Made by a program: the position numbers and the translations under genes
In this document: piece by piece, positions 1-39,557 of the stretch
How positions within the stretch are numbered: position 1 is the first letter of the stretch
Layout: every line of letters starts with the position of its first letter
Notes under the pieces: model-generated
Seen by the model: the letters and a program-made list of their open reading frames with translations, nothing else
What the model was told of the DNA's origin: nothing
The model's database searches: none
NCBI GenBank assembly: GCA_002245135.1
Contig: NGBS01001220.1
Location: forward strand, 1-39,557
Reading direction: 5' to 3'
Source of the DNA: Proteromonas lacertae
Taxonomy: Eukaryota
Length of the DNA: 39,557 nt

Positions 1-3000
1 TTGAATCTTTCGATATGGGTGGTGATGTGGAATTGAAAAACCTTGTATATTTTTATATAAATATTACTGTTGCGCATAGTCAATTAAACCTGATGCATTG
101 AAAGATCTTAATTTACCAATCCAAGTGAAAGCTGGATTTTTAGGCAAATTAGTATTGAAAGTGCCATGGAAAAACATCACATCCAGACCTACATTAGTAG
201 TTATTGAAGATGTCTATCTTGTCGCAGTTCCAAACAGAGAAATTGTGTATGACGAGAAAAAAGAAAGAGAACGTCAAAGAGAAGCAAAACAACAACAATT
301 AGAGCTATTAGAATCTCAGCAAGAAGCTTATGAAAAAGATGAAAAGTCACAAGCTGGATTTGTAGCAAAAATGGTTTCTTCCATTATAGCTCAACTACAA
401 GTTCAAATCAATAGAATTCATATTAGATTTGAAGATAAAAGTTCTGATCCTTTACATCCATTGCTTGTGGTGTAGTTTTAAGACAATTACAAGTTAATTC
501 TGAAACTGATTTAAAAGAGGTTGTTGTTGATATATTCAAAAAGAGTTTAGATATTAGAGACTTCGGATTTTATTTCGATAATGATGTAAAGAAGTTTGCA
601 AGAACAGATGTTGTTGAAGAATTTCAATCAGATTTACGAAGTGTATTTGATTACAAGCCAGAAGTGTTAGATATAAAGAGATATATCATTGAGCCAATGG
701 AATTGTCATTAACATTGTCATATAATCAAAAATCAAGAAATGAGAGAATATTTACAAGTGATCAGATTATAAAAGTTGCTATGAGTCATTTAAAATGGCA
801 TGAAGAAGATGAATTTGTATATTTCTTAACTCATTCATGGATTAGTGCTGTAGGTAGTGGAGATAAGACTCCTGATCAGATTTTGGAAAAATACAAAGAA
901 ATTTGTAGAACTAATCCATCTGTTCCAGAAGAAAAGTATTTCATATATTATTATTTTATTCATATAGAGCTCTATGCTTTCATAATGAAGCTATTAAGTA
1001 TTTCAATGAGCCAGTACCTTTAGCAGATGTTTCGTTATCTCTTAAAGAGATAAAATGTTCATTACATAAAGAACAATATCGTGATATACTTACATTTGTC
1101 AGTCAATTATCTTCATCTCAAGCCGCGGCTCGTTACAAACATTTAAAACCAAACTGCAGACCAAATAGTAAAAGAAATGCAAAATTGTGGTGGAAATTTG
1201 CATATAATTCAGTTTTGATGGATTATCGTCAGAATAACAAAACTGATTCCTGGAAGAAGATGTTTGCAAGAATGCATACTCAATCAAGATATATAAAATT
1301 ATACAAACAGAAATTAGAAGCACAATCTAACAAGAAAAAACTCGATAATCTAATCAATACCGAAATCATCAACTTAGAAACTGATTTAGATATTAATGAT
1401 ATTAAATTATTCAGGAAATTAGCAGAAGCTCAACGAGAAATTGAATTAAAAGAAAAGAAAGCCAAAGAAAAAGAAGAAAACAAGAAAAAAGGATTTTTCT
1501 CAAAGATGTTTAGTAGATCATCCAGTGACAGTTCAACAGAAGAATTTAAGTTCGAATGGACAGCAGAGAAACAAGCAGAATTATACGAAACATTGAATTA
1601 TGATCCAAATGAAAAACAACCATGGGAATTAGCAGCTGAAACTGATTTATTGGCTGGATTTTCATTCTCTTTGAGATTATTTGAATTTCAATTGATTGAT
1701 AATAGTATATTTTTAACTCTCTTATTCTTTTAATAGATATTTCTTTACTTAATTTCACTAGTAAGATGTTTAAAGTGGATTGTAATGTGAGAAAATCATC
1801 TGTAGAGTTATGGACTAATGTTCAATCATTCAGTGTTGAAGATCCTTCACCTATTACACATTATAAGACTTTAGTTAAGCCAATGAACATAGATAAAAGC
1901 TCAGTATATATTATAATATATTATTATTATTATTATTTGTTTAGGATACTTATTTAGATGTCTATTTCTCAATGCCAATTCCAATTGCACCAAATAAACC
2001 AATTACTGTCAATTTAAGATCTCAACCAGTAGAAGTAGTAGCTAATATTCCTTACTTTATGACAATTGGAACATTCTTTATTCCTCCAGATGCTTTTAAT
2101 ATTGGTAAGATAGATGATTCAGTAGTAGATTCAATTATGATGATGAAACAAGCATCTTCTACAAAGTTTTATGAAGTGTTTAATGATCATATCAGTCTTG
2201 ATTTAGATATACAGTTTAATGCTGGACAGATTGTTATACCACAAAATCTCAATGATGATCCATCTAAAGTATTGTGCATGGTTTGTTCAATGAAGAATAT
2301 TGTAATACAATCAACACATAAACCGTATATATTATTATTATTATTATGTAAATAGTGTTCCAGAGATAGCCAGTATTGAATCAGTTGATATTAACAATGT
2401 GTCCAATCTCTATGATGATATAAATATATCACTCAATAAGATGTCAGCTGTTTCAGTTCATGGTGTTCAAAATGCTAATAAGTTACTGTTGAATGGTGGT
2501 AATGATGGTAATTTCAAAGCATTGGTTGAACCATTTAACTTATCAGGTATTCTATCTAATTCAATGTTACCTTCACATCCTGATTTACCTACTATTTCAA
2601 TTACAATGAATTTAGAACCTGTTATTATTAATATTGATTCTGAAAAGTATATAATATTTTTTTATTTTATTTAAATAGTTATGCTGATTTAATAAAGTTA
2701 TTAGAATCAATAACATCAGTATCATTCTCACCAGATACAACCAATCAACAAGAGTTGAACAATGAACAAATGTTAGCTGTAGAATTAAAACAAAAGTTAC
2801 GAATTAAGAATGTAGAGTTAAATCATACATGTATTGAGTGTTATAAGAAATTTGCCAGTGAAAAAGCCTTAAAATCTCATCTTTGGATTGTACATGAAAT
2901 AGACTATGATAGTGAAAAGATGAAGTCTTATATTGATAACAAAGTAAAGAAACAATTAATGAATAGAAATGATGATATCAATATAGAAAATAACATGAAA

Positions 3001-6000
3001 ATCCAAGAGAAATTGAACTTATTATTATCAGCTGAAAACTTTGAAATATTGAGAAAGAATACTATATTTAAAGGTAATTTCGTAGTTCAAGATATTGCAG
3101 TGAAACTATCAAGAAATAAAGAACAATCATTAATAGATATTCATGTATCAAATGTTTCAGCTGATATAACAAGAAGACAATATGATACAAAGATAATATC
3201 AAGTTTAGGTCAGTTGTATATCATTGATAATTATGAAGCAAAGAAAGCAGTATATATATATATCTTATATTTATATATTCATTTTATAGAATTCAACTGA
3301 ACCTGTTTACTTCATGAATTCCAGTGGTGGTGATGGTAATAATAAAGACAATAATAATTCATTGTTCTTAGTTGATTTAACAATGGTTGAATTAGGATCT
3401 CCACTTTATGATTCAATAGGTACAGATATGAGTATCAATGCAAGGTTTGGTAAAATGGATTTATTTATACACAATGACACTGTATTAGAAGTATTGAAAT
3501 TCTTCTTATCCACTCAATTACCATCATCCAAACCAGAGAAAGGAAATGGAAAAGAAGAAGAAGAGAAAGAAGAAGAAAAGAAATCTATTTCTTCATCATT
3601 TGTGTCCTTTGTTAATACTTTACCCAATATTGACACTAATAAAATCTTACAATCTAAAAAAGAAGAAGATTTAATAGATGTTAATAGAAATGAAATAAAA
3701 TTATCATTAGAATTTCATTCATTTACAGTTACTCTCTTTACAAATGATAGTAAAGAAATCACAAGATATGAATTTGGTAATTCCAATGTTGATTTAGAAA
3801 TGAGACCTTTTGGTATATTTATCAGTGGAAACTTTGGTTATTTATCACTTATCGATTTAAGAGGAAAATCCTTGTCAGAATATAGAGATATTATATCAGC
3901 TGGAATAAAGAAAAGAATGAAAGTTTTATATCATTTAATTTAGTAATGTATAAAATGACCAAGCATCCTGATTATCCTGGTTATGATATTGTTATTAGTT
4001 GTTCATTGAATCACTTAAAAGCTGTGATGAATGGTTATTTCTTTATTGCATTATTACAGTTTTATATGGAGTTAGTTATACCTTTAATGAAGATATTGAA
4101 TGAATATTTACCATCCAATGAAACTGATAATAATAACAAATTGCAACAACAACAACAACAACCTAATAATGATTTAGCATCTGCAAGTATTAAAGATTAT
4201 GATTTATCATCTGTATTACCATTAATCAACTTAACAATAGGTAATTTACAGGTAATTATACCTCGTCATGAAACAAGTAAAACCTATTTAAATGCAGGAA
4301 TGTCTGAGTTGAAATTATCCAATATCAAACCATCAACTAAAGATGCAAATGATATTGTGAATTCATTATCTAAATTGTCGTTGAAAATGAATAATTTATA
4401 CATATCATCACAAATACAACAACAAAATAATAATAATCTATTAAAACAAATTATATTGGGTCATACTGGATTTGAAGTGAATTGTATTATTCTAAAAGAT
4501 ATATCTGTAAATGTAAACATGTTACCATTATGTTTTGTTATTGATCATAAACAGATTGATTGTATTTTATTCATTTTAAATGATAATCTAATGCCATTAT
4601 TGAATTTAGTTTCACTATTACCACCATTACCATCATCAGCATCAAATACTGAAAATGATACAAAACAAATAATCAATGAATTAAAAGAGAATCAAAATAG
4701 ACTATCAGTGATAGGTGAAGATGATGAAGAAGAATCAAGTGAAGAGGAAGAAGATGAAAGTGATTTAAATACACCTGGTAGTGAACATGTTAAACATCAT
4801 CATCACAAACATCATCATAAACATCACAATCATACTCAAATTAACACTGAGATGTTGAATTTAGATGTAATTAATGAATATATACCAACTACAAGTGTTA
4901 ATGCTTATTTTACAGCTGTTACTTTGGAAGTATTTAAATCAGAAAATCCATTTGATGATAATACTGAAAGTGTAACAATTCAAAAGAATTTCGGTAATAA
5001 TGAAGATTCATTAGCTTTATTCCAAATAGGTGAAATGATTGTTTTCTTAAGAATAAATGAATCAATTGAATTAAGATATCAATTAAGAGATATTACATTG
5101 AAAGATACTAGACACAATTATGAAATAGTTGAAACGGCTAGAAATATTATTAAATTTGGTGCATTAGGTCAACCAGCAGCTACTTTGATATTCAATATGA
5201 AAACAAATGAAAATAAAACAACAGAAATGGGAATTGATATGAATTTAAGTGAAATCTATTTATGTCCAACATCATTATTATTTGAACTTTTAAATTGGTT
5301 CTTCCAGAAAGAGAATGACAATGAAAAAATAGAAAAATCAAATGAAATTGTTTTTATAGAAAATCTACTAAAAGGTAATGAAAGTGATAATATGTTATTA
5401 TTATCTGATACAATCACTACTACAACATTTACTCCTCGTACAATTAATGACACTAACACAGATGCAAAGAGTGTAGATACAATGACAACTGCAACTTCAG
5501 TAACAACCATAGAAACAACAACAAAGATAAAATTAGATGTGAAATTCTCATTGACCAATATTGCATTATTCTTCTTCCAAAATGAATGTGATAAGAATTC
5601 ATTTGTATTGTCAATCGGTATAGGAATGAGTGGTAAGTTTGATATGGATGAAAAGATGAATATTTCAACCCAATTAAGAACTGAAAGATTGTATGGATGT
5701 GTTATAAAAACTGATTTAATTATTCCACCAATTAATGATTCATTCTCTATTTTACCTACATCCTTAATATTGAATTGTAATATTAAAAATAACTTCAAAG
5801 ATATTGGATATGAGATAATTGCTGATAAAAGATTGGTTGTAAGATTATCTTATAAAGATATAATGATAATGAGTGGAACAATGGAGACTTTAATGAAATG
5901 TATTAACACGTTACAACCATCACCAGATGAAGCTGCTGCAGCAGAAGCAACAACAACAACAGAAAAAGTAGAAGAAAAGGTGGAAGAAAATGTGAATAAT

Positions 6001-9000
6001 GGTGGAGGTTTAATCTCTTCTGGTTTACCTAACATCAGTTTACATGGAAAGATATCAATGCCTGGATTATCCGCTTTATTGTTAGTAGATAGTCCAAAAG
6101 AGAAATATCCAATTCTATCATTTACATTAGACAAAATCAAATGTGAAATGAAGAACTTTAGTAATATAAAATTCCAATTCACTCTATATTCATTCTATTA
6201 CAATATCGATTTAGCTGTTTTTGAACCATTAATAGAGAAATGGTCAATTAGTTCAACTATGAAACTACAAATAATCAGTAAAACAACAAGTGTAGATTTA
6301 GATATAAGAAGTGATAAAGTATTAGAAATAAATGTTAGTATATTGTTATTGAAATCATTGTTATTATTCTCTGAAAGTATTACAAATATTGATAAAGAAA
6401 CGCCAACAAATACAGAAACAAAAGGTGAAAATAATAATATTGAAATACACAATAAAAGTAATTATAATTTCATTGTCAATATACCAAGACCAGATTTAAC
6501 AGCTAATACATATTCAACTATGAGTTTAAAGAATGATGTAATCTTTGATTATGATATTATCAGAATATCTTATTGTAATATGAAGAAAGAAAATGAATTA
6601 ATTCCAGTGAAACTAGTAAGAGATTCACATGGTTATAATATTCAATCATTGTTTACAAAGAATAATGAAAAGTATTCATCCTTACCAAGAGCTGAAATAG
6701 TAAAAGATATGAAGAATACTATTAAATATTGCACTAATAATGATAGTACTGAAGTAATAATAGAATTCTTATCTGAAATGGAATTTAATCAATGGAAAAA
6801 TATTGCTGATAATAAAATCGAACTACATGATACATCCTCTTCCATATTATCATTAATCAGTACAACAAGTGATGATAAATATTTGAAAATATGGAATAAA
6901 GATCAACCATTGAATTATGATAATGTTATTGATACTGGATATCCATGTAATCCTTATGTTTTCAAACCATCTCAATCTGCTTTATCTAGAAGAATTGAGT
7001 TTATATATGGAGAGAATAATAAAGAAGAAAATAAGGTTGAAAATAGACAACTAATTAATGTCGATAGAAGTGGTTTTACTCGATATAAACTCATCAATGA
7101 GAATAAATCAATATTTGTCGAAGTATTACCAATTCATGGAGAAAAACATGTTATAATTAGAAGTGAATATGATATTATCAATGATTTAGATATGCCATTA
7201 AGTATTAAATATACTGAAGAGAGTAAAGAAGAAAATATAAATAATAATGAAAGAAGTTATGTTCCAACAAGTGTAGTTGATAATGGTGAAGCAGTTATTA
7301 CAATATCCAATGAATTATTAGGAAAATATGAATTTAAATTGAATGAAATAATTACAGATAAAAGAAATAATACTCATGTTTATTATCATACAGCTAAATT
7401 CGTTAAAGAAATAGCAAAAGAAGGAAGTAGTGAAAATGAGCAACATACAAATTATATATTATTACAAATAAATGTTGAAAGAACATGTGATAAAATCAAT
7501 ACAAATGATTGTTTCCCAATATTCACTATTCACTTTAAATACCCATTTTATATATACAATACATTATTATATAGTTTGAAAGTAAAATGCAATACAAAAG
7601 ATTCAAGTTATGAAAAAATATTTTCATTAGATTCTGGTAAATATGAGAAGTTTTGGTTAGAAATTAATAATTTAGCTGAGATGGAAATTATGGCAGCTGA
7701 TACTGAAGACAACTTAAAAGATAATGAAAATAAGTTGAAATTAATGTATTATAGAGTAATGAAATTATCAATAAAACGAGGAGAATCTCATCAAACAATA
7801 AGTGTTGTATTGGAAAGAAATGCGGATCAAAGTTATTCAATCTATTTATATGATGAAGTATGGATAATTAACCATAGTGGAAGTGATATGTATTTAACCA
7901 GTAAAAAGAATGATAAAAATGCAATTTCAATACCTTCAACACAAGTATCTTTAACTGATATTAAGCCAGATGAAAAAGAAAAAGAGAATATTCCAAAGAA
8001 TATAACAATTCCTATGAGTTTTACTACATCATCTAATGATAATAGATTATTCTTTACTTTAGATAAAAGTATATCTACTACATCTGAACCATTTAATCCT
8101 AAAACTGTTGGTATTGATGTTCCATATAGAATTCCAATTAGTAAGAGTGAAGGAGATAAAGAATATATTATTGCTTCTTATTTAGGTAGAAGTTTATTCA
8201 GCCATACTTCAATCATTGAAATTAGACCAAAATATTGGGTTTGGAATAGATCTGAAACTGATATATCAATTAAACAATATAAACAGAGTAAAGAAATTAA
8301 AGTAAATGCTAATACTTCTATTCCATTTAATTGGACTTGTATTGATGATAAAAACAGCAATAATATGTTATTACAATTTACACCTGTTAATGGTAAAGAA
8401 GGAGATGATAGTTCTTATGAATATAGATGGAGTGGATTATGTAAAATTGATACTTTAACTGTACCAATCATTATAAAGAGTAATAATAAAGAGAATAAAG
8501 ATAGAAAATACTTTACAATTAGTCATACTGTTAGTAATGACAGTATAGTGTTTATCATTCAAAAATTGGAAATAGAAAATTCTAATTTCATGTTTTATAA
8601 TAATACTAGTCGTTATTCTATTATAGCACATCCTCGTCATTGTGATTATTCAAATACAATTGAAATTAAACCATTAGAACATAAAGGATATGCATGGAAA
8701 GAACCATTAAAATCTTCACTTATTGTATTATCAATTCTTCCAGATAATCCAATGGAAATAAATAAATATAAATTAGAAGATTATGAACCATGTTCTACTT
8801 ATACAAATATAATGTCTTTTGACAAAAATACTGAGCAAAAAATATTCAAGATTGGTGATACTGAAATTACAGCAACTGTTCATTATGAGAATGGTAAAAA
8901 GGTGATAATATTTGATGATAAACACTTCACTATTACAAGTTTATCAGATATAAACCATAATTTGAAGATAATGAATAGAATAAAGTTGAATATTGATGAA

Positions 9001-12000
9001 GAAATGAAAAAATTAGAAACAGAAAGATTGGAAATTGAAAAAGAGAAAGAAGATAGTAAGAATTTAATTATTCAATTATTACATTGTAATGGAGTAGTAA
9101 GAGAAAAAGATAATAATTATTATTGTGTAATAGAATGTGATGGTCAAAAATATAGAAGTAATAATGTACAAAAAACACCAAATCCATACTTTAACAAATA
9201 TCAAGAAATACCAAATGTCAAAAGTAATGAAGTTAAGATTATTGTTTATTTAGCAAAAGATAATAGTTATTATGGTAATCCAATAATGTTGAATTTAGAT
9301 GATTTTGAAGTGAATAAACCATATTATAAGCATATACATATATCTCCACAATGTTCTTTATTATTCAATATTGTCAGTTGTTCAAATATAAAATTAGGTA
9401 AAAATATATTACAGAATTATTTGTATGAATTACATAAGACTGAATTAACAACAATATCCAAGAAATTATTAGAAAATGAATTGAAGATAAAGAGTGGAAA
9501 ACAAATCAATAGTGGAAAAACAGAAACAGTAATGAAAATACAAGTAACCAATGCTCATATTCCATTTGAAGGATATGTATATGCAGTAATCCAAACACAG
9601 AATAGTGATAAATTCTCCACTGTTGATAATTACGTTGAGATTGAAGATATTAGTGAAGATATTGGTGAATTAACTCCAGTAACAGTTACAATAGATAACT
9701 ATACACCTGAAAAATTAAAAATCTCTTTGATAAATGATGAATTTTATGTTTCTAATGTCAGTAAAGATTATGGTATTTATTACAACATAGAAATAGGTTC
9801 AGAAGTCAAACAAATTGATGATCATTCGTTAGATAATATGTCATTGAAAGATGTGATAGATTTATTAGGTGAAAAGACATCACATAAAATCACATTAATT
9901 CAAAATGTGAGAACTCAAGGTTATGGAACAGTTCAATGGGAAGATTTATATATTCTTCGACATACACTCGATAAAAACGATTCAATTCAAATCTCAATAT
10001 TTGGTCAATCAGAGAATCTGGTAAGTGATAGTAACAAAGGAAATATCTTAACATTTACAGGAGAAATAGTAAAAGATGAACCATTAACAAATTTAGGTCA
10101 AAAATCTCCAAATGATATATTATTGGGAAGTACAATAATCCAATTCAATCCTGATGAATTACAAAGTGTGATATTAATAAATGAGAATGGAAGTTCAATC
10201 AATTTATCAATCTCTTATGAAACATTAAATACAAAACTATCTGTGATGGATATAAACTGTAAATGCAATATTCGTGGAATTGGTATTTCCTTTATATCCT
10301 CTGAACCTCGTGATTTATTATACTTCACAATGAGAGAATTAAATGGAAATATATCTTATAATACATTAGGTGGAATGACAATTCAAAGTTCATTGAAAAC
10401 AATTCAATTAGATAATTTAATTCCCAATTGTGCTTATCCAGTGTTATTATACACTCCAGAAAGTGATAAAAATGCATTAGAAATGAAGATTCAAAGTAAA
10501 GAAAGTAGTTTTTATGAATTAATCGAATTTAATTTACAACAATTTATAATTCATTTCCATACAGATACATTGAAAGTGTTATATGATGAAATAAATCATT
10601 TATCAATTGAACATTTAATGAATTATGAAATTAATCCGTTAGAGAATTACAGTCCATTGTTTATGTTAGATATAAATGAATATGAAAAAGATATGATTTA
10701 TATAACTCATTTGAGAGTTCCTCCAATCAAATTACGAGTAACATTTACAGTTGGTGATAATAATTTCTTAGAATTTTTACCCAAAACAATTCGAGCGATA
10801 ATTGGAAGTGTATTAAATATCGCTGGAAATTTAGAAGATGTAGTAATAAAAATCAATCCTTATCATACAAATTATTTATATTATTCTACTGTATATATTA
10901 TTATTATTATTATTATTATAAATAGATGTTATTAATCTACAATGTAATTGGTCATTATTACAAACAATTTGTACTTCAAGGCTTGAAAGTATTTGGTAGT
11001 TTAGATGTGATAGGAAATCCATTTGGTTTAGTAAAGAATATTGGAATTGGATTTCGAGATTTATTTTATGAACCAGCAAAAGGTTTAACTAAAAGTCCAG
11101 CAGCATTTGGTAAAGGAATAAAGAAAGGAGGAGTATCTTTTGCAAAACATACAGCTGGTGGTGTATTAAATACAGTTGGTAAATTAACAAATACAGTTGG
11201 TTCATTAGCTCATGGTTTAACATTAGAAAAACGAAAAGAGCCAATTCATAGTAAGAATGCCAAAGCTGGAATTGAGAATGGTGGAAAAGCGATATTTAAT
11301 GGATTTAAAAGTGGTTTTACTGGTTTAATAAATGATCCAAAGAAAGGTTTAAAAGAAGGAGGTGTATTAGGTTTAATGAAAGGAATAACAACTGGAGTAG
11401 TTGGATTAGCTGCAAGACCAGTAGCTGGTGTATATATTATATATTATATATTATATTTATATTAATAGATAATAGATGGAGTATCTTATACAGTAAATGG
11501 AGTAAAGAATTCAGTAAGTGGTGAAAAGGAACGAAGTTTAATTCGAAAAATGCGATATTATGATAGTAGTCGAATAATCTATGGATATGAAGATCGAGAC
11601 AGTTTGGGATTATCCATAATGCAAAAGAACAAAATGAATATAGATCAATATTTATGGTGTGAAATCTGTAACAATCGTCAAAATGTATTAATGGTGAATA
11701 GTCAAGAAATAATTAGTTTTGATAATCGAAGTAATAAAAGACTTTATCGAATAAGTATAGATAAAGTATCAATAAAATATGATGGATGTATATTGAATTT
11801 ATTACATGATGGTAATAAAAGTGAAACTTTTATATTTCAGAGTGAAGAAACATGTGAATTTTTAAATGAATTAATAAAACAGATGAAAGAAATGGAATGT
11901 TTAGATATTGAACATATGTGGGAATTGAGACAATGGATATCTAAGAATGCTCCATCTAATAATTCGATAAAAGAAATTGATAATAATGGTGAGAGTGAAT

Positions 12001-12507
12001 TAAATGATGAAAATGAATTAGATAATAATAATAATATAAAAGAAAAGAAGATCGAAATGGAGAAATTGAAGATAATTGATATGAGATTCGTAGGTCATGA
12101 TAGCCATAAAGAAGATAAAGATATAATAGGAAGTGCTCGTAGTTTTATAGTTTATCGATTAGAAATGATAAGTGAGAATAATGTTTATAGTTTTAATACA
12201 TTTAAAAGATGGAGTCAATTACAATGGTTATTCGATAAACTTCATAGTTTAGATAAAAATATAAAAATTCCCAAAGAAAATCTATTTAAAGCGTTTGGAA
12301 CAAGTATGAAATATATATATTATAATTATATTCTGAATAGAAGTTCATTTAAAATCGAAAGATGATAGTGGTTTAATAAAAGAAAGATCTGAAGCGATAA
12401 TTCATAATATAGAAGTAATAAAGAAGAATAAATGGTTAGAGAGTAATACTATGTTGATAAATTTCTTGAAAGAAGATGCAATAAATGTGAAAAGAATAAG
12501 TGAATGA
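1..12507 (+). CDS. VPS13: VPS13-family bridge-like lipid transfer protein (5' end outside window; multi-exon; a few probable sequencing frameshifts)
   Basis: Chorein_N-type N-terminus (LNLSIW..GDVELKNL|SIKPDALKDLNLPIQVKAGFLGKLVLKVPWKN; QVQINRIHIRFED), WWKFAY motif, FEPLIEKW, VAB-type repeats (PKYWVWNRS, YAWKEP) and the VPS13 C-terminal signature (GSLDVIGNPFGLVKNIGIGFRDLFYEP; GVVGLAARPVAG). Short GT-AG introns (e.g. 45-79 and near 936-968, 1705, 1905, 2325, 2647, 3250, 10891, 11430, 12305) join the ORF fragments. Stop TGA at 12505-12507. Single-base deletions near 18, 461 and 3904. Confidence 0.95.
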
Positions 12508-12567
12508 GATGTTTGAATAATAAAAATATAACAATAATAATATTTGATTAATAATAGAATTGTATTT

Positions 12568-15500
12568 TTATAAATTGTCATTTACTTTTTTCAACATTTC
12601 TTCAAATTCTATCCTTTGAAATTCATCTTCAACACTGGATATATATTTACTTGCTTCATTCAAATATTTCTTTGATTCTTCATAATCTTTCTATTTTCAT
12701 TATAATCACATTCATATATATACAATATCAAAATAACATTCACCCATTTCATTATTACATCTAAATCTCTCATAATCACTTTTAGCTAATTTTAATGCAT
12801 TATTATATTGTTCTTTAGCTTCATCAATAGTACCTAGCTTAAATAAATACTTACACACATATATATAATATAGGCATCTATCTTCATCTGATTCAGCAAA
12901 TTCAATTGCCGAAGTAATACAATTAAATGAGTTTTCATTATCATTCTATTAAAATAACAATTGAAATATATACAAAACCCAAATAACAATCACCTAAATT
13001 CATAAAACACATATATTTTTGTTTATTTGTTGATGATACTTCTAATGCAGATTTATAATAATCTAATGATTTTTCATACTCTTTCTATAATAAAAGTAAA
13101 TTAGACACTACTATACAATATTAAAATAGCATAAACCAATATTTAAATTGCAACTATAATTCTCTTCATCTGTTGATGCAAGATTTAATGCACATTCAAA
13201 ATAATCTTTTGCTTTTTCATATTCCCTCTATAATAATAATAATAATAATTGTTTATAATCATACAATCTTCAAATCACAAACACCTATTCTAAAGTTGCA
13301 TAAGTAAATCTTTTCATTTGTGGAAGCAAAGTCTAAAGCAGATTCTAAATATTCAATTGCTTTTTTAATTTTTCTCTATATTATCATTTATATCAAGTAT
13401 AATACTGCTAGTTCATAAAAATTACTGATAGTGAAACAACATTCGTATTTTTCTTCATTTTTAGAAGTGAATTGTAATGCAGACTTAAAATGTTCTAAGG
13501 AATCATTAAAATCACCCTATAATATGAATATTTTTATGGTTATACTAGATTGCCATAACACAATGCTATATGGTTGTTACATAAATATTTCATTCTGTTA
13601 ATATATTGCAAAGATTCTTCATCTAAAGGGTTAAGATGTTCTAATTCATAGAGATTCTCAAATGCAGTTTTAAAATATTTTATAGCTTGTTCATATTCTT
13701 CAACATTTGCACTACACAAACCAATATTAAAGTAACAATCACATTTTTCTCTATTTGTAAATGCAAAAACTAATGCTGATTCAAAACGCTCTTTAGATTC
13801 TTTAAATTGATTCTATACATTCATTTATACACAAAATTTATACTAGATTTCGATAACTTTCACCAATTTTGAATTTGCATTTAAATTTTTCATTATTTGT
13901 AGATGAATCATTTAGAGCAGTTACAAGGTATTCTATTGATCTTATATAATTCTTCTATAAAGAAATAATAGATAATATATTTACAGAGTTAAAACTTTCA
14001 CTTCCTCTTGTATAATTTTCAATGTATTTTTTTACTTTTGTAAGTTTTTCAATATATTCTTCATCTTCTATTGAGTATAAGAACTTGATTATTGAGTTGA
14101 TTGTATCCAGGTTGTTATGATCAATTAAATCAATCAGTATATGTAAATCATTTAGATATATTTCTTTGTTCTTTTTCAATTCTACTGCATCATCTTCACC
14201 ATATGGAGGATTCTTTTGATTTATTGAAGGAAAGAATTTCTATGATTTAAATAAATAAAGATATTTCTATACAATTGTTAATTCAATTTTCCAATACGAT
14301 GAGAATTCTTTATTGCTCATTTTAATGATTTCTTTTAATGTTTTACCTTCTATAAAACCACCTCCTAAATAAAAATTCAGAATTTTAGAATCACAAAAAG
14401 AAGTATCTTCACTTGTTCCATTATTCACTGAAGTTGAAGGTAATGTTGAATCATTATTAATATAAGCATTAACTTCTTTAAACATATCTTCAAATAATTT
14501 CTTATCATATGGATCTTCTACACCTGAAATATAAATATTTGCTTCATTCAAATGTTTCTTGGATTCTTCATAATCTTTCTATTCTCATTATAATAATCAT
14601 CATATTATATACAACATCAAAATAGCATTTACCCATTATATATTCACAACTAAATTTCTGATAATCAGTTTTGGCTAATTTTAATGCTTTCTTATATTGA
14701 TCTATAGCTTGATTATTAATACCAAGTTTAAATAAACATTCACACATAAACATAAAACATATAAGTCTATCTTCATCAGATTCAGCAAATTCTAATCCTG
14801 AGATATAAAATCCCAAAGCTTCTTTATATTCTTTCTATAATTATTATAACTGCATAAATTATACAAGATTCATATTAATACAACCTAAGTTTATACTACA
14901 TTTGTGTTTATTTTTTTTTATTATTGCAAATTTTGACGCAGATTTATAATACTCTATTGCTTTATCTAATTCATTCTATTGTATTATAAATAACAAATAA
15001 TCATACTAGATCTGCATAACATACACCTATACCAAACACACAATTGAATTTTTCTTCATCTGATTCAGCAAATTTTAATGCATCATTCAAATGTTCAATT
15101 GATTTTATATTTTCTTTCTATAAATCAATTTATATCAACTATTATACTTTCGATAAAAAATATCTACTTATATTAAGATAACATTCATATTTCTGTTTCT
15201 TTGTTGAGGAGAATTCTAATGCAGAATTAAAAGAATCAATTGCTCTGTCATATTCAAGCTATAACATTAATATCATCATAATTATACTATTGCAGAATAA
15301 CATTTACCTATAGTAGAATTACACTCATATTTATCTTCATTTGTTGAGGCTAATTCTAAGGCAGAATTTAAATAGCCAAATGCTCTGTCATATTCAAGCT
15401 ATAATATAAACAACTGTTAAAATCAATACTAAATATGTATAACACACACCAAGAGTGTAATTACTTTTGCATTTCTTGTTATTCATTTTAGATTTTGATG

Positions 15501-17354
15501 ATTCTGTTAAACTACAATCATTTTCTATTGAAGATATTATATCTAATGTAGTTTCTAAATAACTTATCGAATGTCTGTATTCTTTCTATCACATTAAATG
15601 AATAATTAGTTATACAAGAGCAGCATAACATAAACCAATATAAAAGTTACAATCACATTTTTCTTCTTTTGATGATGCAAAAACTAATGCAGATTCACAA
15701 TGCTTTAATGATTCTCTGAAGTAATTCTATCACATAAAATTCTTAAGAAACAATACAATTTCAAAATATGATTTACCTAGATTGTAATTACATTGGTGTA
15801 ATTCTTCATCTGTATTAGCATTCTTTAAAGCACATAATGAATATTCTATTGATTCTTTATTATCATTCTATGTAATAAATAATTCATAATAGTTATACAA
15901 CTTTATTATATAATTCTGCTAAATTAAAACAACATTTGAATTTATCTAATTTTGTATTAGCATTCTCTAAAGCAGATTTAAAACATTCTATTGCTTTTTC
16001 ATATTTTTGCTATAAAACAAGATAAACATCCTATATACATAATCAAAATATTTTGTAGCTTCTTCAAAATTTTCTTTGAATGTTTTTTCTTTTGTAAGTT
16101 TCTCCATATATTCTTTATCTTCTATTGAGTCTAAGAAGTTAATCATTGAGTTGAGTAGATCATCGTTGTTGTGATCTATTAAATTTATTAAGATATGTAA
16201 ATCATTTAGAAAATTGTCTTTATTCTTAATTAATTTTTTGGCGTCTTCTTTAGTATATGAAGGATTATCTTGACCTATTGAAGGAAAGAACATCTATTAT
16301 ATAAATGTATTTATGTTTTTATACAAATTTAAATTCATCTTTCCAGTAGGATGAAAATTCTTCTTGTTTTATATCACAATATTCTTTTAATGTTTTACCT
16401 TCTATATTACCTTTTCCTAAATAAAACGATAAAATTAATGAATAATATGATGAAAAACTAGCTAATTCGTTTGAAGCTTCAGCTATTGATGGTGAAGAAA
16501 ATGATGAATCACTTATAGAAGGAACAGGAGGAGTGTTTGATATTTTGTTTATTTCTTCTTCTATCTCATCAAGTTTTATTCTTTCATTCATATTTTTCTC
16601 TAACATTCGCTTTATTAATGCTTCTATTTGAGGAATTTTAACTCCACTTACTCTCACAAAATCTAATTCTGTTCTTAAAAATAAATTATTTATTATCTCC
16701 CTTTTGTTCTTTCCTTCAAAAGCCATTCTTAATGTATAAATCTCATATAAAATACATCCTAAAGCAAATATATCACTGGCTGATGAATAGGGACGAGGGA
16801 TTCTATTGGTTATTTCAGGAGCCATGTAACTATAAGTTCCTTTCAATACATCATCAGTACTATCAATTCCAGTTGCTAATCCAAAATCACTTATTATTAA
16901 TTCATTATGATCTCCTACTAAAATATTTCCTGGTTTTAAATCTCGATGAATTATTCCTTTACTATGAATATACTTTAAACCATTTATTAAATCTTTCATA
17001 TACATCATCATTTCCTAAAGATCATTAATATATCATCATATATACATTTACTGAGAAATCTTCTTTTTTATCTTTCTTTTCATCTATCAGCTTCCATAAA
17101 TCACCATTTTTTAAATACTCTGTGTATATATAGCATATATTTTCTTCTTCAATTATTACACTATCTTTTAGTATCAAGATATTTCGATCTCTCAACTCTT
17201 CTAAAATCTTTATTTCATTTTTTATTGTCTCTAAATATCCTGATTCTACTTTAATCTCTTTTCTAGCTAGCTTTAAACCATTATGTCTTACTAAACACAC
17301 TTTGCTAAAACCACCTTCTCCAATTGTTTCATATTTTTCATCATTTATTTTCAT
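12568..17354 (-). CDS. Array gene A: Ser/Thr kinase (NEK-like) + two tandem [OGFr-like + TPR-like array] modules
   Basis: Exon 1 17354-17046 (GEGGFSKV, ARK); intron 17045-17015; exon 2 17014-16325 (HRDLKPGN, DFG, APE, DIFALG, then FYLGKGNIEGKTLKE); intron 16324-16294; FFPS exon; eight single-repeat exons plus a double exon. The cap exon at 14578 reads on into a second linker/OGFr-like unit and a second repeat array, ending ...MLKKVNDNL* at 12568. Confidence 0.85.
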
Positions 17355-17416
17355 TATGCTCTTAAATCAAACTGTTATTTCTATGAGTTAAAAAACAGAA
17401 ATTTTATGATTTGAAG

Positions 17417-17435
17417 TCAAACCTAAGAATCAAGC
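17417..17435 (-). promoter_or_regulatory. Candidate upstream element, paired G(C/T)TTGA on the sense strand, before gene A
   Basis: + strand tcaaacctaagaatcaagc, ~63 nt upstream of the ATG; homologous elements lie upstream of all six array genes. Confidence 0.55.
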
Positions 17436-17609
17436 TTATATAACTCATATTCTTTTATATAGATGTAAACATAATTACTTTGGTATAATCAACTTTGATA
17501 GGTTAAATAAAATATCAAATTATTAAATACTGTTTGAATTAACCTAATAATAATAATAATAATAATAATAATAAGATTTATGATATTATTTAACAATAAA
17601 ATTGTGTTT

Positions 17610-20294
17610 TTATTTATAAGCATTTACTTTTTTCAACATTTCTTCAAATTCTTTTCTTTCTTCATCATCTTCTACACTTGATATGTATTTACTTGCTTCA
17701 TTCAAATATTTCTTTGAAACTTCATATTCATTCTATTTTCATTAAAATAATCTTTTATACATTTTCAAAATAACATTTACCCAGTGTTTTATAACAAGTA
17801 AACTTTTCATAATCACTTTTAGCTAATTCTAATGCATTATTATAATGATCTTTTGCTTCATCAATAGCACCAATATTAAATAGACATTGGCAAAGATATA
17901 TATAATATAAACATCTATCTTCATCTGTTTCTGCATATTTAAAAGAATCTATAAAGAATTCCATTGATTTTTCATATTCTTTCTATAATATTTATAGTTA
18001 AAACAATTATACAAGTTTCAAATAATCATCACCTATGTTATTATAACAAGTAAATCTTTCCTTGTTTGAAGATGCAAGTTTCAAGGCTAAGTTATAATAA
18101 GAGATTGATTTTGTATAATCTTTCTATAATGTTTTATTATTGAACAATCATACTATATTTTTACAACAAACACCTAATAAAAAATAACAATCATATTTCT
18201 CTTCATTTGTTGAAGAATTTTCTAAAGCAGATAAATAAAACTGTATTGAGTTTTGGTATTGTTTCTATACATATACAATAACAAATACAATATAATAATA
18301 ACTATTCCCAATATAACATTTATGATTGTATTTATCATTATTAGAGACAGCATCTAAGGTATATTTTAAATAATCAATTGCTTTTTCATATTCTTTCTAT
18401 AGCAAATATAATATATTGACTTACCAAAGAATATAAATTTAGACCAATGCATGCTTTGCACAAATATTTTTGTTCATTTGTTTTGGCATTATCTAAAGCT
18501 AATTTATAAAATTTTGTTGAATTATCATATTCTGCCTATTATATATATAATTTCAACATTAATACAAGTTGTATATAACTTTTGCCTATTTTTGTATGAC
18601 ATTCATATTCTTGTTCATTTGTATTGGCATTATTTGAGGCAGATTTATAAAATGGAATAGATTCTTCTATTTTGCCCTATTCATTTATATATTATGATAA
18701 TTATACGACATTCACAAAACAATCACCTATATTTATACTGCAAGTATATTTTCTTTCATTTGTTTTGGCATTTTCTAAAGCTATTTTATAATGTTTGATT
18801 GAATTATCATATTCTGCCTATTAAACTTGTTATTGCAAATATTATACAAGTTGAGCATAACACCAACCAATTCTGTTTTCACAGTCATATTTTTCTTCAT
18901 CTGAAGAGACATTTTCCAATGCAGATTTTAAGCAATTAATTGATTTTCCACATTGTTTCTATAAGATTCATTACTTTATATGATAATACAAGTTGAACAT
19001 AACACTTACTAATATTTAGTCTACAGGTATATTTTTGTTCATTTGTTGAAGAATTTTCTAAAGCAGATTTAAAACATTCTATTGAATTATTATATTCTGC
19101 CTATTATATATATAATTTCAACATTAATACAAGCTGAAAATAACAAGTACCAATTTTCATTTCACATTCATATTTTCTTTCATTTGTTTTGGCATTTTCT
19201 AAAGCTATTTTATAATGTTCGATTGAGTTTTCATAGTCATTCTATTCAATATAAAATACTACAATTATACCTCTCTTTTATAAAATGAACCTAAGGTGTA
19301 ATAACCAATGAATTTATCTTCATCAGTTTCCGTATAATCTAATGCATTTAGTAAATACCCTTTGGATATTTCAAGTTCGTTCTACTCATTTATAATTATA
19401 AATAATTATACAAGATTCAAATAACACTTTCCTATATTTGAAATACATTTAAATTTTTCTTTCTTTGAAGTAGCATAATCTAAGGCAGTTTCTAAAATAT
19501 CTCTGGATTTTTCAAATTGCCTCTATACATTAGAAATATCCTTTACTCATACTCTATGAAAATAACATTCACCTATTTTATAATTACATTCACATTTTTC
19601 TTCATCTGTAAAGGAATTTTCTAGTGCTCTAGACATATATTTTATTGAGTTTTCATAGTCATTCTATTCAATTCATAGTTATATTTATCATACAACTATC
19701 AAATAGCATAAACCAATTTTGTAACTACTTTCATACTTTTCTTTATTTGTCAAAGAATTCTCTAAAGCTGTTATATAACATTTTATCGATGGCTCATATT
19801 CATGCTATAATAATACATTAAATATTCTTCTTATACCAAATTAAAATATCTATTTCCTTCATTATAATTATCTTCATATTCCATGTGTTTTCTTTCTTTG
19901 TTGAGTAGTTGTATATATTCTGTATCTTCTATTGTTTCTAAAAAATCTATTATATTGTCGAGATTATCTTTACTTTTGTCAATTAAATCAATCAATCTAT
20001 GTAAATCATTTAGATAAACATCTTTGTTATTCTTTAGCTCAGTTGAATCATCTTCAGTATAAGGAGGATTATTTTGTTTATGTGATGGAAAGAATCTCTA
20101 ATCATATTAACTACTAGATTTATATATACAATTACTAAATTATCATTCCAATATGAAGAAAACTCTTCTTTATCCATTTCAATAATCTCTTTTAAAGTCT
20201 TTCCATTAATAGCTGCACCTTTTAAATAAAATAACAGAATTACAGAATTACAATATAATAAATTTCCTGATTCTTCACTTGTAGTAGTAGTGGC

Positions 20295-20329
<35 letters not shown>

Positions 20330-21178
20330 CAGTTGATGCAGAAGGATATGATGTATCACTAATATAAGGAACAGGAGGAGCTGTGTTTGGTAATTTGTTT
20401 ATTTCTTCTATTTTGTCTTTTTCTTCATCAATTGTGTCTATCATATCTTCAATTTTATCAAGGTTTATTCTTTCACTTTCATCTTTTTTTAACATTTGCT
20501 TTATTAACTCTTCAATTTGAAAAAATCTTTTTCCACTTATTCTATCAAAATCTAATTCTTTCCCTGACTGTAACTCATTCTCTATTTCTTTTTCATTTCT
20601 TTCTTTAAATATAACATTCAATGTGTATATTTCATAAAATATACATCCAAGAGAAAATATATCACCAAATTCGTTACATCTAGAAGGTAAATTTAAGATA
20701 GAATCTTTAGAAATGTAATTTATCATTAATTCATTTCTTTTTCCTACTAAGATATTCTCTAGTGTCAATTCTTTATGATTTAATTCTATACTGTGAATAT
20801 ATTTTAATCCATTTACTAGATCCATCATACACTCAACTATTTCCTATAACAATTATACATATATTACTTCCAGTATACCTCTAAAGAGAAATCTTCACTC
20901 ATTTCTTTTCTTTTACTTATTACATCACATAAATTTCCCTTTTCAACGTAATCTGTGAATATATAACAAACATTTTCACTCTTAACAATCTCATAGTCTT
21001 TCATTCTCAAAATATACCTATCTTTCACAGTGATTAATTTTTCACATTCTCGTTTTACTAATTCTATGGATTTTGGAGTTATATTAAAGCCTTTCCTTGC
21101 CATTATCACTCCATTGCGATTTACTTTACATAATTTCTTCACATCGCCTTTTGCAACATTAGAAATAGCATTGTTCAT
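17610..21178 (-). CDS. Array gene B: pseudokinase + poly-Thr linker + OGFr-like + TPR-like array (13 single-repeat exons + double exon + cap)
   Basis: Kinase fold is recognisable (MARK, YIFTDYVEKGNL, GLKYIHS, ENILV, DIFSLGCIFYEI), but the Gly loop is lost, HRD is HKE, DFG is replaced by NYI and the activation segment/APE is deleted. ~141-nt exon+intron periodicity over 19805-18013. Stop TAA at 17610. Confidence 0.85.
18530..19240. repeat. Internal four-exon-period duplication in the TPR array of gene B (also in D)
   Basis: tctgcctattatatatataatttcaacattaatacaag, which includes a whole intron, occurs at 18531 and 19096 (offset 565, about 4 x 141). tttcatttgttttggcattttctaaagctattttataatgtt recurs at ~18754 and ~19178. 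Confidence 0.85.
20280..20330 (-). repeat. (ACT)n coding microsatellite giving the poly-Thr linker of gene B (copy at ~27613-27663 in D)
   Basis: gtagtagtag run on the + strand; translates as STATTTTTTTTTTTATTTTS. Confidence 0.9.
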
Positions 21179-21242
21179 CTTATAAGTGCTTTAATTGCAA
21201 AATATACCTCTCTTAAATGAAAAAGAAAATTAAAAAAAAGAT

Positions 21243-21260
21243 TCAAACCTGTAATCAAGC
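21243..21260 (-). promoter_or_regulatory. Same candidate element before gene B
   Basis: tcaaacctgtaatcaagc, ~65 nt upstream of the ATG; flanks are unrelated to those of gene A. Confidence 0.55.
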
Positions 21261-21343
21261 CTAGTTTTTCTTTTAAGAATAAATATTACTTAAAATAAAA
21301 AAGTATGAATAAGCTAGTTTGTATATATATTATGATAAATCTT

Positions 21344-23473
21344 CTATATTCTTATAATCTCTCCAAATTCTATTTTAAAACTATCTTCAACTATATTCCA
21401 CATATATTTACTCGATTCGTTTAGGTACTTCTTAAATTCTTCATATTTGCCCTATTTTATCAAATGCAAAATATATACCCTTTCAAAGAAACAGTTACCT
21501 ATTATAAAGTTACACCTAAATCTTTCATGGTCATTATTGGCTAATTTTAAAGATTCATTATATAGATAATTCGATTCTTCTACTGGATTGATGTTAAACA
21601 TATATTTACACATATTAATGTAATATAAACATTTGTCTTCATCTGATTCTGCAAATTCAAATGCTAAAATAAGATTATTCATTGCCTTTTCATCATTTTT
21701 CTATTATAATTTCATATTAAAATAATAATAAAACATACCATATTAAAATAACAATCACTTATACTCATATTGCATGTAAATTTTTCTCCATTTGTAGAAG
21801 CGCATTGAAAAGCATAATTATAATTTTCAATTGCTTGTTGGTAATGTTTCTATTATATATTATAAAAAACAATTATACCAAATTCCAATAACTATTGCCA
21901 ATATTTATATAGCAGGTATATTTTTCTTGATCTATTAAGGTGTTACCTAATACTGATTTATTATATTCTATTGAATCTTCAAGTTCATTCTAAATATTAA
22001 TTATATTAATAATATACACTATCCATACAACCACCATTTATACCAAAACTACATATATATATATCTTTATCTGTAGAATTGGCTTTTTCAAAGACATCTT
22101 TATAATATTCTATTGGTTTTTCAGTTTCATTCTATCATATAATAATAACATTACTTATCATAATAACAATACAGTAATAAAACACTTACCAAGATATACA
22201 ATACTGACACTTTTCTTTTCAATTTCAAATGCATTTTCTAAGGCAGATTTATAGTATTTTATTGAGTTTTCATATTGTTCCTAGTTAATATAGAAGTATT
22301 ATACAATATTCCAATAACATTCACCTATAATTGTGTTACATATGTATTTTTCTTCATTCTTAGAAGCATTCTCTAAGGCTGATAAAAAATAGTGTATTGA
22401 TTCTTGATAGTTATTCTATAATAATAACTGAAATAACTATACATTTATGAAATAACACATTCCTAAGCTATAAAAACAATAATAATTTTCTAATGACATT
22501 ATCATATTTACTTCTGCTTGTTGCTCATGAGTATATTCATTAATTTCAAAACTATTATGATCACTTTCTAAAGCAGATTTATAATAATTTATTGACCTTT
22601 CATATTCCATCTATTGATTAAAATAATAAGCATACCTTTTTGAAATATATATTACCCAAAAAATATTTGCTAATGAATATCTGAAAATTAATTTTCGTAA
22701 GATCCAATCCATTCAGAAAATATATTTTGGATTTTTCATACTCATTCTGTTACATCATAAATATAAAGATATAATACATTAATAAAATAATTAAATCCTA
22801 TTCGAATAAAACAGTAATATTTCTCTTTCTTTGTACAACAAGATTCCAATGCCATAGAAAAATATTCATCAGCTTTATCATTATCTTTCTACAATATAAT
22901 TAATACTACATATATACAAGATTCATAAAACACAATCCAATATGGTAATTACAGTCATATCTTTCTATTATTGTAGTATTAAATTCAAATGCAGATTTAT
23001 AAAACTGCATTGATTTATCATAGTCTTTCTATTATTTACATAACTATTCAACAATACAAGATTGAAATAACATTCTGCAATTCTGAAATGACATTCATAT
23101 TCCTCTTCTTTTGATGAAGTGTTGTTTAATGCAATTGTAAAACACTCTATAGAGGATTTATAATTCATCTATTAATAACAATATTATCATATATATTTAC
23201 ATACAAAATATAAATTCTTTTTCCCTTCCTCATAATTATCTTTATACTTTTTTTCTTTATTCAGCTTTTCTACATATTCATAATCTTCAATTGATTTTAA
23301 AAAGTTTAATATTTTGTTGAGATTATCTTTACCATGATCTATCAAGTCAATTACCCTATATAAATCATTTATAAAGCTATCTTTTCTGTTTTCCAATTTC
23401 ACTGCATATTCTTTAGTATATTCACTGCCTTTTTCATCCACTGAAGGAAATAACAACTATTTTTATGATTATA

Positions 23474-23510
<37 letters not shown>

Positions 23511-24544
23511 CCAAATAATCATCTTTCCAGAATGAAGAAAATTCTTCTAAATTCATTTTTCTAATTTCTTTTAGTGTTTTACCTTCTATATTCCCACCTC
23601 CTAAATAGAAATTGAGAATAAAAGAATCACAGTTAGAAGAAAAACTAGCTTCTTCACTTGATGTATTATCTATTGATGGTAATGGTAATGTTGAATTATG
23701 GCTAACATAGGCAATAGGAGGAGTATTTAACATTTGGATTACTTCTTTTTCTATTTCATCAATTTTTATTCTTTTATTGACATCTTTCTCTAACATTTGC
23801 TTTATTAATTCTTCTATTTGCTGGAATCTTATTCCACTTAACCTTCTAAAGCTCATTTTTTCATTATATTTTATCCTATTCTTTATAACTTCATTATTTT
23901 CTCCATCAAAAGCCATTCTTAATGTATATATTTCATAAAATACACAACCTAAAGCAAATATATCACTGGCTGATGAATAGGGACGAGGGATTCTATTGGT
24001 TATTTCAGGAGCCATGTAACTATAAGTTCCTTTCAATACATCATCATTATTTTCATTTTCAGTTGCTAATCCAAAATCACTTATTATTAATTCATTATGA
24101 TCTCCTACTAAGATATTTCCTGGCTTTAAATCTCGATGAATTATTCCTTTGTTATGAATATACTTTAAACCATTTATTAAATCTTTCATGTACATCATCA
24201 TTTCCTAAATATCATTGATATATCATCATATATACATTTACTGAGAAATCTTCTTTTTTATCTTTCTTTTCATCTATCAGCTTCCATAAATCACCATTTT
24301 TTAAATACTCTGTGTATATATAGCATATATTTTCTTCTTCAATTATTACACTATCTTTTAGTATCAAGATATTTCGATCTCTCAACTCTTCTAAAATCTT
24401 TATTTCATTTTTTATTGTCTCTAAATATCCTGATTCTACTTTAATCTCTTTTCTAGCTAGCTTTAAACCATTATGTCTTACTAAACACACTTTGCTAAAA
24501 CCACCTTCTCCAATTGTTTCATATTTTTCATCATTTATTTTCAT
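21344..24544 (-). CDS. Array gene C: chimeric Ser/Thr kinase + OGFr-like + TPR-like array (10 single-repeat exons + double exon + cap)
   Basis: Exon 1 matches gene A exon 1. HRDLKPGN/DFG/APE are intact. From ASDIFALGC onward it matches gene E. Repeat exons span 23168-21738. Stop TAG at 21344. Confidence 0.85.
23457..23508 (-). repeat. Intron lengthened to 52 nt by a (TA)n microsatellite (gene C; the copy in E is one unit shorter)
   Basis: (TA)n run follows the GT donor; the C/E offset changes from 7333 to 7331 across it. Confidence 0.8.
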
Positions 24545-24606
24545 TATGCTCTTAAATCAAATTGTTATTTCTATGAGTTAAAAAACAGAAATTTTATGAT
24601 TTGAAG

Positions 24607-24625
24607 TCAAACCTAAGAATCAAGC
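24607..24625 (-). promoter_or_regulatory. Same candidate element before gene C
   Basis: tcaaacctaagaatcaagc, a duplicate of the gene A upstream region. Confidence 0.5.
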
Positions 24626-24738
24626 TTATATAACTCATATTCTTTTATATAGATGTAAACATAATTACTTTGGTATGACCAAATTTAATAGGATAAATAA
24701 AATATCAAATTATTAAATACTGTTTGAATTACCCTACC

Positions 24739-24770
<32 letters not shown>

Positions 24771-24805
24771 GATTTATGATATTATTTAACAATAAAATTG
24801 TGTTT

Positions 24806-27627
24806 TTATTTATAAGCATTTACTTTTTTCAACATTTCTTCAAATTCCTTTCTTTCTAATTCATCTTCTACAATGATATACTTCATTGCTTCATTCAAGT
24901 ATTTCTTTGAATCTTCATATTCATTCTATTTTCATTAAAATAATCTTTTATACATTTTCAAAATAACATTTACCCAGTGTTTTATAACAAGTAAACTTTT
25001 CATAATCACTTTTAGCTAATCCTAATGCATTATTATATTGATTTATAGCTTCTTCAATAGTACCAATATTAAATAAACATTCACACATATTAATATAATA
25101 CAAACATCTATCTTCATCTGTTTCTGCATATTTAAAAGAATCTATAAAGAATTCCATTGATTTTTCATAATCTTTCTATAATATTTATAGTTAAACAGTT
25201 ATACCAATTTCAAATAATCATCACCTATGTTATTATAACAAGTAAATCTTTCCTTGTTTGAAGATGCAAGTTTCAAGGCTAAGTTATAATAAGAGATTGA
25301 TTTTGTATAATCTTTCTATAATGTTTTATTATTGAACAATCATACTATATTTTTACAACAAACACCTAATAAAAAATAACAATCATATTTCTCTTCATTT
25401 GTTGAAGAATTTTCTAAAGCAGATAAATAAAACTGTATTGAGTTTTGGTATTGTTTCTATACATATACAATAACAAATACAATATAATAATAACTATTCC
25501 CAATATAACATTTATGATTGTATTTATCATTATTAGAGACAGCATCTAAGGTATATTTTAAATAATCAATTGCTTTTTCATATTCTTTCTATAGCAAATA
25601 TAATATATTGACTTACCAAAGAATATAAATTTAGACCAATGCATGCTTTGCACAAATATTTTTGTTCATTTGTTTTGGCATTATCTAAAGCTAATTTATA
25701 AAATTTTGTTGAATTATCATATTCTGCCTATTATATATATAATTTCAACATTAATACAAGTTGTATATAACTTTTGCCTATTTTTGTATGACATTCATAT
25801 TCTTGTTCATTTGTATCGGCATTATTTGAGGCAGATTTATAAAATGGAATAGATTCTTCTATTTTGCCCTATTCATTTATATATTATGATAATTATACGA
25901 CATTCACAAAACAATCACCTATATTTATACTGCAAGTATATTTTCTTTCATTTGTTTTGGCATTTTCTAAAGCTATTTTATAATGTTCGATTGAATTATC
26001 ATATTCTGCCTATTAAACTTGTTATTGCAAATATTATACAAGTTGAGCATAACACCAACCAATTCTGTTTTCACAGTCATATTTTTCTTCATCTGAAGAG
26101 ACATTTTCCAATGCAGATTTTAAGCAATTAATTGATTTTCCACATTGTTTCTATAAGATTCATTACTTTATATGATAATACAAGTTGAACATAACACTTA
26201 CTAATATTTAGTCTACAGGTATATTTTTGTTCATTTGTTGAAGAATTTTCTAAAGCAGATTTAAAACATTCTATTGAATTATTATATTCTGCCTATTATA
26301 TATATAATTTCAACATTAATACAAGCTGAAAATAACAAGTACCAATTTTCATTTCACATTCATATTCTTGTTCATTTGTATTGGCATTATTTGAGGCAGA
26401 TTTATAAAATGGAATAGATTCTTCTATTTTGCCCTATTCATTTATATATTACGATAATTATACGACATTCACAAAACTATCACCTATATTTATACTGCAA
26501 GTATATTTTCTTTCATTTGTTTTGGCATTTTCTAAAGCTATTTTATAATGTTCGATTGAGTTTTCATAGTCATTCTATTCAATATAAAATACTACAATTA
26601 TACCTCTCTTTTATAAAATGAACCTAAGGTGTAATAACCAATGAATTTATCTTCATCAGTTTCCGTATAATCTAATGCATTTAGTAAATACCCTTTGGAT
26701 ATTTCAAGTTCGTTCTACTCATTTATAATTATAAATAATTATACAAGATTCAAATAACACTTTCCTATATTTGAAATACATTTAAATTTTTCTTTCTTTG
26801 AAGTAGCATAATCTAAGGCAGTTTCTAAAATATCTCTGGATTTTTCAAATTGCCTCTATACATTAGAAATATCCTTTACTCATACTCTATGAAAATAACA
26901 TTCACCTATTTTATAATTACATTCACATTTTTCTTCATCTGTAAAGGAATTTTCTAGTGCTCTAGACATATATTTTATTGAGTTTTCATAGTCATTCTAT
27001 TCAATTCATAGTTATATTTATCATACAACTATCAAATAGCATAAACCAATTTTGTAACTACTTTCATACTTTTCTTTATTTGTCAAAGAATTCTCTAAAG
27101 CTGTTATATAACATTTTATCGATGGCTCATATTCATGCTATAATAATACATTAAATATTCTTCTTATACCAAATTAAAATATCTATTTCCTTCATTATAA
27201 TTATCTTCATATTCCATGTGTTTTCTTTCTTTGTTGAGTAGTTGTATATATTCTGTATCTTCTATTGTTTCTAAAAAATCTATTATATTGTCGAGATTAT
27301 CTTTACTTTTGTCAATTAAATCAATCAATCTATGTAAATCATTTAGATAAACATCTTTGTTATTCTTTAGCTCAGTTGAATCATCTTCAGTATAAGGAGG
27401 ATTATTTTGTTTATGTGATGGAAAGAATCTCTAATCATATTAACTACTAGATTTATATATACAATTACTAAATTATCATTCCAATATGAAGAAAACTCTT
27501 CTTTATCCATTTCAATAATCTCTTTTAAAGTCTTTCCATTAATAGCTGCACCTTTTAAATAAAATAACAGAATTACAGAATTACAATATAATAAATTTCC
27601 TGATTCTTCACTTGTAGTAGTAGTGGC

Positions 27628-27662
<35 letters not shown>

Positions 27663-28511
27663 CAGTTGATGCAGAAGGATATGATGTATCACTAATATAA
27701 GGAACAGGAGGAGCTGTGTTTGGTAATTTGTTTATTTCTTCTATTTTGTCTTTTTCTTCATCAATTGTGTCTATCATATCTTCAATTTTATCAAGGTTTA
27801 TTCTTTCACTTTCATCTTTTTTTAACATTTGCTTTATTAACTCTTCAATTTGAAAAAATCTTTTTCCACTTATTCTATCAAAATCTAATTCTTTCCCTGA
27901 CTGTAACTCATTCTCTATTTCTTTTTCATTTCTTTCTTTAAATATAACATTCAATGTGTATATTTCATAAAATATACATCCAAGAGAAAATATATCACCA
28001 AATTCGTTACATCTAGAAGGTAAATTTAAGATAGAATCTTTAGAAATGTAATTTATCATTAATTCATTTCTTTTTCCTACTAAGATATTCTCTAGTGTCA
28101 ATTCTTTATGATTTAATTCTATACTGTGAATATATTTTAATCCATTTACTAGATCCATCATACACTCAACTATTTCCTATAACAATTATACATATATTAC
28201 TTCCAGTATACCTCTAAAGAGAAATCTTCACTCATTTCTTTTCTTTTACTTATTACATCACATAAATTTCCCTTTTCAACGTAATCTGTGAATATATAAC
28301 AAACATTTTCACTCTTAACAATCTCATAGTCTTTCATTCTCAAAATATACCTATCTTTCACAGTGATTAATTTTTCACATTCTCGTTTTACTAATTCTAT
28401 GGATTTTGGAGTTATATTAAAGCCTTTCCTTGCCATTATCACTCCATTGCGATTTACTTTACATAATTTCTTCACATCGCCTTTTGCAACATTAGAAATA
28501 GCATTGTTCAT
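24806..28511 (-). CDS. Array gene D: pseudokinase + OGFr-like + TPR-like array; near-copy of gene B with one extra repeat exon
   Basis: ORFs 28197-28511 and 27367-28161 are identical to 20864-21178 and 20034-20828. The offset to gene B shifts from 7192 to 7333 at ~26365-26505. Stop TAA at 24806. Confidence 0.85.
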
Positions 28512-28575
28512 CTTATAAGTGCTTTAATTGCAAAATATACCTCTCTTAAATGAAAAAGAAAATTAAAAAAAAGAT

Positions 28576-28593
28576 TCAAACCTGTAATCAAGC
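28576..28593 (-). promoter_or_regulatory. Same candidate element before gene D
   Basis: tcaaacctgtaatcaagc, a duplicate of the gene B upstream region. Confidence 0.5.
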
Positions 28594-28676
28594 CTAGTTT
28601 TTCTTTTAAGAATAAATATTACTTAAAATAAAAAAGTATGAATAAGCTAGTTTGTATATATATTATGATAAATCTT

Positions 28677-30806
28677 CTATATTCTTATAATCTCTCCAAA
28701 TTCTATTTTAAAACTATCTTCAACTATATTCCACATATATTTACTCGATTCGTTTAGGTACTTCTTAAATTCTTCATATTTGCCCTATTTTATCAAATGC
28801 AAAATATATACCCTTTCAAAGAAACAGTTACCTATTATAAAGTTACACCTAAATCTTTCATGGTCATTATTGGCTAATTTTAAAGATTCATTATATAGAT
28901 AATTCGATTCTTCTACTGGATTGATGTTAAACATATATTTACACATATTAATGTAATATAAACATTTGTCTTCATCTGATTCTGCAAATTCAAATGCTAA
29001 AATAAGATTATTCATTGCCTTTTCATCATTTTTCTATTATAATTTCATATTAAAATAATAATAAAACATACCATATTAAAATAACAATCACTTATACTCA
29101 TATTGCATGTAAATTTTTCTCCATTTGTAGAAGCGCATTGAAAAGCATAATTATAATTTTCAATTGCTTGTTGGTAATGTTTCTATTATATATTATAAAA
29201 AACAATTATACCAAATTCCAATAACTATTGCCAATATTTATATAGCAGGTATATTTTTCTTGATCTATTAAGGTGTTACCTAATACTGATTTATTATATT
29301 CTATTGAATCTTCAAGTTCATTCTAAATATTAATTATATTAATAATATACACTATCCATACAACCACCATTTATACCAAAACTACATATATATATATCTT
29401 TATCTGTAGAATTGGCTTTTTCAAAGACATCTTTATAATATTCTATTGGTTTTTCAGTTTCATTCTATCATATAATAATAACATTACTTATCATAATAAC
29501 AATACAGTAATAAAACACTTACCAAGATATACAATACTGACACTTTTCTTTTCAATTTCAAATGCATTTTCTAAGGCAGATTTATAGTATTTTATTGAGT
29601 TTTCATATTGTTCCTAGTTAATATAGAAGTATTATACAATATTCCAATAACATTCACCTATAATTGTGTTACATATGTATTTTTCTTCATTCTTAGAAGC
29701 ATTCTCTAAGGCTGATAAAAAATAGTGTATTGATTCTTGATAGTTATTCTATAATAATAACTGAAATAACTATACATTTATGAAATAACACATTCCTAAG
29801 CTATAAAAACAATAATAATTTTCTAATGACATTATCATATTTACTTCTGCTTGTTGCTCATGAGTATATTCATTAATTTCAAAACTATTATGATCACTTT
29901 CTAAAGCAGATTTATAATAATTTATTGACCTTTCATATTCCATCTATTGATTAAAATAATAAGCATACCTTTTTGAAATATATATTACCCAAAAAATATT
30001 TGCTAATGAATATCTGAAAATTAATTTTCGTAAGATCCAATCCATTCAGAAAATATATTTTGGATTTTTCATACTCATTCTGTTACATCATAAATATAAA
30101 GATATAATACATTAATAAAATAATTAAATCCTATTCGAATAAAACAGTAATATTTCTCTTTCTTTGTACAACAAGATTCCAATGCCATAGAAAAATATTC
30201 ATCAGCTTTATCATTATCTTTCTACAATATAATTAATACTACATATATACAAGATTCATAAAACACAATCCAATATGGTAATTACAGTCATATCTTTCTA
30301 TTATTGTAGTATTAAATTCAAATGCAGATTTATAAAACTGCATTGATTTATCATAGTCTTTCTATTATTTACATAACTATTCAACAATACAAGATTGAAA
30401 TAACATTCTGCAATTCTGAAATGACATTCATATTCCTCTTCTTTTGATGAAGTGTTGTTTAATGCAATTGTAAAACACTCTATAGAGGATTTATAATTCA
30501 TCTATTAATAACAATATTATCATATATATTTACATACAAAATATAAATTCTTTTTCCCTTCCTCATAATTATCTTTATACTTTTTTTCTTTATTCAGCTT
30601 TTCTACATATTCATAATCTTCAATTGATTTTAAAAAGTTTAATATTTTGTTGAGATTATCTTTACCATGATCTATCAAGTCAATTACCCTATATAAATCA
30701 TTTATAAAGCTATCTTTTCTGTTTTCCAATTTCACTGCATATTCTTTAGTATATTCACTGCCTTTTTCATCCACTGAAGGAAATAACAACTATTTTTATG
30801 ATTATA

Positions 30807-30841
<35 letters not shown>

Positions 30842-31871
30842 CCAAATAATCATCTTTCCAGAATGAAGAAAATTCTTCTAAATTCATTTTTCTAATTTCT
30901 TTTAGTGTTTTACCTTCTATATTCCCACCTCCTAAATAGAAATTGAGAATAAAAGAATCACAGTTAGAAGAAAAACTAGCTTCTTCACTTGATGTATTAT
31001 CTATTGATGGTAATGGTAATGTTGAATTATGGCTAACATAGGCAATAGGAGGAGTATTTAACATTTGGATTACTTCTTTTTCTATTTCATCAATTTTTAT
31101 TCTTTTATTGACATCTTTCTCTAACATTTGCTTTATTAATTCTTCTATTTGCTGGAATCTTATTCCACTTAACCTTCTAAAGCTCATTTTTTCATTATAT
31201 TTTATCCTATTCTTTATAACTTCATTATTTTCTCCATCAAAAGCCATTCTTAATGTATATATTTCATAAAATACACAACCTAAAGCAAATATATCACTTG
31301 CTGTTGAATATGGACGAGCTCCTTCATCCCATAACTCAGGAGCTATAAAATTTGGAGTTCCGTTTAGTAAATAATCAGTACTATCAATTCCAGTTGCTAA
31401 TCCAAAATCACTTATTATTAATTTTTTATGATTTCCAACTAAAATATTTCCTGGTTTTAAATCTCGATGAATTATCCCTTTACTGTGAATATATTTCAAT
31501 CCACTAACTAAATCTTCCATAAAATTAATTATTTCCTATATAATTTATTCATATTACTTCATTTATACTGTAAATGTAAAATCTTCATTTTTACTGATCT
31601 TCTCATCTATTAATTTCCCTAAATCTCCTTTCTTTACATATTCTGTGTATATATAACGCATATTTCCATCAATCTCATAATTTTTCATTAATAACACATT
31701 TGGATGATCCAGCTGCTGTAGAATACTAATTTCATTTTTAATAGCATCTTCCAATTGTTCTGTTATTTTTATTTCTTTTCTAGCTAGCTTTAAACCATTA
31801 TGTTCAACTAAACACACTTTGCTAAAAGCACCTTTTCCAATTATTTCATATTTTTCATCATTTGTTTCCAT
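28677..31871 (-). CDS. Array gene E: Ser/Thr kinase + OGFr-like + TPR-like array
   Basis: Exon 1 METNDEKYEIIGKGAFSKV...HPNVL; exon 2 HRDLKPGN, DFG, GTPNFIAPE. The 3' part is essentially identical to gene C at offset 7333. Stop TAG at 28677. Confidence 0.85.
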
Positions 31872-31932
31872 TATATTTTCAAACCTAATTGTTATTGTTA
31901 TCAGCTAAAAATTTAATTAAAAATTTTGATAT

Positions 31933-31951
31933 TCAAACCTAAGAATCAAAC
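31933..31951 (-). promoter_or_regulatory. Same candidate element before gene E
   Basis: tcaaacctaagaatcaaac, ~62 nt upstream of the ATG. Confidence 0.55.
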
Positions 31952-32071
31952 CTGCATTATTTACTCATTCATAATTATATGTGGTAATATTTAGACACTG
32001 CTTGACAAATCAAAAAAATCATTATAAAGCAACAAAAAACATTGATAGAAGCAAAGAGAATAATTATTTTT

Positions 32072-34383
32072 TTATTTATCATTCAATTTTTTAAATATTT
32101 CTTCTAATTCTCTATTTGACTCTTCATTTACACTTGATTTATATTTATATGCTTCACATAAATACTTCTTGGCATTTTCTATATCATTCTATTTTCAAAA
32201 TAATAATAATAATCATTATAGTATATATACTCTTTCAAAAAGAAGTTTACCCAATTTATAACTACATATAAATCTTTCAACATCTGTATTAACTGATTCT
32301 ATTGCTCTATTATAATTATCTACTGCATCATCTATCATACCAATACTATACAAACAAGCACACATATACATATTGCATAAGCACTTATCCTCATTCAATT
32401 CTACATATTCTAATGCTAAAAGTAGGTATTCCATAGATTTTTCAATATTATTCTATTATATTAACAATTCAAATAATCATACAAGTTTCAAATAACTTGC
32501 ACCTAAGTAGAAACAACATTCGTATTTTACTCTATTTAAGCATGGTAGTTCTAAAGCCCATTTGAAATGTTCTATTGATTTTTCATACTCTTCCTATTTA
32601 ATTATATAACCATTTAAAAACTTACCATATCATAATAACAATAACCTTTTTTATATTCAAATATAAAACACTCATCTTTTGTAAATATATCTTTCACTCG
32701 AGATGAAAAATTTTCTATTAATTGTTTATATTCGTTCTATTTATATATATATATATATATTATTAAAAATAAATATATACTAATTTGTTGTTACATATAT
32801 CAATATTTAATTCACAATTCTGTCTTTCTTCACTTGTTGTACATTTTTCTAGTGTTGATTGTAAATATTTCATTGACATTTTATTTTCTCTCTATCATAA
32901 TATTATTCATTATATTATACAAGAAAGGAACAATAGTTAGACATAATAGCTGAATAATATGAAAGCATTTTTTGTTTCGTTGTTGTATACTTTAATCCTT
33001 CTTCTAAATATTCTGTTGATATATCATATTCTTTCTATTATAATGTCTATAATTATATGCATACTAGAACTGAATAGCAAATAGCTATATCATAATAACA
33101 AGAGCTTTTTTCTATATCTACATAAGATACTTCCAATGCAGATTTAAAATAATCAATTGCTTTTATGTAGTCTTGCTATTAATTCATAAAGTCAAATATA
33201 TATACAACACTTTCATAGCATTTACCTAAATAGTAAATACATGAACATTTTTCTACATTTGTATAGGCAAATTGTAAAGCAGTAGTCAAACATTCTATCG
33301 ATTTTTCATTCTCTTTCTATTAAAAAAAAAGTATAAGTATTAATTACTATAATCATACAAGATTGTAATAACATCTTCCAATGTTAGAGTAGCAAAGACA
33401 TTTATTTTCATTTATATAGGCAGTTTGTAATGCAACTTGATAAAACTGTATAGATACTTCATATAATCCCTATTCAAAATAATAAACAACACTTATATAT
33501 ACCATTATTAAGTAATTTTCACCAATACTAGTATTACATTGAAATCTTTCTACATCATCAGTTGCCAACTCTACAGCTTTAAGTAAAAATTCTATTGATA
33601 CTTCACATTCACCCTATCAAATTGATAAATAAATGAATATAAAATACAAGATCCATATAACAAAAGCCAATTTTGCTACTACATTCATATTTTTCTTTAT
33701 TTGTAGATGCATATGTCAATCCACGATAAAAATACTCTAATGCTTTAGCATATTGTTTCTAATTGTATAATAGTAAAAAATAGATTTACTGTAGAGAAAT
33801 AGTTATCTCCTGTATTTATTAATGATTTACATGTTTCTTGATCTGTTTGGGTAATTAATATCTTAGTATTATCATTAGGTATTTCATTTACATCATATGA
33901 AGGTTTTAAATATTCCAATTCCCTTAAGATGTTTACTGGAGGTTGTTCATATTTTTCTATAGATCTTTTCACTTCAATCAGTTTTTCAACATATTCATTA
34001 TCTTCTATAGACGATAAGAAGTTTATCATTGAATTGACTACATCTTTGTTGTTTTTATCAATCAAGTCAATTAGTTTATGCAAATCATTTAAATATTTGT
34101 CCTTGTTATTCTTTAATTCTGCTACTTCTTCATTTGTATATGACGGTTCTACTTGGTTGATTGAGGGAAAGAATATCTATTGTATAAACAAATATAATAA
34201 ATGATATACAAATACAAAATCATTTTTCCAGAATGAAGAAAAAACTTCTGGCTTTATTTCAACAATCTCTTTTAAGGTTTTGCCTTCAATTACTCCATTT
34301 CTTAAATAAAAATTGAGTACTAAAGAATTATAGTTAAGAGAATAATTAGCTAGTTCACTAGATGCAACACAAGGTGGTAACAT
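32072..34383 (-). CDS. Array gene F: kinase-less member (OGFr-like + TPR-like array)
   Basis: Starts MLPPCVASSELANY...LNFYLRNGVIEGKTLKEI. An intron precedes the IFFPS exon, then nine single-repeat exons, a double exon and a cap ending FKKLNDK* at 32072. Only ~300 nt separate it from the WDR35 stop, so no kinase exons fit upstream. Confidence 0.8.
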
Positions 34384-34410
34384 CAGAAAAAAAAAAAGAT
34401 TTAAACGAAA

Positions 34411-34429
34411 TCAAGCCAAAGAATCAAAC
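34411..34429 (-). promoter_or_regulatory. Same candidate element before gene F
   Basis: tcaagccaaagaatcaaac, ~28 nt upstream of the predicted ATG. Confidence 0.5.
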
Positions 34430-34684
34430 CAACATTAATTATTTAATGATGAAAAAGAAACTCTATTAAAGAAAAATATTCCATCTGTTTTATATCCATT
34501 TGTAGAAATAACATACAGTGGAGTTTATGTAGAACAAAGAGTTTATGACTTTATTATTATTATTATTATTATATTTTAATTTTGTGTTGTTAAACTAAAA
34601 ACAAATCATTAAAAATATTAATAATAGGAATATATATTTTTCATTTTACTTTTAATCTACTATAATCATCATCATTTTCATTCA

Positions 34685-37600
34685 TCACATTCGACTTTTG
34701 TCAAGAGGACCATGACATAATGGACAATATTGAGTATCTCGAACTTCAATCTTTTCAGTCTTATGTTTACATCGACTACATCGATAAAATGAATCACTCG
34801 TTATTGGTAAACCACTTGCTACACTCCAAGCAACTTTCGCTCCACATTTTATACACTCTGTACTCCAACGATACAAATACTCACCACATTTCTTTGGACA
34901 TTCCATTTTCTTATCTTCTTTATCATTATAATTATGTTTTGTAAAGATCTTCACTGCTACACTCTCATATTTCTTTCGATCTTCATTACTGATATTTGGT
35001 AATGATTCTAAATTCATAAACGCTTGACTACATAATCGATAATTCTTACTTTGATAAGCAGTATAAGCTAATAACGAATAGATATCTTCACCATCTAATA
35101 TATCTTCATAAGATGATAATCGATTAGCTACTATCATTGCATCCATCATTCGATTCTCATATAAGTGACGATGACATAATAAGTATAAATGATAAGCTTC
35201 AGCACCTCGCCAATGTTTCTCTAATAGTTTATTACCAGAAGTAGCTGAATCTTGAGTCATTAATTGATCCAAGGTTACTGCAGTTGCTGTGGCAGTATCT
35301 AATGTAGATGTCATTGTTGTATCAAGGGTTTTGTTTTTGTATTCTTCCATTATTAATCCACTTAAGACATATAATTGTTTACATCGTAAGGGATTTACTT
35401 TCAATTTACCACATTCATTTGCTAATTCAGATAATATACTTGCTGCTTCTGTTGCTTTACCAGCTTTACGATATAATTCTACTGCAGCAAATTTACTTTC
35501 AGTTGTGTTTTCTTCTAAGATATGAGCAGAATATTTACCTAATAAACCTTCGATTTGAGGATATTGATATTGTTCAGCTAAATTCACTGCTTTATCCCAT
35601 TGATTCAATAATACACAACAATCGATTGATCCTTTTATATCACCCATCTTTAAGTATGCTTTTACTGCACTTTCAGTCATTCCAACAGATTGAAATTTTT
35701 GAGCTAAATCATTTAATAATGGAGAAGAATCAGGAACTTCATCTAATAATCGAGCTAATGCTTCATATTCTTCTAATATGTAATAAGCATTGATTAATGC
35801 TTCGATATTTCTAGCTTGAACATAATATCCAACGGAATATTTCCATTGTTGACGTTCGGCATAATAATCACCAATTTTGTTATAAGCTAAATTTAACATT
35901 TCTTCATTTGGAGTATCAGTCTATTTCAATAAATATAATATAATAATATAATAATATATACAGATTGTAATAATTGAATTACACAAAACCAATCGCCCAA
36001 TTTCATTCTCAAATCAATTGCTAAATCAAGACGATCAATCTCTTTATAGATTGATTCTGCTTCCTCAAATCTCTGGAAATATACGGCTACTTCAGCTTTC
36101 TGTTTCTGTTTATCAGTAATTGCTTTTAATCTTTTCACAAATTGAATTCCTTGATAATCTTCACATTGAACAAATGCTTTATCAGCTACTAAGAAATCTA
36201 ATTGAGATAATGCATATTCTGCTAATAATCGCCATAATCGAGGATGACTATGATCTTGAACATATTGATAAGCATCATTTAAACTAATTGTATTGATCAT
36301 AGCTCGAGCATCTCTCAAACTTATTGTCTCAAAATTTATCATACAACTCGATTTTGGTTCATCAGGTTTTTCCATTATCTCATCTAAATTAAATGAACGA
36401 ATTTCTAAATCTTTAAATTCAGCTAAATATCCATTACATAATATTGGTTCCTCAGGTTCTGTTCCTCGCATTATATATAATCGATTCTTCTCCATTACAG
36501 CGAATAAATCAGGATTATCATCAGCCCAAATCATATCCCAACTATCTTTCTTTTCATATGATAAAATCATTCCATTTGGATGTTCAGAATCAGTTTGTTT
36601 GAATGAAAAGAAGTTTAATGTTCCATTTATATCGATTATTGAGATCATTGTGGAATTGGAATTAATGGCTATCTTATCTGGTCGACATTTCACTTGAACT
36701 TTCTTTTCTAGATGAATATTTGGTAATGAATAACATTGGATTATTCCAGATTCTCTAGCGACTACTAATAGGTTATTACTGGCAGAAATACAACTAATAT
36801 GATCAGTTGTAGTAGCTCCAAATGTCTCATCAATATGGAATGTTGTTTCTTTACCTTCTTTACCAAGAGAAGGATTTAAATCAGCAAATTTAGCCATTGT
36901 CGATGTAAATTGCCAAACATAAATCATTGTACTGGAAGCAACGATAATGAATTGTTTATTCATAAACAAATGATCAGGAGTTATATCAATATAACGATTT
37001 TCTAATGGACTTCCTATTGCATTACATAATATCACAATATGTTGATTGGAATCTTCAGCTTTCGTTACTAATACACAATGATCACCATATGCTTTTATAT
37101 CTATCAATCTATTCGCATATTTTATATATTTCTCATGAGATACTACATTATAGAACATTACGCTATTATCTTCACGATCTGGACGAGTATAAGAGTAGAC
37201 TAAAGTATTACTGAAATAACCCCAACGATAATCAGGTCTTACACTTGCAAAGAATATATGGCCTACCAACTGCCATTGCGATTCTTAAACCATTTCCTTC
37301 CCAAGCGATTCCTTCTAAAGGACCTCCAGGAACTTTAAGAGATCGACGATTGATACCATAAGGAGTATAGAATTGGATTTTTGTTGATTCTTTTGGTTTT
37401 CCATCAGCTGTGTCAGTATTGTTTCAATTCCAGCTAAGGCCAAGTAATGTTCCATTGTTGTTCCATTGACAATGAGTTAATTCATTCCAGTATCGATTAA
37501 ATAATTGGATTATCATCTATCTCATTTCGAGCTATTTGAACTCGACCATTGCAAAAGCAATTGCTAAAGTTGGAACATTTGGCTCTAATAATCCTTGACT

Positions 37601-39557: not shown

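What the first reader, a model, noticed from the sequence alone, without database searches (positions are those of the whole stretch)
12568..34383. Six-gene array of kinase/pseudokinase - OGFr-like - exon-modular TPR proteins: candidate diversifying intracellular receptor system
Seen: six co-oriented paralogs sit between two housekeeping genes. They share a signalling head (kinase, pseudokinase or none), one conserved middle domain, a variable number of highly divergent 37-aa repeats (9-14 single exons in genes B-F) and a conserved terminal double repeat plus cap. No signal peptide or TM segment is evident, so they are probably cytosolic. Known: tandem clusters with repeat-number variation, chimeras and one-repeat-per-exon structure typify candidate pathogen receptors such as the ROCO-LRR and NB-ARC-TPR genes of the brown alga Ectocarpus. 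Inference: this is an analogous sensor family that uses a Ser/Thr kinase and an OGFr-like domain in place of an NTPase. I do not recognise this architecture as described.
Basis: partly seen in the sequence, partly recalled or inferred. Interest (0 to 1): 0.9.

Follow-up and report, generated by a model that had tools for sequence, protein, structure and literature searches.

The report
Recombining kinase–TPR sensor gene array
An unidentified microbial eukaryote carries six tandem genes that join a kinase (intact, dead or missing), a decayed 'opioid growth factor receptor'-like domain and a chain of one-exon-per-repeat TPR units, and recombination has swapped and resized these parts, so they are likely a diversifying family of ligand-gated kinases, possibly immune sensors, though no pathogen link is shown.

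Summary
Six intact minus-strand genes (A-F) lie between VPS13 and WDR35; all 96 modelled introns are phase 0, and 59 exons are exactly 111 nt, one 37-residue TPR unit each. Corrections: F holds two fused modules, and D-E is a near-identical copy of B-C, so there are five distinct modules. D is an F/B chimera with its crossover inside the kinase, and E lost one repeat through an in-register crossover inside an exon. The middle domain is a remote OGFr_N homologue (HHalign 91-95%) that has lost the family's invariant residues. Repeat variation concentrates on the TPR ligand groove (omega 0.6-0.9 against 0.2-0.5 elsewhere), but site models show no positive selection. Unnamed relatives share the kinase-plus-middle-domain exon. 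Best reading: soluble kinases whose TPR groove sets ligand specificity and is remixed by unequal crossing-over. Immune function is plausible but untested; a self-targeting kinase expansion like Giardia Nek-ankyrin is a serious rival. I found no description of this domain combination; the design principle is known.

The parts
32072..34383 (-). Gene A: no kinase; OGFr-like domain (with an extra linker in exon 2), 9 single TPR exons, double-repeat exon, cap; 13 exons, 631 aa
   Evidence: model; re-run
28677..31871 (-). Gene B: intact Ser/Thr kinase, OGFr-like domain, 10 single TPR exons, double repeat, cap; 15 exons, 915 aa
24806..28511 (-). Gene C: pseudokinase (catalytic Asp and DFG lost, about 20 residues deleted), OGFr-like domain, 14 single TPR exons with an internal block duplication (exons 8-9 about 90% identical to 12-13); 19 exons, 1055 aa
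21344..24544 (-). Gene D: chimera with an F-type upstream region and kinase 5' part and a B-identical 3' part; 15 exons, 917 aa
17610..21178 (-). Gene E: near-identical copy of C, one repeat shorter (13 single TPR exons), divergent last exons; 18 exons, 1019 aa
12568..17354 (-). Gene F: intact kinase followed by two OGFr-like/TPR modules in one frame; 22 exons, 1378 aa
14273..14578 (-). F exon 13: cap of the first TPR module runs in frame into the second OGFr-like domain (module fusion)
23948..23967 (-). Crossover interval of chimera D: 20-nt stretch shared by B, D and F in kinase subdomain IX
   Evidence: D=F at informative sites up to exon-2 position 237, D=B from 258
19131..19241 (-). E exon 8: hybrid of C exon 8 (5') and C exon 9 (3'), left by an in-register 141-nt deletion (C 26507-26367)
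25208..31298 (-). Block B3'-C, identical to 18016-23967 except one (TA) slip, the 141-nt repeat deletion and two amino-acid-changing substitutions
16039..16459 (-). Example of the OGFr-like middle domain (F module 1), split by a phase-0 intron between the end of exon 2 and exon 3
34411..34427 (-). Shared upstream element TTGATT-N3-5-GGYTTGA; one copy 28-65 nt before each start codon (also 31933, 28576, 24607, 21243, 17417); function untested
   Evidence: 6 matches, 0.06 expected; the pattern was read from these regions and two pairs are duplicates, so four independent copies
34685..38328 (-). Flank: WDR35/IFT121
1..12507 (+). Flank: VPS13 (5' end outside the window; 3' end approximate)

Best explanation
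The six genes encode kinase, pseudokinase or kinase-less proteins with a degenerate OGFr_N-like domain and a variable TPR array, which unequal crossing-over has duplicated, swapped, fused and resized, and they likely work as cytosolic ligand-gated kinases whose specificity is predicted to lie in the TPR groove. Shown: architecture, intact frames, purifying selection on kinase and middle domain, groove-focused variation, one gene-level and one repeat-level crossover. Inferred: 9-16 repeat units per module stack into a superhelix; binding of a protein or peptide ligand in the groove brings the kinase (B, D, F) to a target or relieves autoinhibition; C/E act as scaffolds or allosteric partners and A as a kinase-less adaptor or decoy; the OGFr-like domain is a non-catalytic helical coupling unit, not an NTPase-type switch. 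I lean to non-self ligands (a defence role) because turnover is fast and the groove is the least constrained surface, but that step is untested.
For: Exon position minus 23 equals TPR position in Pfam alignments. Among 40 of 44 distinct 111-nt exons (recombinant E8 and near-duplicates E11, E12, E16 dropped; other exon lengths not included), six of the seven most variable positions are TPR 2, 5, 6, 9, 12 and 13, the HOP ligand contacts (PMC1261162, passages); 5 of 100,947 six-position sets of the 23 non-core positions match their mean entropy. Fixed-site omega: groove 0.89 (MG) or 0.61 (GY), other surface 0.48 or 0.23, core 0.23 or 0.13; groove differs from other surface at p 1e-8 or less. Middle domain omega 0.22, kinase 0.28. 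C9 vs C13: 5 of 6 changes fall in helix A, 3 at groove sites; D vs F: 5 of 6 changes fall in the activation loop. D chimera and E hybrid exon. Unnamed Logan proteins P0136-P0139 carry the same kinase C-lobe plus middle-domain start, ending near the same intron position; P0001-P0006 match exon 3.
Against: No positive selection: M2a vs M1a p 0.67 (MG) and 1.0 (GY), groove omega not above 1 and below 1 under GY (p 0.006); M8 vs M7 p 0.49, vs M8a p 0.25. Groove hypervariability is a general property of TPRs, including those with self ligands. A repeat's nearest neighbour lies in its own module in 12 of 40 cases (8.1 expected), and apart from C8/C12, C9/C13, C10 and F8/F9 identities are about 0.6-0.7, so most repeats are old and recent inter-gene repeat exchange is not seen. 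The 6-kb duplicate differs by only two substitutions. No expression, ligand or infection data.
Confidence: 0.55

Rival explanations
1. A lineage-specific expansion of regulatory kinases whose repeats target them to the cell's own structures or substrates, like Giardia Nek-ankyrin and Protein 21.1; no defence role.
For: Giardia has the same three head types on a variable repeat array, 71% of its Neks are inactive, turnover is rapid in one subfamily, and ankyrin deletion changed localisation (PMC3218828, passages). No positive selection here. Groove variation is generic.
Against: Recent gene-level and repeat-level crossovers and a fused double module; groove omega near 1 under MG is higher than a fixed self partner would usually allow (inference). 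The kinase could not be assigned to Nek: PLK2, BRAF, ASK1 and NEK1 score alike.
Confidence: 0.3
2. A recombination-prone array turning over mostly by drift; groove variation is relaxed constraint and most copies are redundant.
For: Site models are compatible with omega of 1 or less at every position; D-E is a near-exact copy of B-C.
Against: All six frames and 96 splice pairs are intact, omega is 0.22-0.28 in middle domain and kinase, and an upstream element is kept before all six genes.
Confidence: 0.1
3. The D-E block is a false duplication: two haplotypes joined in tandem by the assembler, leaving a real array of four genes (A, B, C/E, F). This concerns part of the finding only.
For: Identity over about 6 kb including introns and a microsatellite; the contig has apparent uncorrected indels in the 5' part of WDR35, six frame switches.
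Against: The junction is a 20-nt shared stretch inside two kinases that differ on both sides, and the frame stays open; D differs from F at 25 positions over the 838 nt compared upstream of the junction, including a five-residue activation-loop change. Even then the C/E repeat-number difference would be a real allelic polymorphism.
Confidence: 0.15

Closest known systems
Ectocarpus NB-ARC-TPR and ROCO-LRR candidate receptors (PMC3341825; passages read)
   Same: Cytosolic signalling head plus repeat sensor, one repeat per exon, clustering, local repeat duplications, variable repeat number.
   Different: NB-ARC or ROC-COR nucleotide switch there, kinase plus OGFr-like domain here; 42-aa exons there, 37-aa here; spare or inactivated exons in introns and significant site-level positive selection there, neither here (introns are 24-52 nt).
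Giardia Nek-ankyrin kinases and Protein 21.1 (PMC3218828; passages read)
   Same: N-terminal kinase, pseudokinase or no kinase on a variable repeat array; no signal peptide; recent near-identical duplicates in the GL4 subfamily.
   Different: Ankyrin rather than TPR repeats; no OGFr-like domain mentioned in the passages read; kinase here not assignable to Nek.
OGFr_N domain, Pfam PF04664
   Same: Profile-profile match over 64-103 columns, probability 91-95%, covering the N-terminal FY..G..L.EI motif, the FP turn and the C-terminal helix.
   Different: About 35 central residues deleted; the near-invariant Glu, His, Gln, Trp and both Arg residues are lost; single sequences score below decoys.
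Cereal tandem kinase proteins with integrated decoy domains, e.g. wheat WTK4 (PMC13478195; abstract and outline only)
   Same: Kinase-based intracellular recognition without an NTPase; an integrated domain beside the kinase.
   Different: Tandem kinase domains in one chain and an HMA-like decoy; no TPR array in the abstract; pathogen ligand demonstrated there, none here.
Canonical TPR domains (HOP TPR1/TPR2A; PMC1261162, passages read)
   Same: Consensus pattern and variable groove positions 2, 5, 6, 9, 12, 13; best PDB matches are consensus TPR proteins.
   Different: 37-residue period with a conserved T-N-E-E-K linker and a near-invariant Cys at TPR position 3; positions 33-34 are conserved here; each exon carries helix B of one repeat and helix A of the next.

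Membership tests
TPR repeat proteins | Match to TPR profiles with small/aromatic consensus at positions 8, 11, 17, 20, 24, 27 | tested here: met
   TPR_1/TPR_2 hits E 2e-5 to 3e-3, below gathering cut-offs, on 4 of the 5 multi-repeat window exons and on 1; consensus TPR structures E 2e-9; position profile
OGFr_N (PF04664) | Detectable homology to the family profile | tested here: met
   HHalign against 124 domains (34 Pfam scans of 31 source ORFs all confirmed PF04664): probability 91.2-94.7, pairwise E 1e-6 to 6e-8, score 41.6-50.0; best of 100 column shuffles 17.6, of 100 block shuffles 24.0. Single-sequence scores are not significant: best domain 4.5 bits, exceeded by 4 of 1806 decoys
OGFr_N (PF04664) | Invariant E..H..IQW and HN..R..R residues | tested here: not met
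   HN and both Arg are conserved in 98-99% of the 124 domains, independent of how they were selected; all five modules lack the Arg pair, His, Gln and Trp
OGFr_N (PF04664) | Shared fold | tested here: inconclusive
   Only exon 3 could be folded (pLDDT 67.6, four helices) and matched nothing in BFVD; the reference OGFr_N model failed (pLDDT 41.8)
Active Ser/Thr protein kinase | Gly loop, beta3 Lys, alphaC Glu, HRD, DFG, APE | tested here: met
   All present in B, D, F; C and E lack catalytic Asp, DFG and APE and are pseudokinases
Nek kinases (Giardia-type Nek-ankyrin) | Kinase domain closest to Nek | tested here: inconclusive
   PDB search with F exon 2: PLK2 83 bits, then BRAF, ASK1, p38delta and NEK1 at 70-74 bits; no tree with Neks was built
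Nek kinases (Giardia-type Nek-ankyrin) | TALM ankyrin repeats | tested here: not met
   Repeats are TPR
NB-ARC-TPR / ROCO-LRR (STAND or ROCO receptors) | NB-ARC, NACHT or ROC-COR nucleotide-binding domain | tested here: not met
   No such Pfam hit on the large exons scanned; the models leave no room for one
NB-ARC-TPR / ROCO-LRR (STAND or ROCO receptors) | One repeat per exon, symmetric phase | tested here: met
   96 of 96 introns phase 0; 59 exons of 111 nt
NB-ARC-TPR / ROCO-LRR (STAND or ROCO receptors) | Inactivated or inverted repeat exons in introns | tested here: not met
   Introns are 24-52 nt
NB-ARC-TPR / ROCO-LRR (STAND or ROCO receptors) | Site-level positive selection on repeats | tested here: not met
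   M2a/M1a, M8/M7 and M8/M8a not significant on 40 exons of 37 codons; power is low
Pathogen receptors (any) | Binding of a non-self ligand or induction by infection | not testable with these tools
   No expression or interaction data could be obtained

The most novel reading that the evidence does not exclude
A new class of protist intracellular immune receptor in which a dead OGFr_N enzyme fold serves as a switch or decoy (possibly for ADP-ribose-type ligands or for a viral OGFr_N target) between a kinase or pseudokinase output and a TPR sensor, and in which unequal crossing-over builds new output-sensor pairs and new grooves without any NTPase.
Probability: 0.15. Interest if true: 0.85.

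Novelty: new variant of a known kind. Interest (0 to 1): 0.58.

Why it matters
Candidate immune receptors of microbial eukaryotes are almost all NTPase-based and inferred from sequence. A compact, soluble kinase-TPR family whose crossovers can be mapped to 20 nt offers natural chimeras (B, D, F; C, E) that separate sensor from output and make the ligand question directly testable. It also places a degenerate OGFr_N domain, a family of unknown biochemistry found in animals, bacteria and giant viruses, in a signalling chain, which would be a first handle on a non-catalytic role for that fold.

Tried and rejected
No whole genome is held, so family size is unknown. No sequencing run was listed; that is no evidence on expression, and splicing and the duplication remain unchecked by reads. 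Full-length relatives: none among longer proteins, only exon-sized unnamed fragments among 1.84 billion representatives (two further hits, P0007 and P0008, look like chance), none in metagenome or viral contigs or plasmids; two weak bacterial matches were used only as handles. Pfam did not hit OGFr_N on single exons; a Pfam scan or fold of the whole middle domain is left open because an intron splits it. PF04664 was not found in 401 genomes of one bacterial phylum. PDB and ESM Atlas searches gave nothing for the middle domain. The organism was not identified: best WDR35 relative 53% identical. ADP-ribose link for OGFr_N: one NADAR fusion in 29 long ORFs scanned of 136, and one ADP-ribosylglycohydrolase and one Sir2 among 129 flanking ORFs, 35 of which had any family; a weak hint only. 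E's terminal exon as a gene conversion from F: rejected, 7 vs 7 informative sites. A genome-wide phase-0 bias: rejected by the VPS13 control. No complex prediction was run, since no specific binding pair is claimed. Literature: no paper held all of protist, tandem, kinase, tetratricopeptide, exon shuffling, immune receptor; OGFr searches listed unrelated papers (listings only); one search listed one plant NLR review (listing only); one gut-protist genome paper had no occurrence of TPR, kinase, tandem or opioid in its main text (PMC12129017, passages; supplements not read, and they could list such a family). The library lacks most subscription journals.
Full report
Context. The window is 25% G+C eukaryotic DNA with introns of about 30 nt. 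No genome is held and the organism was not identified; WDR35's best relative is 53% identical. The array sits between VPS13 on the plus strand and WDR35/IFT121 on the minus strand, with intergenic gaps of 165-301 nt.

Gene structure. A splice-aware model gave six open minus-strand genes. All 96 introns are phase 0, with GTAT (91) or GTAA (5) donors; each would break the frame or add a stop if retained. A second run with a retrained codon model and no phase penalty returned the same 96, while 4 of 9 GTAT-type introns in VPS13 are phase 0, so the symmetry belongs to the array. Of 102 exons, 59 are 111 nt. Single-repeat exons number 9 (A), 10 (B, D), 14 (C), 13 (E) and 8 plus 6 (F); each of the seven modules ends in a 222-nt double repeat and a cap. 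F carries two modules: its exon 13 runs from the first cap straight into a second middle domain. No RNA evidence was available.

Heads. B, D and F keep the Gly loop, Lys, alphaC Glu, HRD, DFG and APE. C and E have lost the catalytic Asp, DFG and about 20 residues of the activation segment. A has no kinase. The kinase is not clearly of any family: PLK2, BRAF, ASK1 and NEK1 score alike. No transmembrane or signal segment is apparent.

Middle domain. Pfam missed it on single exons. I collected 138 loci with a recalled OGFr_N motif; all source ORFs scanned were PF04664 (5 of 5, 29 of 29, three shared). A profile of 124 distinct domains (14 short or duplicate ones dropped) scored single proteins weakly, with best domain 4.5 bits, below 4 of 1806 decoys, though the best hit fell on the middle domain in all six genes. 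Profile-profile comparison was clear: probability 91.2, score 41.6 with the five distinct modules, and 93.7-94.7, score 47-50 over about 100 columns with unnamed relatives added, against 17.6 and 24.0 for the best of 100 column or block shuffles (E-values are pairwise). The match also shows decay: some 35 central residues are gone, and so are the Glu, His, Gln, Trp and two Arg residues that are near-invariant in the family (the H-to-P columns are invariant by my selection; the HN..R..R columns are not). It is under purifying selection (omega 0.22). It is therefore OGFr-derived but unlikely to be catalytic (inference). What OGFr_N does is unknown; my neighbourhood check gave only a weak ADP-ribose hint.

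Repeats. They are TPRs with a 37-residue period; each exon encodes helix B, a linker and the next helix A. In 40 of 44 distinct 111-nt exons (E8, E11, E12, E16 dropped) the most variable positions are 32, 35, 25, 36, 27, 29 and 28, that is TPR 9, 12, 2, 13, 4, 6 and 5. Six of these are the HOP ligand contacts (PMC1261162, passages); 5 of 100,947 sets of six non-core positions equal them (the core set was my choice after seeing the profile). Groove omega is 0.89 or 0.61 depending on the codon model, against 0.48 or 0.23 for other surface sites. Against the strong reading: no site model supports omega above 1, this pattern is generic for TPRs, and most repeats are old, with nearest neighbours at about 60-70% identity. 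The tests rest on 37 codons, a fixed tree and recombining sequences, so power is low.

Recombination. D matches F at informative sites to exon-2 position 237 and B from 258 on; the crossover lies in a 20-nt shared stretch of kinase subdomain IX. From there B-C and D-E are identical for about 6 kb except a (TA) slip, two amino-acid-changing substitutions and a 141-nt deletion whose ends lie at the same position of consecutive exons, making E exon 8 a hybrid repeat. Beyond 25207 the copies diverge again: D differs from F at 25 positions in 838 nt, with five of six residue changes in the activation loop. The simplest history (inference) is one unequal crossover between two haplotypes that differed from the end of C onward. 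C also has an internal two-repeat duplication, and F8/F9 are tandem duplicates. Both mappable breakpoints lie inside exons, so the engine is unequal crossing-over on a 141-nt exon-plus-intron unit; uniform phase keeps every product in frame and would permit exon skipping, which is untested. A false duplication by the assembler cannot be excluded without reads, since WDR35's 5' part shows six frame switches, but a 20-nt junction with an open frame argues against it.

Beyond this locus. Ten unnamed Logan proteins match exon 3 and four clusters match the kinase C-lobe plus middle-domain start at 45-50% identity, one with 11 near-identical members. They include an HKN pseudokinase and an HID non-RD kinase. 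The family is therefore larger than this array, but no full-length or named member was found.

Mechanism. I take these to be soluble ligand-gated kinases: the TPR groove selects a ligand, the OGFr-like unit couples it to the head, intact kinases signal, and pseudokinase and headless members act as partners or decoys, with recombination re-pairing heads and sensors (0.55; all functional steps inferred). Whether ligands are foreign is open. Ectocarpus NB-ARC-TPR genes (PMC3341825, passages) share the exon logic but have an NTPase, spare exons and positive selection. Giardia Nek-ankyrin and Protein 21.1 (PMC3218828, passages) share the three head types and rapid turnover without a known immune role (rival, 0.3). 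Cereal tandem kinases show that kinase-based recognition with an integrated domain exists (PMC13478195, abstract).

Verdict. Real, well-formed and actively recombining; the kinase-OGFr-like-TPR combination was not found in the searches named, while one-repeat-per-exon sensor arrays are known. New variant of a known kind; interest 0.58.

Noticed in passing
window 37260-37740 (WDR35 5' part): Six frame switches in tblastn matches to WDR35 homologues, at least two looking like single-base losses in short runs; uncorrected long-read errors or early decay of a flagellar gene.
   Followed up: partly
window about 360-400 (VPS13): An apparent frameshift near the start of the window.
   Followed up: no
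window 11960-12507 (+): The VPS13 frame continues past VPS13_C into a C-terminal segment that looks like a PX domain (recalled resemblance; no Pfam hit).
   Followed up: no
window 17417, 21243, 24607, 28576, 31933, 34411 (-): Shared upstream element before all six genes; in B-F it ends in AG-GTTTGA followed by an AT-rich stretch and AG, so it could be a promoter element or a 5'-UTR intron donor.
   Followed up: partly
window 38400-39557 (+): A low-complexity, Lys/Glu-rich reading frame with (GAGAAA)-type repeats divergent from WDR35.
   Followed up: no
P0136, P0137: Relatives with HKN (pseudokinase) and HID (non-RD) catalytic loops; non-RD kinases are often linked to innate immune receptors (recalled, not checked).
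   Followed up: no
L003, L008, L009; L006, L011, L017; L007:2-1084: Viral-contig OGFr_N domains fused to a ubiquitin-protease-like segment (recalled motif), to UBA, and to NADAR; two such loci lie next to DVNP genes.
   Followed up: partly
window 27620-27660 and 20290-20330: A poly-Thr linker encoded by an (ACT)n microsatellite in C and E, identical in length in both copies.
   Followed up: no

What the first reader, a model, noticed from the sequence alone, without database searches (positions are those of the whole stretch)
12690..33760. One repeat = one 111-nt phase-0 exon: cassette architecture allowing in-frame shuffling or skipping
Seen: a ~141-nt period made of a 111-nt exon plus a ~24-37-nt GT..AG intron, phase 0 in the exons I translated. 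An example in D is NDYENSIEHYKIALENAKTNERKYTCSINIGDSFVNV. The rough consensus is xxYExSIxxYxxALxxAxTNEEKYxCxxxIGxCYxNL, i.e. helix B + loop + helix A of a TPR-like unit, 3 aa longer than the canonical 34-aa TPR and with a recurrent C-x6-C. Any exon can be skipped, duplicated or swapped without a frameshift. The flanking VPS13 has a ~7-kb uninterrupted exon, so this intron density is specific to the repeats.
Basis: partly seen in the sequence, partly recalled or inferred. Interest (0 to 1): 0.85.

Follow-up and report, generated by a model that had tools for sequence, protein, structure and literature searches.

The report
Kinase genes with exon-per-repeat TPR arrays
Six clustered genes of an unidentified single-celled eukaryote are predicted to build their protein-binding repeats from one 141-base exon-plus-intron unit, and two near-identical gene copies differ by exactly one unit, likely through misaligned DNA recombination rather than alternative splicing.

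Summary
Six minus-strand genes (12568-34383) carry 37-residue TPR-like repeats; 59 of 77 array exons are 111 nt, all 96 modelled introns are phase 0 (median 30 nt), and a phase-blind splice model recovers 96 of 96. Five genes start with a kinase domain (three intact, two pseudokinases); all carry an unclassified helical linker domain. Arrays do change: two copies of one gene, made by a 7.3-kb tandem duplication, differ by one 141-nt unit. But that breakpoint lies inside an exon (nt 68-72), removing helix A, intron and helix B, i.e. one canonical TPR, not one exon. The other mapped junctions are also exonic, though too few to exclude intronic ones. No spare or inverted exons, no supported out-of-order swap between genes, no excess of amino-acid change. 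Exon skipping is untested (no reads) and unlikely with 30-nt introns. Best reading: an intracellular kinase-sensor family diversified by in-register unequal crossover, analogous to Ectocarpus NB-ARC-TPR and Tetrahymena 90-bp-exon LRR genes. The scan noted such arrays before on other DNA. New variant of a known kind.

The parts
32072..34383 (-). Gene A: no kinase; linker domain + 11 TPR-like units + cap; 13 exons, 631 aa predicted
28677..31871 (-). Gene B: Ser/Thr kinase with all five catalytic motifs + linker + 12 units + cap; 15 exons, 915 aa predicted
24806..28511 (-). Gene C: pseudokinase (no GxGxF, HRD, DFG, APE) + poly-Thr spacer + linker + 16 units + cap; 19 exons, 1055 aa predicted
   Evidence: kinase hit on the identical exons of C2
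21344..24544 (-). Gene B2: chimera with an E-like 5' end and a B-identical 3' end; intact kinase motifs; 15 exons, 917 aa predicted
17610..21178 (-). Gene C2: copy of C with 15 units instead of 16; 18 exons, 1019 aa predicted
12568..17354 (-). Gene E: intact kinase + two linker-TPR modules (10 and 9 units); 22 exons, 1378 aa predicted
23968..31298 (-). First copy of the ~7.3-kb tandem duplication
16778..23967 (-). Second copy of the tandem duplication (4818 nt at 99.9% and 2487 nt at 97.2% identity to the first), one 141-nt unit shorter
23948..23967 (-). Crossover window of the B2 chimera: 20 nt shared by B and E inside kinase exon 2 (nt 238-257)
26367..26507 (-). The 141 nt present in C and absent from C2: helix A of exon 8, the intron, and helix B + loop of exon 9 (placement uncertain by 5 nt)
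19170..19174 (-). In-register junction in C2 exon 8 (exon nt 68-72, 5-nt overlap): identical to C exon 8 before it and to C exon 9 after it
26274..26559 (-). Two-unit tract repeated 565 nt downstream (25709-25994) at 94.4% identity; both ends inside exons (nt 16, nt 19)
14273..14578 (-). Gene E exon 13: a terminal cap fused in one exon to the post-kinase spacer and first half of a second linker domain (inferred gene fusion)
12724..12945 (-). Example of the fixed 222-nt two-repeat exon that precedes the cap in all seven modules (also 14613-14834, 17761-17982, 21479-21700, 24954-25175, 28812-29033, 32231-32452)
13985..14239 (-). Example of the second half of the unclassified helical linker domain (also 16039-16293, 27170-27430, 30538-30789, 33922-34176)

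Best explanation
This is a tandem cluster of predicted kinase-linker-TPR genes whose repeat arrays grew from one 141-base unit and likely still gain and lose repeats by misaligned, in-register DNA recombination, with each gene likely spliced to one main product. Shown in the sequence: the 141-nt period, the open reading frames under an all-phase-0 splice model, the 7.3-kb duplicate, the one-unit difference with a mid-exon junction, and the fixed two-repeat cap. Inferred: an ancestral TPR-like unit carried a ~30-nt intron at the turn between helix A and helix B and was amplified with it; crossovers fall mostly in exons, which are 79% of the period and hold the conserved sequence, so a crossover near the conserved loop adds or removes a whole A-intron-B hairpin; in-register crossover keeps the frame whatever the intron phase, so phase 0 is mainly a mark of common origin; the same process between kinase exons duplicates, fuses and truncates genes. 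Inferred function: cytosolic sensors or adaptors, in which the TPR groove binds variable protein partners and the kinase or pseudokinase signals; non-self recognition is plausible by analogy but untested.
For: Period and models. One-unit indel with 5-nt in-register overlap at exon nt 68-72; a whole-exon loss would leave 20 or 27 mismatches. Two-unit tract ends in exons. Chimeric kinase with a 20-nt exonic crossover window and exonic fusion in gene E. Tree of 58 units: both cap units group across all five modules (98/98, 100/96); five supported groups join units of one module, one joins the two modules of gene E, one joins unit 4 of B and of C. The five most variable columns are TPR positions 9, 2, 12, 6, 13, positions that PMC1261162 (passages) places on the ligand groove. 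No hydrophobic stretch above 1.4. Six clusters of unnamed relatives (45-95 bits) have reading frames that run into a Val at homologous donor positions. Fungi and protists show 37 times more retained introns than cassette exons, and P. tetraurelia (25-nt introns) none (PMC2397502 section 7).
Against: Only three array breakpoints are mapped; introns are 21% of the period, so three exonic ends arise by chance about half the time (my arithmetic) and intronic crossover is not excluded. Beyond the two duplicate pairs, tests for mosaic units were not convincing (longest-run test global p 0.058 or more; 6 runs of 20 nt or more against 2.4 expected, p 0.07; change-point test best p 0.045 and 0.055). 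Units are old on average (57% nucleotide identity), so turnover may be slow outside gene C. pN/pS in 12 hand-picked close pairs is 0.70 at groove codons and 0.73 elsewhere: no sign of diversifying selection. The duplicate could be an assembly product; 36 of 55 tree branches are unresolved. Function rests on analogy only.
Confidence: 0.65

Rival explanations
1. The exons are splice cassettes: regulated skipping makes many isoforms with different repeat combinations, as reported for brown algal ROCO genes.
For: All array exons are symmetric phase 0; a skipped exon (helix B + next helix A) would leave an intact alternation of helices. Splice variants with different repeat sets are reported in Ectocarpus (PMC11378527, passages).
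Against: Skipping needs introns of 160-187 nt (44 exons examined); the longest modelled intron is 52 nt in the cluster and 41 nt in VPS13. Cassette exons track long introns across eukaryotes (PMC2397502). Splice sites are uniform (91 of 96 GTAT, 94 of 96 TAG).
Confidence: 0.08
2. Classical exon shuffling: whole exons move within and between genes by recombination in introns or by a dedicated or somatic mechanism drawing on spare cassettes.
For: Units do not cluster by gene more than shuffled labels (35 changes against 34.9); unit counts differ between modules; a 28-nt identical run joins a unit of C and one of E (global p 0.13).
Against: No hit on the opposite strand and none outside modelled exons; mapped breakpoints are exonic; no supported out-of-order pair between genes; the lack of clustering is also what an unresolved tree gives.
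Confidence: 0.1
3. The array is an old, mostly static product of exon duplication, and the apparent recent dynamics (7.3-kb duplicate, one-unit difference) come from assembly, for example two haplotypes joined in tandem or a chimeric molecule.
For: About 6 kb of the two copies differ only by two substitutions, one microsatellite indel and the 141-nt indel, while the last 1.2 kb differ at many sites; mean unit identity is 57%. No reads or genome were available to check.
Against: The join needs a jump between B and E across only 20 shared nt; B2 has 10 private differences in the first 160 nt of kinase exon 2; the 565-nt internal duplicate in C (94%) and the fusion in E do not depend on the large duplicate. 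Two joined haplotypes would still show a real one-unit allelic difference.
Confidence: 0.17

Closest known systems
Ectocarpus NB-ARC-TPR candidate immune receptors (Zambounis et al., PMC3341825; abstract, passages and section 27 read)
   Same: One TPR period per exon, clustered genes with birth and death, variable repeat number, a signalling domain ahead of the array.
   Different: There the exons encode 42 aa behind an NB-ARC domain, introns hold inactivated spare exons and positive selection is reported. Here 37 aa, kinase or pseudokinase plus an unclassified linker, 30-nt introns with no spare exons, no selection signal.
Tetrahymena 90-bp-exon LRR genes (Xiong et al., PMC6564038; abstract and sections 17, 25 read)
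   Same: Arrays of fixed-length exons with one intron phase, read as clonal origin; repeat number changed by unequal crossing over; some fused to protein kinase domains. This is the closest match in mechanism.
   Different: LRR, phase 2, thousands of genes, near-identical exons shared between distant genes and a linked retrotransposon. Here TPR-like, phase 0, one cluster seen, no supported exchange between genes.
Brown algal LRR-ROCO genes (Teng et al., PMC11378527; abstract and passages)
   Same: One repeat per exon; proposed receptor repertoire.
   Different: 72-nt phase-2 exons with annotated splice variants; no such evidence here. The related Plant J 2023 paper on NB-ARC-TPR splicing was seen only as a title in this paper's reference list.
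Cortactin/HS1 actin-binding repeats (PMC554100; passages)
   Same: 37-aa repeats on 111-nt exons, with repeat loss and alternative splicing in vertebrates.
   Different: Only the lengths coincide: a different repeat family in animals; no homology was suggested by any search here.
Fungal NLR TPR/WD/ANK repeat arrays (search listing only; details recalled)
   Same: Repeat number and order changed by unequal crossing over in sensor proteins.
   Different: Those repeats are highly similar within a gene (recalled); here mean identity is 57%, and there is no NOD.

Membership tests
TPR repeat | Alternating antiparallel helices A and B | tested here: met
   AlphaFold2 model of a 222-nt exon, pLDDT 89.6, four helices
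TPR repeat | Consensus small/large residues at positions 7, 8, 11, 20, 24, 27 (positions recalled) | tested here: met
   I/L/M 49, G 38, Y 34, S/A 50, Y/F/L 46, A 43 of 51 units, register
TPR repeat | 34-residue period | tested here: not met
   Period is 37; the three extra residues lengthen helix A. Filed as TPR-like variant.
TPR repeat | Score above a curated Pfam TPR cut-off, or a significant fold match | tested here: inconclusive
   5 of 6 two-repeat exons hit TPR families, best 25.0 bits (E 1.5e-5) against a 27.8 cut-off; only single exons could be scanned; Foldseek lists TPR proteins at E 0.3 and above
Ectocarpus NB-ARC-TPR shuffling system | NB-ARC domain | tested here: not met
   Pfam scans of the long exons give kinase only; the models leave no room for it
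Ectocarpus NB-ARC-TPR shuffling system | One repeat period per exon | tested here: met
   69 of 77 array exons hold one repeat
Ectocarpus NB-ARC-TPR shuffling system | Inactivated or inverted spare exons in introns | tested here: not met
   0 tblastn hits on the other strand and 0 outside modelled exons, in this window only
Ectocarpus NB-ARC-TPR shuffling system | Diversifying selection on repeat exons | tested here: inconclusive
   pN/pS 0.70 at groove codons, 0.73 elsewhere, 12 pairs, uncorrected
Ectocarpus NB-ARC-TPR shuffling system | Splice variants with different repeat sets | not testable with these tools
   No run was listed
Tetrahymena 90-bp-exon LRR genes | LRR on 90-nt phase-2 exons | tested here: not met
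   TPR-like, 111 nt, phase 0
Tetrahymena 90-bp-exon LRR genes | Repeat number differs between close paralogues through ectopic recombination | tested here: met
   C has 16 units, C2 15; subject to the assembly caveat
Tetrahymena 90-bp-exon LRR genes | Near-identical exons shared between distant genes; linked retrotransposon | not testable with these tools
   No whole genome is held
Active Ser/Thr protein kinase | GxGxF, AxK, HRDxKxxN, DFG, APE motifs | tested here: met
   5 of 5 motifs in B, B2, E; 1 of 5 in C and C2 (pseudokinases); none in A
RhoGAP (for the linker domain) | Pfam PF00620 above cut-off or fold match | tested here: inconclusive
   Weak hits in 3 of 5 linker exons, E 0.004-0.08, below the 24.5-bit cut-off; not among the 50 listed fold matches
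OGFr-like / DUF1810 (for the linker domain; a recalled resemblance) | Pfam hit or clear fold match | tested here: inconclusive
   No Pfam hit on the intron-free relative P0009; 2jek (Rv1873) at Z 4.2, rmsd 4.3, 102 aligned, rank 12, within the noise range

The most novel reading that the evidence does not exclude
An unplaced flagellate runs an actively diversifying intracellular non-self sensor family in which the conserved loop of each repeat is a crossover hot spot, so that whole intron-centred TPR hairpins, with their ligand-facing helix, are swapped against new neighbours, and paired kinase and pseudokinase genes signal through an undescribed helical domain: a third, independent protist route to a variable receptor repertoire.
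Probability: 0.2. Interest if true: 0.7.

Novelty: new variant of a known kind. Interest (0 to 1): 0.45.

Why it matters
Repeat-per-exon arrays are usually read as exon-shuffling or exon-skipping devices. This locus holds a one-unit change caught between two near-identical copies, and its junction is inside an exon, so it offers a direct test of whether introns matter for the shuffling or are passengers of repeat amplification. It also adds an apparently undescribed kinase-linker-TPR family, with kinase/pseudokinase neighbours and an unclassified domain, from a eukaryote whose WDR35 is at most 53% identical to anything found, a candidate sensor system in a poorly sampled lineage.

Tried and rejected
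No whole genome is held. No sequencing run was listed for 12500-17400, so splicing and copy number were not tested; this is no evidence either way. Searches for related DNA found nothing in metagenome contigs or viral contigs. Word-indexed protein searches with the linker found nothing; the full HMMER scan found 9 proteins at E up to 0.001, of which 7 are true-looking relatives and 2 (P0007, P0008) are unrelated repeat proteins that I dropped. The Atlas gave no usable hit for the linker. PDB sequence, PHROGs, phage tblastn and both fold searches did not place the linker; its model is confident only over about residues 130-230. The WDR35 search did not place the organism: best hits 46-53% across many eukaryote groups. 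A non-standard genetic code was set aside because a 2349-codon VPS13 frame is open under the standard code. The first, looser splice model added false small introns and was replaced. The WDR35 5' model is unreliable and was not used as a control. Within-exon against across-intron linkage of half-units was weak both ways (rho 0.11 and 0.15). Literature searches found no description of this family or of 111-nt TPR exons; the library lacks most subscription papers, and no supplements were opened. PMC12862383 (passages) was only loosely relevant.
Full report
Setting. The window is AT-rich eukaryotic DNA (22-36% GC) read with the standard code. A VPS13 gene lies on the left and a WDR35/IFT121 gene on the right, which suggests a flagellated organism (inference). 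WDR35 is at most 53% identical to any protein found, with hits spread over many groups, so the lineage is unplaced. No genome and no reads were available.

Observation. The region has an autocorrelation peak at 141 nt that the flanks lack. Six minus-strand genes can be modelled: A (34383-32072), B (31871-28677), C (28511-24806), B2 (24544-21344), C2 (21178-17610), E (17354-12568). All 96 introns are phase 0 and 24-52 nt long; retention of any of them gives a stop (78) or a frameshift alone (18). A model blind to phase and exon length returns exactly these 96 at strict penalties, and 92 plus extras at loose ones. Of 65 non-duplicated introns, 22 have some in-frame rival GT..AG within 12 nt, but only 3 have a rival of the usual type, none in the arrays. 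Of 77 array exons 59 are 111 nt. VPS13 has 12 modelled introns of mixed phase and a fifth of the intron density. Unnamed relatives give outside support for the donors: in six clusters the reading frame passes into a Val at the position of a modelled donor; whether they come from the same species is unknown.

Proteins. B, B2 and E have intact Ser/Thr kinase motifs, C and C2 are pseudokinases, A has no kinase; the kinase has no clear subfamily (best PDB sequence hits PLK4, PLK2, NEK1 at similar scores). Each gene then has a helical domain of about 100 residues that no search placed, the array, a fixed two-repeat exon and a cap. The repeat is TPR-like: Pfam register puts the intron between TPR positions 14 and 15, at the A-to-B turn, and the model shows helix B, loop, long helix A per exon. 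So the exon is out of register with the TPR: the canonical hairpin is centred on the intron. The most variable columns are TPR positions 9, 2, 12, 6, 13, the ligand groove according to PMC1261162; this is true of TPRs in general and is not proof of selection. No membrane segment is predicted by hydropathy.

How the arrays change. A 7.3-kb segment is duplicated in tandem. Its junction is a 20-nt window inside kinase exon 2, making B2 a chimera of E and B. The copies C and C2 differ by exactly 141 nt. C2 exon 8 equals C exon 8 over nt 1-72 and C exon 9 from nt 68; loss of a whole exon would leave 20 or 27 mismatches. The missing piece is helix A, intron, helix B: one TPR. A two-unit tract in C recurs 565 nt away at 94% identity with both ends in exons. 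Gene E joins a cap to a second linker inside one exon. All mapped junctions are exonic, but three array ends are too few to exclude intronic crossover. In a tree of 58 units (B2 and C2 left out), 9 of 55 branches are supported: the two cap units across all modules, five groups within a module, one between the modules of E, and unit 4 of B with unit 4 of C. There is no supported out-of-order exchange between genes and no spare or inverted exon. Tests for further mosaics were marginal and pN/pS was about 0.7 at groove and other codons alike.

Skipping. It would need introns of 160-187 nt, three times the longest modelled here. Across 42 eukaryotes cassette exons track long introns, and P. tetraurelia with 25-nt introns showed none (PMC2397502). 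Untested here.

Mechanism. Most likely (0.65) an intron-bearing TPR-like unit was amplified, and in-register unequal crossover still alters unit number and gene content, each gene giving one main transcript. Frame is kept by register, so phase 0 is mostly a sign of shared origin. Rivals: static array with an assembly-made duplicate (0.17), classical exon shuffling (0.10), regulated skipping (0.08). The function, a cytosolic sensor or adaptor with kinase output, possibly for non-self recognition, is inferred from architecture and analogy.

Comparison. The layout works like Ectocarpus NB-ARC-TPR genes (PMC3341825) and, in mechanism, like Tetrahymena 90-bp-exon LRR genes (PMC6564038), but it is a member of neither family. 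Four literature searches found no account of this family. The scan's notes list similar arrays on other DNA and supplied two paper leads; nothing was noted for this genome or this sequence. Verdict: real, a new variant of a known kind, interest 0.45.

Noticed in passing
window, 40-90 nt upstream of the starts at 34383, 31871, 28511, 24544, 21178, 17354; similar at 38328 (-) and 38469 (+): By eye, a short TTGA-containing motif followed by a T-rich stretch precedes all six genes, and something like it precedes WDR35 and its divergent neighbour; possibly a core promoter element or a 5' UTR intron. My one regex matched only the C and C2 copies.
   Followed up: partly
window 12568-34383: All 44 of 96 introns whose length is a multiple of three contain an in-frame stop, mostly because a phase-0 intron ending in TAG carries its own stop; the modal 30-nt intron is therefore visible to nonsense-mediated decay if retained.
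   Followed up: partly
P0017 and P0009 (unnamed records): A relative has kinase, then two linker domains without an internal intron, separated by an unrelated segment and with no TPR in the sequence held; the linker is thus a module that occurs without the array.
   Followed up: partly
P0006, P0012, P0013 (unnamed records): These relatives run from the linker into the first repeat without the intron found in the window, then stop or drift at the next donor position.
   Followed up: partly
window 13546-13812, 15430-15585, 29776-29943: Array exons of 267, 156 and 168 nt carry in-frame insertions of 15-19 residues in the loop; the 267-nt exon also lacks an internal intron.
   Followed up: no
window 24047-24190 against 16857-17000 and 31378-31521: In kinase exon 2, B2 differs from both B and E at 10 sites, five of them clustered at nt 146-158, which suggests a conversion patch between B and E or a third template.
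   Followed up: partly
window 17610-18015 against 24806-25207 and 12568-12945: The 3' ends of C and C2 differ at many sites that alternate in matching gene E (7 sites C2=E, 7 sites C=E, 2 neither, in the 222-nt exon).
   Followed up: partly
window 20281-20333 and 27614-27666: A GTA triplet repeat encodes a poly-Thr spacer between pseudokinase and linker in C2 and C.
   Followed up: no
window 38469-39557: A plus-strand gene with a long Glu/Lys/Arg-rich low-complexity stretch starts about 140 nt from the WDR35 start, head to head.
   Followed up: no
window 1-12506: VPS13 runs off the left end of the window; the modelled part is about 4020 aa with VAB and C-terminal Pfam hits. Its stop lies about 60 nt from the stop of gene E.
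   Followed up: partly

Follow-up and report, generated by a model that had tools for sequence, protein, structure and literature searches.

A Probable Degenerate OGFr_N Domain Upstream of TPR Arms in a Kinase and Pseudokinase Gene Cluster of Proteromonas lacertae

A small domain, predicted to be helical, stands directly upstream of each TPR arm in a tandem gene cluster of Proteromonas lacertae, and profile-profile comparison indicates that it is very probably homologous to the opioid growth factor receptor domain OGFr_N, i.e., a shrunken variant of this known domain. OGFr_N occurs in human OGFR and OGFRL1 and in many microbes and viruses. The protist domain is not a formal member of the Pfam family PF04664.

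The window, which is the whole 39,557-nt stretch of contig NGBS01001220.1, is eukaryotic, with about 25% G+C and short GT-AG introns. Flanking the cluster are VPS13, encoded on the plus strand, and IFT121/WDR35, encoded on the minus strand, the latter pointing to a flagellated lineage. A C2H2 zinc-finger match (E 3e-4) was observed inside the VPS13 gene (2644-3300). Between these flanks lie six tandem minus-strand genes at a spacing of 165-261 nt, the models of which were built from DNA alone.

12568..17354, minus strand: g6, modelled with 22 exons and about 1378 aa; an intact kinase followed by two domain-TPR units, the domains lying at 16444-16039 and 14392-13985
17610..21178, minus strand: g5, modelled with 18 exons; a pseudokinase, then the domain (20249-19843) and a TPR arm
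21344..24544, minus strand: g4, modelled with 15 exons; an intact kinase that combines g6-like and g2-like parts in a mosaic, then the domain (23628-23205) and a TPR arm
24806..28511, minus strand: g3, modelled with 19 exons; a pseudokinase, then the domain (27582-27170) and a TPR arm that exceeds that of g5 by one repeat
28677..31871, minus strand: g2, modelled with 15 exons; an intact kinase, then the domain (30959-30538) and a TPR arm
32072..34383, minus strand: g1, modelled with 13 exons; kinase-less, with the domain (34329-33922) ahead of a TPR arm
19170..31300, unstranded: 7.33-kb tandem repeat, in which the g3 plus g2 part recurs as the g5 plus g4 part

The kinases of g2, g4, and g6 have retained their glycine loop, HRD, DFG, and APE, all of which are missing from the pseudokinases of g3 and g5; a poly-Thr linker was also seen in the latter two genes (20281-20338). 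Genes with intact kinases and pseudokinases alternate from g2 to g6 (17610-31871), and one gene of each type falls within the 7.33-kb unit. Letter identity within this repeat was found between 19170-23967 and the positions at offsets of +7333/+7331; the repeat could instead represent two haplotypes assembled in tandem. The gene models leave no room for an NB-ARC domain, and Pfam matched only kinase and TPR in these genes. The kinase-domain-TPR fusion proposed in the sequence-only reading stands for five of the seven modules, which are kinase-headed, but not for the other two, since the module at 34311 opens g1 and that at 14374 comes after the first TPR arm of g6.

The domain copy that had been placed at 13990..14400 was confirmed there, on the minus strand at 14392-13985 with one intron, and is resolved as follows, together with the block starts of all copies.

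14273..14392, minus strand: N-terminal exon part of domain copy 7, with FYL, GKTLKE, and W, the best OGFr-like block
14240..14272, minus strand: GT-AG intron of phase 0 and 33 nt within domain copy 7, at a position common to the seven copies
13985..14239, minus strand: domain copy 7, C-terminal exon, with FP, P-x-x-x-x-D, and two long helices
14374, 16426, 20231, 23610, 27564, 30941, 34311, minus strand: start positions of the FYL block in the seven copies

In the C-terminal exon of copy 7, the core ends near 14063 and is followed by a helix that leads into the TPR arm. In every one of the seven copies, a phase-0 intron lies two codons upstream of FP, with a length of 31-52 nt. The splice junction is contiguous in the intron-free relatives P0004, P0005, and P0017, which confirms the splice and sets the domain size at about 100 residues. 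A TA microsatellite opening the domain intron differs by one unit between duplicates (23457-23508 vs 30790-30839). Seven copies are indeed present, as had been claimed, but only five are distinct because the 7.33-kb tandem repeat makes two pairs identical (27564 = 20231 and 30941 = 23610). The distinct copies share 46-70% identity per exon. Across 82 codons, dN/dS is 0.18-0.43 in all ten pairs of distinct copies, and the domain is therefore kept by purifying selection.

The OGFr references comprised 120 bacterial loci from a motif scan, of which 40 of 40 tested were PF04664, and 21 viral loci; the bacterial set was picked by an HDYIQW-type motif, and in one set, ten bacterial rows were hand-picked once the first scores were seen. 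Eight short bacterial ORFs, the L081-L120 fragments, and three duplicate viral rows were excluded. HHalign of the domain against OGFr gave a probability of 94.9% (P 4.7e-8, 64 columns) with unspliced tool alignments and 92.9-94.4% with unselected OGFr sets (all 90 non-duplicate rows or 18 viral). Against Pfam-verified OGFr, P ranged from 5e-8 to 4e-7, which multiplied by 24,736 Pfam models corresponds to E of about 0.001-0.01. Additionally, Logan rows alone, which involve no manual splicing, gave 94.3-94.5% over 96-100 columns. As the alignments deepened, the probability rose from 31% to 87%, 92.9-94.4%, and 94.9%, and the score grew with depth on either side, from 28 through 40 to 48-54. Thus, the degenerate OGFr_N likeness that had been noticed by eye is supported by significant profile-profile similarity, and the lack of such similarity that would have spoken against it was not observed; of the HMMER/HHpred-type check suggested for it, the Pfam HMM part returned no match.

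Controls remained well below these values, with real domain-OGFr scores at 46-54 and controls at 12-27. Decoys from 153 neighbour families all stayed under 2% (best score 18.5), host VPS13 windows reached 17.9 at best (n = 19), a TPR profile scored 16.6 and DUF1810 12.4, 100 column shuffles gave at most 26.8, and 7-column block shuffles reached 26. When 5253 locus ORFs were ranked, 19 of the top 20 matches were OGFr, with 148 mutually related OGFr ORFs present. The block order and spacing were borne out as well: with the viral OGFr set left unedited, 96 columns align in the register noted from the sequence, the C-terminal register was also chosen by MAFFT, and five blocks stand in shared order and spacing across 64-100 columns. 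Most of the OGFr signal lies in the N-terminal 64 columns; the N-terminal exon alone gave 69% against OGFr and the C-terminal exon alone 0.2%.

At the level of single HMMs, the relationship was not detected. PF04664, with its cut-off of 22 bits, matched none of the window exons, the two read-throughs, or the 15 database proteins, and our own HMM from 90 OGFr proteins gave the domain at most 15.6 bits. Pfam on the exons and read-throughs returned weak unrelated matches only (RhoGAP, SatD, E at least 0.002). Single OGFr proteins scored no better than genome noise. In 30 OGFr-holding genomes, none of seven matches to the first profile was OGFr, with decoys at 12-19 bits; genome scans with a deeper profile gave 0/5 and 0/4 OGFr matches, few candidates having passed the first look. 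Support for the C-terminal half peaks only after the FYG-HN loop is cut by hand from OGFr (58.2 vs at most 48.8 in 40 shuffles), and this loop-cut register outscores all 40 shuffles when the deeper alignment is used, its lead being only narrow when the first one is. The probability was 73-95% for 20 random halves of the OGFr set, dropping its four best single scorers and L128 lowered the broad score to 87%, and short alphaproteobacterial OGFr forms gave 4% against the domain. Among the 120 of 233 matches listed for a mixed profile, 118 were ordinary PF04664 proteins and two were family fragments, a result that is circular as a homology test; the best score of these matches under the domain-only HMM was 19.4 bits. 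One global-mode alignment placed the last helix on the FYG helix instead, a register never picked by later alignments.

The domain retains the FY, G-K/R, FP, and P-x-x-T blocks. In its N-terminal FY...G-R-x-L block, F is present in 12 of 14 rows, Y8 in all 14, G in 11, and K or R in 13; the FP pair is retained as well (F42 9/9, P43 10/10). The positions kept relative to OGFr are F7, Y8, G17, the basic residue 18, F42, P43, P55, and the hydrophobic faces. The erosion of HxYIQW and of RITR that had been described was upheld: H35 and Q39 are found in 0/14 rows and W40 in 0/9, Y in 5/14 and D in 3/14, and R123 in 0/14 and R126 in 1/14. E32 is also lost, and H119 and N120 of the HN motif occur in 4/14 rows each. 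The quoted 'HNN' is real in two of the five distinct copies but is not family-wide (H in 4/14 rows). Among the mixed-profile matches listed, exact HDYIQW occurs in 114 and HN..R in 117 of the 118 PF04664 proteins; P0004 has NEYANILFP in place of the OGFr HDYIQWLFP. Missing from the domain are the inter-helix loop between FYG and HN and the last helices; about 70 residues of the parent OGFr fold are absent. Every alignment stops before the conserved Trp (W166), where the TPR arm or a domain that we call domain Y stands instead. The domain has conserved residues of its own, namely W (14/14), K (12/14), and E (12/14).

Structure prediction yielded a weak window model (pLDDT 59.7), which holds 11 intron-derived residues, and an OGFr model, for L006, with a pLDDT of 95.6, which recovers the BFVD OGFr entry A0A481YX38. 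The helix order is the same in the OGFr model and the weak window model, and the first three helices of the latter (H3-8, H19-23, and H27-32) compare with H4-8, H20-24, and H28-33 in the former. Among the 50 of 63 BFVD matches listed by Foldseek for the weak window model, none had E under 2.5 and none was the BFVD OGFr entry; VIA-align of the same weak model gave a best Z of 5.7. Against the PDB, the OGFr model matched generic helical repeats (best Z 8.0) without a specific neighbour. No solved OGFr_N structure was found, and a PDB sequence search with the domain returned designed helical bundles only. The OGFr model also aligned with PDB 2jek (Rv1873/DUF1810) at Z 6.2 and rmsd 4.1 over 124 residues, with the F-P motif aligned and a profile support of 1%. 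DUF1810 (PF08837) likewise is a small helical domain with an aromatic-F-P motif; identity of the protist domain with it was rejected, with a profile comparison of 0.2% against 11 members.

A profile search of 1.84 billion proteins with the domain copies gave 15 matches at E <= 1e-3, 14 of which are members of the family and none of which is an OGFr protein; the fifteenth, a PAS protein, was taken as chance. The ten family clusters looked up held Logan sequences only. In these relatives, the domain comes after kinases or pseudokinases, and domain Y may replace the TPR arm downstream; P0017 shows the order kinase-domain-Y-domain. Domain Y, of about 85 residues, occurs downstream of the OGFr-like domain in one or two copies (P0005 residues about 268-440, P0017 residues about 280-362, and the N-terminal half of P0004) and had no match in Pfam, NCBIfam, or the ESM Atlas. 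The OGFr-like domain itself had no usable match in the ESM Atlas. Word-index searches found one relative and none among 7991 longer candidates, though longer relatives exist according to the profile search. No relative was present in the viral contigs searched. A metagenome match (L142:2877-5540) proved to be a non-LTR retrotransposon ORF2 with an end 47% identical over 31 residues to the first block and was taken as chance. In a tree built by a quick method without eukaryotic OGFr rows, the domain sits on a long stem of about 3.3 changes per column.

The TPR arms consist of about 9-16 repeats each, and the repeat unit of 37 residues equals one 111-nt exon. TPR_1 was matched by three of the four repeat pieces tested, all below its cut-off. 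The modelled introns are of phase 0 in 96 of 96 cases, a phase that the model itself favours. Among 40 repeat exons, variation is highest at positions 25, 27-29, 32, 35, and 36, which by TPR numbering we take to be the helix lining the binding groove. Near-identical gene copies are not alike in repeat number or in their kinase halves. Relative to g3, g5 is without one 141-nt exon-plus-intron unit, and two neighbouring g3-type exons are cleanly joined in its exon at 19241 (19131-19241 vs 26323-26574), a chimera with its crossover within the exons and in register. The g4 kinase (23509-24544) is g6-like at first and switches to g2-like sequence about 240 nt inside exon 2. The TPR arms thus likely recombine exon by exon; an assembly artefact as the cause is also conceivable.

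As for the role of the domain, it is moderately probable that it is a shrunken, catalytically dead offshoot of OGFr_N, acting as a folded linker that would pass a signal from the variable TPR arm to the kinase or pseudokinase. A dead enzyme fold is proposed as a coupling module because the domain precedes the variable part and is copied with it, and because the active-site-like residues are lost while it is still conserved. In this mechanism, the TPR groove would bind a ligand or target, the domain would shift its contact with the kinase or a partner protein and so relay the binding, and the kinase, for which the alternating pseudokinase genes may supply partners, would be turned on; the cluster may then represent a recognition repertoire of a defence-like kind. 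The label non-catalytic is one that we infer, as the main-text literature searched yielded no biochemical activity for microbial OGFr members.

It is unlikely, in our judgement, that the domain is instead an OGFr-derived sensor with a pocket for an ADP-ribose-type ligand that gives the kinase a second input, or a decoy, i.e., bait for proteins targeting OGFr-family enzymes. A viral NADAR-OGFr_N fusion (E 3.7e-38 and 1.7e-22), a giant-virus-like protein in which OGFr_N is accompanied by weak NADAR, OTU, and UBA matches, OGFr_N inside an RNA-virus-like polyprotein, and its capture into retroviral Pol, as given in 10.1101/2021.11.23.469661, are consistent with such a role, as are the W, K, and E residues that the protist domain conserves on its own. 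However, the polar residues likeliest to line the OGFr pocket have been lost, with free variation at these positions among copies, no ADP-ribose partner recurs among 94 bacterial neighbours, and the literature yielded no activity for the OGFr family. A wider form of this idea, in which OGFr_N would be a family of ADP-ribose enzymes traded among viruses, bacteria, and eukaryotes, with a disarmed copy serving as decoy or sensor in exon-shuffled kinase/pseudokinase-TPR receptors, seems distinctly unlikely; if true, it would define a receptor class with an OGFr-derived switch where NB-ARC would be.

Homology itself would fail if the domain were an unrelated, lineage-specific helical domain whose OGFr_N likeness arose by convergence of short amphipathic blocks. 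The lack of an HMM-level match to OGFr_N, the blank fold search, the long stem, and the matching of the N-terminal block by unrelated proteins (the ORF2 end, and others at 12-15 bits) all fit this explanation, but it is rendered quite improbable by profile-profile P values that lie far beyond all decoys and improve with depth, by reproduction of the signal with Logan rows alone, and by five blocks that keep their order and spacing. Highly improbable is an active enzyme of altered chemistry, functioning as a second effector beside the kinase: purifying selection, the g1 copy without a kinase, and the few conserved polar residues would suit it, but no invariant His, Arg, Cys, or acidic pair in the OGFr-like core substitutes for those lost, and the truncation of the parent fold also argues against it.

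If the coupling module is indeed a disarmed OGFr_N, it constitutes a natural family in which the scaffold is kept and exactly the invariant polar residues are dropped; the likely active site would then lie at those residues, and OGFr assays would gain a ready negative control. The cluster also adds a protist receptor-like locus with a repeat arm rebuilt exon by exon and an unusual linker at the place of the nucleotide switch of algal and fungal receptors. No report of a kinase-OGFr-TPR fusion was found in the literature covered, which was mostly open-access main text, and a term search of the main text of PMC9503650 returned neither OGF nor opioid.

Compared with OGFr_N, the protist domain is alike in the order and spacing of the FY, G-R/K-T-L, FP, and P-x-x-T-x-x-D blocks; unlike the stand-alone microbial and viral OGFr_N forms, which span 150-180 residues, it is without the invariant E, H, Q, W, H-N, R, and R, falls below the Pfam cut-off, and lies mostly between a kinase and a TPR arm. 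Known occurrences of OGFr_N include a nematode effector (PMC5876317) and PF04664 proteins of plant-pathogenic fungi (PMC2409186). Among 94 bacterial OGFr neighbours, a conflict-type context was seen only for L028 and for a ParE gene near L001; in L028:2652-4970, an Acidobacteriaceae contig, the OGFr gene lies between REase-ARP and cREC_REC genes. Viral OGFr_N fusions were observed at L124:2410-3477, L132:3001-4659, L138:277-3921, and L136:166-5271, with NADAR, a UCH protease, weak OTU/UBA/NADAR matches, and a methyltransferase-helicase polyprotein as partners, and the viral OGFr_N protein L128:2995-3924 has at its C-terminus a domain of about 150 residues that matched nothing in Pfam or NCBIfam. 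Like these and the OGFr of amphibian retroviral Pol, as described in 10.1101/2021.11.23.469661, the protist copies are a mobile accessory domain in larger proteins; the viral and retroviral forms keep the family motifs and pass Pfam, whereas the protist copies do neither and reside in intron-rich host genes.

The closest parallel in architecture is found in the Ectocarpus NB-ARC-TPR and LRR-ROCO candidate receptors, in which, per PMC3341825 and PMC11378527, each repeat is encoded by one exon. These receptors share with the cluster gene clustering, the exon-per-repeat organization, same-phase introns, repeat numbers that differ between recent duplicates, and recombined exons. They differ in their repeats, which are of 42 residues in Ectocarpus and 37 in the cluster, and in their switch, which is NB-ARC or ROC-COR in the alga and a kinase or pseudokinase head with an OGFr-like linker in Proteromonas lacertae.

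What the first reader, a model, noticed from the sequence alone, without database searches (positions are those of the whole stretch)
26365..26505. Repeat gain/loss caught in the act: D has exactly one more exon+intron unit (141 nt) than B
Seen: the B/D offset jumps from 7192 to 7333. B reads ttcacattcatatt|ttctttcatttg (~19161-19186), whereas D has 141 extra nt between the same flanks. The junction is mid-exon at a shared atatt, so B carries an in-frame hybrid exon made from two neighbouring repeats. The extra D segment is itself a near copy of ~25797-25940. This is direct evidence of in-register recombination producing new repeat sequences.
Basis: seen in the sequence. Interest (0 to 1): 0.7.

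Follow-up and report, generated by a model that had tools for sequence, protein, structure and literature searches.

The report
One TPR repeat lost between twins
Two nearly identical neighbouring genes of a flagellated protist differ by exactly one repeat unit (one exon plus one intron), most likely because the shorter copy lost it by ordinary recombination between adjacent repeats, a turnover already known from algal, ciliate and fungal repeat-receptor genes.

Summary
Gene D carries 141 nt (a 111-nt exon plus a 30-nt phase-0 intron) that its twin B lacks; the junction is a 5-nt microhomology and B stays in frame. Three refinements. Direction: D's extra unit is not a copy of its neighbours but part of an older 276-nt copy tract that runs through both flanks, so loss in B is likelier than gain in D. 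Product: the junction sits at the Pfam TPR boundary, so B lost one whole TPR, whose near-twin it keeps; the exon is hybrid, the TPR motifs are not. Context: B and D lie in a 7.33-kb tandem duplication whose junction is a chimeric kinase gene; they may be two alleles brought together. No reads were listed, so tandem placement, rate and somatic variation are untested; no positive selection was shown. The mechanism is known (Ectocarpus NB-ARC-TPR, Tetrahymena LRR, Podospora hnwd), and this scan noted similar TPR cassettes in other genomes. The kinase/pseudokinase + OGFr_N-like + TPR family itself looks undescribed.

The parts
26362..26502 (-). Extra unit in D (leftmost of six placements): 3' part of exon R5, the 30-nt intron 26434-26463, 5' part of exon R6; encodes one whole TPR in Pfam register
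   Evidence: register
26362..26366 (.). 5-nt microhomology, copy in exon R6
26503..26507 (.). 5-nt microhomology, copy in exon R5
19170..19174 (.). Single microhomology left at the junction in B
19131..19241 (-). Hybrid exon of B (R5 start, R6 end), in frame, 37 aa
26464..26574 (-). Exon R5 of D
26323..26433 (-). Exon R6 of D
26284..26559 (.). Older copy tract in D, 565 nt from its twin; 15 mismatches in 276 nt, 12 of them in a 30-nt patch (26326-26355)
25719..25994 (.). Twin of that tract (exons R9-R11 of D); B keeps the same stretch at 18527-18802
24806..28511 (-). Gene D: predicted pseudokinase, ~120-aa middle domain, 15 repeat exons (13 of 111 nt, one of 108, one double), terminal exon
17610..21178 (-). 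Gene B: twin of D with one repeat exon fewer
23948..23967 (.). Crossover window (20 identical nt) in kinase gene C: E-type to the left, A-type to the right; junction of the tandem duplication
16758..23967 (.). First copy of the tandem duplication
23948..31298 (.). Second copy of the tandem duplication
27170..27600 (-). Middle domain of D (two exons), weakly OGFr_N-like

Best explanation
Gene B most likely lost one 141-nt exon-plus-intron unit through an in-register deletion between neighbouring repeats R5 and R6, joined at a 5-nt microhomology at the edge of their best-matching stretch, while D keeps the older, longer state. Shown: the length difference, the microhomology, the intact frame, the one-repeat-per-exon layout, the junction at the TPR boundary. 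Inferred: the direction; the route (unequal exchange, slippage or end joining between 58%-identical units cannot be told apart); that the two copies were brought into tandem by an unequal crossover between kinase genes A and E, possibly between homologous chromosomes, so the loss may predate the duplication. The protein effect would be a TPR solenoid one repeat shorter, missing a repeat whose near-twin (one residue different) is still present four units on. The genes likely work as intracellular sensors (variable TPR groove joined to a kinase or pseudokinase); that function is inferred from architecture only.
For: Indel, microhomology, hybrid exon. A gain by slippage would duplicate a neighbour; the extra unit differs from its neighbours at 68 and 59 of 141 sites. 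In D both flanks and the extra unit match R9-R11 at one offset, 565; in B the same flanks match at two offsets, 565 and 424. The extra unit has 2 substitutions found in neither donor copy, while B and D differ at 2 of 1159 nearby sites (P of 2 or more = 0.025): it looks older than the B/D split. Exon position = TPR position + 23 in all five ORFs whose matches were compared. 15 21-mers of B's junction and 51 of D's stretch occur nowhere else in the window, so neither form is a mis-join of window copies. Three-way alignment shows C switching from E-type to A-type within 20 nt. Other exchange tracts of 31 and 28 nt between repeats exceed 200 of 200 permutations (max 27). Deletions that fuse repeats were the commonest class of selected hnwd mutants (PMC2873952, sections 6 and 10).
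Against: The 565 tract is broken by a 12-difference patch right beside the junction, so it may be two tracts; an 11-nt left and 57-nt right homology would also let R9-R10 template a gain. The 0.025 rests on two substitutions. No reads, no genome, no allele from elsewhere. Positive selection is not shown: B/D pN 0.015 against pS 0.028 over 9 exons, terminal exon left out; across 40 exons pN 0.42 against pS 0.46, near saturation.
Confidence: 0.65

Rival explanations
1. D gained the unit: a short, B-like gene was repaired on the R9-R10 template three to four units away (conversion with template switching), inserting one unit.
For: Donor and acceptor share 11 nt at the left junction and 57 nt at the right; the extra unit is 98% identical to that donor; gains and conversions occur in hnwd mutants (PMC2873952, section 10).
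Against: Needs two earlier tracts in registers exactly one unit apart (565 and 424); the youngest piece would carry 2 private changes while the 99 nt of flanking tracts carry none; at 26382 it matches B's donor, not D's own.
Confidence: 0.15
2. B and D are the two alleles of one gene, laid in tandem by the assembly; the 141-nt difference is a real length polymorphism between homologous chromosomes.
For: 4793 nt (19175-23967) are identical between the copies but for one AT unit, while 16758-18015 carries 48 substitutions and 4 small indels, like two haplotypes; those differences match no single paralogue in the window; the duplication junction overlaps by only 20 nt.
Against: The chimeric kinase C is intact and switches cleanly, as an unequal crossover predicts; a contig through two 4.8-kb identical copies normally needs long reads (inference).
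Confidence: 0.12
3. A targeted, possibly somatic, shuffling system rearranges these exon cassettes at high rate, as hypothesised for Ectocarpus.
For: Several layers of exchange in one array; variable positions fall on the TPR groove; hypothesis in PMC3341825 (abstract, passages).
Against: Repeats are only 57% identical on average; the junction is inside an exon with no conserved signal; 7 of 7 C/E 111-nt exons and the first four B/D exons are unchanged between copies; one length event in two gene pairs.
Confidence: 0.05
4. One of the two forms is a consensus error and both genes have the same length.
For: Short-read assemblies omit or create repeats in fungal hnwd genes (PMC12222747, passages); no reads could be checked.
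Against: Those repeats are near-identical; here R5 and R6 share 64 of 111 nt, the overlap is 5 nt, and both forms hold 21-mers absent from the rest of the window.
Confidence: 0.03

Closest known systems
Ectocarpus NB-ARC-TPR and ROCO genes (Zambounis et al. 2012, PMC3341825; ROCO follow-up PMC11378527)
   Same: One repeat period per exon, clustered paralogues, variable repeat number, candidate recognition proteins.
   Different: There 42-aa exons and an NB-ARC or ROC-COR domain; here 37-aa exons, 30-nt introns, a kinase or pseudokinase and a weakly OGFr_N-like domain; diversifying selection was reported there and is not shown here.
Podospora anserina hnwd (het-d, het-e, het-r) WD40 arrays (Chevanne et al. 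2010, PMC2873952)
   Same: In-register deletions fuse two repeats; short conversion tracts between repeats; loss commoner than gain among selected mutants.
   Different: NACHT-WD40 proteins with near-identical repeats and measured instability; here TPRs about 57% identical, each on its own exon, and a single inferred event.
Tetrahymena 90-bp-exon LRR genes (Xiong et al. 2019, PMC6564038)
   Same: Uniform exon length and intron phase in a protist; repeat number varies among close paralogues through unequal crossing over; some fused to kinases.
   Different: LRR, phase-2 introns, thousands of genes, link to a retrotransposon; here TPR, phase 0, no retroelement seen in the window.
Ligand-binding TPR domains (Magliery and Regan 2005, PMC1261162)
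   Same: Most variable positions 2, 5, 9, 12, 13 on the concave face; the four highest pN values here are positions 9, 2, 12, 5.
   Different: That pattern is general to TPRs and so does not point to immunity; period here is 37, not 34.

Membership tests
One-repeat-per-exon TPR arrays (Ectocarpus type) | Each repeat period on one exon of fixed length and phase | tested here: met
   13 of 15 repeat exons of D are 111 nt, all introns phase 0
One-repeat-per-exon TPR arrays (Ectocarpus type) | Repeats are TPRs | tested here: inconclusive
   Pfam TPR_1/TPR_2 hits in a constant register, E down to 2e-5, but single ORFs stay under the curated cut-offs
One-repeat-per-exon TPR arrays (Ectocarpus type) | Repeat number and order vary among paralogues | tested here: met
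   B 12 and D 13 exons of 111 nt; 5 to 8 in the other modules; exchange tracts
NB-ARC-TPR / NLR (STAND) receptors | NB-ARC or NACHT NTPase domain | tested here: not met
   The spliced D model holds only kinase, middle domain and repeats; Pfam finds Pkinase and TPR, no NTPase
NB-ARC-TPR / NLR (STAND) receptors | Diversifying selection on ligand-facing codons | tested here: inconclusive
   Groove positions most variable, but pN is not above pS
hnwd-type high-internal-conservation repeats | Near-identical repeats kept by concerted evolution | tested here: not met
   Mean exon identity 57% over 780 pairs; within genes 0.58, between 0.57; only 2 pairs above 85%
hnwd-type high-internal-conservation repeats | Measured mitotic instability of repeat number | not testable with these tools
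   No run listed
OGFr_N (PF04664), middle domain | Profile or fold match | tested here: inconclusive
   HHalign score 30, P 4e-4, probability 35%, 77 columns; 60 shuffles max 18.9; hmmsearch 2.7-10.1 bits, shuffles reach 6.2; only compact viral fold hit is an OGFr protein, E 0.65, prob 0.44; no Pfam hit
Active protein kinase (B and D) | HRD, DFG and APE motifs | tested here: not met
   D reads HKELTLEN with no DFG or APE; A, C, E keep all three; motif meaning is recalled knowledge
Blastocystis as the host lineage | 30-nt introns; loss of flagellar genes | tested here: inconclusive
   18 of 51 introns are 30 nt, but an IFT121/WDR35 gene flanks the cluster and Blastocystis lost nearly all such genes (PMC12129017, passages); best relative 53% identical

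The most novel reading that the evidence does not exclude
An undescribed receptor family of a flagellated protist, in which pseudokinase-TPR sensors sit beside active kinase-TPR partners, each with a degenerate OGFr_N-like domain, and in which whole TPRs and groove-facing patches are swapped fast enough to vary among cells of one clone: a combinatorial recognition repertoire in a single-celled eukaryote.
Probability: 0.07. Interest if true: 0.8.

Novelty: new member of a known kind. Interest (0 to 1): 0.3.

Why it matters
As an event it is ordinary: one repeat lost from a repeat array. Its value is that it is clean. Twin copies fix the junction to 5 nt, give a likely direction, and show that exon borders and structural repeat borders differ: the cut falls in the conserved linker, so folded TPRs stay whole although the exon is hybrid. 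The locus gives a simple PCR or long-read test (141-nt ladder) of the untested idea that such cassettes rearrange somatically in protists and algae. The surrounding family, with no named relative found, may matter more than the indel.

Tried and rejected
Whole genome: none held. Sequencing runs for 23500-27600: none was listed, so no reads were laid; no evidence either way. Metagenome contigs: 0 of 590 candidate stretches confirmed for the middle domain; 0 matches to a 24-nt junction-flank pattern. Viral contigs: 0 of 57. Prokaryote genomes: 8 of 600 stretches passed tblastn but by inspection are unrelated proteins sharing one short word; rejected. Word-indexed protein searches for the middle domain found nothing; the profile search did: 9 hits, 7 family members and 2 judged chance (P0127, P0128). 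ESM Atlas: no usable hit, then weak hits below the recognition mark. PDB sequence and fold searches: nothing above background, best Z 4.7; the model had mean pLDDT 55. Phage tblastn: none. Gain by tandem duplication of a neighbour: rejected. Non-standard genetic code: not needed, long frames are open under table 1. Stop codons made by polyadenylation: not needed, B and D end in encoded stops. Positive selection: not shown; the first B/D count was spoiled by an indel in the last exon and redone without it. A single in-window donor for the B/D patches or for the R6/R10 patch: not found. Script one search had an off-by-one and was replaced; one search stopped early and was finished. No paper on this family came up; no function for OGFr_N or in PMC9503650. 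Supplements were not read.

Full report
Observation. The window holds a tandem duplication: 16758-23967 recurs at 23948-31298. A global alignment shows one 141-nt gap, at B 19170 / D 26362, where the exact-match offset goes from 7192 to 7333. The extra segment matches 25797-25937 with 3 mismatches.

Anatomy. The genes are on the minus strand of an AT-rich eukaryote read with the standard code. Each repeat period is a 111-nt exon plus an intron of about 30 nt: 18 of 51 introns counted in the non-twin genes are 30 nt and 31 of 51 are 29-31 nt. D models as 19 exons, 1055 aa, and B as 18 exons, 1019 aa, all GT-AG, all phase 0, no internal stop. These models are predictions; no RNA was available. 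Both have a kinase-like N-terminus lacking HRD, DFG and APE, whereas neighbours A, C and E keep them, then a ~120-aa middle domain, then the repeats. Gene A has two middle-domain-plus-repeat modules and F appears to lack the kinase; I did not build full models of A, C, E, F. The cluster lies between VPS13 and IFT121/WDR35. The intron size recalls Blastocystis (PMC5608401, passages), but that genus lost nearly all flagellar genes (PMC12129017, passages) and the best WDR35 relative is 53% identical; the lineage is left open as a flagellated protist.

What the junction does. B's exon follows R5 to codon 22-23 and R6 from codon 25. Pfam places TPR position 1 at exon codon 24 in all five intron-free ORFs whose matches were compared, though none reaches the curated cut-off. 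Each exon therefore encodes the second helix of one TPR, a linker and the first helix of the next, and the junction lies at the TPR boundary. B has lost one whole TPR and gained only a new neighbour pairing. The lost TPR has a near-twin in R9-R10, which B keeps (2 nt, one residue different). This outcome is the default: all introns are phase 0, so any in-register cut keeps the frame; 52 of 542 microhomology runs of 5 nt or more at offsets 100-200 fall at exactly 141; 56% of in-register microhomology bases lie in codons 13-26, against 38% expected.

Direction. A gain by slippage or unequal exchange would duplicate a neighbour, but the extra unit differs from its neighbours at 68 and 59 of 141 sites. 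In D, 26284-26559 matches 25719-25994 at one offset, 565, with 15 mismatches, 12 of them in one 30-nt patch; in B the surviving flanks match at 565 on one side and 424 on the other. The extra unit has two substitutions present in neither donor copy, while B and D differ at 2 of 1159 adjacent sites (P = 0.025). So the long form looks older. Against this, the patch splits the tract, and 11-nt and 57-nt homologies would permit a templated gain. I put loss at about four to one over gain.

Context. Kinase gene C is E-type up to 23947 and A-type from 23968, with 20 identical nt between: the mark of an unequal crossover that made the duplication. The copies are identical over 4793 nt except one AT unit, but differ by 48 substitutions and 4 small indels in 16758-18015, which no single paralogue in the window explains. 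This fits a crossover between two haplotypes, or an assembly that stacked two alleles. In both cases the 141-nt difference is real: 15 21-mers of B's junction and 51 of D's stretch occur nowhere else in the window. Reads could not be obtained, nor other copies of the locus.

Wider exchange and selection. Among 38 non-twin exons, identical runs of 31 and 28 nt exceed the maximum (27) of 200 codon permutations, so exchange between repeats recurs. Yet mean identity is 57%, far from concerted evolution. The most variable sites are TPR positions 9, 2, 12, 5, the concave binding face in PMC1261162 (passages), which is true of TPRs in general. pN does not exceed pS (0.42 against 0.46 over 40 exons; 0.015 against 0.028 for B/D over 9 exons). 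An immune role is thus a guess from architecture.

Middle domain. A profile search over 1.84 billion representatives gave 9 hits, 7 of them family members from unnamed Logan contigs. One cluster member, P0137, has a kinase and two uninterrupted copies of the domain, which supports the predicted splice. A resemblance to OGFr_N (PF04664), first recalled, was tested against 20 bacterial members: HHalign score 30, P 4e-4, probability 35%, against a maximum of 18.9 in 60 shuffles; hmmsearch scores overlap shuffles. The only compact hit among viral structures is an OGFr protein, not significant. A lead, not a result.

Comparison. One-repeat-per-exon TPR arrays with shuffling are described in Ectocarpus (PMC3341825: abstract, passages, section 16; PMC11378527: abstract), uniform-exon LRR arrays with unequal crossing over in Tetrahymena (PMC6564038: passages), and repeat-fusing deletions and conversions were recovered directly in Podospora (PMC2873952: abstract, sections 6 and 10). 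Assembly errors in such arrays are documented for near-identical repeats (PMC12222747: abstract, passages). The genes here work like those arrays but are not NLRs (no NTPase) and not high-conservation repeats. Paper searches listed no description of this family. Earlier notes of this scan report similar TPR cassettes in other genomes; nothing for this genome.

Verdict. Real, well-defined, most likely a single-repeat deletion in B; a new example of a known process. Interest 0.3.

Noticed in passing
window 23948-23967 (gene C, about 21344-24544, minus): C is a chimera: A-type kinase N-part on an E-type kinase C-part and repeats, crossover within 20 identical nt; it is the junction of the 7.33-kb duplication.
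   Followed up: yes
window 27170-27600 and paralogues; P0129, P0137: Unnamed ~120-aa domain between kinase and repeats, present twice in gene A and in P0137; weak profile and fold resemblance to the N-half of OGFr_N, without its conserved H..IQW stretch.
   Followed up: partly
window 27367-28511 and 20034-21178: B and D encode a predicted pseudokinase that alternates with intact-kinase paralogues (A, C, E), suggestive of sensor-executor pairs.
   Followed up: partly
window 26326-26355 against 25761-25790: Within otherwise near-identical exons R6 and R10, 12 of 30 nt differ, changing five residues at TPR positions 4, 5, 9, 10, 12; no donor in the window.
   Followed up: partly
window 17652-17719, 17828-17908, 16857-16869: B/D and A/C differences come in dense patches, like short conversion tracts from paralogues outside the window; at 16857-16869 A matches E while C differs.
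   Followed up: partly
window 24954-25175 and equivalents; 13546-13812: The last-but-one exon of each gene is a double repeat without the intron; one more intron-free double occurs in gene A's second module: intron loss at exact unit borders.
   Followed up: no
window 23477-23507 and 30810-30838: An (AT)n run in the intron that splits the middle domain lengthens it to about 50 nt and is the only difference (one unit) in 4.8 kb of otherwise identical copies.
   Followed up: no
window 34685-38400 and 80-12365: Flanks are IFT121/WDR35 (minus) and VPS13 (plus); WDR35 is at most 53% identical to anything found, so the lineage is poorly sampled.
   Followed up: partly
window 32072-34383: Gene F starts at the middle domain and seems to lack the kinase.
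   Followed up: no
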